Source: Deltaproteobacteria bacterium (lineage in GTDB: Bacteria > Desulfobacterota > BSN033 > UBA1163). Taken from it: DNA of 64,000 bases. The notes below the pieces were generated by a model. The model was not told where the DNA came from and did no database searches. It saw nothing but the letters and a program-made list of their open reading frames with translations. Location: contig JAGXTA010000071.1 in NCBI GenBank assembly GCA_018333535.1, positions 99,100-163,099 of the forward strand. Reading direction: 5' to 3'. Below, piece by piece: positions 1 to 64,000 of the stretch (positions within the stretch are counted from its first letter, which is position 1; every line of letters starts with the position of its first letter). A program made the translations under genes and the position numbers.

Positions 1-727
1 TTACCGCCCGGCTAACTTCCCAGACCATCCTCAAGGCAATTGGTTTAATCGCAGGCCCTGAAAGTCCCCCGGTCACATTTCCCAACTCGGGTTTTTTTGT
101 ATGGATGTTAATGGCCATTGCCTTGAAAGTATTGATGAGCGAGACCGCATCCGCGCCTCCTTCCTCTGCGCTTCGGGCAATGACCGTAATGTCGGTGACA
201 TTTGGCGAAAGCTTAACGATGAGGGGCCGTCTGATGGATTTTTTCACTTCTGACACGAGTCGATACGTCATTTTAGAGTCCGAACCAAAGATGATTCCTC
301 CCTGTTTTACATTGGGGCAGGAGATATTCATTTCAAGCCCTGAAATTCCATCGAGGGAATCCAACCGTCTGGCCAATTCGACATATTCCGCTTGAGTCTT
401 TCCAAAAAAGTTGATGATGAGATTCGTTTTGATCTTTTTTAAATAGGGGAGCTTCTCTTTGATGAAGACCTGAAGCCCTGGGTTTTGAAGGCCAATGGAA
501 TTAAGAATCCCGCCATTCGTCTCAAAAATTCTTGGAGGAGGATTTCCCTGCATGGGGTTCAAAGAAATCCCTTTTGGGATAATGGCCCCGAGTTGGCTCA
601 AGTCCATAAAATTTTCAAATTCCTGCCCATATCCGAATGTCCCTGAAGCGACGATCACAGGATTTTTTAATTCCATCTTTCCGATACGGATAGATAACTC
701 AGGATGATGAACAGATTTCATCTTCAT
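1..727 (-). CDS. pyrD: dihydroorotate dehydrogenase class 1B catalytic subunit (PyrD), 3' end cut by window edge
   Basis: Minus-strand ORF with start codon (rc ATG) at 725-727: MKMKSVHHPELSIRIGKMELKNPVIVASGTFGYGQEF...LEMNISCPNV... Absent from ORF track because there is no stop inside the window. Lies directly downstream of pyrK. Confidence 0.85.
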   Translation of the reverse strand, partial: MKMKSVHHPELSIRIGKMELKNPVIVASGTFGYGQEFENFMDLSQLGAIIPKGISLNPMQGNPPPRIFETNGGILNSIGLQNPGLQVFIKEKLPYLKKIKTNLIINFFGKTQAEYVELARRLDSLDGISGLEMNISCPNVKQGGIIFGSDSKMTYRLVSEVKKSIRRPLIVKLSPNVTDITVIARSAEEGGADAVSLINTFKAMAINIHTKKPELGNVTGGLSGPAIKPIALRMVWEVSRAV

Positions 728-784
728 TCCAAGATAGATTTCCGAAAAATCTAAAAATCTCTAATCAGAGAGCGAGAAGTAGTT

Positions 785-1600
785 TTAAGAGCTCTCCCAG
801 ACGATCTCTGACAACGGGAAGACAGGTCCATCTTTGCAGACCCGTCGATATGCCATTTCGGTGTCCCTCGTCTTGACTACACATCCCCAGCAGGCCCCGA
901 ATCCACAGCCCATACGAGCCTCAAGGGAAACCTGAATGATCCATTTCTTCGATTTGAGCGCCTTTGATAGCGACTTAACCATCCCCTCCGGTCCACAAAT
1001 ATAGACATGGTGGGGTCGACCCCTATCAAACCTTTCGATTTCAGATAGAAATAGGTCAACGACGGTCCCTTTTTTGCCCAAACTTCCATCCTCTGTGGCA
1101 ATAAAAACCTTTCCCTTTGGAAAGTCGTCCTCACATAAGATATCGTCTTTTGTCTTTCCGCCGATAAAAACATATATTTTTTCTGAACACAGCGCCTCTC
1201 CAAGGGCAGAGAGAGAGGCCATGCCCACTCCTCCCCCGATTAAAATAGTTGCCGCCGGAGAGGGAAGGGGGGGTAAGATAAACCCATTGCCCAGAGGACC
1301 TATCAGATTAACCTTTTGCCCTTCTTTGAAGGTTGACATCTTCTGGGTGCCTTTCCCCACCTTTTTATATAAAATGGAAAGCTGCCCCCTTTTCTCTTTA
1401 CTGGGATGCAGGGTCGAATAGCTCTTGTAAATGGAAAACGGTCGTCTCAGAAGAGGGTGGTGATTATCGGACGTGCTGATCATGACAAACTGCCCTGGTT
1501 TTGCTTCATTGGCAATAGCAGGACAGTCTATTTCAAGCAAGAAATAGATCGATTTAATTTTTCTGTTGTTGAGGACAATCCCGTCAGTTTGGAGAGCCAT
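785..1600 (-). CDS. pyrK: dihydroorotate dehydrogenase electron-transfer subunit (PyrK), FAD/NAD-binding with C-terminal 2Fe-2S motif
   Basis: 271 aa; C-terminal CGFGACWGC cysteine cluster and ferredoxin-reductase-like fold motifs; adjacent to pyrD. Confidence 0.85.
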   Translation of the reverse strand: MALQTDGIVLNNRKIKSIYFLLEIDCPAIANEAKPGQFVMISTSDNHHPLLRRPFSIYKSYSTLHPSKEKRGQLSILYKKVGKGTQKMSTFKEGQKVNLIGPLGNGFILPPLPSPAATILIGGGVGMASLSALGEALCSEKIYVFIGGKTKDDILCEDDFPKGKVFIATEDGSLGKKGTVVDLFLSEIERFDRGRPHHVYICGPEGMVKSLSKALKSKKWIIQVSLEARMGCGFGACWGCVVKTRDTEMAYRRVCKDGPVFPLSEIVWESS

Positions 1601-1621
1601 CTTTTTTCCGAAATAAAAGTT

Positions 1622-1740
1622 ACGTTTATCGTTGTCGAAGCTCGTATCGAGACTCGCTTGTCGAAACTGGAGGCTCGGATTTTATTCGAGTTTCGGGCCT
1701 CGTGCTTCTAATTTCGATACGAGCATCGTTACCGTAAACC
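1622..1740 (+). repeat. ~110-120 bp dispersed repeat with terminal inverted repeats (GCTCGTATCGA ... TCGATACGAGC), copy 1 of 4
   Basis: Near-identical copies at 16989-17107, 18929-19036 and 23349-23456, all in the same orientation. Spurious ORFs 1406..1711 and 16827..17078 read the same peptide across it. Confidence 0.8.
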
Positions 1741-1784
1741 TCTTTTTTACTTTAACCGATTAACCTTAAATGAAACGGGCCAAG

Positions 1785-2231
1785 TCATCTCTCCATAAGA
1801 AGCGCATCATATTTTCCCTGATAAAAATTCTTTCTTTTTCCTGCTTCCTGATAAGCAAAGGATTGATAGAGTCGGAAAGCTGGAATATTTTGAGGGTTGA
1901 CCTCAAGATAATATTTCTTCACTCCTTTTTGGCAACAAAAATCAATGTAGAATTCCATTAATCTTTTACCCAGCCCTTTTTTTTGATGCATGGGATCAAT
2001 GCAGATGTTGAGGAGCTCCGATTCTTCTCCGACATTCCTAAAGCAGATAAAACCGAGAGGGACATCTTCCTCCTCCCTGCATATAAGAAAGCAATGAGAA
2101 AAGGGGTGGGCAACCTCCCCAAGCAACATATCCCTCGACCAGGGATTTAATATAGAGGTGGCGGCAATGGGGACGACCTCATCCACATCCTCTATTTCCA
2201 TCTTTTTAATCCTTAACTTTTCTGATCCCAT
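1785..2231 (-). CDS. GNAT family N-acetyltransferase (RimI-like)
   Basis: 148 aa; acetyl-CoA binding motif QKKGLGKRLM and conserved GNAT core. Confidence 0.7.
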   Translation of the reverse strand: MGSEKLRIKKMEIEDVDEVVPIAATSILNPWSRDMLLGEVAHPFSHCFLICREEEDVPLGFICFRNVGEESELLNICIDPMHQKKGLGKRLMEFYIDFCCQKGVKKYYLEVNPQNIPAFRLYQSFAYQEAGKRKNFYQGKYDALLMER

Positions 2232-2379
2232 TTATTTCATTAAAAACAGCGACATTAGTCACAGCAAAGGGTGTCATTCCTGCGAAAGCAGGAATCCAGG
2301 AAAACACTGGATTCCGTGTCAAGCACGGAATGACAGACTGAACACGATTTATGTCCTCACCTACAAACCCTCATCACCT

Positions 2380-4284
2380 TTACTTAGGTTCAATATAACG
2401 CAGTAATTCCGACGCCGCTTTTTTAAGCTCCTCATCTTTTGCCTGGTTCAGGATGGTCAGATACGATCGCTTGGCCTCCTCATATTTCCCGTTTTTCCTC
2501 TGAAGATTCCCGATTTCGAGATGGGTCAAAAAGAACCACGGCGAGCTTTCCTGAAGATATCTCAGGGCCATTTCAAAACTTTTAAACGCCTTATCGTGCT
2601 TTCCCTGCTGGTAAAATATTTCCCCCAAACTAAAGTAAGTTCCGCCCAACCATTCGGGACGGCCCCCCTTGAGGATCATGGAATAATAGTGGATCGATTC
2701 TAAAATACTGTTTTGTTTAAAAAATAGTTTCCCCAACTGGAAAGCGGCATGGGTTGCGAGAGGATGATGCGGGAAATCTTCAACGACCTTCTTAAACGCT
2801 TTTTCAGCTTCCCAATTTTCCTTTAGCGATAAGTAAATGTTTCCCGTCTGGGTTAAGGCAAAGAGTTTCCAATGAGGATATTTATCTTTCTGAGCAAGAA
2901 GCCCGTATGCCTCAAAGGCCTGGTTCCAATTTCCGGATTGACTGAAGCATTCTCCCTTAATGAAGAGGCTTTCCTCAATATTGGGAGAGTTTGGAAACTC
3001 AAGCAATAAGATGTCCAAGTTGGTGATGGCCTCTCTGAATTTATTATCATAAAAATAGGCCTTTCCGATACGGTAAAGAGCCTTCTCCCTATAGTTCGTA
3101 TTCAGGACGTTAAAATAGTAGGGAAGGGAGTCCGTGATTCTGCCCTCTAAAAAGGCTATCTCACCATTGAGCCACTGGAGAACCGCCTTTTCATCATCAA
3201 ACGCGTTCAATTTTTGGAGCCTCTGAAATACTTTATGGGCTCCCGAAAGGTCGTTCTGTTGCATATGGTTCCAGAAAAGGGAAAGGAAAGCAATCCCCCA
3301 GAATGGATTTTCCTTTGATTTTGTAAAAATAAGATTGAGTTCTTTTATCGATGAGGGATGGTCGCTGCTCTGCAGGAATATCTCTCCCAATAAATAATGG
3401 GTGAATAGAAGGAGCGGAGAATCTTTGGCCTGGGGTTTAAAGGATTGGAGGGTTTCGATCGCCTCTTTAAAATGACCGATTCGGTAATCACAAAAGGCCA
3501 TTTTCCACAAGACTTCCGGGATGACGACATCCTCCTTGAAACGTTCATTGAACGTCCCGTAGATATTCTTCGCTTCATCGAACTTCCCTTGCTTCAAATA
3601 AGTTTCGCCTAACCAGAGCAAGGCGTATTTAAAAAAAGGGGGAGAAGCAGGTTTAAGATCGGACATCATCGTCTTAAAAAACCCCGCCGCCTCCTCGAAG
3701 TGGTTCTGCTTATAAGACAAGATTCCCAGCCAGAAATGAGAGGCTTGAATGAGCTCATTGTTTTTAGAGGCAAGGGATACTTTTTTAAAATGGGAGCCTG
3801 CCTGGGAGGTTCGATTCGATCCAACATCAATCAATCCGAGGTAATAATAAACCCGATCCATGCCTTCAAATTTGGGGTATCGATTGAGAATGGAGACGAG
3901 ATATCTTCTGGCTCCTTCGTTGTTTCCAAATCTGAGTTCAATATCGGCCAACCAGAAAAGGGTGTATTCCGTATAATCAAATGCTTTGTTCTCATTGATG
4001 ATCTTTAAAAAAATGGATCGGGATTCTTTCAGCTTTTCTTTGAGATAGAGCGTTTTTCCCAGAAGATAACAGATGTCATATAATTTCCCGTGTTCAGGAT
4101 AATCACGAAGGAATTGTGAAAATTGTTTTTCGGCAATATCATAAAAGCCATCATTGAAGGCACCGGTCCCAACCCAGATCAGCTTTTCATCTTCACCAAG
4201 AATCCTTGCGAAGGCATCCTGGCCAGAAAAAAACCCCATCGACCAAAAAACAAAAAGTGTATAAAAAATGATACGTTTGGCCAT
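2380..4284 (-). CDS. tetratricopeptide-repeat protein with N-terminal signal peptide
   Basis: 634 aa; hydrophobic N-terminus MAKRIIFYTLFVFWSMGFFSGQDAFA, then many TPR-like repeats (W/LG/Y/A/F/A/P pattern). Confidence 0.75.
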   Translation of the reverse strand: MAKRIIFYTLFVFWSMGFFSGQDAFARILGEDEKLIWVGTGAFNDGFYDIAEKQFSQFLRDYPEHGKLYDICYLLGKTLYLKEKLKESRSIFLKIINENKAFDYTEYTLFWLADIELRFGNNEGARRYLVSILNRYPKFEGMDRVYYYLGLIDVGSNRTSQAGSHFKKVSLASKNNELIQASHFWLGILSYKQNHFEEAAGFFKTMMSDLKPASPPFFKYALLWLGETYLKQGKFDEAKNIYGTFNERFKEDVVIPEVLWKMAFCDYRIGHFKEAIETLQSFKPQAKDSPLLLFTHYLLGEIFLQSSDHPSSIKELNLIFTKSKENPFWGIAFLSLFWNHMQQNDLSGAHKVFQRLQKLNAFDDEKAVLQWLNGEIAFLEGRITDSLPYYFNVLNTNYREKALYRIGKAYFYDNKFREAITNLDILLLEFPNSPNIEESLFIKGECFSQSGNWNQAFEAYGLLAQKDKYPHWKLFALTQTGNIYLSLKENWEAEKAFKKVVEDFPHHPLATHAAFQLGKLFFKQNSILESIHYYSMILKGGRPEWLGGTYFSLGEIFYQQGKHDKAFKSFEMALRYLQESSPWFFLTHLEIGNLQRKNGKYEEAKRSYLTILNQAKDEELKKAASELLRYIEPK

Positions 4285-4285
4285 T

Positions 4286-4888
4286 TCAGAACGACTTCCT
4301 TATTTCTTTGATAAGGTTTATATCTTCAGGAGTATTAATATTGATAAAAGACTCCTTTGTCCGGTCTAAATTGATAAACTCGGGCTCTTCAATGATTTTT
4401 ATCCTTACCAGGGGGTAGAAATCAAGGATTTTGTATTTCCCCATATCGATAAGTTTTTTTATGGGCGGTATGCAACTTTTTGAGTAGATGGCGTGCAAGG
4501 GCTGCAATCCATCATCCGTTCGGGGCACAATCGCATCAAATCCGTCGGCCTGTTTGATGAGATACTGGATCATGGACTCCTTGAGAAAAGGCATATCGCA
4601 GGCAACACAAAAAGAGTATGAGTTCGATGCGAAAAAGAGCCCTGTATACAACCCTCCGAGGGCGCCGTGATTGACAATGAGGTCGCTTACTATCTTTGCC
4701 TTAAAACTCTCATACGATTCTTTTTGATTGGTGACAATGATAATTTCATTAAATAATTTTTCCAAAATATTATAAATCCTTTGAATGATCGGGATGCCAT
4801 CGATTTCAATGAAAGCCTTATCTCTGCCCATTCGGGCGCTTTTACCGCCAGACAGGATGATTCCCGTCACACCATATCTTTTTTCCAA
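4286..4888 (-). CDS. mobA: molybdenum cofactor guanylyltransferase MobA
   Basis: 200 aa; N-terminal GIILSGGKSARMGRDKAFIEIDG is the MobA nucleotide-binding signature. Confidence 0.8.
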   Translation of the reverse strand: MEKRYGVTGIILSGGKSARMGRDKAFIEIDGIPIIQRIYNILEKLFNEIIIVTNQKESYESFKAKIVSDLIVNHGALGGLYTGLFFASNSYSFCVACDMPFLKESMIQYLIKQADGFDAIVPRTDDGLQPLHAIYSKSCIPPIKKLIDMGKYKILDFYPLVRIKIIEEPEFINLDRTKESFININTPEDINLIKEIRKSF

Positions 4889-4929
4889 AAGGCCACCAAT
4901 AATGTCTGATAAGATATATTATGTAAACT

Positions 4930-6033
4930 TTAGCTTTCAGGTCTAAAAAACTTCTTCCAGCCTTCTCCCTCTCTACCCTTTTTTACGCCTATCTCTTCGA
5001 ATTCCCGGAGTATCTCCTCCTGTCTCTTAGTTAGGTTTTTTGGCGTTTTAACAAATATTTGAACAATAAGGTCGCCCCTGCCATACCCTCTGATTTTTGG
5101 AAAACCTTCGGCTTTAATCTTTAAAATCTCTCCGTTTTCCGTTCCCCTGGGGATTGTAAGGTTCTTTTTACCGTTTAAGGTGGGGATTTCGATCTCTGTT
5201 CCTAACGCTGCCTTGGAAAAACTGATGGGGACTTGGCAGACGATATCATCGCCATCTCTAACAAAGAATTCATGTGGTTCTACAAAGAGAAAGACGAAAA
5301 GGTCTCCAGGGGGACCGCCCCTTTCGCCCTCTTCTCCCTCTCCCCGTATTCTTAATTTTGAGCCTGTATCAACCCCAGGGGGTATCTTGATCTTGATCTT
5401 TTTGGTTTTCTTAACCCAGCCAGAGCCGCGGCATTCCTTACAGGGATGAGAGATGTATTTTCCCTCCCCATGGCATTGACCACAGGTGGTGCTGATGGTG
5501 AAAAAACCCTGTGAACGGATCGTCTGCCCTGTTCCTTTGCAATTGGGGCATTGAACCGGGGAAGTCCCTGGTTTGGAGCCTGTTCCACCGCAGACTTCAC
5601 ACGCTTCTCTTTTGGGAATTTCGATCTCATCTTCTTTTCCAAAGGCGGCTTCATAGAATGAGATCCGTAAGTCATATCTTAAGTCAGCCCCCTGTCGCGG
5701 CCTGGATCTCCCCTGAGACGTTCTCCCAAAACCAAAGAAATCTTCAAAGATATCTCCGAAAGAAGCAAAGATATCCTCGAAGCCTCTGAATCCTGTAAAT
5801 CCGGTTCCTTTTAATCCCTCTATCCCGTAATGATCGTAGATCTCTCTCTTCTGAGGGTCCCTCAAGACTTCATAGGCTTCCGAGGCTACTTTAAACTTTT
5901 CTTCCGCCTCCTTATCTCCTGGATTCCGGTCGGGATGGCACTCCATCGCCACTTTTCGATAAGCTTTTTTGATCTCTTCCTCATTGGCATTTCGCGTGAC
6001 GCCGAGGATCTTATAATAATCTCTGTTTTCCAT
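4930..6033 (-). CDS. dnaJ: molecular chaperone DnaJ
   Basis: 367 aa; J-domain with HPD (CHPDRNP), Gly/Phe-rich linker, four CxxCxGxG zinc-finger repeats and a C-terminal domain. Confidence 0.95.
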
Positions 6034-6112
6034 GCCGTTTAAGAAGCATCATCCTGGAACTTATTTTTCAACATTCCATTATTCCAATATTCCATTATTC
6101 CGGAATAGGGAC

Positions 6113-6451
6113 TTATTTGTCGTAATCCTCGAGGATCTTGCCGGTCCTTCCTCGTTCTACGATCTCATCCATTTTGGGGCCTAAATCGACTCCCATCTCC
6201 TTCATCCTTTTTTTTGCCCAGAGACCGACATTTCGGGAGTCCTTATAGAAATCGTCCCCCTTTGGTTTGGAGGTGTCAAGGCCGGCCAGACGGGATCCTT
6301 CAGTCTGGTGGACTGAAAAGGAAGATATTAATCTTTTGAGGTCATTGCCGCCACAAAACTTGCACTTGACCTTCCTGATTTCCCTTGAGTTGAGAAATAA
6401 CTGGCTGAACTCCCTTTCACATTGATTGCATCGATACTCGTAAATAGGCAT
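6113..6451 (-). CDS. FmdB-family zinc-ribbon putative regulatory protein
   Basis: 112 aa; N-terminal MPIYEYRCNQCEREF...CKFCGG with two CxxC pairs, typical of the FmdB family. Confidence 0.7.
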   Translation of the reverse strand: MPIYEYRCNQCEREFSQLFLNSREIRKVKCKFCGGNDLKRLISSFSVHQTEGSRLAGLDTSKPKGDDFYKDSRNVGLWAKKRMKEMGVDLGPKMDEIVERGRTGKILEDYDK

Positions 6452-6453
6452 CC

Positions 6454-6690
6454 TTATTTTCCCTTGCTTGCCTTTTTCTTTAACCCCTTCTTTTTAGATG
6501 GACTCTCATTTTCTGAGGACGATTCAAATTCTTCAATGTCAGCCCTATCTTCTTCCGGAAGAAATATCTTATCACTTGCATCCGGCAATCTGGACAGATG
6601 GATTTCATAGTCCTTTTGGATGATGACTCTGTCTTTGATGTTCCTTTCGATATTTCTCTTGTCGAACTTCTTACTCTCGTCTACGTGCAT
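6454..6690 (-). CDS. hypothetical acidic protein with Lys-rich C-terminus
   Basis: ORF track gives 6454..6756, but an internal start MHVDESKK at 6688-6690 has a GGAG RBS 7 nt upstream. No recognisable domain. Confidence 0.4.
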   Translation of the reverse strand: MHVDESKKFDKRNIERNIKDRVIIQKDYEIHLSRLPDASDKIFLPEEDRADIEEFESSSENESPSKKKGLKKKASKGK

Positions 6691-6922
6691 ATGAGTCTCC
6701 TTTTCGTAGAAAAAGAATTGAACGATTGGCAGCGAATGCACTGAATTCACATCCATTCGTATAATTCGTTTTCATTCGAGTTATTCGTTTAATGCTTCAT
6801 CATAAGAAATAGCATAATTCCGCATCACCTTCAAGGTGTTTCGTAACTTATTGTTAATTAAAGATAATTTAAGCATCCTGTAGACTGCCCGTTATTTATG
6901 AATGGAGAAATGTACAAAATTG

Positions 6923-6950
6923 TTGACAAATTACAAAAATGTCTATAATA
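6923..6950 (+). promoter_or_regulatory. sigma-70-like promoter candidate upstream of the KAS/histidine-kinase operon
   Basis: TTGACA at 6923-6928 and TATAAT at 6944-6949 (15-17 nt spacer depending on the -10 register), in an AT-rich spacer ~45 bp upstream of the 6992 start. Confidence 0.45.
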
Positions 6951-6991
6951 ATACGTAAGTTGTTTAACTCATTAAAAACTTTAAGAGAAAA

Positions 6992-8242
6992 ATGGACAAT
7001 CAAAAAAGAAGAGTAGTCATCACCGGTATGGGAGTCGTCGCCCCCAACGGGATCGGAATAGATAATTTCTGGGATTCCTTAGTCCACGGCCGGTCTGCAG
7101 TAAGAAGAATCACCCACTTCGACGCCTCCTCCTACCCCTGTCAAGTCGCCGCCGAAGTCCCCGATTTTGATCCCACGGATTATATGGATCCCAAAACTGC
7201 TAAAAGGTTGGACAAATTTGCCCAATTTGCTTTAGTAGCTTCAAAAATGGCTGTCGAAGATTCAAAATTTGATTTAGATTTAATTGATCCCTATAGGATT
7301 GGGGTAGCTATTGCAACTGGAATCGGTGGTGGGGAATGCAAAGAAAATCAACACATTATTTTTATGGAGAAAGGAGTCAAGAGAATAAGTCCTTTTACTG
7401 CAGTAATGATCTGTACTCATTCAGCTGCTGGTATTATTAGCTGTGAATTGGGAGTAAAAGGCCAAAATATTACAATATCTTCGGGTTGTACATCAGGGCT
7501 TGATGCAATCTACTCAGCTTATAATGCGATTCAATTAGGAGATGCTGATATAATGTTTGCTGGTGCCGGTGAAGCTCCCATTACACCTTATATTATTGCA
7601 ATTTTTTGTGCTGCCGGACTTCTTTCAAGGGATAATGGAGAACCAGAGAGAACGATTAAACCCTACGATTCTCGTGGAGAAGGAACAGTATTAGGGGAAG
7701 GAGGGGCCATATTGATATTGGAAGAGCTTCAAAGTGCTCTTAAAAGAAAAGCAAAAATATATGGCGAAATTTTAGGTTATGCTTCGTGCAATGAAGCTTA
7801 TAATATATTTAGAATAGATCCAAGCGGAGAAGCAACTGCAATGGTAATGAAAAAAGCAATAGAGATCGCTCACCTTAGCATAAAAGACATTGACTATATT
7901 AATGCTCATGGGAATGGTTCACCCGAATATGATTTAAATGAGACGGTTGCTATAAAAAAAGTTTTTGGCAAATCGGCAAACTCCATTCCTGTTACTTCAA
8001 TCAAACCAGTAACTGGGCAATCCTTTTCGGTTACTGGAATTCTCCAAATGATTACATGCCTATCAGTCATTAAACATGGTATTATCCCACCAACTATGAA
8101 TCATACAATTCCCTCAATAGGTTGTGATCTCGATTATGTGCCCAACCATTTCAGAAAGAAAGAAGTCAATATTGCCTTAATGAATGCTTTAGGATATGGT
8201 GGAGGTCATACAGCCCTGATCGCTGGTAGATTTAATTATTGA
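6992..8242 (+). CDS. beta-ketoacyl-ACP synthase II-like (FabF/KAS family), divergent
   Basis: 416 aa; active-site Cys (SSGCTSGLDA) and first His (YINAHGNGSP) conserved. The second catalytic His appears replaced by Gln (SIKPVTGQSFSV vs FabF STKSMTGHLLG). Stop overlaps the downstream kinase start (ATGA). Confidence 0.8.
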   Translation: MDNQKRRVVITGMGVVAPNGIGIDNFWDSLVHGRSAVRRITHFDASSYPCQVAAEVPDFDPTDYMDPKTAKRLDKFAQFALVASKMAVEDSKFDLDLIDPYRIGVAIATGIGGGECKENQHIIFMEKGVKRISPFTAVMICTHSAAGIISCELGVKGQNITISSGCTSGLDAIYSAYNAIQLGDADIMFAGAGEAPITPYIIAIFCAAGLLSRDNGEPERTIKPYDSRGEGTVLGEGGAILILEELQSALKRKAKIYGEILGYASCNEAYNIFRIDPSGEATAMVMKKAIEIAHLSIKDIDYINAHGNGSPEYDLNETVAIKKVFGKSANSIPVTSIKPVTGQSFSVTGILQMITCLSVIKHGIIPPTMNHTIPSIGCDLDYVPNHFRKKEVNIALMNALGYGGGHTALIAGRFNY

Positions 8243-10422
8243 ACTTGGAGAAAGATAAATTGTCCATCCCTACCATAACACTTTTATTTGCATTTTTAGT
8301 AAATTTAGGGCTTGGCCTTTTAGTATATATTAAAGCAACTTCTTACAAACGAGTAAATATTATTTTTGCCATCCTTGCCTGGTCTGCAGCCGGTTGGGCT
8401 TTTAGCTTTTTTCTGGTCTATCTTTTCACTGATAATCCTTTAAAATTATTTTTTGGAAGAATGGGTTTTGCAACATCGAGTATTATATCCACTGCATTTC
8501 TTTTATTTGCAATTATCTTTCCTAGTGAACAAAGAGCAGTTAGCTCATTTAAACTTATTATTTTGAGTTTGCCAGCTTTATTATTTTTGGGTTTATCTTT
8601 TACTGATAAGATAGTGTTTTCACTTGGCAGTGGTTTAAAAATGTTTTCCTATGGCCCATTTTATCCATTATTTTCTTTTTATTTAACAGGTTACATAATT
8701 TTAGGATTCGTTTTCTTGATAAAAACATATAGGAAGACTTCTGGACAAGAGAGACTCCAAGTTAAATACTGTTTATTGGGGATGTTTTTTACTTCGAGCC
8801 TTGGATTATTGAATAATTTATTTCTTCCGATGCTTGGGATTTCTATGCTTAATTGGCTCGGTCCGTCCTTAACAGTAATTATGGTAGGTTTTACAACCTA
8901 TTCCATTATTAAACATCGTTTGATGGATATTAATATTGTTTTTAAAAAAGGGACGACTTATATTCTTTTGTTGTTGCTTCTGTTTGTCCCCTCCTTTCTT
9001 TTAATCCTTCTTGGGCAGAAATTTTTCTATGGAAAAATTAATTATTTATTTACGGTGATGATGTTTTCGGTTCTTTTCCTGGTGGCACTCTTATTTTACA
9101 GGATCAAACCAAGGACTGAAAAGGCAGTGGACCAATTCCTTTTCAAAGAACGCTATAATTATCGCGAGACCCTGGGGGAATTGAGCAAGGCCATGGTGAA
9201 TATCCTCGATCTCCAATCACTTTTGAAGAAAATCATGGAGACCGTGACCCAAACCATGGGAGTGGATAAGGCGTCCCTGTTCTTATTGGATGACGAAAAA
9301 GGGGGTTATGATTTATTCGAATCGAAGAATATCAAGATGCCTGCCTCTTCGCCTCTCCTCCGCAAGGAGGCCCCTCTTCCCGGTTATTTACAGAAGATGA
9401 GAGAAATTGTTGTAAAAGAAGAATTAGCCAAAGGAACCAATATCCCCGAATTAAAAATGGTCATTGAGCAGATGACTTCGCTGGAAGCGGAGGTCAGCAT
9501 TCCCCTGCTTTCGAAAGGACAGCTTATCGGCATTATTAATCTCAGCCATAAATTCAATAAAGATGTCTATTATCAAGAGGACATTGAACTCCTCACCACT
9601 CTGGCCAATCAGACCGCCATTGCTGTTGAGAATGCAAGGCTCTTTGAAGACCTGAAAAGGTCAAAATCCTATATTCGCAGGGCGGACCGCCTCGCCTCCC
9701 TTGGAACCCTGACGGCAGGCCTGGCCCATGAAATTCGCAACCCCCTGGTTGCCATCAAGACGCTCACCCAGTTGTTGCCGGAACGGCTTGAGGATGAGGA
9801 ATTTCGTAATCATTTTCTAAAAATTGCCGCAGGAGAGGTCGATCGGATCTCACATCTGATCAATGAACTCCTCGATTTTGCCAGGCCTTCGATCCCAAAA
9901 TTGGAATTTGAAGATGTCAACAGCATTTTGGATGGAATGATCCTTCTGGTGTCGACAGAGAGCAAGAAAAAGAATGTTCATATTGAGAAACAATATGCGA
10001 CGGATCTTCCTTCCGTTAAGGTTGACCGGGAACAGATCAAGCAGGTTTTTTTAAACATCCTGCTAAACGCCATTGAAGCAACTCCTGAGAATGGGAAAAT
10101 CACTGTAAAAACCCATTCTTTTTTAAAACCCGGAGGGGAACCCTATCTTCAGGTCGAATTTAAGGATACGGGATGCGGCATCCCTCAAGAATATTTAGAG
10201 GAAATTTTCAATCCCTTTTATACAACGAAAACGACGGGAAGCGGCCTGGGACTGTCGATCTCCAACCAGATCGTACGGGACCACAAAGGATATATTGATG
10301 TTGAGAGTCAAAAGGACAAAGGGACCTCTTTCTTCATCAATTTGCCCGTGGACCAGGACCATCCAAGAAGAAGACGAGTTGATCTCGAAACTCAGCATAC
10401 GCCTTTTTTTGAGCCACGATGA
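8239..10422 (+). CDS. membrane sensor histidine kinase with multi-TM N-terminal domain, GAF, HisKA and HATPase_c; PEP-CTERM system kinase PrsK-like
   Basis: 727 aa; ~12 hydrophobic segments in the first ~290 aa. GAF-like region; H-box LAHEIRNPLVAIKTLTQLL; N-box LNILLNAIEA; G-boxes DTGCGIP and GSGLGLSI. Architecture matches the TIGR02916 description; PEP-CTERM proteins and a PrsT-like TPR lipoprotein lie elsewhere in the window. Confidence 0.75.
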   Translation: MNLEKDKLSIPTITLLFAFLVNLGLGLLVYIKATSYKRVNIIFAILAWSAAGWAFSFFLVYLFTDNPLKLFFGRMGFATSSIISTAFLLFAIIFPSEQRAVSSFKLIILSLPALLFLGLSFTDKIVFSLGSGLKMFSYGPFYPLFSFYLTGYIILGFVFLIKTYRKTSGQERLQVKYCLLGMFFTSSLGLLNNLFLPMLGISMLNWLGPSLTVIMVGFTTYSIIKHRLMDINIVFKKGTTYILLLLLLFVPSFLLILLGQKFFYGKINYLFTVMMFSVLFLVALLFYRIKPRTEKAVDQFLFKERYNYRETLGELSKAMVNILDLQSLLKKIMETVTQTMGVDKASLFLLDDEKGGYDLFESKNIKMPASSPLLRKEAPLPGYLQKMREIVVKEELAKGTNIPELKMVIEQMTSLEAEVSIPLLSKGQLIGIINLSHKFNKDVYYQEDIELLTTLANQTAIAVENARLFEDLKRSKSYIRRADRLASLGTLTAGLAHEIRNPLVAIKTLTQLLPERLEDEEFRNHFLKIAAGEVDRISHLINELLDFARPSIPKLEFEDVNSILDGMILLVSTESKKKNVHIEKQYATDLPSVKVDREQIKQVFLNILLNAIEATPENGKITVKTHSFLKPGGEPYLQVEFKDTGCGIPQEYLEEIFNPFYTTKTTGSGLGLSISNQIVRDHKGYIDVESQKDKGTSFFINLPVDQDHPRRRRVDLETQHTPFFEPR

Positions 10423-11990
10423 ACTATCAAGATTTAATTCACTCTCCCATCCTCTCCCCCGGGGTTGCCAAACTGGTTCAGAAATGCGCCCTGAACAACG
10501 CCCCTGTTTTTATCCAGGGCGAACAGGGGACGGGAAAAGAGCTGATCGCAAAGATCATCCATCATACAGGGGATTGGAAATCCTCTCTTTTTTACAGGGT
10601 GGATTGTCAAATCCTTCATGAGAATACTCTCTTTGACCACCTCTCTCCCCTTTTTGAAAAGATCCTTTTCGGGATGACCCCGGCGACCTTCTTTTTAAAC
10701 GAGGTGGGACGCCTCGGCCGTAGGGATCAGTTGAAACTCCTGGAACTGGTCGAGGACGGCCTGCTCCAGAACGGAGTGGAGAAAAAAACCGTTAAAAACA
10801 TCCGCTTCATCTCCTCCTCCTCGGAGAACTTAGAAGAAAAGGTGGCGCAGGGAGCATTTTCAGGGGACCTCTATTTCCGCTTAAGAACCATGGCCATCCA
10901 TGTCCCGCCGCTGAGGGACCGTCCGAGAGAAATCGGCGCCATCGCTCAATATATTCTCGAAGAGAGTGTCAAGCAGTTGAAGCTTAAAAGAATGGGGATC
11001 TCGAATGACGTCCTCAGGTTGTTGGAGAGATACTGGTGGCCCGGGAACCTGAAGGAACTGGAGAGGGTCGTCACCCGTTGCGCCATTTTATCAGAAGGTG
11101 AAAAGATTATGGAAAAAGATCTCTCGATCGAGAACGGGATGGATAGAAATTCCTTTTTCTCTTTCGTTGAAAAGGCGGAGACGAGGCCGGCGGCGCCTCC
11201 CAAGAACGAACCCTCCCGTAACCATTCCAACGGACTCAATATCCCCGATGCCTCGTATTTTTTCCTTGAATTGGTCCATCGCATCAAAAATCCCCTGGTC
11301 TCCATCAAGACCTTCACTCAACTGCTGAGGGATAAATTTAATGATGCGGAATTCAGGGGCTATTTCTACAGGATCGTCACCGAGGATATCGAAAAGATTG
11401 ACGGCGTGCTCAATGGCCTCCTCAATTACATCCGGATCAATCACCCGGTCGAGAAGAAAGACACCATTCATTTCATCATCGAAGATGTCCTGAAAAAGCA
11501 TGGGACGCAGATTGAAAACAAGAGGATCAAGCTATTCAGGAAGTTTGAAAAAGACCTTCCTGAAACGATCCTCCATGAAGAGCAGTTGCGATACATTTTG
11601 ACTTCCCTGATTCAGTATGCCATTCCTGCGATCCCAGCCAGCGGAAGCATCGGTTTTTTAACGAAGTCCCTGGATGACCGCCCGGTTCGCGTGGAAAACG
11701 GAGAAGGCCAAACGCCTTCCTCAACAGAGAGGAGATACATCGAAATCATGATGGTTTTCACCGGCTACAAGAAACCCATCGATCCGCTGGATACGTTATT
11801 GGGAGCGCCTTTACTACGCGAGGAGGAATTGACCGATCTGGAGATACGGCTCATCAAAGAGATGATCGAGAGGAACCGGGGGATGATGAAATTCGAAGTC
11901 AATGAGAAGAAGCTCAGGACCCTGGTTTCCCTGAAATTCCCCGCGGAGAGAAGAAAGGTGATCACTTATCAGGCTACGAATTCATCATAA
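10419..11990 (+). CDS. fusion of a sigma-54-type AAA+ domain (degenerate GAFTGA) with a degenerate histidine-kinase-like domain
   Basis: 523 aa; Walker A GEQGTGKELIAKIIH, arginine-finger region GDLYFRLRTMAIHVPPLRDR, GAFTGA position reads MTPATF. No HTH. C-terminal half has HisKA-like VHRIKNPLVSIKTFTQLL but no N-box Asn and no DxGxG. Paralogous to 35387..36244. Start overlaps prsK-like stop. Confidence 0.7.
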   Translation: MNYQDLIHSPILSPGVAKLVQKCALNNAPVFIQGEQGTGKELIAKIIHHTGDWKSSLFYRVDCQILHENTLFDHLSPLFEKILFGMTPATFFLNEVGRLGRRDQLKLLELVEDGLLQNGVEKKTVKNIRFISSSSENLEEKVAQGAFSGDLYFRLRTMAIHVPPLRDRPREIGAIAQYILEESVKQLKLKRMGISNDVLRLLERYWWPGNLKELERVVTRCAILSEGEKIMEKDLSIENGMDRNSFFSFVEKAETRPAAPPKNEPSRNHSNGLNIPDASYFFLELVHRIKNPLVSIKTFTQLLRDKFNDAEFRGYFYRIVTEDIEKIDGVLNGLLNYIRINHPVEKKDTIHFIIEDVLKKHGTQIENKRIKLFRKFEKDLPETILHEEQLRYILTSLIQYAIPAIPASGSIGFLTKSLDDRPVRVENGEGQTPSSTERRYIEIMMVFTGYKKPIDPLDTLLGAPLLREEELTDLEIRLIKEMIERNRGMMKFEVNEKKLRTLVSLKFPAERRKVITYQATNSS

Positions 11991-11996
11991 GGAAGC

Positions 11997-12190
11997 CAGG
12001 AAGGCAGGAAAAATTCAAATTCTAAAACCCAAATTCTTTACCTTTTTTTTATTCATGGTTTCCTGGATTCCTAATAAGGAGTAACATAATAAGGAAGCCA
12101 AGAAGGCAGGAAAAATTCAAATTCTAAAACCCAAATTCTTTATTTTTTTTTTCATGGTTTCCTAAATTCCTAATGAAAAAATTCCTAATA
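11997..12190. repeat. tandem duplication (~95 bp x2) containing the dispersed AGGAAGCCAGGAA motif, upstream of the NtrC-type regulator
   Basis: Sequence aaggaagccaggaaggcaggaaaaattcaaattctaaaacccaaattcttta...catggtttcct..attcctaat occurs twice in tandem. The ttcctggcttcct motif recurs near 20470, 40965, 43855, 51080 and 54820. Confidence 0.7.
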
Positions 12191-12194
12191 AGGA

Positions 12195-13607
12195 GTGGCG
12201 ATGGTTGGAAAGGAAGCATTGAAAAGCATTCTGGTTGTCGATGACGAGGTGGGGGCCAGAGAATCCCTAAAAATGATTTTAAAGGGGGAGTACCAGGTCT
12301 TTTTGGCGAAAAACGCCGAAGAGGCCTTTCAACAGGTCGATGGCCATATCCCTGACGTAATCCTTCTTGATATCATCCTGCCGGATATGGATGGCCTGAG
12401 GATTCTGAAAAAGTTGAAGCAGACCCTTCCCGAACAGATCGTCATCATGATCACTGCCACCAAGACAGTGAAGACAGCCGTGGAAGCGATGAAACTCGGA
12501 GCTTATGACTACGTCACCAAGCCCTTCGATGTGGATGAGCTTCGCTTGATCATCAACCGGGCCCTTTCCACAAAGGCGCTGAAGGAGGAAAACCAGCGGC
12601 TCTGGATGGAGGTTGACCGGAATTTTGGCTTTGAAAATATCGTGGGAAAGAGCAAGGGAATGAAGGATATTTTTAAAGTGGTGAAGCAGGTGGCCGATAC
12701 CCGATCCACGGTTCTGATCATGGGAGAGAGCGGAACAGGGAAAGAACTCATCTCACGCGCCATCCACTACCATAGCCCGCGGAAAAATCATCCCTTCGTC
12801 ACCATCAACTGTGCGGCCATTCCGGAGACCCTGATCGAGAGCGAACTCTTCGGCCATGAAAAGGGGGCCTTCACCAATGCGATCGAGAAAAAATTGGGTC
12901 GTTTTGAGGCGGCCCATGAGGGGACTCTCTTTCTTGACGAGATTGGTGAATTGAGCCTGATGACCCAGGCGAAGATCCTCCGGTTTCTCGAAGAGAAGGA
13001 ACTCAACCGGGTGGGAGGTTCGAAGACGATTAAGGTCGATGTGAGGCTCATTACAGCGACCAATAAAGATTTGCCCCAGCTTGTCAAGACAGGACAGTTT
13101 CGAGAGGATCTCTACTACCGGATCAATGTGGTTCCCATCATCCTTCCCCCGTTGCGAGAGCGAAGAGAGGATATCCCCCTATTGATCAGCCATTTTACAA
13201 AGAAATTCAGCGAGGAGAACCAAAAACAGTTGAAGGGGGTCAGCAAAGAGGCCTTGGAATTGCTGCTGAACTACGAATGGCCCGGAAATGTCAGGGAACT
13301 GGAGAACCTGATCGAACGGGTGATTGCCCTCACCCACAATGAGTATATCCAGCCGGACGAATTGCCCCTTCCCATCATCAATCAATCCAAGGCGAATGGT
13401 TTGAAAGAATCGGTCTTAAGCGGCCAGATCTCCTTCTCGAGGGCGGAGGAAGAATTTGAGAAGGAAATCATTCTGGATGCCCTGAGAAAAGCCAATTTTA
13501 TTCAATCGCACGCCGCAGAGATTTTAGGGATCAGTCGAAGGATTTTGAAATATAAGATGGACAAATTGGGGATCCAGCAGCAGGACCGGATCAAGCAATA
13601 CTCCTAA
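12195..13607 (+). CDS. sigma-54-dependent response regulator (NtrC family: REC + AAA+ + Fis-type HTH); PrsR-like
   Basis: 470 aa; REC domain (VVDDEVGARESL...DIILPDMDG); Walker A GESGTGKELISRAIH; GAFTNA motif; FREDLYYRINVVPIILPPLRERRED; C-terminal HTH ILGISRRILKYKM. Confidence 0.85.
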   Translation: MAMVGKEALKSILVVDDEVGARESLKMILKGEYQVFLAKNAEEAFQQVDGHIPDVILLDIILPDMDGLRILKKLKQTLPEQIVIMITATKTVKTAVEAMKLGAYDYVTKPFDVDELRLIINRALSTKALKEENQRLWMEVDRNFGFENIVGKSKGMKDIFKVVKQVADTRSTVLIMGESGTGKELISRAIHYHSPRKNHPFVTINCAAIPETLIESELFGHEKGAFTNAIEKKLGRFEAAHEGTLFLDEIGELSLMTQAKILRFLEEKELNRVGGSKTIKVDVRLITATNKDLPQLVKTGQFREDLYYRINVVPIILPPLRERREDIPLLISHFTKKFSEENQKQLKGVSKEALELLLNYEWPGNVRELENLIERVIALTHNEYIQPDELPLPIINQSKANGLKESVLSGQISFSRAEEEFEKEIILDALRKANFIQSHAAEILGISRRILKYKMDKLGIQQQDRIKQYS

Positions 13608-13841
13608 ATCTTCCACCTGCCAAATATTTAGTTCCTGCGCCGAAAGATACGGTTTTAAGTTCAAGAGGCCCGCCTAAAATGTAAACCCTTGTTCATTTTT
13701 GTACGTCCCTTTTAGCCCGATAATGCCAGAATGCCACCCTCATAACTTGTAATAACAATAGCCCTGAAATATCAACAGGTTATTATACTGAAACAATTCA
13801 ATGATTTTAATTCAAAATGGCAACATTTTTGCTTTAATAGT

Positions 13842-15005
13842 ATGTCTATTCAATCGGATCGAAAGGAAAAAAGAATGGAACCTAAAAAAAGTTTGGCCAA
13901 TATCCTGATTGTGGATGACGAAATAGGCCCGAGGGAATCCTTAAGAATGATTCTTAAACCCCATTATAACATCTTCATTGCAGAGAACGGGCATTCGGCC
14001 ATCCAGATGCTCCGGCAGACCGAGATGGATGTTGTCACCCTGGATATTAGAATGCCCGGCATGTCAGGCATTGACACCCTCAAGGAGATCAGGCTTCTCG
14101 ATCCTGATGTGATGGTCGTCATCATCACGGGCTTTGGGACGCTAAAGAGCGCGATCGAGGCCATCCGATACGGGGTGTTCGATTATATCCCGAAACCTTT
14201 TAATGTCCCGGAGATCATGTGCATTATTGAAAAATCGATCCAGCGGAGAAAATTGAACCTGAAAGTCAAGGAGATGCTTCGTCAGCGCTCCGATTCCGGC
14301 AATCAAAACGGTCCGATGGATACCGACCTTTTGCTTTCGAAGGAAATGAGCGGTCTTGCCGATTCGGGAAACGGAGAAAGAGGCGCTTCGGAAAATCAGA
14401 ACTGTCTCGAATTTTCAAAAGTTCTTGCCTTTACGCTTGAGGAGAAAGACCCTTATACGTCGGGACATTCAGAGCGCGTTTGTTACTATTCTGATTTCAT
14501 CTCAAAAAAATTGTCGCTCAATCCAAAGGACAGGAATGAAATCAGGGTCGCTTCTTACCTCCATGATATCGGAAAAATTGGCATCAGCAACCGTTTTATC
14601 AATAAGAAGGGCGCTCTCTCGTCCACCGAATGGGCCATCATCAAACAGCATACCAAAAAGTCACTCGAACTCTTGGTGCCCCTGAACCTTTCACCCCATA
14701 CCCTTTCCTATGTTCACCACCACCATGAGCGGTACGATGGAACCGGTTATCCGGATGGATTGTCGGAGGACCGGATCCCATTGGGAGCCAGGATTATTGC
14801 AATTGCGGATGCTTATGACAGCATGACCTCCGACCGGCCCTACCGCAAACCCCTAACGAATGGGGAGGCAAAAAATGAGCTCTTGAAATTTGCCGGAAAA
14901 CAGTTTGATCCCCAGTTGGTCACCATTTTTCTGAACATTCTTAGGGAGATGGAAGAGGTCTTTCTGGTCAAGGACCATGTCAGAGTTCCATCCGTTTCCT
15001 ATTAA
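13842..15005 (+). CDS. response regulator with HD-GYP phosphohydrolase domain (putative c-di-GMP phosphodiesterase)
   Basis: 387 aa; N-terminal REC (ILIVDDEIGPRESL...LDIRMPGMSG); C-terminal HD-GYP motifs YLHDIGKIGI and HHHERYDGTGYP. Confidence 0.85.
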   Translation: MSIQSDRKEKRMEPKKSLANILIVDDEIGPRESLRMILKPHYNIFIAENGHSAIQMLRQTEMDVVTLDIRMPGMSGIDTLKEIRLLDPDVMVVIITGFGTLKSAIEAIRYGVFDYIPKPFNVPEIMCIIEKSIQRRKLNLKVKEMLRQRSDSGNQNGPMDTDLLLSKEMSGLADSGNGERGASENQNCLEFSKVLAFTLEEKDPYTSGHSERVCYYSDFISKKLSLNPKDRNEIRVASYLHDIGKIGISNRFINKKGALSSTEWAIIKQHTKKSLELLVPLNLSPHTLSYVHHHHERYDGTGYPDGLSEDRIPLGARIIAIADAYDSMTSDRPYRKPLTNGEAKNELLKFAGKQFDPQLVTIFLNILREMEEVFLVKDHVRVPSVSY

Positions 15006-15022
15006 ATGAAAAGGAACCTTCA

Positions 15023-15784
15023 ATGAACCAGATCATCCGATGCATCACCTGCGATGAAATATTCACAAAAACCCCTTACGACCAGTGGCCTGAGTATGAG
15101 TATGTTTCGGTTAACCGTCCTGAGCCCAGCCGGACGATTGAAAAAGATGATTTTCAAGATTTTTTAAAACATCATCGGAACCATCCGATGGAGGACCTGA
15201 AGGTTCTGGAGGACTCCTTCGTCAGCGAAAAACCTTATTTCGAGCCGACAAAGGCCTCCTATTTCAAGGCGACAAATGGAAAAGAGATGTTTGTGATCAA
15301 GAAATTCAGGAAGAGGATCGATGAACCACTGTCCTATCAATTGATCCGGGGAGACTACTCCTTAAAACTTCTCCGCCTTGAAATCCAGGCCGAAGAGATT
15401 GTCAAACAACTTAAAAAAGAACTGAATCCCTCCCCTCTTCCGGAGCCTCAGTTAGAGGCCTTTCTCAAATTGTATCGGCAGGTTCTCAAAACCATCGATA
15501 TAAATAGCCTGGAGAGGGTTCCCGAAGATTCCCCTCATCCCCTCGAGATCTATTATAAAATGGATGATGTCAGCCTCGCTTACCTGCTAAGAAATTGCAG
15601 GACAATATTTAAAGGGCAGGAATATCAAGCCGTCGAGGCGTTTATCCAGCGTCACAGGGAGGATGGGGTTTTATTGTTGAAAGCCGTCTACCAGATTCAA
15701 ATCTCTGAGTCATCCAAGTCAAAGAAAGGCGCCCTTCCCATCCCTCACGCCATAGAAGGGAAGAAATATGTAGAGAAAACATAA
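15023..15784 (+). CDS. hypothetical protein
   Basis: 253 aa ORF with good coding appearance directly downstream of the HD-GYP regulator. N-terminal CITCDE...; no recognisable domain. Confidence 0.5.
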   Translation: MNQIIRCITCDEIFTKTPYDQWPEYEYVSVNRPEPSRTIEKDDFQDFLKHHRNHPMEDLKVLEDSFVSEKPYFEPTKASYFKATNGKEMFVIKKFRKRIDEPLSYQLIRGDYSLKLLRLEIQAEEIVKQLKKELNPSPLPEPQLEAFLKLYRQVLKTIDINSLERVPEDSPHPLEIYYKMDDVSLAYLLRNCRTIFKGQEYQAVEAFIQRHREDGVLLLKAVYQIQISESSKSKKGALPIPHAIEGKKYVEKT

Positions 15785-16017
15785 GCCCCTTCTCCCCTGG
15801 AGATTCCTGAAAAAGTCCGGCAATCTCTGTTTACACCGATTAGGAACCGATTGCACAGATTAGAAATGCATTGTTAAATAAATAAAAATCTGTGGGATCA
15901 TTTTTTAAAATCTGTGTAATCAGAGAGCGAAAATCAGTTTTTCAAAGTTTTCCTCTCTTAAAAATTGACAAGGCGCCGGAAGTCTGTTAACTTTTTAATA
16001 CAAATGCAACAAATCAT

Positions 16018-16086
16018 TAGCCCTGTAGGGCAACCCTATCAGCCAGAGGCTGATCCGCCTCAGGCGGAAAGGGTGCCCTACAGAAC
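16018..16086 (+). other. nested inverted-repeat (multi-stem) element in the ccsA leader
   Basis: Outer stem ctgtagggca/tgccctacag encloses two hairpins (atcagcc-aga-ggctgat and ccgcc-tca-ggcgg), ~40 bp upstream of the ccsA ATG. Confidence 0.4.
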
Positions 16087-16126
16087 ATTTAATACATTGA
16101 CGTCCTGATTCGATATGGAGTGAAGC

Positions 16127-16975
16127 ATGGATTTATTTTTGACAAGCCACGTCCTTTTTAATATCTCGATGGGAATTTATCTTCTCAGCTTCCTGGGCTA
16201 TCTCCTTTTTACAGCCTCACGGAGCAATCGACTGGGAACGGCTTCTACCTCTCTGCTGGTCATAGGGCTGGTCATTCACTCGGTTGGCCTGGTATTGCGC
16301 TGGCTGGAAACCCATCAGACAGGATATGGTTATGTTCCCCTTTCGAATATGTATGAATCTCTTGTCTTTTTCTCCTGGACGATTGTCCTGATCTACCTCA
16401 TCCTTGAATTCAAATACAAGCAAAAGATCATTGGCGTCTTTGTCACCCCCCTGGCCTTTTTGACAATCGCCATCCTCTCCATCATCCCAAGCGTCAGTCC
16501 CAAGATCACCCCGCTGATGCCAGCCCTCCAAAGCAACTGGTTGACCATTCATGTGACGACCTGTTTCTTCGGGTATGCCGCTTTTGCCGTCTCCTTCGGG
16601 ATCAGCATCCTTTACCTGATTCAAGATCGTAAAGGTGGACCGCAGGAGGGAATGGCAAAATGGCTGCCTGCTCTTCCCATTCTTGATGAGATTAACTACA
16701 AATCGATTGTGATCGGATTTCCGATGCTGAGCCTGGGCATCATCACCGGTGCGGCATGGGCGAATTATGCATGGGGAAGTTACTGGAGCTGGGATCCGAA
16801 AGAGACGTGGTCTTTGATCACCTGGTTTGTTTATGCGGCCTTCTTACATGCCCGTATCACACGGGACTGGAGGGGGAGAAAAGCAGCCATTCTATCCATC
16901 GTCGGGTTTGCGGCTGTCCTGTTTACCTACTTCGGGGTCAACTACCTCCTTTCCGGACTGCACAGCTACGCCTAA
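16127..16975 (+). CDS. ccsA: cytochrome c-type biogenesis protein CcsA/ResC family (heme-handling WWD domain)
   Basis: 282 aa polytopic membrane protein with Trp-rich WWD signature WGSYWSWDPKETWSLITW and conserved His residues. Confidence 0.8.
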   Translation: MDLFLTSHVLFNISMGIYLLSFLGYLLFTASRSNRLGTASTSLLVIGLVIHSVGLVLRWLETHQTGYGYVPLSNMYESLVFFSWTIVLIYLILEFKYKQKIIGVFVTPLAFLTIAILSIIPSVSPKITPLMPALQSNWLTIHVTTCFFGYAAFAVSFGISILYLIQDRKGGPQEGMAKWLPALPILDEINYKSIVIGFPMLSLGIITGAAWANYAWGSYWSWDPKETWSLITWFVYAAFLHARITRDWRGRKAAILSIVGFAAVLFTYFGVNYLLSGLHSYA

Positions 16976-16988
16976 ATCCTTAGAACAG

Positions 16989-17107
16989 ACGTTTGTCGTT
17001 GTCGAAGCTCGTATCGATGCTCGTTTGTCGAAACTGGAGGCTCGGATTATTATCGAGTTTCGAACTTCTTGCGTCTAACTTTGATACGAACATCGTCACC
17101 GCTAACC
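16989..17107 (+). repeat. TIR repeat family copy 2
   Basis: acgtttgtcgttgtcgaagctcgtatcgatgctcg...ctttgatacgaacatcgtcaccgctaacc; starts 14 bp after the ccsA stop, between convergent genes. Confidence 0.8.
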
Positions 17108-17125
17108 ATTAAAAATGCACCGTTT

Positions 17126-17551
17126 TCATAACTTATAGAGCTCATCGTCGAACATGTGGACCCAGTTCTTTTTCAGAACCTGAATCGCCTCCTCCATCTG
17201 ATCGACGCCCACGATCAACACCGTCTTTTCACCCCTGCCCAAACAGGTGTAGAGGTAATTGACATTGATTGAAACCTCTTTGAGCGGCTTTAAAACCGCA
17301 TTGAGACCACCCGGATGGTTGGGGGCTTCCACTGCGAGCACCTCGGTGATCTTAATCGAATAACCATGTGTCCTTAAGACATTGGCCGCCTTTTCAGGGT
17401 CGCTGGCGACAAACCGGATGGCGCTGACATCTGAGGCGTCAACCACGCTCACCGCTATGATATTGATCCCATTCTCTCCCAAATAATCGCTCATTTCAGA
17501 GAGCTTTCCGGGAACATTCTCAAGGCTTACGGAAATCTGTTTGACAGGCAT
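17126..17551 (-). CDS. ACT-domain protein (tandem ACT-like regulatory domains)
   Basis: 141 aa; two ~65-aa halves with ACT-like pattern (ISVSLENVPGKLSEM... / VLAVEAPNHPGGLNAVLKPL...). Adjacent to the oxidoreductase operon. Confidence 0.6.
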   Translation of the reverse strand: MPVKQISVSLENVPGKLSEMSDYLGENGINIIAVSVVDASDVSAIRFVASDPEKAANVLRTHGYSIKITEVLAVEAPNHPGGLNAVLKPLKEVSINVNYLYTCLGRGEKTVLIVGVDQMEEAIQVLKKNWVHMFDDELYKL

Positions 17552-17562
17552 AGCTTACTCCT

Positions 17563-18099
17563 TCACTTCAAATATTCGTATCCCAGCATTAAAGCTGATT
17601 TGTTCAGCTTGAAGACCGCAGGATTCTTGCCGCCGAAGGTATTTTTCAGAACCCGAATCATTGTTTCCGGAGACACCAGCCCGGATTTTTTGATGAAGGC
17701 TCCTACCATGATCACATTGGCGCCCCTATTTTCGGGAAGTTGTTTGGTCAAGTCATTGAGCGGGATCTCGTAGATCTCCAGATCTCCCCGGATGGGCCTG
17801 TCTTCGATCAGGCTTGAATTCAAAAAGATGGTCCCTCCGGATTGAACCTGATTCTGAAATCGGATTAAGGAGGGGTTATTCATCAACACCGCATATTCGG
17901 GTTCCGAGGCGACCGGAGAGGCAATCTCCTCTGAGGAGACCACCACCGTGCAGTTGGCTGTTCCTCCCCTGACCTCTGCTCCGTAAGAGGGCAAACAGGT
18001 CACATTCTTACCTTCGACCATCCCTGCGGTGGCAAGGAGGTATCCCATCATAATGACCCCCTGGCCGCCGAATCCTGAAAAAATAGTCTTAATGAGCAT
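17563..18099 (-). CDS. 2-oxoacid:ferredoxin oxidoreductase gamma subunit
   Basis: 178 aa; POR/KOR gamma-type (FSGFGGQGVIMMGYLLA...). Overlaps the beta-subunit gene by 11 nt. Confidence 0.8.
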   Translation of the reverse strand: MLIKTIFSGFGGQGVIMMGYLLATAGMVEGKNVTCLPSYGAEVRGGTANCTVVVSSEEIASPVASEPEYAVLMNNPSLIRFQNQVQSGGTIFLNSSLIEDRPIRGDLEIYEIPLNDLTKQLPENRGANVIMVGAFIKKSGLVSPETMIRVLKNTFGGKNPAVFKLNKSALMLGYEYLK

Positions 18100-18847
18100 C
18101 TTTCTTGTCTCCGGGGGTATCCTTCAGCACTCCGAGCGGGAAATGGCTCGCCATCACTTCATCGATCCATTTCGAGGCTTTTAAAGGATCCATTTTCCAG
18201 TTTGTCGGACAGGCGGACAGGACTTCGACAAGCGTGAACCCATATCCCTGTATCTGAAGACGAAATGCCTTTGCAATCGCCTTCTTTGTTTTCAAAATAT
18301 TGGCAGGGGTATTGACGGCCGTTCTCTCAATATAAGAACTGCCAGGGGCAATGGCAAGCATCTCGCTCAGATTGATAGGAAAACCTTCTACCTTTTCTTT
18401 TCTTCCGCGTGGCGAGGTGGTGGTGTTCTGTCCTAATATCGTGGTAGGCGCCATCTGGCCCCCGGTCATCCCGTAGACTCCGTTATTGACGAAGATGGTG
18501 GTAATGTTCTCCCCTCTGGCCGCCGCATGAATCGATTCTGCTGTTCCGATGGCGGCCATATCTCCATCTCCCTGGTAGGTGAAGACCACTCTATCCGGAA
18601 CGGCCCGTTTCAGTCCGGTCGCCACCGCAGCCGCCCTGCCATGGGACGCCTCGCCCATATCGATATCAAAATAGTTGTATGCGAGGACTGCGCACCCAGC
18701 CGGAGGGACGCCGATGATCTTCTCCTGAAGGTTCATCTCATCGATCACCTCTCCGATGAGCCGGTGGATGATGCTATGGCCACATCCGGGGCAGTAATGA
18801 AAAGGAGTTGTCTTCAGGGACTTCGGTCTGCTGAATATTTTTTTCAT
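18089..18847 (-). CDS. 2-oxoacid:ferredoxin oxidoreductase beta subunit (TPP-binding)
   Basis: 252 aa; N-terminal Cys motif CPGCGHSIIHRLI and TPP-binding GDGDMAAIG. Confidence 0.85.
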   Translation of the reverse strand: MKKIFSRPKSLKTTPFHYCPGCGHSIIHRLIGEVIDEMNLQEKIIGVPPAGCAVLAYNYFDIDMGEASHGRAAAVATGLKRAVPDRVVFTYQGDGDMAAIGTAESIHAAARGENITTIFVNNGVYGMTGGQMAPTTILGQNTTTSPRGRKEKVEGFPINLSEMLAIAPGSSYIERTAVNTPANILKTKKAIAKAFRLQIQGYGFTLVEVLSACPTNWKMDPLKASKWIDEVMASHFPLGVLKDTPGDKKDAH

Positions 18848-18928
18848 CGTAATATCTCAAGCCAAGTGTTTTTTCGATGGATTAGGTCGTCATAAGCTTT
18901 TTTTTAAAAGGTAACGGTAAAAAACTAG

Positions 18929-19036
18929 CGTTTGTGGTTGTCGAGGCTCGTATCGAGTCTCGTATATGGAGGCTTGATGCTCGATCTTCGTTTCCCGAGC
19001 TTCTTGCTTCGATACCAGCATCGTCACCGTAAACCC
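18929..19036 (+). repeat. TIR repeat family copy 3, between the alpha and beta subunit genes of the oxidoreductase operon
   Basis: gcgtttgtggttgtcgaggctcgtatcgagtctcg...cttcgataccagcatcgtcaccgtaaaccc; sits in the 265-bp gap between korA-like stop (19113) and korB-like start (18847). Confidence 0.8.
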
Positions 19037-19112
19037 ATTTTCTTTTTTTGCTACCCTTACCGATAACCGAAACGGGCTTCATAGCCGTAACCTTGACCGA
19101 TTGACTTTAAGT

Positions 19113-20168
19113 TTATCCCAGCCTCTTTTGGTAATACTGACTGGAGATGACCCGTGCAATTTCAAGAGGGGTGAGGATCACTCCTCCCGGCCTGCCATAG
19201 AAATGGACTTCTGCGTTTCCCTCGATGCCAAGTTTCACATCCTCCACCATCTGGCCCATATTCATCTCAAAGACAAAAAAATGTTTCACCTTTTTTGAAA
19301 AATCCTTGATCGCTTTAAAGGGAAAGGGCCAAAGAGTGATGGGCCGTAGAAGTCCGACCTTGACCCCTTCTTCTCGCAACCGTTTGATCGCCCCCTTGGC
19401 AATCCTTGCGGCAATGCCAAAAGCGATGACCATCATTTTTGCGTCGTCAGCAAAGTAGGTCTCCCATTTCACTTCTTCCCGGATGATCTTTTCATATTTC
19501 CTCATCAATTTCCAATTATGCTCTTCCTCTTTGATCGGGTCCAAAATGAGGGAACGGATGAACCGGCTTGGCCTTCCCTTGGCGCCAGTAAGCGCCCAGT
19601 CCTTAGCAGGCAATTTCTTCAAAGGAATTTCCTGTGGCAGTTCAACCGGCTCCATCATCTGGCCGAGCATGCCATCTCCCAGGATGAGGACAGGGGTGCG
19701 GTATTTATCTGCAAGATTAAACCCTTCATAAGTGAGGTCTGCCAGCTCCTGACAGGAGTTGGGGCCGAAGACGATGGTGCGGTAATCGCCATGCCCCCCT
19801 CCACGGGTGGCCTGAAAATAGTCGGACTGTGACGGAGCAATATTGCCGAGGCCCGGTCCTCCTCTCGACATATTGACAATCACAGCAGGCAATTCCAGAG
19901 CGCAAAGAAAGGAGATCCCTTCCTGTTTCAGGCTGATGCCCGGTCCCGAAGAAGAGGTCATCACCCTTCCCCCGGCCATGCTGGCTCCGATGACCATGTG
20001 GATCGATGCGATCTCGCTTTCGGCCTGAATAAAAACCCCTCCTTCCGCTTCCGGAAGTTTTTCCGACATATATTCGGGGATCTCATTCTGGGGCGTGATG
20101 GGATATCCGAAATAATAGCGGCACCCGGCACGAATAGCCGCCTCTCCCACCACATGATTTCCACGCAT
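19113..20168 (-). CDS. 2-oxoacid:ferredoxin oxidoreductase alpha subunit
   Basis: ORF track gives 19113..20276 (387 aa), which would overlap the delta subunit by 100 nt. Internal start MRGNHVVGEAAIRAGCRYYFGYPITPQNEI (352 aa) removes the overlap. The GYPITPxxEI motif is typical of the OFOR alpha subunit. Confidence 0.8.
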   Translation of the reverse strand: MRGNHVVGEAAIRAGCRYYFGYPITPQNEIPEYMSEKLPEAEGGVFIQAESEIASIHMVIGASMAGGRVMTSSSGPGISLKQEGISFLCALELPAVIVNMSRGGPGLGNIAPSQSDYFQATRGGGHGDYRTIVFGPNSCQELADLTYEGFNLADKYRTPVLILGDGMLGQMMEPVELPQEIPLKKLPAKDWALTGAKGRPSRFIRSLILDPIKEEEHNWKLMRKYEKIIREEVKWETYFADDAKMMVIAFGIAARIAKGAIKRLREEGVKVGLLRPITLWPFPFKAIKDFSKKVKHFFVFEMNMGQMVEDVKLGIEGNAEVHFYGRPGGVILTPLEIARVISSQYYQKRLG

Positions 20169-20175
20169 CAATACT

Positions 20176-20406
20176 TTAGGCACGGTGCACCTCGATGGCG
20201 ATTTCAGGGCACATGATAGCGCAAAGAGCGCATCCTGTGCATTTTCTGCCTTCTTTCTTGTGCTGGCTTTCCGCAAAAATGACGGGGGTATATCCCTTCT
20301 GGTTCAACCGATTGAAAGGTTCAATTAAATGATGAGGGCAGACAGAGATGCATAACCTGCAGTCTTTGCACAATTCAGAGTCAATTTCGATCATTCCTGA
20401 CGGCAA
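20176..20406 (-). CDS. 2-oxoacid:ferredoxin oxidoreductase delta subunit (2x[4Fe-4S] ferredoxin)
   Basis: 76 aa with two CxxCxxCxxxCP motifs (CKDCRLCISVCP and CTGCALCAIMCP). Confidence 0.8.
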   Translation of the reverse strand: MPSGMIEIDSELCKDCRLCISVCPHHLIEPFNRLNQKGYTPVIFAESQHKKEGRKCTGCALCAIMCPEIAIEVHRA

Positions 20407-20517
20407 ACTTTCCTCCTGATCGTAAGGAATCCAGGAACCCAGGAAAATTTATAAATTCTCTAATTAAATGATTTCCTGTCTTCATGGCTTCCTAATGATC
20501 TAAGTGAAGTTGAAATT

Positions 20518-20547
20518 TCTTGACCTATAAGATTAAATATTATAAAA
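20518..20547 (+). promoter_or_regulatory. sigma-70-like promoter candidate for the ArsA-family gene
   Basis: TTGACC, then a 17-nt spacer tataagattaaatatta, then TAAAAT, ~40 bp upstream of the ATG at 20587. Confidence 0.45.
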
Positions 20548-20586
20548 TCTAAAACCTATAAAATCAAACTCTTCCGGAGATAAAAG

Positions 20587-21546
20587 ATGGATTCATCGTT
20601 AAGCCGGCTCGATCAGGAGCCGAAAAGGCTGATTATGATCGGAGGGAAAGGCGGCGTAGGCAAGTCAACCTGCGCCTCATCGATTGCCCTCCACTTCTCG
20701 CTTCAGGGCAAGAAAACGCTGATTATTTCAAGCGATCCCACCCCTTCTCTTTCCGACATCTTTGAAACAGAGATCGGCGATCAGGAGACGCCCATTAAGG
20801 GAGCCAAAGACCTTTATGGCATTGAGATTAGCTCCGATGTCGTTTTAAAAAAATGGAAAGAGCGGTTTGGCCCTGAAATCTATGAGGTGGTTTCCTCCTT
20901 TGCCTCAATCGATTACGACTTTGTAGAGTATATCGGGGGAGCGCCCGGCATCGAAGAAGAGTATATGCTCAATTATATTCTCGAACTGGTTGAGAGTGAA
21001 CAGTATGATCTGGTAGTCTGGGATACGGCTCCGGCTGGACATACGTTGAAGCTGTTGCATCTTCCGCAGATCTTCCTAAGGCATCTTGAAGCTGCAACGA
21101 AATTCTATATGAATTTATATAGTTACTTTGAAAAGTTTAAGGAAAGTGTGAAGTTAAAAAAGGGGAAAAAGACCTTGCTGGAGATCATCAGTGGATGGGA
21201 GAATCTGGCTGAGAAAGTGGTCAGTTTCATTCGGGATACCCAGAAGACAGACTTTATCATCGTCACCATTCCAGAGGCGCTGGGCGTCAGGCAGACCGAG
21301 AGGATCATTCGGGACTTTGACGAATACCAGCTCAGGGTGAATCATTTGATTATTAATTATGTGATTCAGGAAGCCGATTGTGAATTCCATAAGGCGAGAA
21401 AGGAGATGCAGCAAAATTACATCAAGATCCTGAAGGATCAATATGGTTCGCGGATTCGGTTGATTGAGCTTCCCCTCCTTCCCCATGAGGTTAAAGGGGT
21501 GGAAAGAATTGGTAAGATATCGGAGATTCTGTTTAAGCAGGAATAA
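20587..21546 (+). CDS. ArsA/GET3-family anion-transporting ATPase homolog
   Basis: 319 aa; P-loop GGKGGVGKST and ArsA signature DTAPAGHTLKLL. Confidence 0.75.
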   Translation: MDSSLSRLDQEPKRLIMIGGKGGVGKSTCASSIALHFSLQGKKTLIISSDPTPSLSDIFETEIGDQETPIKGAKDLYGIEISSDVVLKKWKERFGPEIYEVVSSFASIDYDFVEYIGGAPGIEEEYMLNYILELVESEQYDLVVWDTAPAGHTLKLLHLPQIFLRHLEAATKFYMNLYSYFEKFKESVKLKKGKKTLLEIISGWENLAEKVVSFIRDTQKTDFIIVTIPEALGVRQTERIIRDFDEYQLRVNHLIINYVIQEADCEFHKARKEMQQNYIKILKDQYGSRIRLIELPLLPHEVKGVERIGKISEILFKQE

Positions 21547-21696
21547 TGGAATGGTGGAACAGGGGAATAATGGGTTGAACACTTTGAGGTTAAGGTTTAG
21601 GTTAAGGTCGAGATTTGCCTAACCTTATCCTTAGCCTTAGCCTTCTATTTTTCCAATATTCTATTATTCCGACATTCCGGTTAAAAGGAGAAAACC

Positions 21697-22893
21697 ATGT
21701 CCGTACTATCGAATCGAGCAAGAAGTTTAAAACCATCTCCTACCCTTGCCATCAATGCTAAGGCAAAGGCGATGCAGGCCCAGGGCATCCAGGTCATCAG
21801 CTTTGGCGCTGGCGAACCAGACTTTGACACTCCTCAGAACATCAGGGCCGCAGCCATTAGGGCGATTGAAGAGGGTTTTACAAAATATACCCCTGTCGGC
21901 GGGACGGATGAGTTGAAAGATGCTGTTATCAAAAAATTTCAAAGAGACAACGGGCTAACCTACAAACGATCCGAAATCATTGCCTCCTGCGGCGGCAAGC
22001 ATTCCTTCTACAACCTGGCGCAGGCTATCTTTGATGCGGGGGATGAGGTGATCGTGCCCGCCCCTTACTGGGTCTCCTACCCTCCGATGGTCGCTCTGGC
22101 CGGAGCCACTCCTGTCATCGTTGAAACAAAGGAAGAGAATGGGTTCAAATTATCGATGGAGGACCTGAAAAAGGCGGTCACGCCAAAAACGAAAGCCTTG
22201 ATCATCAATAGTCCCTCCAATCCGACTGGAAGCGCTTATACGAAAGAAGACCTGGAACGGATTGCGGGGATGGCTCTTTCGCATCACTTTTTTGTCATCT
22301 CGGACGAAATTTATGAGAAGATCGTCTATGATGGCTTCAAGTTTATAAGCATGGCTTCTTTAAGTGAGGAAATCAGGAAGAGGACGATCATCGTTCACGG
22401 AGTGGCCAAGACCTATGCGATGACAGGATGGAGGATTGGTTATACGGCAGGGCCAGAAGAGATCATCTCTGCCATGAGCAATATTCAGAGCCAGAGCACC
22501 TCAAACCCCACCTCGATTGCCCAGAAGGCATCCGTAGAGGCGCTCGCAGGGTCCCAGGAAGAAGTTTTCAAAATGGTTTCGGCCTTTGAAGAGAGGCGTA
22601 ACTATATCATTGATCGCCTCAATAAGATGCCAGGAGTCTCCTGTTTTAAACCCATTGGCTCCTTCTATGTTTTCCCCAATTTCTCTTCTTATTACGGGAG
22701 ATCCTACCAGGGAAAGAAGATTTCCAACTCGACCGAGCTGGCTGATTACCTGCTCGATGTAGCCCGGGTAGCGGCTGTCCCCGGTGTTGAATTCGGAGCG
22801 GACCCCTTTGTGCGGCTATCTTATGCGACTTCTATGGAAGATATTAAGGAAGGGTTAAATCGGATCGAGGAAGCGCTCAAAAAGCTCTTTTAA
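21697..22893 (+). CDS. aspartate aminotransferase (class I PLP-dependent aminotransferase)
   Basis: 398 aa; PLP-lysine region [14 protein letters not shown] and N-terminal [30 protein letters not shown], typical of AspAT. Confidence 0.85.
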
Positions 22894-23341
22894 AGTAGTC
22901 CTCGAGGATCGAGCGGTGGTCGAAGGCGATCTTCTCAGGAAGATTCAATTCATTAAAGATTCCGATTTCCAAGGCATCGTCCATGGCCTTAGGCTTGCCC
23001 TTAGCTTTTGCTATGTAAACCGTTGAAATGCTATGGTGTCTTGGGTCTCTCTTGGGATCCGAATACGTATGAAGTTGTTTCTCAAGTTTCACATCTAAGT
23101 TTGTCTCCTCTTTCGCCTCCCTGATAGCGGCCCCTTCCAGAGATTCTCCATAGTCTACGAACCCTCCTGGGAGGGCCCATCCCTCAGGAGGATTTTTTCT
23201 TTTGATGAGAACAATGCCTTTCGCTTCGATTTCAATGATGATATCGACCGTAGGCAAAGGGTTCTGGTAGAGTTCGATCTCATTCTTACAAACCGGGCAT
23301 GTAATGGTTCGGCGGGCCATAGACTCCAAGCTTTCGAGCAA
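22877..23341 (-). CDS. NUDIX hydrolase with N-terminal zinc-ribbon
   Basis: 154 aa; Nudix box [26 protein letters not shown]; N-terminal CPVCKNE... Confidence 0.85.
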
Positions 23342-23348
23342 AAAAAGT

Positions 23349-23456
23349 TTTTCGTTGTCGAATCTCGTATCGATGCTCGATTATAGAAACTCGATACTCG
23401 TCGAGCTTCGCTTACCGGGCCTCTTGCTTCGATACGAGCATCGTCACCGATAGCCC
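23349..23456 (+). repeat. TIR repeat family copy 4
   Basis: tttttcgttgtcgaatctcgtatcgatgctcg...cttcgatacgagcatcgtcaccgatagccc; lies between the cinA stop and the NUDIX start. Confidence 0.8.
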
Positions 23457-23522
23457 TTTTTCTCTTTCTAACCTCTACCTTCTGACAAACCACCAAACGG
23501 GCTTCGTAACCCTCACCGTCAC

Positions 23523-24755
23523 CTATTTGATCAGATATTTTCTCAGCATGTCGAGAGCGATGATGGATGCTCTTTCGCGCACCATCCAGAGCTCGCCGCC
23601 CAAAGAATATTGCTGTCTCTCTATTTCCTCATTTGTAGAAATGGAATAGAAGGTTTCTACAAGGTATTCCTCCCTGCCCTGCTCCTCAACGGTTTTCGCA
23701 ACCATGGCAAGCCCAAGGGTCGCCTCAAACTCACCCTTTGCCCTTAAGGCAAGTTGGTCGCAAAGTGTCTGGGGATCTTTTTGAAGGGAGAGAATCTCAT
23801 CTTCTGAAATCTTTAAAAAACCGGATTGGGACCTGTTGCTTGGAAGAATCAATCCCTGGATGAAGGAAGACCTTCCCGTGCTGGTTAGCTTATTGGAGAG
23901 GATGCCCCCCGTAAATGTTTCAATTACCGATAATGTGAGGTTGAGCCTTTCCATCTCCTTCATAACATTTCCATGAAGGGTCTCCTTATCCACACCGTAG
24001 ATCAGAGATCCGAGGCGTCCCCTGATCTCTCCTTCCATTTTCTCAATGAGCGATGTTGCCTCAACAGGACTATCTGCTTTTGCCGTAATGCGGATCTTGA
24101 TATCTCCGATGGAGGCAAGGGTTCCCACAGAAGGATTCTGGTTTTGCTTCATCAGGTCTTTGATCTGAAGACCGATAGCGCTCTCTCCGAGGCCGCAGGC
24201 ACGGAGGACCTTATATTGAATGATCTCGCCCTGCAATTTGAATCGTCTTCTCAAATACGGAATCACCGTGGTTTCCATCAAATATTCCATCTCCAAGGGG
24301 ACACCCGGGACGGAGATGATGGCTCCATTGGGATATTCTACGATAAATCCGGGAGCAGTCCCCTTCGGGTTTTCAACAGGGATTCCACCTTCCGGTATGA
24401 AAGCCTGTTTCCGGTTGTTTTCTGCCATCCGGAAGCCCCGCCTTTTGAATAAGGCTTCGATCTGTTCCATGAGATGGGGTTGGTATTGAAGGGGACGGTT
24501 AAAGACTTCCGCAACAGCCTCACGGGTCAGGTCATCCTCGGTCGGACCGATGCCTCCTGTCGTGATGACGATGTTCGATCTGGCGATGGCTTCTCTGAGG
24601 ACTTCCTTAATCCGCCGAAGATCATCTCCGACCGTTGCGGTCCGAATCAACTCCACGCCCGAGGCGGCCAATTTTTTCGCAATTGAAGAGGTGTTTGTAT
24701 CTAAGATTTGACCTAAGAGGAGTTCTGATCCGATGGAGACGATTTCAGCATTCAT
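23523..24755 (-). CDS. cinA: competence/damage-inducible protein CinA (MoCF-binding domain + CinA C-terminal domain)
   Basis: 410 aa; N-terminal MNAEIVSIGSELLLGQILDTNTSSIAKKL...TTGGIGPTEDDLTREAVAE is the classic CinA N-domain. Confidence 0.9.
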   Translation of the reverse strand: MNAEIVSIGSELLLGQILDTNTSSIAKKLAASGVELIRTATVGDDLRRIKEVLREAIARSNIVITTGGIGPTEDDLTREAVAEVFNRPLQYQPHLMEQIEALFKRRGFRMAENNRKQAFIPEGGIPVENPKGTAPGFIVEYPNGAIISVPGVPLEMEYLMETTVIPYLRRRFKLQGEIIQYKVLRACGLGESAIGLQIKDLMKQNQNPSVGTLASIGDIKIRITAKADSPVEATSLIEKMEGEIRGRLGSLIYGVDKETLHGNVMKEMERLNLTLSVIETFTGGILSNKLTSTGRSSFIQGLILPSNRSQSGFLKISEDEILSLQKDPQTLCDQLALRAKGEFEATLGLAMVAKTVEEQGREEYLVETFYSISTNEEIERQQYSLGGELWMVRERASIIALDMLRKYLIK

Positions 24756-24919
24756 AGATGTGGGTTATGATTAAGTCAAATGCCATCATAACACCATCGA
24801 ACGGACTTATCAAAAATTAATTTTTGCTGATAAATGGGAATTTAAAGGAGGCGTGATGGAAAGATAGAAGTGTGCAAAGTTTGCATAATATGACAATTTA
24901 TACGCCATTTTTTAAAAGG

Positions 24920-25267
24920 TTAAAACATCCCTAAAAAATCTTCAAGGAACTTCTTTCCTTTATGGTCAAGTTCGTCAAACTTAATACCTGCCTCATTTTC
25001 TTTCTGAGACGCCCAGATAACCTCTCCCTTTCCTTTCAGTCTAAAAAAATCTTCATACGTCTCAAAAAATATTTCTTTTCCTGAACGAAAAATATCCTTA
25101 GTTATTAAAGGGTTATCCGCCTTTAATTTAAATCCGCCACGGGATATATTCTGAACCCATCCAAGCATTATGGGTTCCATATCAGATGTTCGAATGGATA
25201 CCTTTGTTTCCAGATTGACTCTCGGATATTCCCGTCTCTCAGATTGGCCATCCTGGGCAATTTCCAT
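24920..25267 (-). CDS. PilZ-domain protein (putative c-di-GMP receptor)
   Basis: 115 aa; RxxxR (ERREYPRV) and N/DxSxGG (NISRGGF) PilZ motifs. Confidence 0.7.
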   Translation of the reverse strand: MEIAQDGQSERREYPRVNLETKVSIRTSDMEPIMLGWVQNISRGGFKLKADNPLITKDIFRSGKEIFFETYEDFFRLKGKGEVIWASQKENEAGIKFDELDHKGKKFLEDFLGMF

Positions 25268-25403
25268 TTTTTATCCCTTCGTAAAAAAGAGGTTTTTTAA
25301 ATTTTAATTAATCGATATTTATTAAGCAATTAATATGCCAAATAATTTCAGAGCTTTCAATAAAGACTACAAGAGAATTCGATAAAACCTTGAATCCAAA
25401 AAA

Positions 25404-25452
25404 GCGCCCCTGGCCCGACTCGAACGGGCGGCACACGGATTAGGAATCCGTT
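25404..25452 (+). repeat. attL: 49-bp direct repeat identical to the 3' part of tRNA-Arg(CCT)
   Basis: gcgcccctggcccgactcgaacgggcggcacacggattaggaatccgtt at 25404-25452 matches 34810-34858, which is inside the tRNA gene on the minus strand. Confidence 0.85.
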
Positions 25453-25580
25453 TTAGGCGCTTTCCTTTAAATTCCCACCGATTCCTTTTAATACATAATT
25501 TCCCTTGACATTCAATAATTTACCTGATACTATCTTTCCTATGAGTTCCTTTTGCTACCCTTTGCTTAATGACCGTTTTG

Positions 25581-25696
25581 GGGGACAGGTGGGGGACAAA
25601 ATTAAACGAATAATAATCCGTGTCCCAAAATTTCGTTTCAAAAAGCACATGGATAAATAATCCGTTCCCCATTTCCGGGGGACAGTGGGGGACAAC
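25581..25696 (+). promoter_or_regulatory. direct repeats between attL and int (candidate integrase arm-type binding sites)
   Basis: ggggacaggtgggggacaa (25581) and ggggacagtgggggacaac (25677); also ataatccgtgtccc (25611) and ataatccgttcccc (25658). Confidence 0.45.
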
Positions 25697-25722
25697 CAAA
25701 TCTATATCAAAGGAGAAAGGCC

Positions 25723-26922
25723 ATGTCAAGACGGAAAGCGACGGAGTTTGAGGGCGTGAGATACCGGAGCCATCCGAGCCGGAAGCATGGGATCAAGAAT
25801 GATCAGTATTTCTCCATCCGTTACCGAGTGGACGGGAAGAGAGTCGAGGAGGGTTTGGGGTGGGCCAGCAAGGGGATGACGGCAAAGAAGGCAGCGCTTC
25901 AGCTTGCAGAGCTTCAAGAGGCGCACAGGAAGGGGACAGGTGAACCTGTAACCCTTCGAGAGAAACGGAAGATTGCCAGGGCAAAGAGAGGGAAGCAAGA
26001 GAAACAGGGGATCACATTCGGAGATTATTTCATCAATACTTTCATTCCACAGGCTGTCATTGAAAAACCGAGGGAAACGAAAGATAAAAAATCCCACTAT
26101 GAACACTGGATCAAGCCGGTAATGGGCGCCCTTCCCTTCCCGGAGATCGGCGTCCTTGAATTAGAGAGGGTCAAGACAAACATGTTGACCGCTGGTAAGG
26201 CTCCCCGAACGATTCAATATGTGTTTTCAACAATTCGGCGGGTATGGAATGATGCAAAATTGAAGGGGATCGTATCAGAGGAAAGTCCGACCCGGAAGAT
26301 CAAACTGGACCGCTTCGATAACAAGCGGGCCAGGTATTTCACCCATGATGAGGCGGAAAAATTCTTGACCGAACTGAAAAAGAGAAATGGTTCGTTATGG
26401 GATATGGCTCTCGTTTCTCTTCAATCGGGCCTTCGCTTCAGTGAAATTGCGAACCTGAGATACGGGGATATTGACCTAAAGAGAAATATCATTGGGATCC
26501 GGGACAGCAAGGGAGGTTTTTCAAGATATGCCCGAATGACCGAAGAGGTCAGGAATGTTTTTTCAAGAATGGAGCCCGGGGCCAGGGAAGCCCTCATTTT
26601 CCATGATGCCGATGGAATGAGGATCAAGAGGCCGTCGAAAATTTATATGAAGGTCATAGACGGCCTGGGATTCAATAACGGCGTAACAGACCGGCGACAA
26701 CGATTGACATATCACTCTTTGCGACATACATATGCAAGCTGGCTTGTAGATCGGGGAGTCGGGCTGTATGATGTTCAAAAACTTCTCGGTCATAAGAACA
26801 GCCAACTAACCGAGCGATACAGCCATTTATCAGATACCCGGCTGGACAATGACGTGAGGGAATTCGAAAAAGGAATCAAGCAGGCCCGGAGAGGTAAGGT
26901 CGTTGCAATAGGAAAGCGTTAA
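25723..26922 (+). CDS. tyrosine-type site-specific integrase (phage integrase family)
   Basis: 399 aa; C-terminal catalytic region LTYHSLRHTYASWLVDRGVGLYDVQKLLGHKNSQLTERYSHL (R..HxxR..Y). Confidence 0.9.
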   Translation: MSRRKATEFEGVRYRSHPSRKHGIKNDQYFSIRYRVDGKRVEEGLGWASKGMTAKKAALQLAELQEAHRKGTGEPVTLREKRKIARAKRGKQEKQGITFGDYFINTFIPQAVIEKPRETKDKKSHYEHWIKPVMGALPFPEIGVLELERVKTNMLTAGKAPRTIQYVFSTIRRVWNDAKLKGIVSEESPTRKIKLDRFDNKRARYFTHDEAEKFLTELKKRNGSLWDMALVSLQSGLRFSEIANLRYGDIDLKRNIIGIRDSKGGFSRYARMTEEVRNVFSRMEPGAREALIFHDADGMRIKRPSKIYMKVIDGLGFNNGVTDRRQRLTYHSLRHTYASWLVDRGVGLYDVQKLLGHKNSQLTERYSHLSDTRLDNDVREFEKGIKQARRGKVVAIGKR

Positions 26923-27015
26923 ATTGAAAATGGGGAAATAGGCGGGCCAGCCGACAAGCCGGGAACCCTACCCGGTTTTTCCCCATTCACTACAAGGGCA
27001 GCGAAGGGGGCTGAG

Positions 27016-27597
27016 ATGGAAAAGACAGGATGGTTGGAAAATTTCTTGGAGCCATTGGAGAGGAGAGCTAATGAAATTTTAAAGACTCAATCGAATATTA
27101 AAGAGGACTCCAATTTTAAAAAACTGAATAAGGGGAAAGGTGTCTCTCGGTGGCAAGCCAATCCAAAATATCAAAGTGCGAAAGATCTTTTAAAACAGAT
27201 ACAATCTTTTAAAGAACTTATTTTAAAAAATGGAACACCGAGGGACGTTATCTATAAATTAACATGGATACTCGGAATCGCCTATGATATGGGCTGGCCG
27301 GTCCCAAGCCAATATGTGATCGGGCGCTCTAAAGGCGGGAAAGCCCCAAAGAAAAAAAAGGGAATCCTTTTAGCGATTAAATGGGCAAGGGAAAAGAGCA
27401 AACAAAAGAGTGCGCGGGGTTTATGGAATTATTTTAAAAATAAAAACTTTGAAAAAGACGAGTATGAAGTCTATTTCTATCAAGATCCGACCGGCGCGGG
27501 TGAAGATCTTCTTTGCCAAAAAATCGACAGTATAGAGAAAGGGTCTATCAAATTCGAGGCATTTAAAAAATACGTTTACAATAAAAATAATGGGTAA
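27016..27597 (+). CDS. hypothetical protein (integrative-element cargo)
   Basis: 193 aa, Lys-rich, no recognisable domain; followed by an intrinsic terminator. Confidence 0.45.
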   Translation: MEKTGWLENFLEPLERRANEILKTQSNIKEDSNFKKLNKGKGVSRWQANPKYQSAKDLLKQIQSFKELILKNGTPRDVIYKLTWILGIAYDMGWPVPSQYVIGRSKGGKAPKKKKGILLAIKWAREKSKQKSARGLWNYFKNKNFEKDEYEVYFYQDPTGAGEDLLCQKIDSIEKGSIKFEAFKKYVYNKNNG

Positions 27598-27635
27598 GTA
27601 AGCCGCTTTCTTACCTTTCCCGAATGTTATATTGA

Positions 27636-27670
27636 CCTCCAGAGAATCAAATTTTCCTGGAGGTTTTTTT
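27636..27670 (+). terminator. intrinsic terminator
   Basis: Hairpin cctccag-N14-ctggagg followed by TTTTTTT. Confidence 0.6.
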
Positions 27671-27901
27671 ATGAGGAAAACAGCAGTTGATCTTTCGGGC
27701 CTAAAGTCCAAATGGGGCTCTACCGTCGTCGCGCGGGAGGAAATTCGTAATTTTTCCGGGGGAGCGATTTCCGAGAAGTATGTTGCTAATCTGGATTCTC
27801 AGGGCCGGGGGCCTTCTGGGCGATTTCGATGCGGCCGCAAGATTTTATACCCGGTCGATGATTTGATCCGATGGCTCGAGGCTCGTTCGGAGGTTGCTTA
27901 G
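27671..27901 (+). CDS. Xis/AlpA-like helix-turn-helix DNA-binding protein (putative excisionase/regulator)
   Basis: ORF track 27632..27901 includes the terminator; the likely start is MRKTAVDL at 27671. C-terminal ...KILYPVDDLIRWLEAR resembles excisionase/AlpA HTH proteins. Confidence 0.5.
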   Translation: MRKTAVDLSGLKSKWGSTVVAREEIRNFSGGAISEKYVANLDSQGRGPSGRFRCGRKILYPVDDLIRWLEARSEVA

Positions 27902-28022
27902 ATGAGTCTCACGAATGACGATACGATAAAAGACTTCCAAATCGTGGACTTTCCCGAAGAACTAAAGGCGCAGGTTAGCGCTGTGATCCTTACAGCATTC
28001 TTCCGGGAGAAGGAGAACGGGC

Positions 28023-30245
28023 GTGGACAACAATCAGAATAATTTCCCCCCCCATCTCCAACGATTTCTTTCCAAATTACAGAAAGTCAAATACATCGGC
28101 AGTGGCCGCCACATGGCAATTTGTCCTGCTCACGATGATGGACAAGCTTCCCTGAGCATCTCACAGGGGGATGACGGTCGAGTGCTGCTAAAATGTTTTG
28201 CCGGGTGCGCGGCGCAAGACGTGATGGAGGCCCTCGGTTTGGAGATGAAGGACCTTTTTCCACCCAAGGAGGAGGGGGTATCCTCTCCCTCTCCCCCGAA
28301 AAGGCGTGCAACCGTGCAACCGTCCTGTCAAGTATCTGAAAATACTAAGAATGAACTGGTTGCAGTACCGGAAGGGTTGCATACAACCGGTTCGCAGGGC
28401 TGCACTCTACAGCAGTACGCCACCCTGAAGGGATTGCCCATTTCTTTTCTTCGGGAGCTTGGACTTTCTGATGTCAAATATATCGGGAAGGCCGCGGTAC
28501 GAACACCTTACTTTAATGCTAAACAGGAGGAGATTTCGGTTCAGTACAGAATCGCACCGGATGGGAATAATAAATTTCGCTGGAGAAAGGGATCGAAGCC
28601 CTGCCTGTATGGGACAAATCGTGATTACAAGTCGAACGGAAAGGTGATCATAGCTGAAGGGCCATCCGATGCACAGACACTTTGGAACGCCGGTTTCTCT
28701 GCCCTGGGGTTGCCCTCTGCGGACGGTTGGAAAGAGGAAAGGGATGCTACTTTGTTGGATGGAATCACTTCTATATTTGTTGTGATCGAACCGGATCAGG
28801 GTGGAGTTGCCGTCCAAAAGTGGTTGGCCACCTCTCGTATCCGTCACCGCGTCCGACTGCTGAGTTTTGATGGATACAAAGACCCTTCTGCACTTTATCT
28901 CCATGACCGCGAGAACTTTAAAACCAATATGCAGAAAGCTATGGCGAAAGCTATCCCATGGACAGAAGTGGAGGCCAGGCAGAATAAAGAAGAGAGGGAT
29001 AAAGCCTGGGCAATGTGTAAATCTCTGGCAGAGGATCCCGACATCCTGTCTTTATTTGTCGAGAAAATTAAAGGGATGGGGGTTGCAGGGCAAGAGAAAG
29101 AGGTTCAGATTCTATACCTCATGTTGACCAGTAGACATCAGAAGAGGCCTGTTTCAGGCGTTGTAAAGGGTCAGTCGGCAGGCGGGAAGAGTTATATCGT
29201 TGAAAAAGTTAAGAAGTTTTTTCCCGCATCTTCCTATATTGAGTTGACGGGGATGTCTGAGCACTCCTTAGCTTACGGAGAGGAATCCCTTTCAAATCGG
29301 TTTCTCATTATATTCGAGATCATGGGAATTTCAAATGATATTGCAAACTATCTGTTGCGCTCTCTTCTTTCAGAAGGTCGGGTTTTATACGAGACTGTTG
29401 AACCAGATTCTACCGGCAAACTGAGGGTGAGACGGATTGAGCGACAAGGACCAACCGGTACTATTATCACTACCACTCAAATTCAAATCCACCCTGAAAA
29501 CGAAACAAGACTATTATCGATCAACATTTCAGATTCACAAAAACAAACAAAAGACATTATGGTTGCCCTATCCGCTGAGGAAGAGGAGCCTGATTTGAGC
29601 GCTTGGCAAGCACTGCAAACATGGATTGATTTTGAAGAACATAAGGTGGTGATCCCTTATGCCGAGAATCTGGCAAGGCTGATTCCTCCCGTTGCGGTCA
29701 GGCTTCGGCGGGACTTTACTCAGGTGCTGAATTTGATCAGGAGCCACAGCATATTGCACCAGGCGAATAGAGGGCGGGATTCCAAGGGGAGAATTATTGC
29801 CGAGGTTAGAGATTATGCCATAGTGAGGGAGCTAACTTCCGAGATCATATCTGAGGCTATCGGATCAACAGTCTCTTCCAGAATCCGTGAAGTGGTTGCT
29901 GCGGTAAACACCATCATTACAGGGACAGACTTGGAACCCGGAAAGCCCTCTGCAACCGTACAGGCCATTGCAACCTCTTTAAAAAAGGATAAATCTACGG
30001 TCTGGAGGCAAGTTATGGCAGCCAGAAAAAGAGACTATTTGGTAAATAACGAGAAAGTAAAGGGAAAACCTGCGCAGATAGTGCTCGGAGACCCTTTACC
30101 TGACGACCTGGTTATCCTTCCAAATCCCGAAATGTTGAACGGTTGCACGGTTGCAGTCGTTTCCGAGGGAGGGGGTAGGGACGACCTCGCTACCACTAAA
30201 AATGGACGTTACGAGGTGATGAACGATGGACAACTCACTTATTGA
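28023..30245 (+). CDS. DnaG-type primase (zinc finger + Toprim) fused to a C-terminal P-loop NTPase
   Basis: 740 aa; zinc-binding CPAHDDGQASLS...CFAGC; Toprim residues VIIAEGPSDA and FVVIEPDQGG; Walker A GQSAGGKSY in the C-terminal half. Confidence 0.65.
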   Translation: MDNNQNNFPPHLQRFLSKLQKVKYIGSGRHMAICPAHDDGQASLSISQGDDGRVLLKCFAGCAAQDVMEALGLEMKDLFPPKEEGVSSPSPPKRRATVQPSCQVSENTKNELVAVPEGLHTTGSQGCTLQQYATLKGLPISFLRELGLSDVKYIGKAAVRTPYFNAKQEEISVQYRIAPDGNNKFRWRKGSKPCLYGTNRDYKSNGKVIIAEGPSDAQTLWNAGFSALGLPSADGWKEERDATLLDGITSIFVVIEPDQGGVAVQKWLATSRIRHRVRLLSFDGYKDPSALYLHDRENFKTNMQKAMAKAIPWTEVEARQNKEERDKAWAMCKSLAEDPDILSLFVEKIKGMGVAGQEKEVQILYLMLTSRHQKRPVSGVVKGQSAGGKSYIVEKVKKFFPASSYIELTGMSEHSLAYGEESLSNRFLIIFEIMGISNDIANYLLRSLLSEGRVLYETVEPDSTGKLRVRRIERQGPTGTIITTTQIQIHPENETRLLSINISDSQKQTKDIMVALSAEEEEPDLSAWQALQTWIDFEEHKVVIPYAENLARLIPPVAVRLRRDFTQVLNLIRSHSILHQANRGRDSKGRIIAEVRDYAIVRELTSEIISEAIGSTVSSRIREVVAAVNTIITGTDLEPGKPSATVQAIATSLKKDKSTVWRQVMAARKRDYLVNNEKVKGKPAQIVLGDPLPDDLVILPNPEMLNGCTVAVVSEGGGRDDLATTKNGRYEVMNDGQLTY

Positions 30246-30489
30246 TGGATGTCTCGAAGAGATCGGCAAAGGATACAGGCCGGGCCTGCTGCCGTGGCTG
30301 AAACAGCAGCCAGCCCGATGGCGACGGCTGCTGAACCTGGAGGACGCAATCAATAAGGCGGCGCTTGGGGGCGGTCAGGTAGGGTTGACGGCGGCACTGT
30401 CCGAGTACAAGGACTTCTTCCGGGAGATGGTGACGGCGTACGAAATGAGTAACACATTTCCATTATTCGAAGGCAGGGCAAATGAGTAA
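30226..30489 (+). CDS. hypothetical small protein
   Basis: 87 aa ORF overlapping the neighbours by a few codons. Weak support. Confidence 0.3.
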   Translation: MDNSLIDGCLEEIGKGYRPGLLPWLKQQPARWRRLLNLEDAINKAALGGGQVGLTAALSEYKDFFREMVTAYEMSNTFPLFEGRANE

Positions 30490-31303
30490 ACACCGAAAGA
30501 CAATAACCATCCAGGAAACAGCATATTCAATCCTGGCTGCTCATAATCCAATGACTGTCCGGCAGGTCTATTATCAGCTGGTTTCCAGACAAGTCATAGA
30601 AAATAACCGCGGCCAGTATCAGGCCGTCTCAAATGCTTTGGTTCAGGCGAGACAAGAGGGATTCATCCCATGGGAATGGATCGAGGACAGAACGAGACGA
30701 CCAAGGTCGGTCAGTATGTGGGACAACTTATCTGATTTTGGCTATACAGTTCTTTCTTCATATCGCCGCGACGTGTGGGATTCTCAACCTCATTATATTG
30801 AGGTATGGCTGGAGAAGGATGCGCTCTCAGGGATATTCGAGGGTGTACTGGAACCCTACGGAGTGACCTTGAATGTAGGCAGAGGATATGACGGCTGGGA
30901 CTCCATCCATAATGCAGCTGAGCGTTTCAATGATGGGGACGGAATGACTATCCTTTACTTTGGCGATTTCGATCCGTCCGGAGAGGACATGGCACGGTCC
31001 CTAAAAGAGAGATTAGCCTTTTTTAAGTCAAGTCCGGAAATCCTGAAAGTGGCGTTAACCTACGGGGACATAACCCGTTACAACCTGCCTCCCGACTTCA
31101 CCAAAGTAGGGGATACCAGACAAAAAAATTTCGTTGCCAAGTATGGAAATGTGGCTGTTGAGCTTGACGCTTTACCTATCGATATTCTCCGAGATCGGAT
31201 AGTTAGGGAAGTGGAGGCACGGATGGACCTGAATGCACTGGCAGGGGTGAAGCTGATTGAAGATGTAGAGAGAGAGGAACTGGCAAGGGCATTGGGGCGG
31301 TGA
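30482..31303 (+). CDS. Spo11/TopoVI-A-like protein (5Y-CAP tyrosine motif + Toprim)
   Basis: 273 aa; TVRQVYYQLV (RxxYY catalytic-tyrosine motif), IEVWLEKDALSGIF (Toprim Glu motif), ILYFGDFDPSGEDM (DxDPxG Toprim motif). Motif order and spacing match type IIB topoisomerase A / JetD-like folds. Confidence 0.55.
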   Translation: MSKHRKTITIQETAYSILAAHNPMTVRQVYYQLVSRQVIENNRGQYQAVSNALVQARQEGFIPWEWIEDRTRRPRSVSMWDNLSDFGYTVLSSYRRDVWDSQPHYIEVWLEKDALSGIFEGVLEPYGVTLNVGRGYDGWDSIHNAAERFNDGDGMTILYFGDFDPSGEDMARSLKERLAFFKSSPEILKVALTYGDITRYNLPPDFTKVGDTRQKNFVAKYGNVAVELDALPIDILRDRIVREVEARMDLNALAGVKLIEDVEREELARALGR

Positions 31304-31416
31304 TAACAGTGCGGGTCCTTCCTGGAGGTTTGGCGGTGAGACTGCGCTGCCCGCGATATTCGAGAGGGAGTGAAAATTTTTTTGACTTGACGTTTTACTT
31401 TAGCTATCAATAATGA

Positions 31417-31746
31417 GTATCCGAGGAGGGTTACCTGAAACTCGTCACTCAGGCTAAATTTGCAAAATTAAAAGGTGTCTCCAGACAGCGGGTCGGCCAG
31501 TGGGTCCGGGATGAGATCATCGAGCTGAGGGGTGGCAAGATTGATCCTATACAGGCGGATAGCGATCTTAACAACCGTCTCGATCATTCAAAGCGGCTTG
31601 ATTGGGAGTTTACCAATTTAAAGCCACCAGTTCCATTCAAGAAGATCTCTACTTTTGAGATACCAGACCTGGAATTGGATTTTAGCGCTTATTTTAAAAA
31701 AAGAGCTCTCAAAAATAAGAGAACGAAGAAAGATCGGGGGCGGTGA
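31417..31746 (+). pseudogene. HTH DNA-binding protein gene lacking a canonical start (possible frameshift relative to ATG at 31413)
   Basis: Frame encodes ...LKLVTQAKFAKLKGVSRQRVGQWVRDEIIEL... (HTH) but has no in-frame ATG/GTG/TTG. An ATG at 31413 opens a different frame (MSIRGGLPETRHSG*). Confidence 0.35.
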
Positions 31747-31846
31747 TCCTTCGGTCACACCGGTTGGTGACTATAAATCTCTTCTTGCCCGGTTGAAGCG
31801 CGGTGGCGGTGGAAACTGGCTTTAAAAAAATCAGAGGAGGATCGAA

Positions 31847-32407
31847 ATGGAAATGACGATCAAAACATTTGCTGAGCGTGAAGGAATGAATGTGGTGACG
31901 GTGGAAGAGGCCATCCAGCTGGGGATCCTTCCCATTACAGTGGACGGTTTGATTCCAGTGGATCAAGTCCAAGGGCATTTAGAATGCCTTGAACGGAATG
32001 AAAAAGAGGCCCGGGTTGCACCGATTCGGGAGGAAGTTGAGAGCCGGATATCGGGACGCCGGTCCTATTCAACCTCATTGAAGCCGAACCCGGGAGATAG
32101 TGTGGGGGAGAAAATTTCTTCTTCACGTTTCCATTCAGTCTTTCCGGAATCCCGTCCATTGGGAGAATTTTTCAGTCCAGAAGGTAAGGCGGCTTTTGAG
32201 AAGGCGGCTGCATCCGGCCAAATCCGGATCCTCCAAAAAACGGGTAGCATGAGCGTGGCCTCTTCGTCTTCTCCCCTGGAGGAGAGGGCAAAGCAGACTT
32301 GGAATAGGGATGCCGATATTCGGGAGGAATTCAAAAACAATTTTGCTTCTTATCTCGCTTTTCTCAAACAGAGCGAGGCAGGAAATGTTCGGATCTTTCG
32401 GAAATAA
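31847..32407 (+). CDS. hypothetical protein (integrative-element cargo)
   Basis: 186 aa ORF, no recognisable domain. Confidence 0.4.
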   Translation: MEMTIKTFAEREGMNVVTVEEAIQLGILPITVDGLIPVDQVQGHLECLERNEKEARVAPIREEVESRISGRRSYSTSLKPNPGDSVGEKISSSRFHSVFPESRPLGEFFSPEGKAAFEKAAASGQIRILQKTGSMSVASSSSPLEERAKQTWNRDADIREEFKNNFASYLAFLKQSEAGNVRIFRK

Positions 32408-32469
32408 ATTTTGTTCTTAGACGTATGGCAAAGATTTTTCAGTCTCGAAGCGAAAGGAGGTAAGAAAAA

Positions 32470-32697
32470 ATGGCTAACTACGAGCAAAACGTTTGGTATC
32501 AAGGAGGCGACGACGCATTGGCATTGAACGAAGCGCTCCGGACTGCCTGGTCAGAAAGACCTGCCCTGAGATCTGCCTTTGCTTCTTTGGATCAGTTTTT
32601 GGCGGTGAATCGTGTCGCCTTTGCGGCTGAGGCGGAATCTACAGGTAAAAGGTTTAGGGAAATTATTGGATACTTTCCGGTTGTTGAAAATCCGTAG
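32470..32697 (+). CDS. hypothetical small protein
   Basis: 75 aa ORF. Confidence 0.3.
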   Translation: MANYEQNVWYQGGDDALALNEALRTAWSERPALRSAFASLDQFLAVNRVAFAAEAESTGKRFREIIGYFPVVENP

Positions 32698-32762
32698 AAG
32701 AAAGGAGCGGTTATGACTAAATTGGAAGAGAAGAGGAACATTCTCTTTGAGAAAAAAAAGTT

Positions 32763-33278
32763 GTGGATGAAAAAAGACTTTCTCTCTCCAGTTTGAAAGG
32801 TCGGCAGGATAAGATGATCGCTGATTTGGCCGACAAAAAGTTTCAGCTTGAAACGGCGATGATGGAGCACCAAAGATTACAGGGCGAAGTTTCATTGGGC
32901 CAGGCTCCCGAGAAAGATCTCTTTCGGGTGGCAAAGGAGATCGAGGAGTTGAAGCTCCAGATCCAGGAGCTCGAGTTACTCAATTCGTCCTTTCCGAAAG
33001 CGAGAGATTCCCTGGAGACGGAGATCCGGAAGGCTGAAAATATTTGCCAGGGACTGACCCATGACTTTTGGTATCACATCATGGAGCTGGAAAAGGAAAA
33101 AGCAAAGGGTAATACCGCGCTCTTGAGGGCATGGGCCGCGTTTAATCTGTCAGGCGGAGGGGCTTCGTTCGGCCAGTTCCTTTCGAAGCACTTTAATTCT
33201 TACTTTGTTGAAGACGTTGAAAAAATATCGAAAGAACTTGAGGCCGAGTATTTAAAAGGAGGTGATCGGAATGGTTGA
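32763..33278 (+). CDS. hypothetical coiled-coil protein
   Basis: 171 aa, heptad-rich (LQIQELELLNSS...). An A8 tract at 32751-32758 just upstream, plus an overlapping alternative start at 32713 in another frame. Confidence 0.4.
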   Translation: MDEKRLSLSSLKGRQDKMIADLADKKFQLETAMMEHQRLQGEVSLGQAPEKDLFRVAKEIEELKLQIQELELLNSSFPKARDSLETEIRKAENICQGLTHDFWYHIMELEKEKAKGNTALLRAWAAFNLSGGGASFGQFLSKHFNSYFVEDVEKISKELEAEYLKGGDRNG

Positions 33279-33465
33279 TGTGAATTTGACAGCGATTTTT
33301 GGCGAGGTTTTTCAGGATGCCGATGCATTGAAGGCCATGGCAAAGGTTTTGAGCCGGCAACCGGAATCAATAAGAGACCGGATCATTAACGAATTGGCGT
33401 TGGCGACAAATATTACCGGAAAAGCATGGCGAGATAGAATGCGGGCATTGACCAGTAAGAGATAG
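33262..33465 (+). CDS. hypothetical small protein
   Basis: 67 aa ORF overlapping the previous gene's end. Confidence 0.3.
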   Translation: MIGMVDVNLTAIFGEVFQDADALKAMAKVLSRQPESIRDRIINELALATNITGKAWRDRMRALTSKR

Positions 33466-33560
33466 GTTCTCTGTAAATAAGACAACGCCCTCCAAGTATA
33501 ACCTTGTCCATTTTTAGACAAGGTCAGTAAGAGATAGGTTCTCTGTAAATGAGACAACGC
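33451..33560 (+). repeat. two ~36-bp direct repeats flanking a hairpin (iteron-like)
   Basis: cagtaagagataggttctctgtaaat[a/g]agacaacgccc at 33452 and 33523; the hairpin accttgtc-cattttta-gacaaggt lies between them. Confidence 0.6.
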
Positions 33561-34053
33561 CCGCGACCGAGGCGTGTATCGGCGACGATATCCATTCCTC
33601 TTTCCGAAGTAGTACCCTGGTCGGCGGTGATCCGGCCAGGGGAAGATCGGGACAACCCTTGTCATGAAAAGATGGCCTATCAGAAAAAAAAAGGAAAGCC
33701 TTCCGGACCCTCTTCCAGATCCGGGCAACTGGGGCCTTCGCTTTCTATTTTTTGAGGTTTTAAGCGAACTCCTCACCTTTTTAAAATCGAGGAATGGGAA
33801 GGGAAATATCTCTCTCCCTGGTTCTCACCGGGAGGCTAAAAGAGAAGTGATCGATAGGGGGATCACCCTTCAGGGGCTTGGAATTCGATCATGCGTCGAT
33901 GATCTTTCCGATTCATTACAGGCTAATGAGAGGTGGGCGGTCATCAATGGCAGGCCTACAAGGGTTAAGGTGAATTAAGAAAAACGGCTGTTTTTTGGAA
34001 GGTGCTTTTCGAAAGTTGCCCGGGGGTGTGCCTGGAGACGGACCCGAGAGAAT

Positions 34054-34518
34054 TCATCGAAGAGGGGATCGAAGAGTTGATTGACTTTTTAAATTATATT
34101 GAGTTTGCCATGCTCCAGGGGAAGCTCCCCTTTTGTAGGTGGGCTTTTGAGGTAAGATTGTGATACATCTATCTAAGGCGTTGATATATTGAACTTGTTC
34201 AATGGCAATAAGGGACCTTGAATCCTTTCTATTTTTATCACCTTCTTTCTGCCTTTCCTTCTCTTTCTGGTATTTGATTTCACTTATTACCGCCGTCCTT
34301 GTCGGTATATCCTCATTCTCCCTTGCCTGAGCTTTCACCTTTTCCACGATTTCGGGGTGCTTGGCGATGGCTTGGGCATGATGTAGTCGCTTATGTGATA
34401 TCCCTATTTTTTCATGTCGTGCCTTACCATCACGATGACCTTTGGGGATACCTTGATATTTTTCTGGAGGGATTTTTTCTGCCAGCTCCCCAATCCCCGC
34501 ACCAATATCCAGAAGCAT
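34054..34518 (-). CDS. hypothetical protein at the right end of the integrative element
   Basis: 154 aa; N-terminal MLLDIGAGIGELA; basic, Lys/Arg-rich middle. No confident family. Confidence 0.35.
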   Translation of the reverse strand: MLLDIGAGIGELAEKIPPEKYQGIPKGHRDGKARHEKIGISHKRLHHAQAIAKHPEIVEKVKAQARENEDIPTRTAVISEIKYQKEKERQKEGDKNRKDSRSLIAIEQVQYINALDRCITILPQKPTYKRGASPGAWQTQYNLKSQSTLRSPLR

Positions 34519-34810
34519 CTCTCAGGCTGGATCGCAAAAGGGGGAGATGGATTAATGAGAATATACCGGAGGGGGGAGCTAAGGGAATTGGAGTGCGACT
34601 AAAAACAGTCACACTCTCTAATGCAGGCATAGGCAGGAACGAAAGCCCGATACTAAGGGGATTGGCCGAGTCGCAGTCCATACGGGCGGAGGAGGTGAAC
34701 CAAATGGGAGTCTATAAGACCGTTCATGGCGGGGGACAGATGGGGGATAAACCGTGTTGGGCCAGGAAAATAAAAAAGGCTTGAAACCCTCCAAGCCTTG
34801 ATAGTCTAAG

Positions 34811-34884
34811 CGCCCCTGGCCCGACTCGAACGGGCGGCACACGGATTAGGAATCCGTTGCTCTATCCACCTGAGCTACAGGGGC
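34811..34884 (-). tRNA. tRNA-Arg (anticodon CCT)
   Basis: rc reads GCCCCTGTAGCTCAGGTGGATAGAGCAACGGATTCCTAATCCGTGTGCCGCCCGTTCGAGTCGGGCCAGGGGCG. Cloverleaf with anticodon loop TTCCTAA and T-loop TTCGAGT; no encoded CCA. Confidence 0.85.
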
Positions 34885-35149
34885 ATCTCAATCCAACAAT
34901 ATGATTTTCACGCAATTTCGTCAAGACTATTTAAAATAAATTTTACTTCAAGGCAATCCTTTATGGAGGCTACGTCAACGTTTTCCTGTCGCGACGGCGG
35001 GCCAGCACGGCGGGCCTTGCGAAACGGGCGTCTTCACCCTAACCCTTGCCGAAGAATTATTTAGAACGAATTTTTGGATGGAAGTCTGAAGGGGTGAGAG
35101 CCGAAATATTTCCTGGAGGGGGAGGCTGCTCTTCTAAATCGTTAACCTT

Positions 35150-35374
35150 CTATTTGGACTCAACTATTTGACCTGTCATCTTGTCAATGGTCACTTCAAC
35201 AAAATCCATTCTTTCCATATTCCAATCATTCCCTAAAAACTTTTTCACCCAATTCATGATCGATTCAGGGGTGATTCGTTGAGGGTCTTTTCTTCTTTCG
35301 GGGAGAATCCCAATTAAATGACGTTGGTCCTCTTGGTTGTGATGGTAGAATTCATAAGCCAATATATGTTCCAT
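35150..35374 (-). CDS. small conserved protein, paralog of 49433..49618
   Basis: 74 aa; shares YEFY...HL[IV]GILPERRK[DE]PxRIT.ESI.NWVKK with the 61-aa ORF at 49433. Located 12 nt downstream of the degenerate-kinase gene. Confidence 0.5.
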   Translation of the reverse strand: MEHILAYEFYHHNQEDQRHLIGILPERRKDPQRITPESIMNWVKKFLGNDWNMERMDFVEVTIDKMTGQIVESK

Positions 35375-35386
35375 ATTTCTTATCCC

Positions 35387-36244
35387 TTAATTGACCGATG
35401 GATAATAAACGACCTTCCTTCTCTCTACTGGAAATCTTAAAGTGATTAATGTCCTTCCCTTTTGGCCATCTATTCCAAATTCCATCACCCCTTGATTTTT
35501 TTTGACCATTTCGTCAATGAGTCTTAACTCAAAATCAAGGGTTTCTTTCTTTTCTGGGGAAGGGTCTTTGATGATGGGTCCAAATTGTTCTATCGTTTTT
35601 CTATAACCATCAAAGAGGACCGATATTTCAATATATTTTCCTTCCGCGAAGGATGGAGCGCTGACCTCTCCATGCTGCTTCTGATGGATAAACAATCTGG
35701 TCATAAAGCCAACCCCTCCATTGACAGGGATCCATCTTATGGCATACTTAAGGGTAGAGTCTAAAATATATTTCAAATGTTCATCTGGAGTGATGGTTTC
35801 GGGAAGGTCTTCTTTAAAATTTTTAAACACTCGAATCTTCTTTTCAGACATTTGGGTTTGGTTGTTCTTTAGCACATTTTCGATGAGGGCGTGTACCGTA
35901 TTTATTTTTGTTTCCGTGGAATTGACCTTGAGGTAATTCAGAACAGAGCTCAGGAGCAGATCGACCTTCCCGATCTCCTCATTGAGAATATGATGAAAAT
36001 GATCATCGAAGGTCTTATCGTTAAATTTTCCTCGGGATATTTGCGTAAAATATTTGATGGATTCCAGTGAATGGTCAATGCGTTGAATCAATTCGATGAG
36101 AAGAGAGGATTTGAATGAACCATGCAGCTCATTTGCCATCATCAGTTTTTTAAATTCGAGTGAGCCAGGATCACCCTTATCGGATTGAGGAAAAATAGAA
36201 TGGAATAAATCATTCTGGGGATTAAAAATAGAATTATTTTTCAT
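35387..36244 (-). CDS. degenerate histidine-kinase-like protein (HisKA/HATPase-like, lacks N-box and G-box residues)
   Basis: 285 aa; clear paralog of the C-terminal half of 10419..11990 (KFND, FTQ, F.K.DLPETI...YAI..IP..G..GF.T, RTLITLRFPVERRKV). The phospho-His position appears to be Gln (LIQRIDHSL vs LVHRIKNPL). Confidence 0.6.
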   Translation of the reverse strand: MKNNSIFNPQNDLFHSIFPQSDKGDPGSLEFKKLMMANELHGSFKSSLLIELIQRIDHSLESIKYFTQISRGKFNDKTFDDHFHHILNEEIGKVDLLLSSVLNYLKVNSTETKINTVHALIENVLKNNQTQMSEKKIRVFKNFKEDLPETITPDEHLKYILDSTLKYAIRWIPVNGGVGFMTRLFIHQKQHGEVSAPSFAEGKYIEISVLFDGYRKTIEQFGPIIKDPSPEKKETLDFELRLIDEMVKKNQGVMEFGIDGQKGRTLITLRFPVERRKVVYYPSVN

Positions 36245-36811
36245 ATATTATTTGGTTCTTATCCACTAAGATAAAAGCAATTTTGATACCACATTTGAGG
36301 TGGGATCCCAACTATTGATAATCATTCTATTATCGATTTATTCTGAACACTTTAAGGGTCTTAATGGTGGAAAATATTTTCCAGTTTGTCCCGATAAATT
36401 ACCACTAAAAAGTGAAAATGTTTTCCTATCCCTCATCCAAAAAGGTCTGGATAGCGGATTGGGAAGCTTCACGGCCTCGGCCTGGAGGGGGGGATCGAGT
36501 TTATGAGAAATCTCAATCAGGATTGAGGAGGGGTTGGCCAAAAGAAGACCCCAGTCAGGGCCCGCAAAAGGTTCGCAAGGTTAAAGCTTAGTTAGAAAAT
36601 AAACGTCAAGGGTCAAAAGGTAAAGGCTAACCCGCCTTCCGGTAGGCAGGTTAGCCAGTTTTGTGAATGGGTTAGGTCATTGGTCTTAAAGATTTTACCT
36701 TACCACTTCACTTTGCCTAAACTGGCTTCCTAACCATAGCCTTAACCTGAAAAATTTTCATTGTTCGTGCCTGCCTGCTGTGGGCAGGCGTAACCTGACG
36801 GCCATGAAAAC

Positions 36812-39097
36812 TTACTTTAATTTCTCTAACACACTCTTCGCCTCTTCGGCTCCTGCAAACTTAGCGTCCAATTCAAGGGCTTTTTTCAGCTCCCTCTTTG
36901 CATTTTCGTTATCACCATTCTTAAGGTAAGCCATTCCAAGATGGTATCGCATGACAGGATTGTCCGTAATTTTTTCATTCGCCTCTTTCAAATAAGTAAT
37001 CGCACGGGTGAAAATATTCTTTTTGTAATAAACCCATCCGAGGGTATCCGAGATGTGGGGGTCATCCGGAAACTGTTCCTTTGCGCCTTGAGCTAAATTC
37101 AAGGCTTCATCAATATTCTCACCCTTCTCCGCATAGAGATAAGCTAGGTTATTGGCTGCAGGGGCGAATTTAGAATTAATTTTCAGGGCCTTCTGGTAGT
37201 ATTCCTTGGCCTTCTCATACTTCTTCTGAGTGTCATAGATAATGCCTAATCCCATGAGGGCAGAAAGAGAATCCGGCGCCTTCTGGAGAGCGGCACTGTA
37301 TCCCTCGATGGCCTTCTCTGTTAAATTCTGCCGGATATAAAAACTGGCAAGGGAGGTATGAAATCCTGCAACATTGGGATTGAGTTCGATCGCCTTTTTA
37401 TAATTCGTTTCTGCCTGGTCCGCCTCTTTATTTACCTCGTAAAGACGACCCAGCATATTGTAGAAAAAAGGATTTTGTGGAGAAGCCTTAATCTGTGCTT
37501 CCACCCTCTCCAATGCCTTTTTGCTCTCTTTCTGGTTCATGTAGACGACGGCAATGAGATTAAGCGCCTCTAAAAAATTTGGCTGGAGGGACAATGCCTT
37601 CTCAAATTGGGGTAATGCATCCTTCTCCCTCTTTTGCACCAAAAGGATTCGTCCTTTATGGAAATATCCGACTGGATTATTGGGCGCGATCTGAATGACT
37701 TCTTCAAAAGACTTGCTGGCTTTCGGGATATCCCTCTTCAGGAGATAGATGTTTCCAAGGATCAGATGGGCCTGGATCGATTTAGGGTCTCGTTTCAAAA
37801 TCTCCTGTGCTTCCTCAATGGCTAAATCTAAAGCCCCTGTCCTGAGATGGATATCTGCAAGCAGCAATCTCCCTTCAATCCAATTGGGGTTCAGTTTAAC
37901 CGCCTCGGCCAGCACCGTCTTTCCCTGCTGGATATCCCTGTTGCCGAGATGGGCAAGGCCGAGGAAGTGATGGGCCATAAAAGATTTTGGATTATCTTTG
38001 AGGTAAGACTGAAATAAATTAATGGCATCATTGAATTCAGTCTTGACCAGATAGAGGCGGCCCTTGAGGAATATTCCTTCATCGCTTTTGGGATTGATCT
38101 CAAGGATTTTCGCAACCATCTCAGAGGCCTTATCAAACTTACGATCATTAAGGTGGACTTCGGCCAGTTTAGCCCTTGCAGGAATATTTTTCGAATCCAC
38201 CTCGAGCGCCTTCTGGTAGGCCTCAATGGCCTTCTCTTTCTTCCCCCAGATTAAATAGAAGTCTCCCAGATGGATGTGAGAAAGGACCTTCTTGGGATCT
38301 ACTTCGATAGATTTGATGAATTGTTTTTCTGCATCCTCCATTTTCCTTAAAGAAACGTAGAAATTTCCCAAGGCAATGTAAGTATTTCGGTCTTTAGGTT
38401 CGATTTTAATCACCTCAATCAGTTCAGCCTCAGCCAACTCGGCTTTCCCTGTTCTCCGATAGAATTCAGCCAGTCCATATCGAGCCTTTGTCGATTTTTC
38501 ATCGACCTGGATGGCCTCTTTGAATGTCTGTTCTGCCTTAGCAAAATCCTTCTTCATAATATAAAGGTTGGCTAAATGGAGATGGGCTTCAATCTTCTTG
38601 GGATCTTGTTCGATCGCCTTCTTCGCCTCCTCAATGGCCTTGTCCAGATTCCTATCCACAGTATAGATGGAGCTCATGAGCAGACGGCCCGAGGCATTGT
38701 TTGGATCTTTTGCTAGGATCTTTTCGGCCTGTTCTTTTGCCTTCTGGGGGTCTCTTGACAGGAGAAAGAGATTTCCAAGCTGAAGTCTCGCTTCAATTAA
38801 ATCGGGGTTTAACTCAATACTTTTCGAAAACTCAGAAAAAGCCTCCCGAAACTCTCTCACTCCTAAGTGGGTGAGCCCGAGTTTGTAACGGGCCTCGGCA
38901 TTCTTGGGTTCGATCTGAAGAACATTCTTGTATTCGATCATGGCTTCTTTGAATTTGTTTTGCGCGAAATACTTCTCTCCCCTCTTCCAGTGCTTCTCCT
39001 TTTTTGCTTCCTTGCTGCAACCCGATAATCCGGACAGAATGAAGCAAAAAAGAATGATAAAAACAAAAACCGATCTCCTCTTATTTAAAAAGTCCAT
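36812..39097 (-). CDS. TPR-repeat lipoprotein (PEP-CTERM system PrsT-like)
   Basis: 761 aa; signal peptide and lipobox (ILSGLSGCSKE), then >15 TPR repeats throughout. Confidence 0.7.
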   Translation of the reverse strand: MDFLNKRRSVFVFIILFCFILSGLSGCSKEAKKEKHWKRGEKYFAQNKFKEAMIEYKNVLQIEPKNAEARYKLGLTHLGVREFREAFSEFSKSIELNPDLIEARLQLGNLFLLSRDPQKAKEQAEKILAKDPNNASGRLLMSSIYTVDRNLDKAIEEAKKAIEQDPKKIEAHLHLANLYIMKKDFAKAEQTFKEAIQVDEKSTKARYGLAEFYRRTGKAELAEAELIEVIKIEPKDRNTYIALGNFYVSLRKMEDAEKQFIKSIEVDPKKVLSHIHLGDFYLIWGKKEKAIEAYQKALEVDSKNIPARAKLAEVHLNDRKFDKASEMVAKILEINPKSDEGIFLKGRLYLVKTEFNDAINLFQSYLKDNPKSFMAHHFLGLAHLGNRDIQQGKTVLAEAVKLNPNWIEGRLLLADIHLRTGALDLAIEEAQEILKRDPKSIQAHLILGNIYLLKRDIPKASKSFEEVIQIAPNNPVGYFHKGRILLVQKREKDALPQFEKALSLQPNFLEALNLIAVVYMNQKESKKALERVEAQIKASPQNPFFYNMLGRLYEVNKEADQAETNYKKAIELNPNVAGFHTSLASFYIRQNLTEKAIEGYSAALQKAPDSLSALMGLGIIYDTQKKYEKAKEYYQKALKINSKFAPAANNLAYLYAEKGENIDEALNLAQGAKEQFPDDPHISDTLGWVYYKKNIFTRAITYLKEANEKITDNPVMRYHLGMAYLKNGDNENAKRELKKALELDAKFAGAEEAKSVLEKLK

Positions 39098-39233
39098 CAG
39101 CCTTCCCCCTTCATGGATTGTTTGAATTAACCAGATTCATTTCAATTCTATCATAATACCGTCTTAAACTCAATGCCCCCCGCCTTTCCCCTGGCCAACG
39201 GGTTTCCCTATTAAAACGTCTGAGGAAACGATC

Positions 39234-39425
39234 TTGATCCGTCCAGAAAAGGACCGGCCTATCCTCAAGGCAGCAATCCATTGCAGAGCAACTCATCTCC
39301 TCACAGGAGATGTTAAAGATTTTGGACCATTTACGAACCATCCTGATCTTACAGGGGGTGTTCTTATTCAGACGGTTTCAGAATTCTTGGATAGCTTTAT
39401 GAAACCAAGGAGCAAACCCCGTTAG
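39234..39425 (+). pseudogene. C-terminal fragment of a PIN-domain (VapC-like) gene
   Basis: Short ORF (TTG start) encoding ...ILKAAIHCRATHLLTGDVKDFGPF..., which resembles the last PIN acidic motif. No upstream PIN portion. Confidence 0.4.
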
Positions 39426-39828
39426 AAATTCTAGTCCCGCTTTAGCGGGACATTATTTCTAATATCCTCATTCTCCGTCGTCCCTCGTCAATCGTCTATC
39501 CTCTCTCCTCCCTCCTCTATCGTCCATCGTTCATTGTTTATTGTTCATAGTTTATAGTTCATCGTTCATAGTCTTTCCCCTACCGCCTCCTGTGTTTTCT
39601 TTGATCTATCGTCCCTCGCTCATCGTCTTTTGCTTTCTGTCTTCTGTCTTCTGCCTCCTACCTCTTGCCTTCTCCCTTCACCTTTTTATTGTTTATTGAT
39701 CACTGTTTGCTGATCACCGATTACTGATCACTCCTCTCAAATTGCAATATTGCAGGCCTGACCCCAAAATCGAAGTTCCAAAAGTATTTTCCTTGACTTT
39801 TGTAACTTATAAATTACAATATATTACG

Positions 39829-40302
39829 ATGAAAATTCTCATGGATGCAGATTGTTTGATCAAATTGACTAAGGCTGGACTAAAAGAATTTATCTGCCAG
39901 AATGAAAAAATAGTTATCCCCGGAATCGTTAAGAGAGAAGTTGTGGATGCGGGTAAGAGCAAGGGGCATCCAGATGCTCAATTAGTTGAGGAAAATATCC
40001 GACATGGGCTCATCACTGTAGTCAAAGAAGTTACATTGAATCATGTGAAAGGTGATCAGGCCCTTGTGGCCATGTTTAAGCGAGGGCGATATACAGCCGT
40101 GGCCACCGATGACGCAAAGTTAATCCGCATTCTCAGAGCAACTGAAATTCCATTTGTTCTCCCTGCTCTGCTTATTTATTCGATTTATTGCAGAGGGTTG
40201 ATCGGTCAAGCAAAGGGCCTGAATTGGTTGGATAAACTATCGCCCTTCATTAATGAAGAGGAATATAGTGTAACAAAACTTTTATTGGAGGAAAGGCCAT
40301 GA
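39829..40302 (+). CDS. PIN-like domain protein (DUF3368-like), putative toxin
   Basis: ORF track 39742..40302; the likely start is MKILMDADCLIKL at 39829. PIN-like acidic residues (MDAD..., ATDDAKL). Overlaps the downstream antitoxin-like gene by 4 nt. Confidence 0.6.
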   Translation: MKILMDADCLIKLTKAGLKEFICQNEKIVIPGIVKREVVDAGKSKGHPDAQLVEENIRHGLITVVKEVTLNHVKGDQALVAMFKRGRYTAVATDDAKLIRILRATEIPFVLPALLIYSIYCRGLIGQAKGLNWLDKLSPFINEEEYSVTKLLLEERP

Positions 40303-40583
40303 AAGTAAAATCTATCAGAATTCCCGAGGAAATCGATCAAGCTATAGATTATGTTGCGCGTTCTGAGAAACTTGAAAAGACAAGTTCCCTTCGCAAACTA
40401 ACAAGAATGGGCTTCGAAGTTTATGTGGCAAAGTTATATGAGAGGGGTAAACTGACCCTCCGTGAAGCAGCTAATCTCTTACATCTAAACCTGATGGAGA
40501 CCATAGATCTCTTGAGTGAAATGGGTGTCAAAGGTAATATCAAAGCAAAGGATGTTATGGAAAGTTTAAAGGCATTATCTTAA
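40299..40583 (+). CDS. UPF0175-family putative antitoxin
   Basis: 94 aa; ...EAANLLHLNLMETIDLLSEMGV... matches the UPF0175 pattern. This family is commonly paired with DUF3368 PIN proteins. Confidence 0.55.
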   Translation: MKVKSIRIPEEIDQAIDYVARSEKLEKTSSLRKLTRMGFEVYVAKLYERGKLTLREAANLLHLNLMETIDLLSEMGVKGNIKAKDVMESLKALS

Positions 40584-40589
40584 ATCAAG

Positions 40590-40860
40590 AAGCAAATTAT
40601 TTTAAAAAAGTCCATTAAAGTTGAAACGTCCAAGAACAGAATATTGGAATGGAAAGCCCTTGGGAAGAAAGTCTCATCAAATTGGGATGGCCTCTCAGCC
40701 GTCGAAGAAATCCGCCAGCAAAGGGAGAAGGTACGGTGAAAAGAATAACTCTCGACAGTTCTGTAATCGTATCGTCGCTCTTAGAAAAGGAGCTTCGTCA
40801 TCAGGAAGCTTTTGAAATTCAATTCTGCGGCAGGTTGTGAATCTACTCCCCAATGGAAAA
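40590..40860 (+). pseudogene. degenerate duplicate of the antitoxin + PIN-fragment unit found at 58325-58610
   Basis: ~270 bp with >85% identity to 58325-58600; overlapping short ORFs 40621..40815 and 40649..40840 are its broken reading frames. Confidence 0.6.
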
Positions 40861-41346
40861 CCCCTTTCGTCCCTCCTAAACTGATCACCGATTACTGATC
40901 ACTTCTCACTATTTTTCGTCTCGTCTCTCGTCTGTCGTCCCTCGTCAATCGTCTTTTCTATATTCCTGCCTTCCTGGCTTCCTTATTCAACTTTGGAGTG
41001 GAATCTATTGGGGAAAAAAGAGAAAACCACTTCTACTTTTTTAAGGTCTCTAATTTACCGAAATTTAATATCACGAATGAAAACGAATGGTTACTGAATA
41101 AATAGTATTTGGCATAGGACTTGCGTTATTACTAAGCTTAGTAAAATGCTTGCATCTCGAGGAGGATTAAAAAATGCGAAAAGTACTTTTTTTAAGTTTG
41201 TTGATGTTGGGGCTCGTCTTCGGGACAACACCGGCTAGGGCTGATATCTTGGTAGTAGACATTGGGCTTTCGGTTGGACAAAACCCAAAAACAATGTTAA
41301 TTTAATTCTGGTTCTTAAACCAAAGGAGTAATGTTGGTATTCAGAT

Positions 41347-41754
41347 ATGAAAGAGGTTTTGTTTAATAAACTTCAGAGGCTTAAGGAAGAAACGAAATAT
41401 CTGGTGGATAACAAGCCTAAATTATTCCGGAACTTGAAATCCTCTGTTGAGACGAAGAAGATTGTTGAGCGTTCGGTTTATCTTTGTGCTGAAATTGTTC
41501 TCGATATTGCGGATCTGATCATCATTAAAAAAGGATATCCGAAACCGACGACTTACAGCGATTCAATCTATAAACTCGGAGAATATAACCTGATTCAAAA
41601 GGAGTTTGCTCGAAAATTTGTGCATATCGCTGGCGTCAGAAATTTCCTGGCTCATGACTATCAGAAAAATACTGTTCCCGAGTTGGAAAAGTTCCTGAAG
41701 TATGGGCTTAACGATCTCAAGAAATTTATGAAAGCTGTTGAGGCGCTATTGTGA
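41347..41754 (+). CDS. HepT-family (DUF86) toxin of a HepT/MntA module
   Basis: 135 aa; Rx4HxY motif RNFLAHDY. Confidence 0.75.
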   Translation: MKEVLFNKLQRLKEETKYLVDNKPKLFRNLKSSVETKKIVERSVYLCAEIVLDIADLIIIKKGYPKPTTYSDSIYKLGEYNLIQKEFARKFVHIAGVRNFLAHDYQKNTVPELEKFLKYGLNDLKKFMKAVEALL

Positions 41755-42152
41755 AAAAAGAAAAAAAAGCTATCGTTGAGATACTTATCAAAAGATCCGA
41801 TGTTCTTTTTGCGTACCTTTTCGGATCGAAGGTAAAGGGCTATGCAAATAAGCGGAGCGACTGGGATATTGCTATCTATTTCAATTCATCGATAAAGCAG
41901 AATAGCCATTGGCCCGCATTTGAACTCGAGGCTGAATTATCGAGAGCCGTCAAAGCGACCGTACAGGTTACTGCTCTGAATTCAGAATTATCCCCCGTCT
42001 TCGGCTTTGAAATAATTAATGACAGGGTTTTGCTCATCGATAGAGACCCAAATTTCAGAATGGATTTCGAAAATAGAATATTAAGGCATTACCATGATTG
42101 GCAATATTTTCTAAATAGGCAAATCGTTGCAGAGAGACAAACGACAATTTAA
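41751..42152 (+). CDS. MntA-family minimal nucleotidyltransferase antitoxin
   Basis: 133 aa; LFGSKVKGYANKRSDWDIAI (GSx9-13DxD NTase motif). Start overlaps HepT stop. Confidence 0.75.
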   Translation: MKKEKKAIVEILIKRSDVLFAYLFGSKVKGYANKRSDWDIAIYFNSSIKQNSHWPAFELEAELSRAVKATVQVTALNSELSPVFGFEIINDRVLLIDRDPNFRMDFENRILRHYHDWQYFLNRQIVAERQTTI

Positions 42153-42265
42153 TAAGTGCTGCTGTGTTGCAGTCCTGCTGGGAAAAACCAAGTTAATAGG
42201 TTAACAAGGTAATGAGTTAATAAGTGCTGCGGTACTGATGTGCTGCAGTTAAAGTTAAAAAACAA

Positions 42266-42299
42266 AGGCCCATTGGCCGAAAGGCTGATGGGCTTTTTT
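42266..42299 (+). terminator. intrinsic terminator
   Basis: Hairpin gcccat-tggccgaaaggct-gatgggc followed by TTTTTT. Confidence 0.6.
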
Positions 42300-42347
42300 G
42301 TGGACAAAATCGAAAAACAATGGTATTCTTAAAAAAAATTAAAAGTT

Positions 42348-42770
42348 ATGAATGAACGTCGCTTTAATTTAGAACAGATCTGTAACCATTTTGGAGTGTT
42401 GGTTCTTTATGCCTTTGGCAGTCAGTCAAAGAGGGTAAAAGAATGGTTGGAGGGACATCAAAATAGACTGCCTTTAGATTCGGATGTAGATATTGGAGTC
42501 AGAATGATACCAGGCGCGAAATGGTCTATTGTGGCTAAGGTCTCTTTGGCCCTGGCATTGGAAGACCTTCTTGGTTGTAAAAGGGTTGACCTGGTATCAT
42601 TATTAGACGCAGATCCATTTCTGGCAGCGGAGATAATTCGAGGTGAGCGATTTTTTGCCTCTGATGAACTCGGGGCCGATGAGTATGAGTTATATGTTCT
42701 AAGAAGAGCCGGAGATCTTGCCCAGCTTGAACGAGAGCGGATGGCTCTGGTTTTGGGTGAAACAACATGA
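42348..42770 (+). CDS. MntA-family nucleotidyltransferase antitoxin (second module)
   Basis: 140 aa; LYAFGSQSKRVKEWLEGHQNRLPLDSDVDIGV. Confidence 0.7.
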   Translation: MNERRFNLEQICNHFGVLVLYAFGSQSKRVKEWLEGHQNRLPLDSDVDIGVRMIPGAKWSIVAKVSLALALEDLLGCKRVDLVSLLDADPFLAAEIIRGERFFASDELGADEYELYVLRRAGDLAQLERERMALVLGETT

Positions 42771-43225
42771 CACCTCAGGCTATTTCCAAAAGGATTGTTA
42801 CGGACCGTTTTGATATAGTTGATAATCTTCTACGAGATATTCGGGCTCTTCCATTGACCGACAAATCTGACTTTTTCTCAGACAGTCGAAACATTTGGGC
42901 GGCAGAGTCGTGTCTACGTCGTAGCCTCGAAGCCCTCTTTGATCTGGGCCGTCACATCTTAGCCAAAGGTTTTGGACTTGGAGTCACGGAATATAAAGAG
43001 ATAGCCCTCCGGCTTCACAGCCAAGGTATCCTGAATGATGAAGAATCAAAATTGATGCAGATTCTTGCGGGTTACCGAAATCGATTAGTCCATTTTTATC
43101 ATGAGGTATCCGCAGAAGAGCTATACGAGATCTGTGCAAATCGGTTGGGTGACCTGGAATTGATTCGAAACGGTCTAAGGGCTTGGTTAAGAGAACATCC
43201 TGATAAATTAGACTCTACGTTATAA
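42767..43225 (+). CDS. HepT-family toxin (second module)
   Basis: 152 aa; Rx4HxY motif RNRLVHFY. Start overlaps the upstream NTase stop. Confidence 0.7.
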   Translation: MTPQAISKRIVTDRFDIVDNLLRDIRALPLTDKSDFFSDSRNIWAAESCLRRSLEALFDLGRHILAKGFGLGVTEYKEIALRLHSQGILNDEESKLMQILAGYRNRLVHFYHEVSAEELYEICANRLGDLELIRNGLRAWLREHPDKLDSTL

Positions 43226-43330
43226 TATCGCAGTTAAAAAGTTTTGAATGAGGAGTGCTGAGTTTTGAGTTATTAGACTAAAGGGCTGCGGTTAGGAAAT
43301 TCAAGTTAATAGGTTAAAAAGTTAATGAGA

Positions 43331-43367
43331 AGAGCCCATTGGCTAAAAGCCTTTGGGCTCTTTTTTT
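43331..43367 (+). terminator. intrinsic terminator
   Basis: Hairpin agagccca-N16-tgggctct followed by TTTTTTT. Flank shares ~60 bp with the terminator region at 42180-42300. Confidence 0.6.
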
Positions 43368-43604
43368 AAACCCAACAAATTTATCCCACTTGCCCCGTAG
43401 CAATAACATACGGGGTGAAATGCGGCCTGCCCTGTGGCAGTATGGAGTATGAAAACTACTCCACGGGGAGCCTATTTCACTGGGACCCAAGCAACCCAAT
43501 ATGTAGAAAGACTGGTGGACTTTTTGTTATAGATGAAACGGAAAATTTTGGTATTGATATTTGGCATTTACCATTATATAATGGCAATTATTTGGAGGGT
43601 ATCC

Positions 43605-43829
43605 ATGGAAACGACATTAGATAAATTTGGCAGGATAGTGATCCCAAAAGAAATTCGTGATGAGCTTTGTTTAAAGCCCGGGGAAGCGTTGCAGGTTGAA
43701 AAATCTAGTGATAAGGTCATCTTAAAACTGCTGAGAGAAGAACCATCATTACATATGAAAGAGGGTGTGCTGGTGTTTACAGGCACTGTGACGGGTAATA
43801 TTAAAGATGCTGTCCGTATCTTGCCTTAA
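43605..43829 (+). CDS. AbrB/MazE-family antitoxin-like protein (orphan; no cognate PIN downstream)
   Basis: Likely start METTLDKFGRIVIPKEIRDEL at 43605 with a GGAGGG RBS; ~70% identical to the antitoxin at 53096..53359. Confidence 0.6.
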   Translation: METTLDKFGRIVIPKEIRDELCLKPGEALQVEKSSDKVILKLLREEPSLHMKEGVLVFTGTVTGNIKDAVRILP

Positions 43830-43867
43830 AACCCTCAAGCGACCTTATTCCTGTTTTCCTGGCTTCC

Positions 43868-44815
43868 TTATTCTCTAAACTGTCCGGTATCGACCCACTC
43901 TTTTTTTAAAACAGACCAGAAATCCTCTGCAAGTCCCTTCACCACATACTCATAAGGCAGCCAGCCATATCCCCCTTCCCCCCAATCCTTTCCCCAGGAA
44001 TTTCGTATGAGGAGAGCGCCGGTCGTTTCCACCTTCCCGTATTTATTTTTGATCTTCATCTTATCATCATACCCAACCGCAACCACCGCATGTCCGCCTT
44101 CGATCTTTTCCCTCGGAGACGGAAAAGGGATTTTACCGCCCTTCTCTGCCTGCTCGATGGAGTTATAGACGGTAAAACCGAACATGGCGGGATGGCCCTT
44201 GGAGAGATAGGTCTTTAGCCTGTTCAACACCTCTTCGGGTTTGATCCTTGGTGGATCATGCCTGAAATACTTGATCGTCTGGTAATTCTGCGCAAAGGCA
44301 TAGCAAAAAGCCGGAGGTTCCTGATCAAACCGCTTATCATCATCCGAATAAGGCCAGTGCTCTTCGGGAGGCACCCCGAATAGCACCATTGCGCCCATCG
44401 TGCTTCGAAGGTAGGCGCCGGTATCTCCCTTCATCTTCATCAGATTGCGCGTCACCTTATAAAGAAAAAGCCTCGAGGCATCGATATGCCTTCCAAAAGC
44501 CTTTCTCTCATAATACTCAATCACCCCTGCCCCTGCATGGGCGGTGCAGGAACCGATCCGTCCCTGGTCCTCGATGGGCGAGCACCATGGCCGGAGATCC
44601 GAAGATACCGGTGTACTCCTGGCCCTTAACGAGCTTTTGGGTCCGAAGATCAACCGAACCTCATCGGTCTGGTCCGTGTAATCCCTGAAATCCGGATAAT
44701 CCGGAATCCACCCCATCCCATGTCTCTTTTCGTTATGATCCATTGTCTGTCTCCTCCCTTCTAAAGATAGATGAGAACGCAATTGAATTTCCTGGCCTTC
44801 TTTTAAGAAATTCAA
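43868..44815 (-). CDS. papain-like cysteine peptidase (C1 family)
   Basis: 315 aa; QGRIGSCTAHAG (catalytic Cys region), GGHAVVAVGYD (His), IRNSWGKDWGEGGYGW (Asn/Trp papain signature). No obvious signal peptide. Confidence 0.75.
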   Translation of the reverse strand: MNFLKEGQEIQLRSHLSLEGRRQTMDHNEKRHGMGWIPDYPDFRDYTDQTDEVRLIFGPKSSLRARSTPVSSDLRPWCSPIEDQGRIGSCTAHAGAGVIEYYERKAFGRHIDASRLFLYKVTRNLMKMKGDTGAYLRSTMGAMVLFGVPPEEHWPYSDDDKRFDQEPPAFCYAFAQNYQTIKYFRHDPPRIKPEEVLNRLKTYLSKGHPAMFGFTVYNSIEQAEKGGKIPFPSPREKIEGGHAVVAVGYDDKMKIKNKYGKVETTGALLIRNSWGKDWGEGGYGWLPYEYVVKGLAEDFWSVLKKEWVDTGQFRE

Positions 44816-45663
44816 TTTGCGCTATTCTTGAACGGTCGATAGAGTGGATCGCCTATCAAGATCATTTGCCAGGACCAGTATGGATTGGATAACGCATAAC
44901 ATTCAGCTAAGGTCAGCCGTCCCTCTATGAGAAGAGCAAAAAAAAGATCCGGCAATGGAAAGGCCTGGACATAAGGCTCAGCCACAGGTCCTATGGTAGC
45001 CGCCACCCCTTTTTCGAGCATCCTCTTGCACCAGACCTGACTTTCTTTATTCTTCAGCGTTACACATTCCCCGCTTGCAATATGAAATCCGACAGCTCCC
45101 TTAACCCAGGTAAAGGCATCCACATACCGGGCTAAACTGTACCATCCGCAATAAAGCGCGGCATCCGGACACTGTCCGGGCTGGAAAAGGGTCTGCTGAG
45201 AATCGAGGACAACCGGCATGCGACGGCTTTTTTCAACCAGATGGGCGGCGTTATATATTGCCTTATCGTAAAACGCATAGCCTGTTAACTCCCCGGCAGG
45301 TTTATCACCCGGATTCGGCCAACGCGCATCGAAATAGGCTTTACCACGAAGTCCCTCCTTTTCGGCCTCGAGACTATCATCAATCATGCGGCGGACAATC
45401 GCTTCTTCAGGACCATCCAGGCGGCTTACCAGGATGACTTGCCGAGGCATATTTTTAATCTCTTTCCCACGGAACCCCAAGAAAAATTTATTGGGAAGCA
45501 TATTCTCAAGCGGATAAGAATCCTCCCTGACCAGAGCCAACTCCGAATCAACAGCAGCCCCCAGAGAGACCTTTCGCACAGCCTGGATCTGCTTCCTGAT
45601 GCTCACCTCTTCTTCTTTCAACCCCTTCAGTTTTTGGTCATCCTTTTCCTGCTCTGCCTTCAT
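44812..45663 (-). CDS. hypothetical protein; probable C-terminal part of a larger secreted protein split at an A7 tract
   Basis: 283 aa. Its frame continues upstream (..GKKELSGLQKQYNALRDRIMKAEQEK..) to the A7 run near 45738-45744, where it would join the frame of 45660..46079. Confidence 0.5.
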   Translation of the reverse strand: MKAEQEKDDQKLKGLKEEEVSIRKQIQAVRKVSLGAAVDSELALVREDSYPLENMLPNKFFLGFRGKEIKNMPRQVILVSRLDGPEEAIVRRMIDDSLEAEKEGLRGKAYFDARWPNPGDKPAGELTGYAFYDKAIYNAAHLVEKSRRMPVVLDSQQTLFQPGQCPDAALYCGWYSLARYVDAFTWVKGAVGFHIASGECVTLKNKESQVWCKRMLEKGVAATIGPVAEPYVQAFPLPDLFFALLIEGRLTLAECYALSNPYWSWQMILIGDPLYRPFKNSAN

Positions 45664-46079
45664 GATCCGGTCACGAAGGGCATTGTATTGTTTTTGTAAA
45701 CCCGATAACTCTTTTTTTCCTGACCCGTCAGCTCAGGAGGACGGACTCGCAGCGGGAGGCCATACATGGTAACCAGACACAGGAATTTATTGCCTTCCGG
45801 ATCATTTTTCTTAAGGAACGTCCTGATGGGGGCGGCAATATACTTTTCAAAGTCATTCCTGCTGCATTCCTCCTCCGATGAGGTGTTTAGCAATATCAGG
45901 TTGTTTGAGGGAATATGCCGTTTCTCCATATAATATTTAGCCAACTCCACACTGTGCCACGCCATCTTATTGGCAACGACTACTATATTTTCAGGTGTCA
46001 ATCCCCAGCAACCGGGTTGTTCTCCAAAGATTGCGCATGGAATAAACAAAAATATAAATAAAAATATTTTAACCCTCAT
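45660..46079 (-). CDS. hypothetical secreted protein; probable N-terminal part of a frameshift-split gene
   Basis: 139 aa with signal peptide MRVKIFLFIFLFIPCAIFG. Ends 4 nt into the next ORF; the A7 tract lies ~80 nt upstream of its stop. Confidence 0.5.
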   Translation of the reverse strand: MRVKIFLFIFLFIPCAIFGEQPGCWGLTPENIVVVANKMAWHSVELAKYYMEKRHIPSNNLILLNTSSEEECSRNDFEKYIAAPIRTFLKKNDPEGNKFLCLVTMYGLPLRVRPPELTGQEKKSYRVYKNNTMPFVTGS

Positions 46080-46321
46080 GGTATCATCTAATCTTTTCTA
46101 TATCGATTTATCAACGATCAGGCTTAAAGATTCCTTCTTTCCCATTATAATTTTACTCTATCCAATTTACAATTCAAATGAATAGTTTTATCCCATGGTT
46201 TCAGAAAATCGAAGACTTTATGACGGGGTTTACTTTTTTCAAGTATCTGCTATAATCAATTTTAAATTGACCTGCCACCAGCCGGTAGATTTTCCACTGA
46301 CTGAAACCAGCCAAGGGGAGT

Positions 46322-46366
46322 AAAAAAAGAGCCTGACGATCCTATGACCGAAAGGCTCTTTTTTTC
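46322..46366. terminator. bidirectional intrinsic terminator
   Basis: aaaaaaagagcc-N20-ggctcttttttt; A-tract and T-tract flank a GC stem. Confidence 0.6.
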
Positions 46367-46392
46367 ACTTATTAACTCATTCTCTCATTAAC

Positions 46393-48813
46393 TCATTTCT
46401 TATTATTGACCTCCCTCCACGAAATCGGAAGAATCGTTGAATGCCCCTTCAGGTGCGTCGAATAGAGCCCTCCCGGAAACCCTGTGTAGGCAACAGGTCT
46501 TTTGCCCAGGGCAGAGATAACCGTGCCTGACGGAATCCCGGTCCCAATGATCTTTGAACGGTCTGAGAGGTCAATCTTTGGCCCTCCTTGATCATTTTCA
46601 GGGTTGAGATTGAAGATTGGGTTTCCGACTTTATAATTCAGGGCATAAATCCGGGCGATTCCGTCACTCTCCTGAGAAGGGGTATAAGTGGAGAAATAGA
46701 CCACTCCAAAGACAACAACCGGAGGAGCCAGGACCTTCTCCCCTTCCTTTAGACTGATAAACCAGCCCTCTTTGTTGGCAAGGGTCTGGACGGTGGCAAA
46801 ATCCTTTGTTACATCCGCAAGATTACCTTCCGATAAGGGTGAGCCGTTTCCCTTATCCATAAAGGCATAAAATTTGTCGATTCCAATCTTCACATTGGGA
46901 TGTTCCCGGTCCCCTGTTCCAAACAGGACTATTTCCCCGCCTTTTTCGAGCGTCACATCCGGCTTACTAAAAATTTTCTGCTTGCCACTACCGGTAAAAC
47001 CAAGGTTTGAATTGAAGACAACCCTTCCTGACCAACCATTCGGATCAGCCCCCTTTAAATCGAACCTCCAGAGCTTTCCTCCCATATCTCCGACATAAAG
47101 ACGGTCAATGTAACCATCGCCGTTAACATCCACGCAGGAGATCGTGCTTGGGATGGAGTGTTTCATGCCTGGATCTCTTTTAGAATCCCACCGCCAGATC
47201 TGCTGGCCGGTTAATAAATCGACCACATAAACCGCCCTTCCCTTCTTATCTTCAGCGGCCGGGGTTTTTCTGTCCTGATTCTCGTCATATCCGCCGCCAA
47301 TGATGCAGACCGCCTTTCCCCCTTTTCCATCTTTGATACGACCGAACTGGGGTTCTGACCAGGTCTGTCCTATTTCCGAAAACCCGGTGGTTTCTGGGCC
47401 GATCTTCCAGAGAAACTTCGGACTTTCAGGCTTGGTCACATCAAGGGCATAATAATTGTTTCCCCCTCTTCTTAATCCGAAAACAATGATCTTCTGTGAA
47501 TTGGTGATATAAGCCTTTGGTGAGCCATCCACGAAATATTTAAGGCCATTTCCCTGAGGCAATTCTTTTAAACGGACAAGTAACTCAGAGGGAATAAAAC
47601 CCCAGAGCTCCTCTCCTGTGGCGTCATCAAAGGCACGGAGCATCCCGTCGTTTGCTCCCACAAAGATGACCTTCTTCGAATTCCCATAAGGAATCACCAA
47701 CGGCCTTGAATTGACAATGGGGCCGAGGATCCATTTCCGTTTTTGAAGGGAGGTCTTCTCCTTGTCTTTGGCATAAGAGTCATATCCCTGAACATATTGA
47801 ATCAGTTTATCTTTTGCGGCCTTGTCCTCGGATGAAAGCCCTAACATCTCCGGCGTAATCTTCTCGTTTGAGGTAGAAAATTCGTGTAATTCGGTCGTTA
47901 AATTCGTGCTATTCGTGGCTTCAATATTTGTCAATATTTTCCTAGGCTTATCCCTCTTAAGAAGGACTTCCCCTACCCCCCCCTTATCCACGTTTTTCCC
48001 ATCGGCAGAAGAGCTCCAGGCGCTCTTAGAAGACTCCTTTATCTGATTGTTCGTGTCAAGAACAGGCGTCTTAGATGAATCCACAACCTGAACAACTGTC
48101 GACCCATTCGTGTTATTCGTTAATTCATACTTTTTGACGTTGCCAATCGCCTCGCCATCTGAACTGATTTCTGAGACGGCAACATACACCTGCCCTCCTG
48201 TATTAATCGGCGGTGAAGGCGTTGAGGTCGTTGCCGGTTCCGGGGCTGACGCAGGAGTTGGACTCGCATTCGAAGTGGGTTCGGTGGGTGAAGAAAAAGT
48301 TGACCCAGGCCTCGGCTCCGAACCTGTAAAAACTGTGGGGGGCGCGGGATCCGGCATTGACTCTGGAATAGGCGAAGGAACAATGGTGGGTGGAACTAAT
48401 GAAATTGGAGGAGAGGGTTCAATGGCAACCCCGTTTACTTCTATGGAATAATTACTTTCATTAAAATACAAATCATATGCTGTAACAGCTATATAATAAG
48501 TTTTTCCTTCCGTTAGACCCTTTAAAGGAAAAGCATTCACGTTTCCCACATCGACTGAAGCGGTATATTGCTTTGAACTCGTCCCAAAATATACTTTATA
48601 CCCGGCCAGATCGGGCTCTTTATTTGGATCCCATGCCAATCTTAGCTGGGCAGCCAATGCAGAAGGGGGAAAAAGAAGCGTAATGATAGCACAAATAATT
48701 GCAAGGGTTAGATATCGTAATCCATGGTATTGCATAAGTGAAATCCTCCGAAAAAAGTGATAATGATATCTAATAAGCAAGAAATATACCATTAATAAAA
48801 ACAAATTCTTCAC
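46393..48813 (-). CDS. PilY1-like beta-propeller protein with N-terminal FN3-like domain and Thr/Pro-rich linker
   Basis: 806 aa; alternative start at 48735 gives signal peptide MQYHGLRYLTLAIICAIITLLFPPSALAA. C-terminal ~500 aa has PilY1-like motifs (GGNNYYALDV..., VDVNGDGYIDRLYVGDMGGKLWRFDL). Confidence 0.55.
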   Translation of the reverse strand: MKNLFLLMVYFLLIRYHYHFFRRISLMQYHGLRYLTLAIICAIITLLFPPSALAAQLRLAWDPNKEPDLAGYKVYFGTSSKQYTASVDVGNVNAFPLKGLTEGKTYYIAVTAYDLYFNESNYSIEVNGVAIEPSPPISLVPPTIVPSPIPESMPDPAPPTVFTGSEPRPGSTFSSPTEPTSNASPTPASAPEPATTSTPSPPINTGGQVYVAVSEISSDGEAIGNVKKYELTNNTNGSTVVQVVDSSKTPVLDTNNQIKESSKSAWSSSADGKNVDKGGVGEVLLKRDKPRKILTNIEATNSTNLTTELHEFSTSNEKITPEMLGLSSEDKAAKDKLIQYVQGYDSYAKDKEKTSLQKRKWILGPIVNSRPLVIPYGNSKKVIFVGANDGMLRAFDDATGEELWGFIPSELLVRLKELPQGNGLKYFVDGSPKAYITNSQKIIVFGLRRGGNNYYALDVTKPESPKFLWKIGPETTGFSEIGQTWSEPQFGRIKDGKGGKAVCIIGGGYDENQDRKTPAAEDKKGRAVYVVDLLTGQQIWRWDSKRDPGMKHSIPSTISCVDVNGDGYIDRLYVGDMGGKLWRFDLKGADPNGWSGRVVFNSNLGFTGSGKQKIFSKPDVTLEKGGEIVLFGTGDREHPNVKIGIDKFYAFMDKGNGSPLSEGNLADVTKDFATVQTLANKEGWFISLKEGEKVLAPPVVVFGVVYFSTYTPSQESDGIARIYALNYKVGNPIFNLNPENDQGGPKIDLSDRSKIIGTGIPSGTVISALGKRPVAYTGFPGGLYSTHLKGHSTILPISWREVNNKK

Positions 48814-49432
48814 GCTTTATGAGGTAATAGAATAAATTGAGTGGTGTTGATTAACAAATTGAAATTACAGCATATTCTCGGTTTTTTCCTAAGAAATATT
48901 TGGGTATCAGTTTTGACAAGAATAACAAATTTGCAGCTATATTGAACTTTTCAGAATTAAAAATTTCCATGCAAGGACATTTTGTCATTTTTTTTCTTCC
49001 AGCAGGCTCTCTTGAAGGCACAGCGGGAGTTCTCACGGGTGGCGGGAAGGGGTTGGGGTATTCGGAGGCGAAGATGGCGCGGTAGCTTGGGGTGATCGGT
49101 TCTTATGGGACAAGGATTGTGGCCGAGCGGCAACTGTCGGAAGGGGTGAGATAAAGGTATAAAAAATATCTGATCAATCGGTTTGGAACAACGATACCTG
49201 TAAAAAAACGGAAATCTTTACAAAATCATTTGAATAAATACTTTCATATTATCAAATGGTTAGAAATATAATTGATCAACTTGTCAAGATTTCTTACAAA
49301 TCTCAATGTGTTCTGAAAATTAACAAAAGAAAAAACCCTAACGAAACAATAACTTCCTTTCCTTTCTTAAATCGGCATGAAAATTGTAGATAATATATAT
49401 GATTTTGAGGTGATGATCCTGTTGAGGCGAGT

Positions 49433-49618
49433 ATGTTGGTTTATGAATTTTACTGGCGCGGTGACATTGGGGATACCCATCTGGTTGGAATATTACCTGA
49501 GAGAAGAAAAGAACCCACCCGAATTACCGACGAATCGATTATTAATTGGGTGAAAAAGGTTATTGGGGATGAAATAAGAGCCAATGACATCTTCTTCTGC
49601 AAGGTAAACATAGAATAG
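49433..49618 (+). CDS. small conserved protein, paralog of 35150..35374
   Basis: 61 aa; YEFYWRGDIGDTHLVGILPERRKEPTRITDESIINWVKK. Followed by a strong terminator. Confidence 0.5.
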   Translation: MLVYEFYWRGDIGDTHLVGILPERRKEPTRITDESIINWVKKVIGDEIRANDIFFCKVNIE

Positions 49619-49629
49619 TTTTAGAAAAA

Positions 49630-49669
49630 GAAAAAACCCACAGGCTCAATTGACTGATGGGTTTTTTTT
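49630..49669 (+). terminator. intrinsic terminator
   Basis: aaaaaaccca-cag-gctcaattga-ctg-a-tggg followed by TTTTTTTT. Confidence 0.65.
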
Positions 49670-49745
49670 GAACCCCTTGAGTTTAGATCCTAGATCTTTC
49701 GCATACGCCGAGAAGCTATCCCAACCGCAACTATCCCTATCCCTA

Positions 49746-49772
49746 ACAATATACCTAATTACCGTTGCCTGG
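49746..49772 (+). repeat. 27-bp direct repeat caatatacctaattaccgttgcctggc (second copy 52905-52931)
   Basis: Exact copy at 52905-52931, where it abuts the truncated sigma-54 activator pseudogene. Confidence 0.7.
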
Positions 49773-50250
49773 CAGTATGCCGTGTAGAACATATGACTTG
49801 TCGGTTGAAGTCCGGCCGTGGGAATTCGGCAGTTCGCCCACGTAGCCGGAGGGAGGTGTAAGGGGTAACCTGAAGCACTAAGTTCCCTGACAAAGGCTCA
49901 GGAAGTGAGCCGAGCAAACCTGCGGGTTGCAGCGAAAGCGAACCTATATGTAGCCTCGTGAACGGAAACGGAGCTGCCGATCCTATTGTCAGGAGGAGAA
50001 GGCCGAAGCGGAATGCACATCAGGCAACGGAAGCATACGAAGAAAAGCAGAGAGCCCAAAATTTATCCCTACAGATATCTTTATGACAATCTTAAATTAT
50101 ACAAGATACCGACGACTGCTCCGTGGACTCAGACTGCGAAAGCTTCTGGAAGAAGATGATCGGAAAGCCGTATGCGGGAAAATCGCACGTACGGTTTGAT
50201 GAGGGGGAGCTGGAGATAGAGCCCTCGCTACTACGCCAGCTCTCTACTCT
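49772..50250 (+). ncRNA. group II intron remnant (domains V and VI present; no IEP ORF, no canonical 5' GUGYG end)
   Basis: 50165-50196 aagccgtatgcgggaaaatcgcacgtacggttt matches the domain V consensus (GAGCCGUAUGCG-loop-CGCACGUACGGUUC) including the AGC triad. It is followed by a domain VI-like helix (ggagctgg...ccagctct) with a bulge. Confidence 0.5.
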
Positions 50251-50353
50251 ACCCATTTGCACTTTTAAAAAGTAAAAAGAATTTGATAATAAGGAAAGAA
50301 TTTTTAAGGCAGTGCCTTTCATTCATAACTCAAAACTTATAATTCAACATTCA

Positions 50354-50611
50354 CTATGGAGTCTTCAGTATATCAAGAGTCCCGATTCTTCTTAAAAGAT
50401 ATGTTTCACCGGATATCTGGAATGTAAACCGATAGTCTTTTGTAACCCTCCCTTCCCAAATGTTTGGATGTCCTTTAATCTTTTTTATTCGTAAGGATGG
50501 ATGACGGGGATTTTCCATAAGAAGGACAAATTGCTTGTCAGCTCGTTCCTTAATCGCTTCAGGTAGAGTCTTATAATCTCCGTCAAAAGGCCTGGTCGTC
50601 TGAATTGTCAT
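50354..50611 (-). CDS. RelE/ParE-superfamily toxin
   Basis: 85 aa; ...NIWEGRVTKDYRFTFQISGETYLLRRIGTLD... follows the RelE-like C-terminal pattern. Overlaps the upstream antitoxin gene by 4 nt. Confidence 0.55.
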   Translation of the reverse strand: MTIQTTRPFDGDYKTLPEAIKERADKQFVLLMENPRHPSLRIKKIKGHPNIWEGRVTKDYRFTFQISGETYLLRRIGTLDILKTP

Positions 50612-50889
50612 CGTTTTTTTCTGAGATGCTGAACCAATTCATTGGCGCTTTTAAAGGGCCCTGATACTTCTCCTTTTACGATCGCTTCATCAGTTTCTTT
50701 CTCTTTTTCTTGCCATTCTTTAGTCCAAAACCAAGCTCGATCTTTGGAAATCAGTTTTTGGGGAATAAGGAGAAGTCCTTCTTCTGCCACATCTACCTCT
50801 AATAAATCACCGACCTCTAAACGAAGCTTCTCAAAAGCTTCTTTAGGAATGGTAATTTGATGTTTTTGGATAATCCTGGTGATCTGCAT
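50608..50889 (-). CDS. AbrB/SpoVT-type antitoxin
   Basis: 93 aa; N-terminal MQITRIIQKHQITIPKEAFEKLRLEVGDLLEV swapped-hairpin motif. Confidence 0.55.
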   Translation of the reverse strand: MQITRIIQKHQITIPKEAFEKLRLEVGDLLEVDVAEEGLLLIPQKLISKDRAWFWTKEWQEKEKETDEAIVKGEVSGPFKSANELVQHLRKKR

Positions 50890-51277
50890 TTCTTCCTCCG
50901 CTTTTTCCCTTTGCTGTAAAGAATTCTACCATCTTTAACGATTTTTTCAAGTTTCCTTTAATTCGTTTGGAGCAAGGCACCTAATCCCCATTAAAAAAAT
51001 CAGCCATTCAGCCAATGGGGGCGTATTCCGACACAAACACTTCCCTGTATCCTCTGCAGGAGCATCTGCTTCTCCTGTCTTCCTGGCTTCCTCATAGTCA
51101 AATATCAATAAATCAAGCTTGACCTCAATTCCTTTACATCTTATGGATGACCCCTAAACTTCTTTCGTAAACCCTGTTAGAAATTCCAGCGGGGCATTAT
51201 TTCTAACGGGGTAAATAAAAAAGGCAGATGAGAAATTATCCCACCTGCCTTCTTAATTTTAGATAGTTTTATGGAGC

Positions 51278-52042
51278 TTACTTTTTCATCCTCTTCCTAA
51301 CAAAGTACCCAAGGCCGATGAGGCCTGAGCCGAGAAGGAGAAGGGTGCTGGGTTCAGGCACAGATACAGAACCTGAATCATAAATAGCATATAACCCATG
51401 ACCATTGAATGATATGAGCACTTCTGAACGAGGGTCACTGAGAAGAATATCAAGTGCATTATTTCCATTATTTTGGTATAAGTGGTCTACTCCTGCGAAT
51501 ATTGGATGAGAGCTGCTTATTTCAATATTTCCCTGAACACCGTTATAGAAAGAACCAAACCCCAAACCGAAATAGTTTAAGAAGGTATTCCATCGCGCAG
51601 CTTCGTCTACCGGTCCGCCCCATCCTGTACCACCTGCAAGATATACATTACCGCCAGCGTTTACATAGTTAATAAGCACAGTGTTATCTGCAGAATCTCC
51701 GGCAATAAAAACACCGTCATAAGTTAAAAGTGTCGCCAGATTGAATGTGATCCCCATTGTCACATTCCAAGTATGACCAGCAGTTGTCATTGTAGATGCC
51801 AAGTGAGATCCTGTTAGACCGAAATTTGATGAGTAAGCAAGGAAATTACCAGGGGAGCCTCCGGTGAACCATTTAGCGACATTATTAACATAGGTTGCGG
51901 GGTCGTTAATTGGATTAACAGTAAATCCATAGTTGGTCAACTGCCATTCATCATTCGCAAGCACTATCTTTCCAGCCTGCGCACCAGAAGTCGACAACAG
52001 ACAGATAAACAACGCAGTAAAACAAGCTAATATCGTCTTCAT
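51278..52042 (-). CDS. PEP-CTERM domain protein (exosortase substrate)
   Basis: Likely start MKTILACFTALFICLLSTSGAQA (signal peptide). C-terminal VPEPSTLLLLGSGLIGLGYFVRKRMKK. Last ~90 nt of CDS plus ~140 nt of 3' flank are nearly identical to 60400-60560. Confidence 0.8.
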   Translation of the reverse strand: MKTILACFTALFICLLSTSGAQAGKIVLANDEWQLTNYGFTVNPINDPATYVNNVAKWFTGGSPGNFLAYSSNFGLTGSHLASTMTTAGHTWNVTMGITFNLATLLTYDGVFIAGDSADNTVLINYVNAGGNVYLAGGTGWGGPVDEAARWNTFLNYFGLGFGSFYNGVQGNIEISSSHPIFAGVDHLYQNNGNNALDILLSDPRSEVLISFNGHGLYAIYDSGSVSVPEPSTLLLLGSGLIGLGYFVRKRMKK

Positions 52043-52320
52043 AATTTCCTCCTTTCTATTGTAATTGCTTTTAATTTTAGCATGAATCATACCAAAACCA
52101 AATTAACCCGGTAATTGTTTGCAACCTATTAATTTATTTAAATAATTAAATAAAAACACAAAGAATATTCAAGGTCCACCCAAGCCCCATTTTTTAAAGA
52201 ATTGTAAAATAATTTTACAAAATCAATTCCATTCATCCCAATTGTACTAAATATAAATTAATTCAATATGTTATAACAAAATCAATCCGAATTAAAAATG
52301 TAAGCGTTTACGACATAAAT

Positions 52321-52907
52321 TTACACTTCTTTCTTGATGATTTTTAGTCTTTCCATCATTTCGTATAATGTCGGCCTGCTGATCCCCAGTTCCTCGGCCG
52401 CTTTAGAGATATTTCCCCTGCTTCTTGAAATAGCCCTTTGAATCAGGTCTCTTTCAAGTTCTTCCCGGGCCTCCCTCAAACCCTTGCCCTCATATTTTTC
52501 AAACGGTGAGGCAAGATCGAGGTCCTCTGGAGTTATCTGGGTTCCCTCAGCCATGATGACAGCCCGCTTGACCCGGTTTTCAAGCTCACGGATGTTTCGG
52601 GCCAGTTATATGTTTCGATCGCACGAACGGCCTGTGGTGTAAACCCGGAGATTCTCTTCTTGTTTTCCGATGAAAACCTCTGCAACAATGCCGTAGCCAG
52701 GAGCAAAATGTCCCCTTCCCTCTCCCGGAGAGGGGGCACCGAGATCACGACCACGCCAAGCCGGTAATATAAATCCTCTCTAAAACTGCCCTTCTTCATC
52801 CCCTCCTGCAGATCACGGTTCGAGGCGGCAATGACACGGACATCGACAGATATCTCCTCCCTGCCTCCGATTCTTTCGATCTTCTGTTCTTGAAGAAAAC
52901 GGAGCAA
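52321..52907 (-). pseudogene. sigma-54-dependent activator pseudogene (5'-truncated at the 27-bp repeat; internal -1 frameshift)
   Basis: ORFs 52533..52907 (..FREDLYYRLGVVVISVPPLRERE..) and 52321..52554 (Fis-type HTH NISKAAEELGISRPTLYE) are the C-terminal AAA and HTH parts. YNWPETSVSL.. should read YNWPGNIRELEN (one base missing near 52590). Coding stops at the repeat at 52905. Confidence 0.7.
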
Positions 52908-53095
52908 TATACCTAATTACCGTTGCCTGGCGCCATTTTCGTTTCGAGCGGCATCTGTCGGAAGAGGTTAGATTAAGATATCAAGATGGCTAGGCACGTT
53001 CCGCACGAACGTCTCCCATTTCTGAAATTTAAATGGTATTGACATTTGCCATTTGGCATTTTATTATGGCAATAATAAAAGAGGAGGTTTTTGCT

Positions 53096-53359
53096 ATGGA
53101 AACAACAATAGATAAATTTGGCAGAGTTGTAATACCGAAAGAAATTCGTGATCATCTTGGTTTGAAATCTGGAGAAGTTTTACAAATTGAGAGATTAGAG
53201 GATGAGGTTATGTTAAAACCCTTAAGAGAAGAATCCCCTTTACATATTAAAGAAGGCGTGCTGGTATTCTCAGGCGCTGCAACTGGTAATATGAAAGAGG
53301 CTGTCCGTCTCCATCGAGAGGAACAACTTAGAAAAATAGCTCTACCAAGTAAAAAATGA
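53096..53359 (+). CDS. AbrB/MazE-family antitoxin
   Basis: METTIDKFGRVVIPKEIRDHLGLKSGEVLQIE... with GAGGAGG RBS. Palindrome tgccatttggca in the upstream leader. Confidence 0.7.
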   Translation: METTIDKFGRVVIPKEIRDHLGLKSGEVLQIERLEDEVMLKPLREESPLHIKEGVLVFSGAATGNMKEAVRLHREEQLRKIALPSKK

Positions 53360-53790
53360 AAATACTATTTGATACTTCTGTTATTATCGCTGCGATTATT
53401 GAACCACACCCTATGCATTCTCGTGCTTTCCCATGGCTCAAGCGTGCCAAGTCCAAAGAATTTGATAGCCTTGTTGCGAGCCATACATTAGCTGAACTTT
53501 ATGCTGTTTTAACAACATTACCCATAAGTCCTAAAATTACACCCGGAATGGCTCGTCAGCTTATCTACAATAACATTGAGACTATCTCAAAGATTGTATC
53601 CCTTTCTTCTTCAGATTATATCTCCGTGATTCAACAGATAGCTGATCTGGGGCTATCAGGAGGCGTTATTTATGATGCTCTTATTGCGAAGGTAGCTCAG
53701 AAATCCAAGGTTGATCGCCTTTTAACTTTCAATATAGAAGACTTTAAACGTATATGGCCTGAAGGGGTAAAGCATATTTATTTACCTTAA
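53356..53790 (+). CDS. PIN-domain toxin (VapC-like)
   Basis: 144 aa; MKILFDTSVIIAAI... and conserved acidic residues. Overlaps the antitoxin stop. Confidence 0.7.
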   Translation: MKILFDTSVIIAAIIEPHPMHSRAFPWLKRAKSKEFDSLVASHTLAELYAVLTTLPISPKITPGMARQLIYNNIETISKIVSLSSSDYISVIQQIADLGLSGGVIYDALIAKVAQKSKVDRLLTFNIEDFKRIWPEGVKHIYLP

Positions 53791-54045
53791 TGCCTGGAAA
53801 ATCTTTTTAAATCCCTCCCCTCCCCACCGTCCTGTAATTTGAGAAACTCATGGGAATATACATGGCTTGACATAATTGCATGAATGCAACCCCCATATCA
53901 TACTGTGCTTTTAATGGGTGACCCCAATTCCGAAACAGGAAATAGTGACGCATTACCTTTAAAAAAACTTTTTGCTTGACATACTTCATTCATAAAGTTA
54001 TACTCTTTTCTAAAAGTTAAGTATTAGTTAAAAAGGATAAACAAA

Positions 54046-54300
54046 ATGGCTGTTGTTAAAATGCATCCCAAGGGACAAATTGTCATTCCCAAAGAAATTC
54101 GTACCAAATTGGGCGGGGTAAAACCTGGAAAGGCTTTGTCTATCACCTTCGTGAAAGACCATGCAGTAATTAGGCCCTTACCGGACGACCCCATAGAATT
54201 TTTAACGGGGTTTTTCGAAGGCCGCCCTGTTTCCCTTTCAGAGGAACTGCTAAAAGAAAGAAAGCAGGACAACATAATCGATGAAAATAATTCTCTTTGA
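54046..54300 (+). CDS. AbrB/SpoVT-family antitoxin
   Basis: 84 aa; MAVVKMHPKGQIVIPKEIRTKLG... Confidence 0.65.
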   Translation: MAVVKMHPKGQIVIPKEIRTKLGGVKPGKALSITFVKDHAVIRPLPDDPIEFLTGFFEGRPVSLSEELLKERKQDNIIDENNSL

Positions 54301-54682
54301 TGCCCATGCCATCCTGAGATGGACCCAAAAGGAGAGAGGCTATCAAAAAGTGAAAAACCTTCTTATAGCTTGTCGTGATCAATCCGCGACGGGTTATATG
54401 AATCAAATCAATCTGGGGGAGGTTTATTACAAAACAATTCGTGCCGTAGGTATCGATAGGGCTAAAGAATTCTTAGAAAATTTCTTCCGTCTTCCCGTCC
54501 AGATCATCTTGCCTGACAGCGAACTGATCTGGAGCGCTTCCGAAATCAAGGCATCGTACTCGATTTCCTATGCCGATTGTTTTGCGGCTGCAACAGCCCT
54601 CCGATTGAAAGCAACCATCCTTACCGGTGATCCGGAGTTTAAGAAACTCGTCTCTCTCGTCCCCATAGAATGGCTTTCATAG
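54281..54682 (+). CDS. PIN-domain toxin
   Basis: 133 aa; MKIILFDAHAIL...; overlaps the antitoxin by 20 nt. Confidence 0.6.
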   Translation: MKIILFDAHAILRWTQKERGYQKVKNLLIACRDQSATGYMNQINLGEVYYKTIRAVGIDRAKEFLENFFRLPVQIILPDSELIWSASEIKASYSISYADCFAAATALRLKATILTGDPEFKKLVSLVPIEWLS

Positions 54683-55139
54683 GGTTAAGGGACTAAACCC
54701 GTAACATCTTTCCTCGTCCTTCCAACATTCTGATATTCCATTTATTCCGTTACAGAAGGGGGGGCGGGTGAGAAGGAAAGTTGACCCAAAAATTGAGTCA
54801 GCGGGAGCATCTGCTTCTCCTGGCTTCCTCATAGTCAAATATCAATAAGTCAAGCCTAAGGTCCTTTCTAAAAGACGTTGGGCAACAGGAATTGTAATGT
54901 CTGTTGGCCCTGGCCATCTTTAAATCCTTAATCAGAGCAATTTAGCCCAAAATCGTCACTCTAAGACCAAAATCAGCCACTTCTTTTCAGAATAAACTCA
55001 TGAGTTCAATCACTTGACTTGGTCCGACCTCAATCGTTTTATCCACTACACTCCACCGGTTTTACCCGGTGCTTTCAATACGTCCTCAAGTCTTCGTCCC
55101 CTACTTAGCCTGGTCCGACCCCACCGCCTACAATTTCCC

Positions 55140-55514
55140 TTATACCGCAATCTCCAGGGTAATCTTCGCATAATCGACATGCGGCGTAATCCTTTTTCTG
55201 TCCTTCTTTGTTGTTTCCAGGGTGACCAAACCAATTTCGGCAAGCAACTTTAGGTCCTCGTTGACATTTTTCAAATTCCTTCCAAGCATCTTTGACAGCT
55301 CATAAACAGATTTAGGCTTATTCTCTCGAATGGCCCTTAGAATCGCAAGCCGATTATTCGTGAGAACCGACCTCATGTCATCAATGGATTCAAAATAGAT
55401 TCCCTCCTCTTTCCTCACCTTCTTCCCGGATTCCACGCTCTTCCAAGTGTCAGCAAAGTCCCTAAGGCTATCCTTCAACCTCTTTATGCCAATATCGATT
55501 CTCTTTACTTTCAT
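55140..55514 (-). CDS. helix-turn-helix DNA-binding protein (putative antitoxin/regulator)
   Basis: 124 aa; ...RLAILRAIRENKPKSVYELSKMLGRNLKNVNEDLKLLAEIGLV... is a winged-HTH-like region. Confidence 0.45.
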   Translation of the reverse strand: MKVKRIDIGIKRLKDSLRDFADTWKSVESGKKVRKEEGIYFESIDDMRSVLTNNRLAILRAIRENKPKSVYELSKMLGRNLKNVNEDLKLLAEIGLVTLETTKKDRKRITPHVDYAKITLEIAV

Positions 55515-55798
55515 ATCTCCCCTCTCCGGACCTTCTCAACATCTCTGTAGAAATCCCTGATTAGCACATCCACCCCTCTGAAAAAATAAGGGTCTTCCTG
55601 ATTCCCATGATGTCGGTGGTGTCCCTTTTTTTCGGCATTATCGTACCCAATGATTCTTTTCCCTCCCTTAACATAGACCAGGGAATACCTGACCCCCTCC
55701 GGCCTGTCTTTAGATACCGGAACTTTCCACATTTTCATTTCGATGATATCCCCGTTCGGCTCAACATTCTTTCGATGAAAAATTAACTTCGCTTTCAT
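55511..55798 (-). CDS. small protein of unknown function, translationally coupled to the downstream HTH protein (putative toxin)
   Basis: 95 aa; overlaps the downstream gene by 4 nt. His-rich segment KKGHHRHHG. No confident family. Confidence 0.35.
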   Translation of the reverse strand: MKAKLIFHRKNVEPNGDIIEMKMWKVPVSKDRPEGVRYSLVYVKGGKRIIGYDNAEKKGHHRHHGNQEDPYFFRGVDVLIRDFYRDVEKVRRGEI

Positions 55799-56531
55799 AT
55801 ATTAGGTATATTATACCTTATATTGTCCGATTGTCAATCTCTTCCAGGTCTCTTGACCGGAACGTGCCCCGTCCCGCTATTGGCGGGATGCGCAGGGTCT
55901 TTGCCCGCCGGCAGGCAGGAAGGGGCACAATAATGGTATTACATTGCCGGGAAGCCCTGGCGTGCCTGCACCGTCCTAACGGGGTGGCCGGGGAGCTTCG
56001 TTAATTTGACTGCGTCCCAAAGCATCTGGCATGTCGATGAGTTGACTTAAAAATTGAGTCAGTGAATAGTGAATCGGAGGGCTGGAAAGGTTGCTTCGAT
56101 TCTTAAATTCTAAAAATGAGACAAGAGGTCGAATCTGACTTAATAATTAAGTCAACGGGTTTGTGGGTTAGGAAAGCTTAAGTCGATTTGCCTTCCGGTT
56201 TCTTAAATAACTAAACTACGTCCCTGGAAGCCCTCCTTCAAAACAATCCTCGATCAACTCGCAAAAGATCCCTCTCTGGACCCTTATAATCTGCTCTTTC
56301 CAAACGACACGTCTTGAGAATGCTGAAAGCGGAACACCGTTGGAAAACCAGAGATTCTTCTGATCTGCTTCCTTAGAATCAGAAACGATAGCGCTATACC
56401 TTATTCTTGGCTGAACCAAAGCCCCCCCGCTTCAGTGACGCATTACCTCTCCCACTTTTTTTCTCTTGACAGAAGTTTTTAAATTCTTTAAAATGTAGTC
56501 GTAATGACCAATAAAGGAGGTTATTCTGACC

Positions 56532-56798
56532 ATGAAAGAATGCTCTGTAGCGGAGGCCAAGAAGCATTTTTCAGAACTCCTGGGACGTGTGGCTTTCGGA
56601 GGCGAACACATCTTGATATCCAAAAGAGGGAAGCCTTTGGCAATGCTTGTGCCTTCAACCGGAGAGCCAACGGAAGATCACCTCTGCAAAGTGGAAGGCT
56701 GGTTGGAAAACGACGATTCTTTCTTCGAGATTATCGATCAAATCGTCCTTGACCGAGAGAAGCATACCTCTCGTATTTTACGGTCGCAGAGAGGCTAA
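56532..56798 (+). CDS. Phd/YefM-family antitoxin
   Basis: 88 aa; MKECSVAEAKKHFSELLGRVAFGGEHILISKRGKPLAMLVP. Confidence 0.7.
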   Translation: MKECSVAEAKKHFSELLGRVAFGGEHILISKRGKPLAMLVPSTGEPTEDHLCKVEGWLENDDSFFEIIDQIVLDREKHTSRILRSQRG

Positions 56799-56802
56799 TC
56801 CC

Positions 56803-57246
56803 ATGTACCTTATGGATACGAATATGCTTAGCGAAATCATTAAAAGGAACCCCAACAAGAGCTTCATGGACAGGCTAAAAACCGTCCCATCCGCAGCCCT
56901 CTTTACGTCAACGATTTGTGTTATGGAACTCAGATTTGGTGCGCTCAAACGAGGCAGTAGCCCTTCGCTTTGGCCAAGGATTGAGCAGAATATTCTCCCG
57001 AAAGTCCGCATCTTGAGCTTCACTTATAAAGAGGCGATTAAAGCAGGAGAGTTGATCTCGCATCTATATTCTTCCGGACAGCTCATTGGAATAGAGGATA
57101 TTATGATCGGGTCGATTGCGCTCTGCAATGGGTTGACTGTAGTCAGTGCAAATACCAGGCATTTTTCTCGTATCCCGGATCTAAAGATAGACGATTGGTC
57201 TCAATCAGTTTCTGTCCCATTAGGCACAAGGCGTCTACTCCTCTAA
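56803..57246 (+). CDS. PIN-domain toxin VapC
   Basis: ORF track 56647..57246; the likely start is MYLMDTNMLSEIIKRNP at 56803, 5 nt after the Phd stop. ...IGIEDIMIGSIALCNGLTVVSANTRHF is the VapC C-terminal pattern. Confidence 0.7.
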   Translation: MYLMDTNMLSEIIKRNPNKSFMDRLKTVPSAALFTSTICVMELRFGALKRGSSPSLWPRIEQNILPKVRILSFTYKEAIKAGELISHLYSSGQLIGIEDIMIGSIALCNGLTVVSANTRHFSRIPDLKIDDWSQSVSVPLGTRRLLL

Positions 57247-58275
57247 GGAGCTCGCCACTGAACACTCGACGCCCTGCTTCTTTCCCGAAGGTGCGGAAGT
57301 TTAGCTAAGTATCCTGCCGGATTTGAAATAGTCAAATAGTAAACAACGAGTGTCTTTCCCAATTCATGTGCTTAAGTTGCATTTGAACCAACATCCCCCC
57401 AATTTTTGCCTTAATCAAATATCAATCAATCAAGCCCGACCCCAAAGCCTCGTGGGGAGCCTATTTCACTGGGACCCAACGAATTCAATAAACCCAACAC
57501 TTATCACTTTACGTATTGCCTCCAACCTTTTACCTTGATCCTTTTTCCTTTTATCCTCGCTCCTTTATTTTTTTGTTGATTGTTGAGACCTGACCCTGAT
57601 CCCTGTTTTTAAGGACAAAAGATGAAATGCCAATAAAATAGACCTGACCCTGATCCCACTGAAAGGGATTCACACAAAGAGGATCGTGAAGCTATCGGCT
57701 AAAATGCTTCTGATTGCTTGGACCTTGATGAAGAAAAAGGAGGCGTTTGATCCCACTTATCTAAACGCCGAATAAAAACACTTATCATTTTCGACGAGAG
57801 AAGCCCGATCAACAACGTTGAGGCCATAAAAGGACCTCGTGCGGGACAATGCTGGGCCTCTCGCTGAGCTTTGGAATCTGGATAAAGGATGCTGGGTGGT
57901 CGCCAGGGTGTGACACACCGGATACTGATGGAGTTTACCCTGAGCCCGTCGAAGGGCTGAGATTCAGAGTTCGTCATGGGCGAGAGATTCGTCGAGTTAA
58001 AGACAGATCTGTAATAGGATTTAAAGGGAAGAGTGTTCCCAAAATGAGAACGGGTTTATAACTTGCTGTTTTTATAAGAGATAAAATTTTTTCGTTTACC
58101 CTCCCGTGGTCGGGTCTTACCCTCTTGACAGGATCAATATAGGATGTCCCCTCAATCACCGTCTGGATGACCCCCTAAACGGCCCCAAATCCATTTTTCA
58201 ACAATACCTTTCTTTTCCTTACCCTTTTTGCTATAATAATTATTAATTGTTAATCTAAGAGGAGGATTCTTCGAG

Positions 58276-58485
58276 ATGCCAAAATCATTAGAAAGTAGAT
58301 TGAATGATTTAATTCATGAGATTACAGAAATCAAGAAGCAAATTATTTTAGAAAAGTCCATTAAAGTTGAAGCGGCCCAAAACAAAATACTGGAATGGAA
58401 AGCCCTGGGGAAGAAAGTCTCATCAAATTGGGATGGCCTCTCAGCCGTCGAAGAAATCCGCCAGCAAAGGGAGAAGGTATGGTGA
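58276..58485 (+). CDS. small antitoxin-like protein (partner of a truncated PIN)
   Basis: 69 aa; upstream RBS AGGAGG. A degenerate copy lies at 40590-40740. Confidence 0.4.
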   Translation: MPKSLESRLNDLIHEITEIKKQIILEKSIKVEAAQNKILEWKALGKKVSSNWDGLSAVEEIRQQREKVW

Positions 58486-58610
58486 AAAGAATAACACTCG
58501 ACAGTTCTGTAATCGTTTCGTCGCTCTTAGAAAAGGAGCTTCGTCATAAGGAAGCTTTTGAAATATGGACAACCATATTATCCGGGAAATATTTTGCAAT
58601 CATGCCTTAA
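58479..58610 (+). pseudogene. truncated PIN-domain gene (N-terminal 43 codons only)
   Basis: MVKRITLDSSVIVSSLLEKELRHKEAFEIW... then stop. A PIN N-terminal motif without the remaining ~90 aa. Confidence 0.5.
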
Positions 58611-58735
58611 TCCTACTAAAATTTTTCTCCCTTTTCAAAAAATAGAACCGTCCCCTTTATTCAAAAGCCTATTGTTGATTTAATTGGTTAGTTATGGTAT
58701 GATTTATTCATACTAAATAGAGGAGGTGGAATCCC

Positions 58736-58972
58736 ATGTCAAAGGTTATAAAAAAGACCATATCCTTACCTTTTGAATTGGCGAAGGAAGCCGAGGAGAT
58801 AGCCCGTGAAGAAAGGAAAACACTAAGCGCTGTTATTCAAGAGGCTTTGAGGCTTGTAAGGAAGGAGAAACTAAAGAAGGAATTTTACCAAATTCAGGGT
58901 TACTGGAGTTCAAAGGCGAAAGAGAAAGGGATACTTACCGAAAAAGACCTGAAACGGTACCTTAACCCATGA
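58736..58972 (+). CDS. ribbon-helix-helix (CopG-like) antitoxin
   Basis: 78 aa; KKTISLPFELAKEAEEIAREERKTLSAVIQEALRL. Confidence 0.65.
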   Translation: MSKVIKKTISLPFELAKEAEEIAREERKTLSAVIQEALRLVRKEKLKKEFYQIQGYWSSKAKEKGILTEKDLKRYLNP

Positions 58973-59364
58973 GAGTGGTATTTGATACGAATATCTTTAT
59001 TTCGGCTTTCGTCATTCCAGGAAGTCAGGCGGAAAAAGCGATGTTGAAGATTATCGAGGGAGAGGATGTCTTGCTCCTCTCTAAGGGGATCCTTGATGAG
59101 CTTCTTTCTGTCCTTTCGATAAAGTTCAGTCGTGACAAAGAAGAGATCAGTCGTGTGGCAGTTATTCTTTCGGAGATAGCTGAATGGGTAGAGCCATCTG
59201 AAAGTATCAAGGCCCTAAGAGATGAGCCTGACAATAGAATCCTTGAATGTGCTGTGAGCGGGAATGCTGACATTATCGTTACTGGAGATAAAGAGATACT
59301 AAGGCTTGGGGAATACGAGAAAATAAAGATCATTAGCCTGAAAGAGTATCTGGAGAAATTATAA
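58969..59364 (+). CDS. PIN-domain toxin
   Basis: 131 aa; MRVVFDTNIFISAFV...NADIIVTGDKE; overlaps the antitoxin stop. Confidence 0.7.
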   Translation: MRVVFDTNIFISAFVIPGSQAEKAMLKIIEGEDVLLLSKGILDELLSVLSIKFSRDKEEISRVAVILSEIAEWVEPSESIKALRDEPDNRILECAVSGNADIIVTGDKEILRLGEYEKIKIISLKEYLEKL

Positions 59365-59615
59365 ATTGCGGCGCTCCCGTTAAAACAAAAAACCTATCAA
59401 CCTTCTTGTTTTTAATTTCTCCCCTCTCTACCGTCTTGGAATTTAAAAACTCATTGGAACATTCAGGGCTGTTTGTAATTGCATGATTGCAAGCCTGACC
59501 CCACATATTTTCGTGAGTACCGGCACCCTTTGTAGTACGGTAATGATCCCGTAGGATGATTTCTTATTGACGGACGAACACATTTCGTGCTACAGTGCTT
59601 AATCAGGAGGTGTCC

Positions 59616-59849
59616 ATGCAGGCGGTCAAAGTTCTACCGAAATGGCAGATAACGATTCCTAAGAGGGTCAGAGAAAAGCTGAAGATACGCGTCGGCGACA
59701 CCATTGTCGTGGAGGAAAGAGAAGGTGAAATCATCCTGAAAAAGGGTAAGACCATCTTCGACTATGCCCAAAGCCTGCCTGACCTGGGGATGACCGTCGA
59801 CGAGATTAGGGAAAAGGCGATTGCCGGGGTGACTCATGAACGGAAATAA
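59616..59849 (+). CDS. AbrB/MazE-family antitoxin
   Basis: Likely start MQAVKVLPKWQITIPKRVREKLKIRVGDTIVV (ORF track starts at 59595). Confidence 0.65.
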   Translation: MQAVKVLPKWQITIPKRVREKLKIRVGDTIVVEEREGEIILKKGKTIFDYAQSLPDLGMTVDEIREKAIAGVTHERK

Positions 59850-60252
59850 GGCCTTTATTGACACAAGCGCAATTCTGAGGTTCCTGGTAAAGGATGATCC
59901 AGCCAAAACCGCCGCTGTAGAAAAGCTCCTGAAACAATCGAAAGAGGGAAATCTGACCCTATACGTGCTACCGGTCACAATTCTGGAGATTGTCTGGGTG
60001 ACAGAAAAGGTATATCGCCTGAGCAGAAGGACCATCAGAGAGCTTGTTGAAGCCATCTTGAACACGCCCGGATTAAAATGCCCCCTGGAGTATGTGTTCC
60101 GACAGGCCCTCGCCACCTATGAGACACAAAATATCAAGTTTGCGGACGCGGTCATGGGCCATTGGGGTCTGGAGGAAGGCCTTACAATAGTCTACACTTA
60201 TGACGAGAAGGACTTCAAGAAAATATCAGGCTTGCAGGTCCGCAGGCCATAA
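59836..60252 (+). CDS. PIN-domain toxin VapC
   Basis: 138 aa; AFIDTSAILRFL...; overlaps the antitoxin by 14 nt. Confidence 0.7.
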   Translation: MNGNKAFIDTSAILRFLVKDDPAKTAAVEKLLKQSKEGNLTLYVLPVTILEIVWVTEKVYRLSRRTIRELVEAILNTPGLKCPLEYVFRQALATYETQNIKFADAVMGHWGLEEGLTIVYTYDEKDFKKISGLQVRRP

Positions 60253-60466
60253 ACATTCGATGGACTGTTGAAGCCCTTTATCACTCATCAACTTACACAC
60301 CTTAACGAATTTTAGTACATCCCCAAAGCCGTTATCCAAAAAGTAGCCTGTCCCCTTTTTCTACGGCAACAAAGGCTCATTCCCATATCGAACCGGGTGC
60401 ACATAAAAAAAGGCAGATGAGAAATTATCCCACCTGCCTTTTTTGTTTCGGATAGATTTATTGATC

Positions 60467-61426
60467 TTACTTTTTTATCCTCTTCCTAACAAAGTACCCA
60501 AGACCGATGAGGCCTGAGCCGAGAAGGAGAAGGGTTGAGGGTTCTGGAACTCCAGTAGGTGGAGCGGCTCCTGCCGGCAGATCGATGACTGCTACAACGC
60601 CGGAAAGGCAATCCGAAGTGACTCCCGTGGTAAGGTTGAGATTGTTCAGCCCAGGGCTTAGGAAACTCGTGATATCAAACCGTATAATGTCCCAGAGAAA
60701 CCCATTACTTGGTCCACCGAGTCCACCGGGGACAGACGCACCTTGGAATATCGGTCCTGTAGGTACAAGTGTCAGGCCGTTGAGGATGAGAGCGTTATCC
60801 GTAAAAGTCTGCCCATCGCCTACATGCATTTCAAGAAAGGCGTTACCGGATGTGTAATTGATCCCTGAGAGGGTGATGTTCCAACCAGGGGCATCGTATG
60901 CATTGTCAATGTTGGAGTCGTTACCGTTGAATATGACAATGTCGCGATTATTATTTGTGTCACCGTCTTGGAAAAAGGCCATGAGGGAGACACCGTTGAT
61001 ATCCACTATAGGCGGCCCAGGTTTATAGAAATTGCTAAGCGAGTAGATCCCGTTACCGAGAACCAGAGATGTCACATTCGCCCTGTATGCCTGGCTGCAG
61101 GTATAACCCCAGCAATTGTCATCGGAAATTCCGAGGGGTGTGCCGGTAATATTTGTGCCGTTGAATGTGACATTCTGATTGGCGGAGAGGGCTGTGTCGT
61201 TTGAGGGTCCGTGCCAATAGAGAAGAGCACTGTCAACCGGCCCGGAAACCCCGGCGAGGCTGATGGTCCCTGTCCCTAAACCCCGCATCCCGCCATAACC
61301 TGCGGAGGTATAGTCAGTTCCGAAAACTGTTTCGAACGGCACAAGGTCTGTTGCTCCGACTCCACCGGCAATTAGAGTCATACAGAGGCTAGCCATTCCA
61401 ATAAAAATTGACAAATTCCTTTTCAT
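60467..61426 (-). CDS. PEP-CTERM domain protein (exosortase substrate), Asn/Gly/Thr-rich
   Basis: 319 aa; signal peptide MKRNLSIFIGMASLCMTLIAGGVGA. C-terminal VPEPSTLLLLGSGLIGLGYFVRKRIKK is identical to the tail of 51278..52042. Confidence 0.8.
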   Translation of the reverse strand: MKRNLSIFIGMASLCMTLIAGGVGATDLVPFETVFGTDYTSAGYGGMRGLGTGTISLAGVSGPVDSALLYWHGPSNDTALSANQNVTFNGTNITGTPLGISDDNCWGYTCSQAYRANVTSLVLGNGIYSLSNFYKPGPPIVDINGVSLMAFFQDGDTNNNRDIVIFNGNDSNIDNAYDAPGWNITLSGINYTSGNAFLEMHVGDGQTFTDNALILNGLTLVPTGPIFQGASVPGGLGGPSNGFLWDIIRFDITSFLSPGLNNLNLTTGVTSDCLSGVVAVIDLPAGAAPPTGVPEPSTLLLLGSGLIGLGYFVRKRIKK

Positions 61427-61471
61427 AACTTTAGTCCTCCTTATGAATTTATTTTTCTTATAGGATTTTTA

Positions 61472-61640
61472 TTAATTTAAGGATCTAATTTTCCTTCTTA
61501 CTAAGAAACCCAGTCCAAGAAGCCCAGCTCCAAGGAGCAATAAGGTAGCCGGCTCGGGCGTGATGATGACAGATTGTTTATTTATAATATTCCTTTGAGC
61601 GTCATATTCATAGATTTGTTTAATTAATTTGCAACTAAGG
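61472..61640 (-). pseudogene. PEP-CTERM sorting-domain remnant (C-terminal fragment only)
   Basis: Minus-strand frame encodes ...QIYEYDAQRNIINKQSVIITPEPATLLLLGAGLLGLGFLVRRKIRSLN* with no start codon or signal peptide. Not in ORF track (<60 aa). Confidence 0.5.
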
Positions 61641-61974
61641 TGCCAATAAATATTAAATTAAGTAAGTTATTTTTGATCAGAACAACTCTATGAAATTATT
61701 GATATATATATATTTCTTAGGTTGAACGCTTTTGGTTTTTCTTTTTCAAGTTTTTTAAATAATTGTAAACTATTCTGACAATTCACAAGAGTGTTAAGTG
61801 TTGAGTGTTAAGTGTTGGGAAAAATAGTTTAAAAAACAATAAATTAGGGGCTACATAATCAAAAATTTAGAAAAATTGAAATTGCAAAGAATCCCGACAA
61901 TTCGCTAAGTGTTAAATGTTGGTGATATATTGTAAAATGCAGCCAAATGGAGGGAATTGGTGATGAATTTAATA

Positions 61975-63975
61975 CTATTTTGAGAGCTTCTTTAAGATTT
62001 CTGCAGCCTGATCAGCTCCCCTGAAACTTGTGGATATATTTAAAGAAGACTGCAACGCGTTTTTTGCGTCCTTTGGATTATTATTTTTATAATAGCCAAC
62101 ACCTAAGTGGTATAGAATAACCGGGTCTTGTGGAAGGAGGCTTGAAGCCTCCTTTAATTTCTCGATTCCTTTCTTTAACTCCCCCCGCTGGACATATACC
62201 CAACCAAGTGCATCTAATGAGAAGGGATTTTGGGGTGCAAGTTCTATGGCTTTTTGGGCCATCTTCAATGCCTCGTCATGGCTTTTAGGCTGGCCCGCAA
62301 GAATTAAGGCTAATCTCTGATACGCATCCGGAGACTTAATGTTTAGCTCGACTACCTTCCTGTAGGACTGAATTGCTTTTTCTTCATCTTTTGTTTGAAA
62401 ATAGACATCGCCAAGTGCCACATAGGCGGGGCCATAAGAGGGATTAATCTCGATGGCCTTATTAAAGGCTTTCAAGGCCTTTTCATTATCATTGATTTGA
62501 CTATAGGTCTGACCAAGAGCCAGGTGGGCAGAAAATAAATCAGGAGCAATAGTTACAATCTGATTAAAGCTATTTATAGCCTCCTGGGGGTTTTTCTGTG
62601 CTATTTTTGAAAGGCCCTTGTAATACCAGGCGAAAAGATCTTTTTCATATAATTTTGTGATGGCATCGCTTTTCTGGATGGCCTTATCATACCAGGTGTT
62701 TAAAAAGAAGATCATCATCAGATTACGGTCTTCTGCTAATTTTTTCCCTTCCTTTCCGGCTGGGAAAAAGCTGATGGCCTCTTGTTTTACGCCCGGCACC
62801 ATCTCTTTTCCAGATGCCATTCCCTTTTGATAGTTATTTTTATCTCCCTTGGCCATAAAAATATTGGCCATAAGGTAATGAACAAGATATGGAGATTCAC
62901 CTTGAGATAGAGTCAGTCGCAATCCTTGTAGCGCGCGGTCGTAGTTCCCCTTTATCTGCTCGATAATCGTCATGGGGACAAAACTCCTCCCACTTTTTGG
63001 ATCTATGGCAATCACCGTTTTGAACTGTTCGTCAGCCCTGTCTATCTCACCTAATGCGAGATAGCACATTCCAGCATCATGATGAATTCGGGGAAATCCG
63101 AAGCCGCTTTTTATATAGGTTTCAATATTGCCCAGGGCATCATCCCTCTTTCCCATATTCACCTGAGCCGCTGCCTTGATGTAATATCCCCCTGGAAATC
63201 TCTTGTAAATGCCCAGAAGTTTGTCAGATAGCTTGATGGCCTCCTCGTAAGAACCTTCTATCAGAAGCTCCAACCCTCTTCTTAGATAGAGTTCTTTTAC
63301 CCCGGGGGTGTAATAAGCAAATTCAACTAAGGCCTTGGACTCTTCCTCTTTTTGACCGGTTGATTTGTAGATCTCAATCAACTGCCTCCGGTAGATAAGA
63401 TTTTCTTGATCGTTCTCTATGGCTTTTTGGTAATAGGAAATTGCCTCCTTGGCGTTCTTTCTTAACCAAAAGACCTGGCCCAGACCGGCATAGGCAGGGG
63501 CAAATGAAGCATTTGAAGCGATAACGTCTTTGAAGGCCTTTTCTGCCTTACCGAGATTATTCTGTGCAAGGTTCAAGCTTCCGGAATAATAGATAGCTAC
63601 TGGATGGGAAGGCTCTTTTTTGAGAGCCAAACCCATATGTTTTTCTGCTTCCTTAAATTTCCCTTCTTGGGCTTTTAGCATGGCTTTAATAAGCTCTGCA
63701 TAAAAGTCCTTATCGTTTACCCCCTTTAATAAAGCCAATTCTCCCTCGGCCATCTTCTTTTGGCCTGTGAGAGCATAGATCGTCCCGAGAATGCCATGAG
63801 CCTTATGATTCTGTTTATCTCTTAAAATGACAAATTGCGCATATTGAATGGCCTCCTGCATTAAACCCTGCTTTAGTCTTGTTTCAGCTAAATTAAGACC
63901 TGCGGTGGTTGGGTCCGTCTGGGTAAAATCGATTTTACCAGGTTCATCTGAAAAAGGAGCCTGAGACTCAGACAT
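61975..63975 (-). CDS. tetratricopeptide-repeat protein
   Basis: 666 aa with TPR repeats along its whole length. Confidence 0.7.
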   Translation of the reverse strand: MSESQAPFSDEPGKIDFTQTDPTTAGLNLAETRLKQGLMQEAIQYAQFVILRDKQNHKAHGILGTIYALTGQKKMAEGELALLKGVNDKDFYAELIKAMLKAQEGKFKEAEKHMGLALKKEPSHPVAIYYSGSLNLAQNNLGKAEKAFKDVIASNASFAPAYAGLGQVFWLRKNAKEAISYYQKAIENDQENLIYRRQLIEIYKSTGQKEEESKALVEFAYYTPGVKELYLRRGLELLIEGSYEEAIKLSDKLLGIYKRFPGGYYIKAAAQVNMGKRDDALGNIETYIKSGFGFPRIHHDAGMCYLALGEIDRADEQFKTVIAIDPKSGRSFVPMTIIEQIKGNYDRALQGLRLTLSQGESPYLVHYLMANIFMAKGDKNNYQKGMASGKEMVPGVKQEAISFFPAGKEGKKLAEDRNLMMIFFLNTWYDKAIQKSDAITKLYEKDLFAWYYKGLSKIAQKNPQEAINSFNQIVTIAPDLFSAHLALGQTYSQINDNEKALKAFNKAIEINPSYGPAYVALGDVYFQTKDEEKAIQSYRKVVELNIKSPDAYQRLALILAGQPKSHDEALKMAQKAIELAPQNPFSLDALGWVYVQRGELKKGIEKLKEASSLLPQDPVILYHLGVGYYKNNNPKDAKNALQSSLNISTSFRGADQAAEILKKLSK

Positions 63976-64000
63976 AATGGCTCCTGTAGCGATCCCACCA

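Follow-up and report, generated by a model that had tools for sequence, protein, structure and literature searches.

Results

Four copies of a hairpin repeat in gene-end spacers

The window (the whole 64-kb stretch of DNA that was analysed) contains four copies of a short hairpin repeat on the plus strand, flanked by ordinary housekeeping genes. Copy c1 (1622-1740) lies between a GNAT acetyltransferase gene (1785-2231, minus strand) and a FAD/NAD oxidoreductase-type gene (785-1600, minus strand), and c2 (16989-17107) lies between the convergent genes for a cytochrome c assembly protein (16127-16975, plus strand) and an ACT-domain protein (17126-17551, minus strand). Copy c3 (18929-19035) is located within a 2-oxoacid:ferredoxin oxidoreductase operon, between the genes for the alpha subunit (19113-20276, minus strand) and the beta subunit (18089-18847, minus strand). 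Copy c4 (23346-23455) separates cinA (23523-24755, minus strand) from a NUDIX hydrolase gene (22877-23341, minus strand). The first-pass annotation had placed the repeats in gene-end spacers, which proved correct for all four: the genes on both sides of c1, c3 and c4 run on the minus strand, and those on either side of c2 converge.

The limits given are the envelopes from a search with a profile built from relatives of the element, which returned no fifth copy from the whole 64-kb window. The four copies scored 91-96 bits on the plus strand versus 36-43 bits on the minus strand; the element, though palindrome-like, is therefore asymmetric and one orientation is common to all four. The 5' motif, GTTGTCGARGCTCGTATCGA, was found at 1631, 16998, 18937 and 23354 with no more than one mismatch and on the plus strand only (0.01 occurrences expected by chance in the window), and the 3' motif at 1714-1734, 17081-17101, 19009-19029 and 23429-23449 (none expected by chance). 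With both end motifs occurring four times on the plus strand against a chance expectation of 0.00-0.01, the four same-orientation copies that had been reported are real.

The 11-bp terminal inverted repeat described in the first-pass annotation corresponds to a perfect core (GCTCGTATCGA/TCGATACGAGC). Imperfect complementarity reaches beyond it to approximately 21-27 bp (aCGTTTgTCGTTGTCGAAGCTCGTATCGA / TCGATACGAGCATCGTCACCGTAAAC), with three conserved mismatches; in c1 the arms occupy 1631-1650 and 1714-1734. The aligned length across the four copies is approximately 107-119 nt. A coding role was considered, as more than one frame is open and c1 and c2 differ by apparently synonymous changes. 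The copies vary in length (84, 92, 94, 99-103 and 139) by steps that are not multiples of three, and the 3' arm does not keep to one frame; the element is therefore non-coding. Terminal inverted repeats, small size and absence of coding capacity are thus all present in the element.

Runs of A and T border c1, c3 and c4. A simple terminator scan flagged none of the four window copies and the A- and T-runs belong to the arms of outer hairpins rather than to the element, so a terminator reading was rejected.

Outer hairpin arms and nesting

Copy c3 is enclosed by an outer hairpin, the right arm of which (19036-19102, plus strand) consists of a T-run followed by ...CCGATAACCGAAACGGGCTTCATAGCCGTAACC; its partner, GGTAACGGTAAAAAACTAGC, is truncated (18910-18929). 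An outer-arm segment also adjoins c4 (23456-23527, plus strand; a T-rich stretch and then AAACGGGCTTCGTAACCCTCACCGTCACC), and another, the most diverged of the outer arms, adjoins c1 (1741-1790, plus strand; a T-run and then ...ATGAAACGGGCCAAGTCATC). The design of the outer arms around c1, c3, c4 and many relatives is GGTTACGGTTACGAAGCCCGTTTCG ... CGAAACGGGCTTCGTAACCGTAACC. A hairpin of the outer-arm type also stands alone, with no inner element, at 36610-36751 (plus strand; GGTAAAGGCTAACC...AAACTGGCTTCCTAACCATAGCC), with a small extra hairpin, CCGCCTTCCGGTAGGCAGG, inserted within it, and a partial, weaker copy of the outer-arm hairpin is located at 35012-35054.

A further level of nesting was observed within the outer arm: a small hairpin (GCCTGCCTGCCGGTAGGCAGG) recurs as an insertion at a fixed position, with AAAC on one side and GGGCTTC on the other. 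It was seen in the window at 36633-36651 and in the downstream flanks of six related loci (L049, L047, L048, L006, L056 and L035).

Folding and covariation

Compared with shuffled sequences, c1, c3 and c4 fold far better on either strand (z of -3.5 to -5.0). The fold of c2 is no better than that of shuffled sequence (z of -0.5), owing to mutations in its arms. The first-pass annotation had also raised the possibility of a structured RNA module, and had proposed a check for covariation. This was examined with a hand-specified structure of 27 pairs, comprising the outer stem and a 6-bp inner stem, in 55 distinct copies. In this alignment 77.8% of cells were paired, compared with 77.7% ± 0.3 when the partners were shuffled, and 78.5% of cells paired in the terminal helix alone; pairing therefore follows from the separate conservation of each arm. 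The covariation score across the 55 copies (0.088) was close to that of the shuffles (0.084) and was reached by 73 of 500 of them, so the aligned copies gave no compensatory support for the stem. Mismatches predominated at three positions, with U·C in 51 of the 55 copies, U·U in 46 and A·A in 24. G·U pairs were as frequent as their opposite-strand (A-C) equivalents (63 versus 67), which argues against RNA-level selection on either strand. RNAalifold did not recover the outer stem from the alignment, returning only a trivial 3-bp helix, and a search of the entire window against Rfam at the gathering threshold matched none of the copies; around c1 there was no match even at E<=10. With no covariation and no strand-specific excess of G·U pairs, a selected RNA fold is unsupported, and the proposal of a structured RNA module was not borne out.

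The repeat family beyond the window

An exact-pattern scan with GTTGTCGANNCTCGTATCGA (18 fixed bases) of one genome per species (2 x 596 Gb) returned at least 110 loci, against a chance expectation that we calculate to be approximately 17 matches. About a dozen of the matches have no 3' arm and come from high-GC proteobacteria and actinomycetes; these are chance matches, and the others are true copies. With many further copies in other genomes and metagenomes, the repeats form an element family rather than a chance local duplication, as had been suspected. Several copies per metagenome-assembled genome (MAG) were found in JBDRTM01 (Planctomycetota, more than 20 contigs), CAZLIO01 (Pirellulales, many) and VGRY01 ('Deltaproteobacteria', many). 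The labels of carrier MAGs include Thermodesulfobacteriota/Syntrophaceae, Planctomycetota (Pirellulales, Phycisphaerae and Sedimentisphaerales), Thermodesulfovibrionia, Omnitrophota, Aegiribacteria and WOR-3, a breadth of phyla that binning errors may exaggerate, with the main groups each backed by many contigs. Among 2.9 million viral contigs there was only one match, and carriage by phages was rejected on this basis. No description of dispersed cassettes of the kind set out below was found in the literature searched, which was itself incomplete, so an earlier description is possible.

From all sources 158 complete copies were assembled, of which 154 were distinct. Across the family the unit is 85-180 bp long with a variable core of approximately 50 nt. 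Two subtypes were distinguished: subtype 1, to which the window copies belong, mostly has approximately 93 nt between the motifs, and subtype 2, from planctomycetes, spans 85-165 nt and has a core with extra GC-rich hairpin modules. These modules occur in either orientation (L008 versus L029 and L041), and so are independent nested insertions.

Placement in the genome loci was not random with respect to the neighbouring genes. By counts that rest on crude ORF calls, the strand that carries the ORF in full-length relatives (described below) matched the genes in 40 copies in co-directional spacers and was opposite to them in 16 (p=0.002), and 13 copies were in convergent spacers versus two in divergent ones (p=0.007).

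Gene-bearing relatives encode a four-helix-bundle protein

In one relative (L030, VGRY01000038.1) the two arms of the element are approximately 590 nt apart and surround an ORF of 129 amino acids, on the strand opposite to the one on which the first-pass annotation read the repeats; at c1 this corresponds to the minus strand. The ORF matched Pfam PF05635, '23S rRNA-intervening sequence protein' (1.1e-18), and NCBIfam TIGR02436, 'four helix bundle protein' (7e-16), and had weak matches to NF033474, the Avd protein of diversity-generating retroelements (DGRs; E of 0.007), and to PDB 2GSC (0.0034). The arms also enclose the ORF in L111 and L146. To our knowledge the PF05635/TIGR02436 family is very large, with a function known only for the role of Avd in diversity-generating retroelements.

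Forms intermediate between these loci and the short repeats were also found. A 233-nt copy from a Planctomycetota MAG (L001) retains codons 1-22 of the ORF, 86% identical to those of L030, fused to the last 10 codons, and in four further loci (L034, L082, L074 and L079) what is left of the 5' leader and the 3' end is shorter. Together these copies form a graded series from the gene-bearing cassette to the miniature. No four-helix-bundle ORF was found in the 64-kb window by local search, so the link between the window copies and the protein gene rests on relatives.

A reciprocal search with the protein as the query returned 80 metagenome loci (64-100% identity), and the element profile matched 53 of them. 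Where there was enough flanking sequence, arms of the element were present on both sides of 37 of the 38 ORFs at least 70% identical to that of L030, versus one of the 29 ORFs that were 60-70% identical. The latter are flanked by significant inverted repeats of another type (z mostly 4-12), CGGTTGCGGTTGCGAGGCTCGTTTCG ... CGAAACGAGCGGCGCAACCGTAACCG. The type of arm tracks the subfamily of the protein. The outer-arm design seen at c3 is that of the arms around this second subfamily of four-helix-bundle genes; since the arm type of the more distant ORFs matches the outer arms, the window copies are miniatures of one arm type in the loop of gene-less remnants of the second type, with c1, c3 and c4 inside such remnants.

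Strong purifying selection acts on the ORF (median dN/dS of 0.067 over 206 pairs). The layouts of gene-bearing loci differ: in 11, about a third, the ORF is inside one split element (e.g., L146), in 13 it is between two complete hairpins and 14 are mixed. Given these differences, either layout may be ancestral, and the gene may be a passenger that entered pre-existing hairpins. Tandem arrays are common, with two to five complete short copies approximately 20 nt apart, all in the orientation of the ORF (L114 and L120). No transposase or reverse transcriptase recurred beside the gene in the 80 loci, the neighbours being diverse host genes, and none of 20 gene-bearing loci had an Rfam rRNA match. 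In two loci the four-helix-bundle cassette lies immediately 3' of a known RNA feature, a cobalamin riboswitch in L175 (1113-1340) and a tRNA gene in L161 (1336-1424).

Insertion and decay of copies

The spacer between the alpha and beta subunit genes is 265 nt long in the window genome, versus 4-31 nt in four relatives (L193-L196) whose beta subunits are 91-94% identical. The composite at c3, made up of the outer arms and the inner element, is approximately 235 nt long and lies in the stretch from the stop codon of the alpha gene to the conserved ribosome-binding region. On this comparison c3 is evidently an insertion, its site being empty in the four close relatives. Both many copies and presence/absence variation at an orthologous site are therefore seen for the element. 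A target-site duplication was visible neither at c1-c4 nor in the comparison of filled and empty sites at c3, the latter being too diverged for base-exact junctions.

The arms of c2 have decayed: its opposite strand reads GTTCGTATCAA, compared with GCTCGTATCGA in the orthologous copy of L193. The spacer that contains c2 (16976-17125 in the window and approximately 3220-3540 in relatives) carries the element in L191 and L193, with intact arms in L193. In L194 it holds an unrelated insertion of approximately 300 nt, in L195 a hairpin of TGGAAnA heptamers and in L196 an outer-arm hairpin with a partial element in reverse orientation. As this spacer holds different hairpin repeats in each relative, gene-end spacers are hot spots for the replacement of one hairpin family by another.

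Other features of the window

A separate hairpin repeat family, with units of GGAAGCCAGGAAGGCAGGAAA / TTTCCTG..CCTGGCTTCC, has copies at 11983-12194, 20418-20503, 40964-40993, 43849-43878, 51073-51102, 54810-54839 and 57546-57575. Those at 11983-12194 are directly upstream of a sigma-54 response-regulator gene (12195-13607), homologues of which occur in seven loci that carry the studied element (L030, L111, L096, L071, L118, L121 and L149); in L030 and L111 the four-helix-bundle cassette or the studied element is directly upstream of the homologue. Tandem heptamers at 39516-39719 (TTCATTG TTTATTG TTCATAG TTTATAG TTCATCG) resemble the inverted repeats (GTTCATC GTTCATT GTCCATC GTTTATC) around a second four-helix-bundle gene in L030 (1428-1841), and could represent what remains, without its gene, of a third type of cassette.

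The 3' half of a tRNA gene (34811-34884) is duplicated exactly over 51 nt (25402-25452 and 34808-34858) at a distance of approximately 9.4 kb. Just inside the duplicate are a phage-type integrase gene (25723-26922; PF00589) and an int-alpA RNA (26931-26998; Rfam RF02996), and the region between the duplicates looks like an island of approximately 9.4 kb integrated at the tRNA gene. Group II intron RNA domains were matched at 49798-49937 and 50163-50252 (Rfam models for D1-D4 and domain V/VI). The 226 nt between them leave no room there for the usual reverse-transcriptase ORF, and the intron at 49798-50252 may be ORF-less or degenerate. Three longer pairs of direct repeats (40582-40818 and 58328-58564; 43605-43820 and 53096-53311; 51217-51361 and 60406-60550) are 145-237 nt long and 76-95% identical; they fall in the 40-60 kb part of the window, which suggests duplicated or paralogous segments.

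Discussion

Probable origin and possible effects of the repeats

The four repeats are probably non-coding, MITE-like miniatures of a hairpin cassette whose full form carries a PF05635 gene. The family, its link with the protein gene, insertion polymorphism, decay of copies and a lack of RNA covariation were all observed here, and an account can be built on them. The full cassette comprises two complementary arms of approximately 25-30 nt, with short-period TCGA/CTCG units, around a gene for a four-helix-bundle protein that is distantly Avd-like. The gene-less forms would derive from the gene-bearing ones through loss of the interior, via intermediates that keep the first 22 and last 10 codons. 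Cassettes and miniatures insert and persist in gene-end and intra-operon spacers, mostly pointing with the flanking genes, sometimes forming tandem arrays and often becoming nested in the loop of another hairpin repeat of like design.

If the element is transcribed with its host operon, the imperfect stem of 21-27 bp would be a substrate for RNase III; such processing would be expected from the layout that the element shares with the Coxiella and Leptospira intervening sequences. A copy such as c3 would then cause the alpha-beta transcript to be split or to terminate, and would not function as a sequence-specific RNA. By this analogy, the likeliest molecular consequence would be that transcripts are cleaved by RNase III, or end, between cistrons such as alpha and beta, to which we give slightly less than even odds.

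The four-helix-bundle protein would be the most likely trans-acting factor to recognise the arms and promote spread of the element, a role that we assign to it as speculation. That each arm type goes with a protein subfamily is explained equally well by protein-driven spread and by simple co-inheritance. Neither a target-site duplication nor a transposase or reverse transcriptase was found that would account for mobility. In a bolder reading, which we regard as doubtful, hairpin cassettes of the intervening-sequence type would constitute a distinct and ancient class of mobile element present in several phyla. The Avd-like protein, encoded by their only gene, would recognise its own arms and promote or direct their insertion at hairpins near gene ends, possibly aided by a reverse transcriptase or recombinase of the host. 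Intervening sequences of rRNA would represent the special case of a landing in rRNA, and the ~107–119-bp window repeats would be non-autonomous riders.

Alternative explanations

The repeats might instead be cis-acting RNAs maintained by selection (for instance to terminate transcription in both directions, to stabilise the mRNA or to be cut by RNase III) rather than selfish DNA. Several observations are in keeping with such a role: the fold is stable on both strands (z of about -3.5 to -5), the copies favour gene 3' ends and operon interiors with an orientation bias and avoid divergent promoter spacers, A- and T-runs lie beside c1, c3 and c4, and the same spacer holds different hairpin repeats in close relatives, as if they were interchangeable modules. 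However, the copies show no covariation, no strand asymmetry of G-U versus A-C (63 versus 67) and no RNAalifold consensus stem. Close relatives lack c3 and have only 4-31 nt in its place, c2 has lost its fold, the terminator scan flagged no copy and the A- and T-runs are part of the outer arms. We therefore consider a selected RNA unlikely. Chance, or a purely local duplication with no family behind it, would agree with there being only four copies in the window; its probability is negligible, and it is already refuted by the motif expectation of 0.00-0.01 in the window and by hundreds of related copies elsewhere.

Two kinds of recombination-based element also merit consideration. A classical MITE, formed by deletion within an insertion sequence of the DDE-transposase type and mobilised in trans through its terminal inverted repeats, would account for inverted repeats of approximately 25 bp on an intergenic unit of approximately 100 bp with many copies, and for the absence of c3 from the same site in close relatives. 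Yet no transposase was found between or next to matching arms in 190 loci of up to approximately 8 kb each, where the sole recurrent gene was the four-helix-bundle ORF and the other clusters of flanking ORFs were ordinary host genes. Nor was a target-site duplication visible at the four window copies or in the comparison of filled and empty sites at c3, and the arms have fixed differences and three conserved mismatches; this origin is quite unlikely. Integron attC-type sites, imperfect palindromes that are folded as single strands for a tyrosine recombinase, with the small ORF as the cassette, would explain an imperfect palindrome with conserved mismatches, the one orientation common to the copies and the tandem arrays with a small promoter-less ORF between hairpins (L114 and L120). 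The core sites of attC have the form 5'-RYYYAAC...GTTRRRY-3', whereas the ends of the element, 5'-GTTT...AAAC-3', have the opposite polarity. No integrase adjoins the copies, the sole integrase in the window (25723-26922) belongs to the tRNA-flanked island, and the copies are dispersed among housekeeping operons and do not form a cassette array, all of which makes an attC-type origin very unlikely.

Implications

The layout of the rRNA intervening sequence, a terminal stem and a PF05635 ORF, is found here in a family whose many copies are spread over ordinary spacers of operons. What was a single-locus curiosity becomes a comparative system with filled and empty sites, deletion derivatives, nesting and arm types that track protein subfamilies, and the family provides a comparative handle on the origin of intervening sequences and on the function of PF05635 proteins. 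For annotation, such hairpins account for unusually long spacers in conserved operons (here that of the oxidoreductase alpha and beta subunits), and hairpins of this kind should be taken neither for riboswitches nor for sRNAs.

Comparison with known systems

Bacterial genomes contain several MITE-like intergenic repeats, among them Correia/NEMIS of Neisseria, ERIC of enterobacteria, RUP and BOX. Those repeats are imperfect palindromes of approximately 100-150 bp in transcribed spacers, with internal indel variants and insertion polymorphism between strains, and the present family resembles them in these respects. It differs in having a four-helix-bundle protein rather than a transposase, no visible target duplication and a distribution across phyla rather than within one genus or family. 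The first-pass annotation had proposed a MITE-like or REP-like element. The MITE-like part of this proposal holds with respect to the family, the insertion at c3 and the internal-deletion derivatives, with the difference from a classical MITE that the longer relatives encode a PF05635 protein instead of a transposase and that no target-site duplication was visible.

The REP-like part applies only loosely. REP units are 20-40 bp long, with loops of 4-5 nt and an unpaired GTAG or CGTC tag (PMC3733652). Like REP and BIME sequences, the copies are extragenic palindromes at gene 3' ends, in gene-end spacers, where they form clusters and mosaics, and several families occur per genome. The unit of 85-180 bp is too long for a REP, being approximately three to five times longer, and has a variable core of some 50 nt, and no RAYT gene was seen.

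Avd is an accessory protein of diversity-generating retroelements (PDB 4DWL), and PF05635 proteins resemble it (PMC10053308). The protein encoded by the gene-bearing relatives is related to Avd in fold and family, as the weak NF033474 match indicates; unlike in Avd systems, no reverse transcriptase, template repeat or variable repeat was found beside the ORF in the 80 loci.

Of the systems considered, the intervening sequences of 23S rRNA genes share the overall layout. For Salmonella, short intervening sequences without an ORF have been reported. In Coxiella burnetii the terminal stem is 28 bp long and contains one mismatch and a bulge, the loop holds an S23p/PF05635 ORF, reported to be decaying, and there are heptamer repeats; the intervening sequences of Coxiella and Leptospira are excised by RNase III (PMC4990558). 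Their origin and mobility have been open questions since about 1990, and Ralph and McClelland (cited in PMC4990558) had already raised the protein as a possible spread factor of the elements in rRNA. The present family likewise has complementary termini that form a stem of approximately 25-28 bp with few mismatches or a bulge, a PF05635 ORF in the loop of long forms (here in relatives only) alongside short ORF-less forms, and short-period direct repeats near the ORF (heptamers in Coxiella, units of 6-7 nt here). Each is viewed as selfish DNA of unknown origin that lacks a transposase. The two differ in location, since the intervening sequences occupy helix 25 or 45 of the 23S rRNA gene whereas the window copies lie between protein-coding genes and none of the 20 gene-bearing loci is in rRNA. 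They differ also in that the present family is multi-copy within genomes, forms tandem arrays, is nested and spans several phyla, and in that its ORF, unlike that of Coxiella, is under strong purifying selection. The element thus resembles both the rRNA intervening sequence and the MITE, yet lacks a defining feature of each, and the rRNA intervening sequences may themselves belong to a larger dispersed family.

Follow-up and report, generated by a model that had tools for sequence, protein, structure and literature searches.

The 64,000-nt stretch of deltaproteobacterial DNA analysed here (the window) encodes a FabF-like beta-ketoacyl synthase (KAS) of 416 aa at positions 6992-8242 (+ strand) and, behind it, a sensor histidine kinase with the Pfam architecture HisKA_7TM-GAF-HisKA-HATPase_c (8260-10422, + strand, 720 aa). 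An earlier note on this DNA had described the two genes as joined by an ATGA stop/start overlap. The KAS stop, however, is TGA 8240-8242, with no ATG there; the longest kinase open reading frame begins at TTG 8239, giving a TTGA overlap with the KAS stop. Most likely the kinase starts instead at TTG 8260, 17 nt past the KAS stop, because a comparison of ~45 orthologues, a GGAG at 8247-8250 (+ strand) and the JGI gene call for an identical sequence (L177) agree on this position. Lying 9 nt upstream of that TTG, the GGAG is, from its position only, the likely kinase ribosome-binding site. TTG kinase starts are conserved among the orthologues. Public annotation lists KAS genes simply as 'beta-ketoacyl-ACP synthase II' and, because of the TTG start, often shortens the kinase to an 'ATP-binding protein', which makes the KAS-kinase module invisible there. 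A real ATGA overlap does occur at the other end of the kinase gene, whose stop meets the start of the gene downstream at 10419-10422.

Upstream of KAS lies a conserved promoter/operator block, TGTACAAAATTGTTGACAAATTACAAAAATGTCTATAATAATA (6911-6953, + strand), which contains TTGACA at 6923-6928 and TATAAT/AATAAT and is the best sigma-70-like match in 6400-15900 (11/12). The block is nearly identical upstream of KAS in L004, L005, L007, L008, L009 and L011, and 93% identical to its counterpart in L127/L128, where the flanks are at 75-85%. L009 keeps it though the pair there has a different genomic context. A sigma-54 promoter or a riboswitch in the KAS leader was also considered and rejected, as a site search and an Rfam scan of this region found neither. 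Because the sigma-70-like promoter is conserved and a sigma-54 site is absent upstream, KAS appears to be co-expressed with the sensor rather than being a sigma-54 target of the regulator.

The gene overlapping the kinase stop (10419-11990, + strand) encodes a sigma-54-interaction AAA+ domain fused to HisKA, with no receiver or HTH domain. It is kept after the kinase in syntenic loci and also in L084, where KAS is only 50% identical. This one gene separates the kinase from an NtrC-type, PrsR-like sigma-54-dependent response regulator (REC, AAA+, HTH_8; 12195-13607, + strand), which scores 461.5 against TIGR02915, below the cutoff of 502.6; its best NCBIfam match is AtoC, also below cutoff. Further downstream, a response regulator with an HD-GYP-type (HD_5) domain (13842-15005, + strand), likely a c-di-GMP phosphodiesterase, is syntenic in related loci. 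A sigma-54 promoter-like site, TGGCAACATTTTTGCT (13818-13833, + strand), with one mismatch to TGGCAC-N5-TTGCW, is found just upstream of this REC-HD-GYP gene, whose start in the JGI call is 13875.

The earlier note had called the kinase PrsK-like, after the PEP-CTERM regulatory system PrsK/PrsR/PrsT, which was defined in 2006 with the PrsK stimulus called obscure (Haft et al. 2006, PMC1569441). The likeness holds at the level of architecture (multi-TM, GAF, HisKA, HATPase), and TIGR02916 (PrsK) aligns end to end (kinase residues 35-703, model positions 20-679 of 679), but the score of 170.3 bits falls below the cutoff of 300, and the label itself needs revising. The setting is similar in part: the NtrC-type sigma-54 regulator lies nearby, and the window holds two PEP-CTERM proteins (60467-61426 and 51278-52090), a TPR protein that scores as PrsT (36812-39097; 424 bits against a cutoff of 312) and a perfect sigma-54 site (61630-61645). 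Unlike PrsK/PrsR, both kinase and regulator score below cutoff, and an extra AAA+-HisKA gene lies between them. An AF2 model of kinase residues 1-290 gives a multi-helix bundle (pLDDT 76.8), for which a fold search aimed at lipid-binding relatives returned weak, generic GPCR-like 7-helix matches only (E >= 0.003, TM ~0.5).

Active site of the synthase

KAS has a full-length thiolase fold with both Pfam ketoacyl-synt domains (N, PF00109, 2.7e-52; C, PF02801, 5.9e-28) and is ~45% identical over its full length to solved FabF structures (phmmer against 4ls5 and 1j3n, E 1e-109, residues 4-412 aligned). These alignments bear out the active-site reading given earlier: SSGCTSG aligns with the nucleophile Cys, NAHGNGSP with the first His, and KPVTGQ with the KSMTGH of FabF, placing Gln343 at the second catalytic His. 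The triad is Cys166-His306-Gln343 (codons 7487-7489, 7907-7909 and 8018-8020, the last CAA; + strand), as opposed to the Cys-His-His of FabF, with Lys338 encoded at 8003-8005. Across 89-90 family loci, Cys166, His306, Asn308, Asp314, Lys338, Pro339 and Gly342 are invariant. Phe replaces the first His in the Clostridia-type members L040, P0174 and P0183. Such drift of catalytic residues, at the first His and between His and Gln at position 343, is unusual for a committed synthase.

The earlier note had treated the Gln as the key feature of the enzyme. Among 89 close family members, 73 have Gln at position 343, but the other 16 (18%) keep His and yet remain kinase-linked. His is also found in the Elusimicrobiota and Armatimonadetes pairs, and we reject Gln343 as a defining or inactivating feature. 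Because family members carry either His or Gln at this position, we take Gln343 to be a conservative substitute for the Nε2 hydrogen-bond donor of His. By analogy, it could serve as an amide hydrogen-bond donor like the Asn of Cys-His-Asn enzymes. Other condensing enzymes with a non-canonical triad include KS-beta/chain-length factors, in which the active-site Cys is replaced, typically by Gln, and which have a KS-alpha partner, and KASIII/CHS (Cys-His-Asn), which form a different branch of the fold. Unlike in chain-length factors, the Cys is invariant here (90 loci), and unlike KASIII/CHS, KAS has FabF-type proteins as its best matches; with no second KS in the window, a chain-length-factor-like or KASIII-like identity was rejected.

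The suggestion that KAS is not a canonical FabF is upheld on several grounds. Its score against the fabF equivalog model TIGR03150 is 436.8 bits, below the cutoff of 493.75, while it passes the broader subfamily model PRK07314 (422.2 against a cutoff of 387). FabF contacts phosphopantetheine through Thr270, Ser271, Thr305 and Thr307 (residue roles from 10.1101/2021.02.13.431092), and in our alignment these contacts are not conserved, with DAYHxT of FabF becoming EAYNIF and HGTST becoming HGNGS. The changes fall on the malonyl/phosphopantetheine side of the pocket: Gln or His for His340, an invariant Asn for Thr305, Phe for Thr270, and Gly for the Ala before the Cys. Of these, Gly before the Cys and the loss of Thr305 form a signature common to all kinase-linked KAS. 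What KAS shares with FabF/KAS II (TIGR03150) are both ketoacyl-synt domains and, in the active site, the nucleophile Cys, the Lys and the first of the two His. The gate loop, GFGG with Phe400 in FabF and G-Y-G-G in the window, agrees in part, with the form G-[FY]-G-G; the residue at the Phe400 position is Phe in 61, Tyr in 22 and Ile in 2 family loci. KAS also differs from FabF in that its gene lies outside any fab cluster, as noted earlier: ACP, fab genes and a second KAS/KS gene are all absent from the 64-kb window.

Pairing and co-diversification of synthase and kinase

The association of KAS with the kinase is real and extends well beyond this locus. Of 78 related loci whose sequence extends far enough downstream, 77 have a homologous 7TM-GAF kinase directly 3′ of KAS and co-oriented with it, in most after a gap of 0-35 nt. 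The pair is kept where the flanks differ (L003, L009, L098-101, L106, L110 and L114), and a HisKA_7TM kinase likewise follows KAS homologues at 38-50% identity in L084, L171, L089, L174, L175 and L040, as well as in Elusimicrobiota (L015) and Armatimonadetes (L052 and L060). At least four other phylum-level lineages show the pairing, at <50% identity and between flanks that differ. At 68 of 72 scanned loci (L012-L083), all of them ordinary FabF genes, a HisKA_7TM kinase is absent; the remaining four are further KAS-kinase pairs. The neighbour-joining tree is only indicative, with long branches, midpoint rooting and no support values. All organisms with the module are uncultured.

Additional genes recur in the module. 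These include an ACP (L089), ICMT/PEMT-like methyltransferases (twice in L015, and in L060, L175 and L085), B12-radical-SAM (rSAM) genes (L015, L085, L006 and L125) and an SDR/thioester-reductase-like gene (L178), and in L052 and L060 a PocR sensor domain is fused to KAS. The window's own locus carries no tailoring enzyme, ACP or exporter, and no response regulator was found next to the pair at loci in other genomic contexts. In the searchable literature, whose coverage leaves subscription journals outside, neither the KAS-kinase association, nor a KAS partner of PrsK, nor a later report of a PrsK-type stimulus is described.

An AT-rich patch across KAS and the membrane part of the kinase had been noticed earlier; within the window, 1-kb GC is lowest there (0.334 at 8001, mean 0.446). 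Synonymous sites show the patch too: GC3 values of 0.297 for KAS and 0.303 for residues 1-290 of the kinase compare with 0.515 for the remaining kinase residues and 0.43-0.65 for the genes nearby. The same depression of KAS and kinase-TM GC3 is found in essentially all orthologous loci, with KAS GC3 below that of the kinase cytoplasmic part in 43 of 44. Of the two origins proposed for the patch, recent horizontal acquisition of an AT-rich island is rejected on account of this shared depression and of synteny across the clade, many relatives having DnaJ/Zn-ribbon genes at one end of the locus and sigma-54 genes at the other. A mosaic kinase gene, by contrast, is supported: the patch corresponds to a block with its ends at KAS residue ~70 and kinase residue ~200, which evolves apart from the rest of the kinase and the flanks. 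In the window, this hypervariable, low-GC3 cassette comprises KAS from residue ~70 to its end and kinase TM1-6 and spans ~7200-8850 (+ strand; boundaries approximate), matching the AT-rich patch. Nucleotide identity to L127/L128 is 0.61-0.70 within the cassette and 0.75-0.93 outside it, and amino-acid sliding windows agree.

Comparison between loci indicates that KAS and the kinase membrane part diversify together. Pairwise identity of KAS correlates strongly with that of kinase TM1-6 (r = 0.81; partial Mantel, 0/2000 permutations), as opposed to r = 0.15 with the kinase cytoplasmic part and r = 0.01 with the flanking DnaJ. Divergence is greatest in the kinase TM part, where pairwise identities are 41-99%; membrane domains generally vary more than catalytic domains. 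The clearest case is L006 and L125, where ~4 kb of flank is 99-100% identical whereas the rSAM gene, KAS and kinase TM are at 60-83%, with identity back to 95% at kinase residue ~235. Further pairs of loci show flank/cassette identities of 93/62, 91/54 and 92/71%, and the reverse pattern occurs in L093/L096, with the cassette at 89.5% and the flank at 79.4%. The hypervariable block is incongruent with strain relatedness, while the kinase cytoplasmic part and the flanks are conserved. Physical linkage in recombination blocks, rather than ligand-receptor matching, could partly account for the covariation of KAS and kinase TM.

A candidate lipid signal and its alternatives

Together, KAS and the sensor half of the kinase form a fast-diverging, AT-rich unit, paired across several phyla, which resembles a lipid signal-maker and its receptor, of a kind not described before, more than it does a housekeeping FabF. 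We favour a reading in which KAS is a lipid signal synthase and the kinase its receptor, feeding a PrsK/PrsR-like sigma-54 and HD-GYP pathway, and assign it a probability of roughly 0.5. KAS and kinase would then act as one dedicated signalling unit, transcribed as one operon behind the conserved sigma-70-type promoter. An acyl chain would be loaded on Cys166 to give a beta-keto-acyl or related product, which in other lineages may be tailored by the products of neighbouring B12-radical-SAM, ICMT-type carboxyl-methyltransferase, reductase or ACP genes. This product could partition into the membrane and be sensed by kinase TM1-6. The kinase would in turn signal to the NtrC/PrsR-like sigma-54 activator and the REC-HD-GYP protein, with sigma-54-dependent PEP-CTERM/exopolysaccharide genes and c-di-GMP turnover as the probable final outputs. 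Polymorphism of the cassette would define specificity groups, like the pherotypes of agr and comQXP.

More tentatively, and at a little short of an even chance, FabF-type synthase/HisKA_7TM kinase pairs may constitute an unrecognised family of systems for lipid signalling between cells (or to self) in several anaerobic lineages, most of them uncultured, with pherotype-like cassettes and with the missing ligand of PrsK-type kinases (PEP-CTERM/exopolysaccharide and c-di-GMP outputs) as their product. A co-varying, dedicated enzyme partner offers a concrete candidate stimulus for PrsK-type 7TM kinases, namely a lipid from the adjacent synthase. If true, the bacterial signal synthases would gain a new enzyme family and a new class of chemistry, pherotype-style diversification of specificity would extend beyond Gram-positive peptide systems into uncultured sediment and subsurface anaerobes, and lipid signalling would be tied to the formation of flocs or biofilms (PEP-CTERM, c-di-GMP).

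Several alternatives account for parts of these data. The KAS-like protein could itself be a sensor subunit, with Cys166 binding or being acylated by acyl-ACP or acyl-CoA and the protein docking on the membrane or juxtamembrane region of the kinase to report the state of lipid metabolism; covariation would then reflect a protein-protein interface. Such a role would fit a Cys kept in every kinase-linked member alongside decarboxylation and condensation residues that drift (His or Gln at 343; His306 to Phe) and phosphopantetheine contacts that are not conserved. Strong KAS-TM covariation is as expected of co-evolving binding partners, and the PocR-KAS fusions place KAS inside signalling architectures. 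Recurrent tailoring enzymes and a dedicated ACP, however, fit a pathway and not a sensor, the rSAM gene diverges along with the cassette in L006/L125, and His306 and Lys338 are invariant in ~90 family loci. We consider a sensor subunit unlikely.

We find it rather improbable that the locus is a membrane-homeostasis module in which the 7TM kinase senses a property of the bilayer and the co-transcribed FabF paralogue remodels bulk acyl chains, by analogy with DesK/DesR-des or with thermal control through FabF. A FabF-family enzyme does adjoin a multi-helix membrane sensor, and lipid-metabolism genes neighbour the pair at some loci, such as the 3-hydroxyacyl-CoA dehydrogenase gene after the kinase in L009. 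Yet nothing would drive a bulk-lipid enzyme and a bilayer sensor to diversify jointly as alleles in genomes that are nearly identical, the altered malonyl/phosphopantetheine pocket speaks against ordinary elongation, and no sigma-54 promoter precedes KAS though the cognate regulator is sigma-54-dependent.

Little weight is given to selection acting on the exposed kinase helices alone, for example through phage or antagonist pressure, with KAS hitch-hiking in the same recombination block and the pairing reflecting phylogenetic inertia. The block does act as a recombining unit with sharp boundaries, and the kinase TM part is where divergence peaks. Inertia is nevertheless insufficient because the pairing recurs across phylum-level lineages with different flanks, and the left boundary of the block lies inside KAS or beyond the rSAM gene, not at the kinase start.

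Finally, a FabF of ordinary housekeeping function that tolerates the His-to-Gln change, placed beside the kinase by chance or on a recently acquired AT-rich island, has in its favour the FabF database matches, the PRK07314 score and the public annotation, but we regard it as highly improbable given a score below the fabF equivalog cutoff, near-invariant kinase pairing, a GC3 depression common to all orthologous loci, a KAS only 46% identical at the syntenic locus L178 and allelic hypervariability between near-identical genomes, which argues strongly against any such role.

Relation to known signalling systems

The arrangement proposed for KAS and its kinase resembles comQXPA of Bacillus and agrBDCA of Staphylococcus, where the gene directly preceding that of a polytopic histidine kinase serves signal production. 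A reduced G+C content has been reported for comQXP′, the polymorphic region. The variable block of these systems, as here, comprises the production gene or genes and the N-terminal membrane part of the kinase, and the cytoplasmic part is conserved; in comQXP, the N-terminal membrane domain of ComP is variable and its cytoplasmic domain conserved (PMC4008528). Unlike these systems, the locus described here has a fatty-acid-type condensing enzyme in place of a peptide precursor and its modifier, a HisKA_7TM-GAF kinase and a predicted sigma-54/HD-GYP output.

Pairs of a lipid-type signal synthase and a membrane kinase include RpfF/RpfC/RpfG (DSF), PhcB/PhcS (3-OH fatty acid methyl esters), LuxM/LuxN and CqsA/CqsS. 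We know of no sequence relationship between the Rpf, Phc, Lux or Cqs synthases and FabF-type KAS, and to our knowledge the sensor domains of their kinases belong to unrelated families. What these systems share with the KAS-kinase pair is a gene for a putative fatty-acyl signal enzyme beside that for a multi-helix sensor kinase. The last component of the Rpf system is an HD-GYP response regulator, and a response regulator of this type is present here. PhcB belongs to the methyltransferases, a class of enzyme that the module repeatedly includes in ICMT-like form.

Active site of the synthase

The FabF-like beta-ketoacyl synthase (KAS) gene at 6992-8242 (+) encodes 416 aa with both ketoacyl-synthase domains, and its closest solved structures are FabF enzymes (B. 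subtilis 4ls5, E 7e-109, residues 4-412 aligned). Alignment to these structures bears out what an earlier note had read from the sequence, that the nucleophile and the first catalytic His are retained but the second His is replaced. The nucleophile loop is SSGCTSG (Cys166), the first His is His306 within NAHGNGSP, and ...SIKPVTGQ lies opposite ...STKSMTGH of FabF, with Lys338 retained and the second His exchanged for Gln343 (codon CAA). KAS scores below the cutoff of the fabF equivalog model (436.8 versus 493.75 bits), and the sole FabF-side model that it passes is a broad subfamily model. The phosphopantetheine arm of FabF is anchored by Thr270, Ser271, Thr305 and Thr307 (10.1101/2021.02.13.431092). 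Compared with FabF, the DAYHxT region reads EAYNIF in KAS, the HGTST region reads HGNGS, and the residue preceding Cys is Gly instead of Ala; the KAS gate loop is GYGG. As the note had also stated, KAS lies outside any fab cluster: no second KAS, ACP or fab gene was found within the 64-kb window.

All of the best 120 database homologues of KAS (70-100% identity) carry SIKP[IV][TI]GQ, and the Gln form gives way to SIKP[IV]TGH in relatives from metagenomes that are 60-66% identical. Across family loci, residue 343 is Gln in 73 and His in 16, with Cys166, His306, Asn308, Asp314, Lys338, Pro339 and Gly342 invariant. Codons for His (CAY) and Gln (CAR) are one wobble base apart. Since both residues occur at this position and lie so close in codon space, Gln343 is best read as a tolerated polymorphism within the family, not its defining trait; we infer that the exchange keeps a hydrogen-bond donor. 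A 537-aa relative (protein P0123, locus L090:628-2241; L numbers denote related loci retrieved from collections of genomes and metagenomes), 52% identical to KAS and with an N-terminal extension of ~120 aa, has Tyr in place of Cys and Asp in place of Gln343. It adjoins an ECF-type sigma factor fragment, lacks a kinase and is probably catalytically dead.

Gene pairing and the kinase start

The gene 3′ of KAS (8260-10422, +) encodes a kinase with the domains HisKA_7TM-GAF-HisKA-HATPase. The ATGA overlap that the earlier note had placed between the KAS stop and the kinase start is absent. KAS ends at TGA 8240-8242, and the longest kinase ORF opens at TTG 8239. Across ~45 orthologous loci, start candidates are almost always TTG only, and the conserved kinase N-terminus opens at L-x-I-P...LLFAF; in the window this point is TTG 8260. 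GGAG is located 9 nt 5′ of this codon, and the JGI gene call on an identical contig also starts at 8260; the ENA call shortens the kinase to 530 aa. Because TGA 8240-8242 and TTG 8260 are just 17 nt apart, the two genes are tightly linked, with translational coupling only putative. A genuine ATGA overlap does occur at 10419-10422, where the kinase meets the gene that follows it. In public records, the kinase is often taken to start from an internal ATG, so that a ~500-aa 'ATP-binding protein' results (window 8239-9800), and other annotations list the 7TM part on its own as a hypothetical protein; a TTG start in AT-rich sequence is the likely cause. Such miscalled starts conceal both the 7TM domain and the KAS-kinase pairing.

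Conservation of the pair among relatives, raised as a question in the earlier note, is clear: in a set of 91 related loci drawn from these collections, 78 extend 400 nt or more beyond KAS on its 3′ side, and a homologous kinase follows directly in 77 of them. Many loci are syntenic with the window, with DnaJ and Zn-ribbon genes on the opposite strand to the left of KAS and the order KAS, kinase, AAA+-HisKA, NtrC-type regulator, REC-HD-GYP. The pair is also found by itself where the surroundings are unrelated, as in L003, where it follows shikimate genes. In both kinds of context, a 43-nt block with perfect TTGACA and TATAAT hexamers lies 5′ of KAS. Directly 5′ of the -35 hexamer, TGTACAAAATTG (window 6911-6922, +) matches both promoter hexamers in degree of conservation and forms with the -35 hexamer an imperfect palindrome (12/18 bases, by eye); it may be the operator of some regulator.

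The only exception to pairing, L001:10001-11257 (GCA_037443425.1, JBBIOI010000002.1), is a KAS without a kinase (76% identical, Gln type, GC3 0.23). It is surrounded by small unannotated ORFs that form runs on the opposite strand and include an ArdC-like one, and it may be cargo of a mobile element. Wzz and polysaccharide-export genes lie close to it.

A variable block across synthase and membrane sensor

The AT-rich patch that the earlier note had described over KAS and the transmembrane (TM) part of the kinase is real and forms the GC minimum of the window. It is an effect at synonymous sites: GC3 is 0.297 in KAS, 0.303 in kinase residues 1-290, 0.515 in the remainder of the kinase and 0.43-0.65 in neighbouring genes. 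Low GC3 is common to related loci, not peculiar to the window genome, with means of 0.341 for KAS (n=91), 0.373 for the kinase TM part (n=70) and 0.481 for the cytoplasmic part (n=44). KAS lies below the cytoplasmic part in 43/44 loci, and the TM part does so in 42/42.

Identity to the window is near constant for the flanking and kinase cytoplasmic segments (DnaJ 71-86%, cytoplasmic part 72-81%, regulator 74-80%) and ranges widely for KAS (46-84%) and the kinase TM part (40-79%). Over 35 non-redundant loci, pairwise identities of KAS and kinase-TM are correlated (r=0.81; partial Mantel controlling for the cytoplasmic part 0.81, reached by 0/2000 permutations), although covariation of adjacent segments can also stem from linkage inside exchanged blocks. 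KAS is scarcely correlated with the cytoplasmic part (r=0.15) or DnaJ (r=0.01), and flank and cassette (most of KAS plus TM1-6) are uncorrelated (r=0.03).

The clearest case is L006 versus L125: nucleotide identity is 99-100% over ~4 kb (TPR, MobA, DnaJ and Zn-ribbon genes), falls abruptly to ~80% over a divergently transcribed B12-rSAM gene, ~75% over KAS and 60-64% over the initial ~500 nt of the kinase, and returns to 95% from kinase residue ~235. Metagenome contigs may include chimeras, but the L006 arrangement recurs in an independent assembly (L103), and the mismatch is repeated in several independent locus pairs (flank/cassette identity 93/62, 91/54 and 92/71%). L093 and L096 show the opposite pattern (cassette 89.5%, flanks 79.4%), and L004 has the cassette type of the window yet more distant flanks. 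Against the nearest relatives of the window by flanks, L127/L128 (DnaJ 86%), nucleotide identity is 0.61-0.70 from ~7200 to ~8850, 0.75-0.93 on both sides and 0.93 over the promoter block. Because this drop matches the AT-rich patch, the patch is most readily interpreted as a recombining hypervariable block running from KAS residue ~70 to its end and through kinase TM1-6. The mosaic kinase gene that the earlier note had suggested is thus upheld, as TM1-6 diverge apart from the conserved cytoplasmic part. Conservation resumes past helix 7, at the invariant KHRLMDINIV.KKGTTY. The TM-domain model (pLDDT 76.8) matches generic 7-helix folds only.

At the corresponding position of L178, another syntenic locus, KAS is just 46% identical and closer to FabF in its motifs; it is accompanied by an SDR/thioester-reductase-like gene and by a kinase in two parts (L178:7001-9161; 7TM protein of 391 aa, GAF-HisKA-HATPase protein of 318 aa), reflecting either a genuine split or a frameshift.

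Recurrence, interpretation and surroundings

Cluster representatives 38-50% identical to KAS again precede HisKA_7TM kinases: KAS, kinase, AAA+-HisKA, regulator (L084); KAS and kinase after rpoBC (L171); ACP, KAS, 7TM (L089); KAS, 7TM (L174); and KAS, ICMT-like methyltransferase, kinase (L175). A TM-domain profile search yielded four further pairs among loci first taken as ordinary FabFs, in Clostridia (L040), Elusimicrobiota (L015: methyltransferase, B12-rSAM, methyltransferase, KAS, hybrid kinase) and Armatimonadetes (L052, L060); the other 68 FabF loci had no HisKA_7TM neighbour in this search. In the Armatimonadetes loci, an N-terminal PocR sensor domain is fused to KAS (L052:1602-3584, L060:8226-10286), and there is a second PocR-bearing kinase, in L060 a neighbouring soluble one. 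L085 has a variant order (sigma-54 regulator, KAS, methyltransferase, B12-rSAM). Whichever residue is at 343, every KAS that is linked to a kinase has Gly preceding Cys and lacks Thr305; together, these KAS separate from housekeeping FabFs in a rough neighbour-joining tree.

Our interpretation rests throughout on comparative genomics of uncultured organisms. As in comQXPA/agr pherotype loci, a production-type enzyme lies directly 5′ of a polytopic kinase, the two share a promoter, the variable block comprises the enzyme and the membrane sensor half of the kinase, and the cytoplasmic half is conserved. ComP has a variable N-terminus and a conserved cytoplasmic domain, with pherotype groups (PMC4008528). 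The module repeatedly includes genes for ACP, methyltransferase, B12-rSAM and reductase, of which one lies inside the variable block; this favours a small biosynthetic pathway whose product would be matched to the kinase sensor. Given this architecture and these recurring genes, we rank first, at a probability of about one half, that KAS and kinase form a lipid signal synthase/receptor pair. Second, and in our view unlikely, would be a KAS-like acyl-sensing subunit docking on the kinase, a reading that the drifting decarboxylation residues would suit. A membrane-remodelling module is more doubtful, and KAS hitch-hiking with a kinase under external selection slightly more so. That KAS is an ordinary FabF is highly improbable, as a housekeeping enzyme would not be expected to differ by 25-40% between genomes with identical neighbouring genes; this speaks, if indirectly, against the housekeeping role that the earlier note had considered.

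The earlier note had called the kinase PrsK-like; its architecture and end-to-end alignment to the PrsK model agree, but its score falls short of the cutoff (170 versus 300). The NtrC-type regulator (12195-13607, +) is narrowly below the PrsR cutoff (461.5 versus 502.6). The PrsK-defining paper describes the stimulus as obscure and makes no mention of a ketoacyl synthase (PMC1569441). A TPR protein (36812-39097, -) scores above the PrsT cutoff (424 versus 312 bits), two proteins have PEP-CTERM tails (51278-52090 and 60467-61426, both -), and a sigma-54 site with zero mismatches (61630-61645, -) lies upstream of one of their genes; a PEP-CTERM system is therefore apparently present in this organism, at a distance of ~27-50 kb from the kinase. 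From this context, the pathway output would be PEP-CTERM/EPS genes and c-di-GMP. A sigma-54-like site, TGGCAACATTTTTGCT (13818-13833, +), ends 8 nt before ATG 13842 of the REC-HD-GYP gene; should this site be in use, the JGI-called 13875 is more likely the true start.

The ATGA overlap at the 3′ end of the kinase leads into a gene (10419-11990, +) whose product joins a sigma-54-interaction AAA+ domain to HisKA, an unusual architecture in which no receiver, HTH or clear HATPase is present. This gene is retained after the kinase both in L084 and in syntenic loci; L171 has a GAF-PAS-HisKA protein at its position. Elsewhere, a phage-type integrase (25723-26922, +) is followed by large ORFs (740 and 273 aa, 28023-31303) with no Pfam or NCBIfam match, and this may be an integrated element. 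Three adjacent genes at 43868-48813 (-) encode a papain-family peptidase, a TIGR03790-family protein and a PilY1-like beta-propeller protein.

Follow-up and report, generated by a model that had tools for sequence, protein, structure and literature searches.

A PrsK/PrsR-like locus with an intervening AAA+/pseudo-kinase fusion and a putative σ54/c-di-GMP circuit in uncultured Thermodesulfobacteriota

Organization and conservation of the locus

The window analysed here is a stretch of 64,000 nucleotides from a Deltaproteobacteria bacterium (GCA_018333535.1, JAGXTA010000071.1:99100-163099). Four ORFs were verified on its plus strand: a sensor histidine kinase of 727 aa (8239-10422; Pfam HisKA_7TM, GAF, HisKA and HATPase_c), a 523-aa protein in which a degenerate bEBP-type AAA+ domain is fused to a pseudo-kinase (ORF3, 10419-11990; Pfam and family alignments), an NtrC-family σ54 activator of 470 aa (12195-13607; Pfam REC, Sigma54_activat and HTH_8) and a REC-HD-GYP regulator of the c-di-GMP phosphodiesterase type, 387 aa long (13842-15005; Pfam REC, HD_5 and HD). 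The original prediction placed here a PrsK-like kinase and a PrsR-like regulator, separated by an AAA+/pseudo-kinase fusion and followed by an HD-GYP response regulator, and the latter two proteins were recovered as described.

Two adjacent genes had gone unnoticed in that prediction. One encodes a FabF-like β-ketoacyl-ACP synthase II paralog (6992..8242, plus strand; 422 bits on NF005589, cutoff 387) and is translationally coupled to the kinase gene, its stop overlapping the kinase start. Stop/start overlaps of 4 nt join the FabF-like gene to the kinase gene and the kinase gene to ORF3, the kinase-ORF3 spacing in relatives being 4-10 nt; an alternative kinase start called by JGI at 8260 may be the true one. 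The FabF-like protein scores under the TIGR03150 cutoff, and its alignment to FabF (4ls5) gives an active site of Cys-His-Gln, not Cys-His-His, with Gln at the second catalytic His position in 8/9 of the orthologs found. Upstream of the FabF-like/kinase/ORF3 unit is a σ70-type site (TTGACA-18-AATAAT, 6923..6952, plus strand; score 11/12), the top-scoring one in a scan of 6.4-17.2 kb and located in the expected intergenic region, which remains only a candidate promoter since the total of such sites in the scan is not above chance. The other gene encodes a conserved 253-aa accessory protein (hyp253; 15023..15784, plus strand), begins 17 nt 3' of the HD-GYP gene, is present at this position in most related loci and has no match in Pfam or NCBIfam.

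We compared the 8–15 kb locus across 38 GTDB species, all of them uncultured Thermodesulfobacteriota, and its synteny is retained in 36/36 informative related loci. The order is FabF-like, kinase, ORF3, NtrC-type regulator, HD-GYP regulator and hyp253, inside a housekeeping block (neighbours include DnaJ, MobA, CcsB, 2-oxoacid oxidoreductase, ArsA and an aminotransferase), and ORF3 sits between kinase and regulator in every informative locus. The extended signalling cascade suggested by the original prediction gains support from this pattern, as ORF3 and the HD-GYP gene accompany the pair wherever the contig reaches. The conserved core consists of the kinase, ORF3, the NtrC-type regulator, a σ54 promoter (31/31 loci) and the REC–HD-GYP regulator; a subclade of two loci (L031 and L039) keeps this core and has lost the FabF-like gene, the kinase 7TM domain and hyp253. 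Since collinearity in this one lineage extends over the entire ~20 kb neighbourhood, gene order alone is no proof of functional coupling. No rpoN was seen within the 64 kb window, and no known RNA element was detected within 6.9-15.8 kb at the Rfam gathering thresholds.

The σ54 promoter and the HD-GYP gene

A predicted σ54 (-24/-12) promoter, TGGCAACATTTTTGCT (13818..13833, plus strand; motif match), precedes the HD-GYP gene and is one of only three sites in the 64 kb window, both strands included, that score at least 10/11 for the σ54 consensus. The site occurs at the same place in the related loci (10/11 in 30 of them and 9/11 in L029) and, in a promoter-anchored alignment, is the sole invariant island of an otherwise diverged spacer. 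The alignment also reveals a conserved block at an inverted repeat, AAAATG-N12-CATTTT (13676..13699, plus strand), which lies 142 nt 5' of the -24 element and is a candidate activator-binding site; an equivalent repeat is found at -140 to -157 in 14/31 related loci, that is, in under half of them.

The HD-GYP regulator scores 94.8 bits for REC and 124.5 bits for HD_5 and is under the NosR-family cutoff (225 vs 400). With a receiver joined to an HD-GYP domain, and with intact HD (HDIGK) and GYP (HHHERYDGTGYP) motifs, it classifies as a REC-HD-GYP phosphodiesterase. Its true start is probably the ATG at 13875, which is favoured because a Shine-Dalgarno sequence is present and the position fits that of the promoter; JGI also calls an alternative start.

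A degenerate AAA+ domain fused to a pseudo-kinase

ORF3 comprises an AAA+ domain (aa ~1-236), a linker, a DHp region bearing H287 (HRIKNP) and a degenerate CA domain (aa ~350-510). Pfam recognizes Sigma54_activat (partial), AAA_lid_14 and HisKA, and detects neither HATPase_c nor HTH. The states of its motifs were read from family alignments (A1 and A2) and from pairwise alignments with the neighbouring kinase and activator. In the AAA+ domain, Walker A is kept, the Walker B Asp is variable (N/K/D/E across the family), the GAFTGA region is deleted and FRED has become FSxD with the loss of one Arg. Because it is devoid of the GAFTGA loop, a conserved Walker B DE, the full arginine fingers and a DNA-binding domain, ORF3 falls outside the bEBPs and is no σ54 activator. 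In a comparison by eye, the residues of c-di-GMP binding of the FleQ type are likewise not conserved in this domain (LIHS vs LFRS and AKI vs ARN).

The C-terminal half retains the His of a histidine kinase, but its ATP-binding boxes are lost, the N-box Asn being replaced by Tyr (Y400), the G1 motif DxGxG by FTGYKK, and G2 being absent. Autophosphorylation in HisKA proteins uses an acidic residue at His+1 (E/DxxT/N motif); in ORF3 this residue is Arg, and the Asn at His+4 is retained (HRIKN). With no N, G1 or G2 box and with Arg at His+1, ORF3 is not a catalytic histidine kinase and is incapable of autophosphorylation. The DHp α1 helices of ORF3 (LVHRIKNPLVSIKTFTQLL) and of the kinase (LAHEIRNPLVAIKTLTQLL) are nearly identical.

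The AlphaFold2 (AF2) model of ORF3 is of moderate confidence (mean pLDDT 70; ~55-60 in the DHp helices). Its fold matches in the PDB are the AAA+ domains of NtrC1, PspF and NifA, and these dominate the whole-protein search, which is uninformative on the C-terminal domain. However, a sequence profile of the pseudo-kinase family searched against the PDB matches the DHp and CA core of ZraS (9jfj) and of NtrB, which supports homology of the C-terminal half to a full DHp+CA core. We found 834 homologs of ORF3, the best 120 of which are full-length with at least 59% identity. Querying metagenome contigs with one protein recovered close relatives only. No described AAA+/pseudo-kinase fusion was found in the literature, and this union of a disabled σ54-activator ATPase with a disabled histidine kinase is undescribed.

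We suggest that ORF3 may be a stoichiometric modulator resembling NifL. The DH+GHKL core of NifL suffices to bind the AAA+ domain of NifA (PMC12998190), so that in both cases a DH+GHKL core that does not work as a kinase is combined with a bEBP AAA+ domain, as an interface pair in NifL-NifA and within a single chain in ORF3. As with NifL, the ORF3 gene adjoins the activator gene, and translational coupling suggests a fixed stoichiometry. NifL, however, is a protein distinct from NifA, with PAS sensor domains and a GHKL domain that binds nucleotide, whereas ORF3 lacks PAS domains and ATP-binding boxes and carries a degenerate AAA+ domain of its own. NifL-type anti-activators block oligomerization of the bEBP by binding its AAA+ domain with a kinase-like core, and ORF3 is comparable to them by domain composition, not by sequence. 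PspA and FleN, too, are proteins that modulate the AAA+ domains of bEBPs in trans (PMC12998190); ORF3 is akin to PspA-PspF, FleN-FleQ and HrpV-HrpS as a putative trans-acting modulator, a class often encoded in σ54 regulons, but as a kinase/AAA+ chimera it is unrelated to PspA, FleN and HrpV.

Stand-alone relatives of the pseudo-kinase half

The pseudo-kinase half of ORF3 belongs to a family of 101 clusters (E<=1e-30), mainly stand-alone proteins of ~280-320 aa, that share conserved DLPE and FPxERRK motifs. Most of the stand-alone members lack the H-box His and have Q, Y, G, S or other residues instead. One such paralog, p285, not noticed in the original prediction, was located in the window by tblastn (35387..36244, minus strand; 42% identical). 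Its H-box His is replaced by Gln, its gene lies directly 3' of the gene for the TPR lipoprotein PrsT, and the gene order PepC1-PrsT-p285-p74 recurs in close relatives; natively, p285 is two genes away from a σ54-driven PilZ gene. In six contexts that we read, stand-alone pseudo-kinases recurrently have PilZ, HD_5, pilus or EPS genes as neighbours. One subgroup has a PilZ neighbour in 3/3 contexts, with an HD_5 gene downstream in one, and σ54-type promoters 5' of these PilZ-linked operons.

A more far-reaching idea is that ORF3 and its stand-alone relatives form an undescribed family of pseudo-histidine kinases with a dispensable His, which would modulate σ54 activators through protein-protein contacts, in regulons governing c-di-GMP turnover, PilZ receptors, type IV pili and EPS/PEP-CTERM surface structures. 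ORF3 would then be a 'Rosetta-stone' fusion exposing the partner of the pseudo-kinase module, a bEBP AAA+ domain, and NifL-like anti-activation would be a widespread mechanism and not specific to nif. We offer this extension tentatively and rate it as somewhat unlikely. In the same six contexts the stand-alone members are not generally beside σ54 activators or kinases, so gene context gives no backing to the binding of an AAA+ domain deduced from the fusion.

The same relatives bear on another role for ORF3, one that we consider unlikely, namely that of a real phosphorelay protein, whose His is phosphorylated in trans by the CA domain of the kinase within a heterodimer, or of a dedicated receiver phosphatase, the AAA+ domain being only a nucleotide-sensing input. 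Both H287 and the entire H-box are invariant across 48 members of the ORF3 family, the retained Asn at His+4 is relevant to phosphatase activity, and the near-identity of the DHp α1 helices would favour heterodimers and a shared receiver specificity; the intact Walker A and the coupling of translation to the kinase also fit. Yet Arg stands in place of the acidic residue at His+1, and the prevalent absence of the His from stand-alone relatives implies that the core function of the module is independent of it, whereas its invariance in the fusion family could stem from the close kinship of the sampled sequences (at least 59% identity). A NifL-like modulator is our preferred reading.

Relationship to PrsK and PrsR

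Several lines of evidence bear on whether the kinase and the regulator are PrsK and PrsR. In 12/13 genomes, prsK is in tandem with prsR, near EPS/exosortase genes (Haft 2006, PMC1569441); here, ORF3 intervenes and the neighbours are housekeeping genes. The architecture is indeed similar, a multi-TM kinase with a GAF domain being paired with a REC-AAA+-Fis σ54 activator as in PrsK/PrsR (PMC1569441). Pfam bears out the GAF region and catalytic core foreseen for the kinase, but in place of 12 TM segments hydropathy suggests ~9, made up of the PF16927 7TM module (aa 15-231) and two more at ~238-259 and ~268-288. The REC-σ54 AAA+-Fis HTH layout of the regulator was confirmed; its AAA+ loop reads GAFTNA and its HTH is of the Fis type.

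The resemblance does not extend to identity as the pair of the PEP-CTERM system. The kinase scores 170.3 bits on the PrsK model TIGR02916 (cutoff 300) and higher on AtoS (261.5 bits), with 200.6 bits on ZraS, and the regulator scores 461.5 bits on the PrsR model TIGR02915 (cutoff 502.6) and higher on AtoC (519.1 bits); all of these scores, that on AtoC included, are below the equivalog cutoffs. True PrsKs of related MAGs, in comparison, reach 406 and 430 bits on TIGR02916 with ~145 on AtoS, and the PrsRs of relatives reach 614 and 607 bits. On NCBIfam scores calibrated with these true members of the same clade, we rejected membership in PrsK/PrsR; sub-cutoff scores of both proteins are the outcome that the original prediction had itself named as refuting. 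The H-box of the kinase (LAHEIRNPL) differs from that of true PrsKs, and the receiver of the regulator lacks a 5-residue insertion found in PrsR.

A genuine PEP-CTERM/Prs system is present elsewhere in the same organism, which has PEP-CTERM proteins, PrsT, PrsR, and motif 1 together with σ54 promoters, as PrsK/PrsR/PrsT systems do. The two PEP-CTERM proteins and the PrsT-like TPR lipoprotein predicted for the window passed their models: the former (51278-52090 and 60467-61426, both minus strand) score above the TIGR02595 and PF07589 cutoffs, with two further PEP-CTERM proteins just past the window end, and PrsT (36812..39097, minus strand) scores 424 bits on TIGR02917 (cutoff 312.2) and has a lipobox-like LSGC at its N-terminus. 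Another TPR protein (719 aa, from 61975 to past the window end) scores 225 bits on TIGR02917 and is not PrsT. The PEP-CTERM and PrsT genes are 21-47 kb from the locus, a distance that shrinks by ~9.4 kb if a probable integrated element is discounted. The true PrsR lies ~4 kb past the window end (621.6 bits on TIGR02915 vs 443.8 on AtoC) and was read on the contig L042, which overlaps the window over 59236-64000 with 0 mismatches. An IS66 element, not prsK, lies 5' of it in this MAG, and it adjoins PEP-CTERM genes bearing σ54 promoters and motif 1, a 17-nt element ending in TTTACA (Haft 2006, PMC1569441). A perfect predicted σ54 promoter, TGGCACCTTAGTTGCA (61630..61645, minus strand), precedes the PEP-CTERM gene at 60467-61426, accompanied by motif matches resembling the PEP-CTERM box at 61764-61780 (TGTCAGAATAGTTTACA) and 61883-61899 (both minus strand), and a promoter of this type is also found in L042 (5219-5234). 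A truncated, frame-broken copy of true PrsR (~aa 283-472; 52321..52907, minus strand), absent from the original prediction, adjoins a PEP-CTERM gene; both of its pieces have TIGR02915 as best NCBIfam match (148 and 70 bits), and it shares 69-71% identity with the complete PrsR in L042. Relatives have separate clusters with PrsK-PrsR, exosortase and EPS genes, one of which (L044) has an exosortase a few kb upstream of PrsK (TIGR02602, 138.4 bits vs 105.55). Neither prsK nor an exosortase gene, remnants included, was found in the window or its 8 kb extension.

It is distinctly improbable that the pair is a second, diverged Prs system (PrsK2/PrsR2) still governing PEP-CTERM/EPS genes, with ORF3 a lineage-specific insertion. 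The kinase does align over its full length to the PrsK model and to true PrsKs, TM and GAF regions included, and true PrsKs likewise contain PF16927 and GAF; yet over the collinear region (aa 72-704) it is only ~25% identical to them. The regulator falls just 41 bits short of the PrsR cutoff and shares 45% identity with the true PrsR of the organism, but the same-clade PrsKs (406-430 bits) and PrsRs (607-622 bits) leave a wide margin, and AtoS/AtoC fit better. The candidate activator site is a TGT...CA-type dyad like the PEP-CTERM box, though its spacing is 1 nt off. The IS66 element in place of prsK makes cross-talk conceivable, and p285, a paralog of the ORF3 pseudo-kinase half, adjoins PrsT; against this, the H-box and receiver are unlike those of PrsK/PrsR, the neighbours are not EPS genes, and the conserved σ54 promoter serves the HD-GYP gene. 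Because the scores fall below the cutoffs, a true PrsR exists elsewhere, relatives keep separate Prs clusters and the promoter drives HD-GYP and not a PEP-CTERM gene, these sequence comparisons identify the regulator as a PrsR paralog, not PrsR, and the pair as paralogous to PrsK/PrsR, not as a Prs system with an insertion. Architecture by itself cannot separate PrsK/PrsR from paralogs, and an attractive annotation is thereby corrected, the true Prs regulon being elsewhere.

A proposed σ54/c-di-GMP circuit

We consider it reasonably probable that the locus is a lineage-specific σ54/c-di-GMP cassette distinct from PrsK/PrsR, in which a feed-forward loop is modulated by a NifL-like ORF3. Within this proposal, a two-component circuit controlling c-di-GMP breakdown is well supported, and for ORF3 we infer a mechanism. 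The membrane kinase (7TM plus 2 TM, GAF, HisKA and CA), co-translated with ORF3 in a unit headed by the FabF-like gene, would phosphorylate two receivers, those of the NtrC-type activator and of REC-HD-GYP, which are closely related (40.8% identity, vs 27-30% to the receiver of PrsR). The active NtrC-type regulator would bind the upstream inverted repeat and open the σ54 promoter of the HD-GYP gene, whose phosphodiesterase product would itself need phosphorylation before degrading c-di-GMP. The result would be a coherent feed-forward loop with lower c-di-GMP as its output, probably acting on surface or biofilm functions. ORF3 could dock on the activator via its pseudo-kinase core, become a subunit of the activator's AAA+ ring that does not hydrolyse nucleotide, or do both, and its DHp could compete or heterodimerize with the kinase for both receivers.

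In another reading, ORF3 would be a decaying pseudogene without function, formed by fusion after duplication of a kinase and an activator, beside an otherwise ordinary NtrB/NtrC-like pair. This would account for the damage to all classes of catalytic motif (Walker B, GAFTGA, one Arg, and the three boxes N, G1 and G2), but is scarcely credible and was rejected on conservation: the full-length frame is retained across 38 species and in hundreds of metagenome clusters at 52-85% identity and contains long invariant segments, while the flanking intergenic DNA has diverged, the substituted motif positions are conserved in turn (Y400, FTGYKK and ERRKV), and the pseudo-kinase module is widespread as a family of stand-alone proteins.

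The cassette as proposed resembles AtoS/AtoC, ZraS/ZraR and NtrB/NtrC in its best curated models and in having the same HisKA-type H-box, but differs from them in its 7TM+GAF sensor, its intervening pseudo-kinase gene and its HD-GYP target; the intervening gene and the HD-GYP target, with the other H-box and receiver type, also set it apart from PrsK/PrsR. In RpfG, a REC-HD-GYP protein serves as the output of a two-component system, a c-di-GMP phosphodiesterase under the control of phosphorylation. The HD-GYP regulator shares this role with RpfC/RpfG, but here the gene is under a σ54 promoter beside a bEBP gene. In this lineage of uncultured Thermodesulfobacteriota, a two-component system appears to govern, via σ54, the production of a c-di-GMP phosphodiesterase as well as its activation. 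If the NifL-like role of ORF3 is true, a second, independent kinase scaffold has been recruited to regulate σ54 activators, which would open σ54/c-di-GMP coupling to study in syntrophic and sediment-dwelling bacteria.

The comparisons also define a protein family, in which a degenerate bEBP AAA+ domain is fused to a pseudo-kinase, along with its stand-alone relatives. The family is without a Pfam or NCBIfam model, and its members are inconsistently annotated as 'σ54-interacting regulator', 'nitrogen-specific histidine kinase' or 'hypothetical'. Within the window, a PilZ-domain gene encoding a c-di-GMP receptor (24920..25267, minus strand; Pfam PilZ, 43 bits) has a σ54-type promoter of its own (25325-25340, score 10/11) and possibly belongs to the regulon of the cassette.

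A conserved signaling locus distinct from the Prs system

The genes at about 8-15 kb of the window combine known kinds of component (two-component system, σ54 activator, HD-GYP regulator) with an undescribed chimeric pseudo-enzyme family represented by ORF3. The original prediction was largely correct as an observation, and all of its open reading frames are found where it had placed them. The kinase (8239-10422; 727 aa) has a PF16927 7TM region with GAF, HisKA and HATPase_c domains in Pfam, though hydropathy gives about nine N-terminal transmembrane segments and not the 12 predicted. ORF3 (10419-11990; 523 aa) matches partial Sigma54_activat, AAA_lid_14 and, weakly, HisKA, with neither HATPase_c nor HTH detected in the Pfam domain search. 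The NtrC-type regulator (12195-13607; 470 aa) consists of REC, Sigma54_activat and HTH_8, and the HD-GYP regulator (13842-15005) of REC and HD_5/HD.

The proposal that the kinase and NtrC-type regulator are the PrsK/PrsR pair of a PEP-CTERM system is refuted by their sub-cutoff scores, which the original prediction had itself named as speaking against it, by higher scores on competing models and by a true PrsR elsewhere in the organism. The kinase scores 170.3 bits on the PrsK model TIGR02916 (cutoff 300) and 261.5 on AtoS; the regulator scores 461.5 bits on the PrsR model TIGR02915 (cutoff 502.6) and 519.1 on AtoC. Contig L042, which overlaps window positions 59236-64000 with 0 mismatches, encodes a regulator ~4 kb beyond the window end that scores 621.6 bits on TIGR02915 versus 443.8 on AtoC; two further PEP-CTERM genes adjoin it, and a protein 93% identical to it is named 'PEP-CTERM-box response regulator transcription factor' by NCBI. 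Upstream of its orthologs in related MAGs (72-74% identical; 614 and 607 bits) stand kinases with TIGR02916 scores of 406 and 430 bits and only ~145 on AtoS. These PrsK-PrsR pairs sit among EPS and PEP-CTERM genes, and an exosortase lies near one of them on contig L044 (TIGR02602, 138 bits vs 106). Both models are well calibrated here, with true PrsR and PrsK proteins of the clade scoring 607-622 and 406-430 bits, respectively. Over residues 72-704 the window kinase aligns collinearly with the true PrsKs at ~25% identity, as against 52% among the PrsKs themselves, and its H-box reads LAHEIRNPL versus VVHDLKN in PrsK; the regulator is 45% identical to true PrsR and lacks its 5-residue REC insertion.

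ORF3 has 834 homologs, the best 120 of which are all 505-524 aa long with at least 59% identity and the same domains. The family occurs in 38 GTDB species, all of them uncultured Thermodesulfobacteriota/'Syntrophaceae'-type MAGs; the host lineage has no cultured member and public annotation gives the family generic names only. The synteny comparison proposed in the original prediction places ORF3 in every informative related locus, in the order FabF-like–kinase–ORF3–NtrC–HD-GYP–hyp253–CcsB (hyp253 being a 253-aa ORF), always with TPR–MobA–DnaJ–Zn-ribbon to the left and 2-oxoacid oxidoreductase–ArsA–aminotransferase to the right. The surroundings are those of housekeeping genes and not of an EPS locus. 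Contigs L031 and L039 have neither the FabF-like gene nor hyp253 but retain ORF3, NtrC and HD-GYP; this subclade, probably also including L029, has a soluble GAF-kinase. Therefore, ORF3, NtrC and HD-GYP together with a kinase form the core. In the FabF-like KAS II paralog (6992-8242), whose translation is coupled to that of the kinase, the catalytic Cys and first His are present and the second catalytic His is replaced by Gln (KPVTGQSF), as in 8/9 of the orthologs found. Its absence from the two loci whose kinase is without the 7TM domain hints at a lipid-related signal.

A σ54 promoter and a proposed HD-GYP output

A σ54-type site, TGGCAACATTTTTGCT, lies at 13818-13833 between the NtrC and HD-GYP genes and is one of only three sites in the window scoring at least 10/11. 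It occupies the same position in 31/31 related loci, where it is the sole invariant island in a diverged spacer; an inverted repeat ~140-157 nt upstream is recognizable in 14 of these loci. Judged by the promoter position, the HD-GYP gene probably starts at ATG 13875, where a Shine-Dalgarno sequence is present. The HD and GYP motifs are intact. Identity between the REC domains of the NtrC-type regulator and the HD-GYP protein is 40.8%, and their identity to the PrsR REC domain is 27-30%. We propose that a single kinase feeds both proteins and that the NtrC-type activator also turns on the phosphodiesterase gene, which would make the net circuit a coherent feed-forward loop lowering c-di-GMP. 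Comparative evidence supports this circuit logic well. The predicted extended signaling cascade stands in a different form, and not as part of the Prs system.

ORF3 as a putative pseudo-enzyme

Motif states of ORF3 were read from family alignments and from pairwise alignments to the neighboring kinase and activator. Walker A remains, the position of the Walker B Asp varies (N, K, D or E), a deletion has removed the GAFTGA loop, FSxD replaces FRED with the loss of one Arg, and there is no DNA-binding domain. In the kinase-like half the H-box (H-R-I-K-N-P) and the C-terminal ERRKV motif are invariant, the N-box Asn is replaced by Tyr, G1 reads FTGYKK and G2 is absent. Because these bEBP and kinase motifs are lost, ORF3 is predicted to be unable to activate σ54 or to autophosphorylate, and its conserved features indicate clear constraint. 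A bEBP AAA+ fold like those of NtrC1, ZraR, PspF, LuxO and NifA is seen in the AF2 model, whose mean pLDDT is 70 (~80-86 in the globular domains). The C-terminal module profile aligns over the ZraS DHp+CA core (E = 4e-11) and also with the NtrB CA domain, and the DHp α1 helix of ORF3 is almost the same as in the neighboring kinase.

Among known mechanisms, NifL offers the nearest parallel: its kinase-like core (DH+GHKL) suffices to bind the NifA AAA+ domain and keep NifA inactive (PMC12998190). By this analogy, a hypothetical mechanism is that ORF3 docks on the adjacent activator via its pseudo-kinase core and so modulates it. Alternatively or additionally, it could join the activator's AAA+ ring as a non-hydrolyzing subunit, and it may also compete or heterodimerize with the kinase for receivers.

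A search with the pseudo-kinase module alone gave 101 clusters at E<=1e-30. Most of them are stand-alone proteins 200-350 aa long; ORF3-type fusions make up one or two. The stand-alone family conserves DLPE and FPxERRK but not the His, and matched no Pfam or NCBIfam model. Its member p285 (35387-36244), directly downstream of PrsT, is 42% identical to the pseudo-kinase half of ORF3 and has Gln in place of His; the native order in close relatives is papain-like peptidase–PrsT–p285–74-aa ORF. Neighborhoods were read for six diverse members. Genes of the 280-299-aa subgroup are located after MurJ and an FAD oxidoreductase, and one of them leads on to a Wzz/Wzy/glycosyltransferase cluster. Those of the ~310-aa subgroup adjoin PilZ in 3/3 cases, and their operons are preceded by strong σ54-type promoters (L062:34-49, L063:4778-4793, L064:5947-5962). 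On these unrelated metagenome contigs the operons have the stand-alone pseudo-kinase (pHK) as last or first gene, in the layouts minor pilins-PilY1-PilZ-pHK, HTH-PilZ-pHK and pHK-HD_5-pilin. In the window, a PilZ-domain gene (24920-25267, minus strand), natively two genes away from p285, has a σ54-type promoter, TGGCATATTAATTGCT, at 25325-25340. The module thus occurs together with σ54 regulons and c-di-GMP components, but in most cases not beside genes for the activators themselves, which weakens a simple neighborhood argument for direct binding. Small paralogous ORFs (61-74 aa; 'YEFY...GILPERRK') without a family match occur at 35150-35374 (minus), 49433-49618 (plus) and L045:12412-12591; one lies directly behind p285, and in a related MAG a homolog is found close to the true PrsR.

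The Prs regulon and mobile elements

The original prediction is confirmed in its PrsT-like TPR lipoprotein (36812-39097; 424 bits vs a PrsT cutoff of 312) and in its pair of PEP-CTERM proteins (51278-52090, 60467-61426); these lie 21-47 kb away from the locus. For PEP-CTERM genes, Haft et al. (2006; PMC1569441) described a signature of a σ54 site and a motif. Here it is represented by TGGCACCTTAGTTGCA (61630-61645), which matches σ54 perfectly, and by 17-nt motifs with a TTTACA end at 61764-61780 and 52203-52219. Upstream of the 51278-52090 gene, the PEP-CTERM-box-like motif is present but no good σ54 site was found. As the true PrsR and PEP-CTERM genes with this signature lie outside the 8-15 kb locus, a genuine Prs regulon is present in the organism and distinct from it. 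The full-length prsR is at L042:1872-3302 (approximately window-equivalent 68.1-69.6 kb); an IS66 transposase and a DruA-like gene stand upstream in place of prsK, which may have been displaced in this MAG. A truncated, frame-broken second PrsR copy (52321-52907, minus; best match TIGR02915; 69-71% identical to full PrsR) adjoins the 51278-52090 gene. The region 43868-46079 (minus) encodes a papain-like peptidase that shares 74.6% identity with its counterpart next to the exosortase region of L044 and, upstream, a TIGR03790-family gene as two overlapping ORFs (44812-45663 and 45660-46079), beyond which lies a PilY1-like 806-aa protein (46393-48813).

The 39-59 kb stretch contains many inserted toxin-antitoxin pairs. 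Rfam matches to group II intron domains on the plus strand (49798-49937, RF02003, 89.5 bits; 50163-50252, RF00029, 53.5 bits) enclose no ORF for an intron-encoded protein, so the group II intron here is ORF-less or degraded. The 3' part of tRNA-Arg(CCU) recurs as a 49-nt direct repeat (25404-25452 and 34810-34884) around ~9.4 kb with a tyrosine integrase (25723-26922), an int-alpA RNA (26931-26998) and a 740-aa primase/AAA-like ORF. The region at ~25.4-34.9 kb is probably an integrated mobile element splitting PilZ from the tRNA, p74, p285 and PrsT genes, and the repeat suggests that ~9.4 kb of the distance between the locus and the PEP-CTERM and PrsT genes is due to this element.
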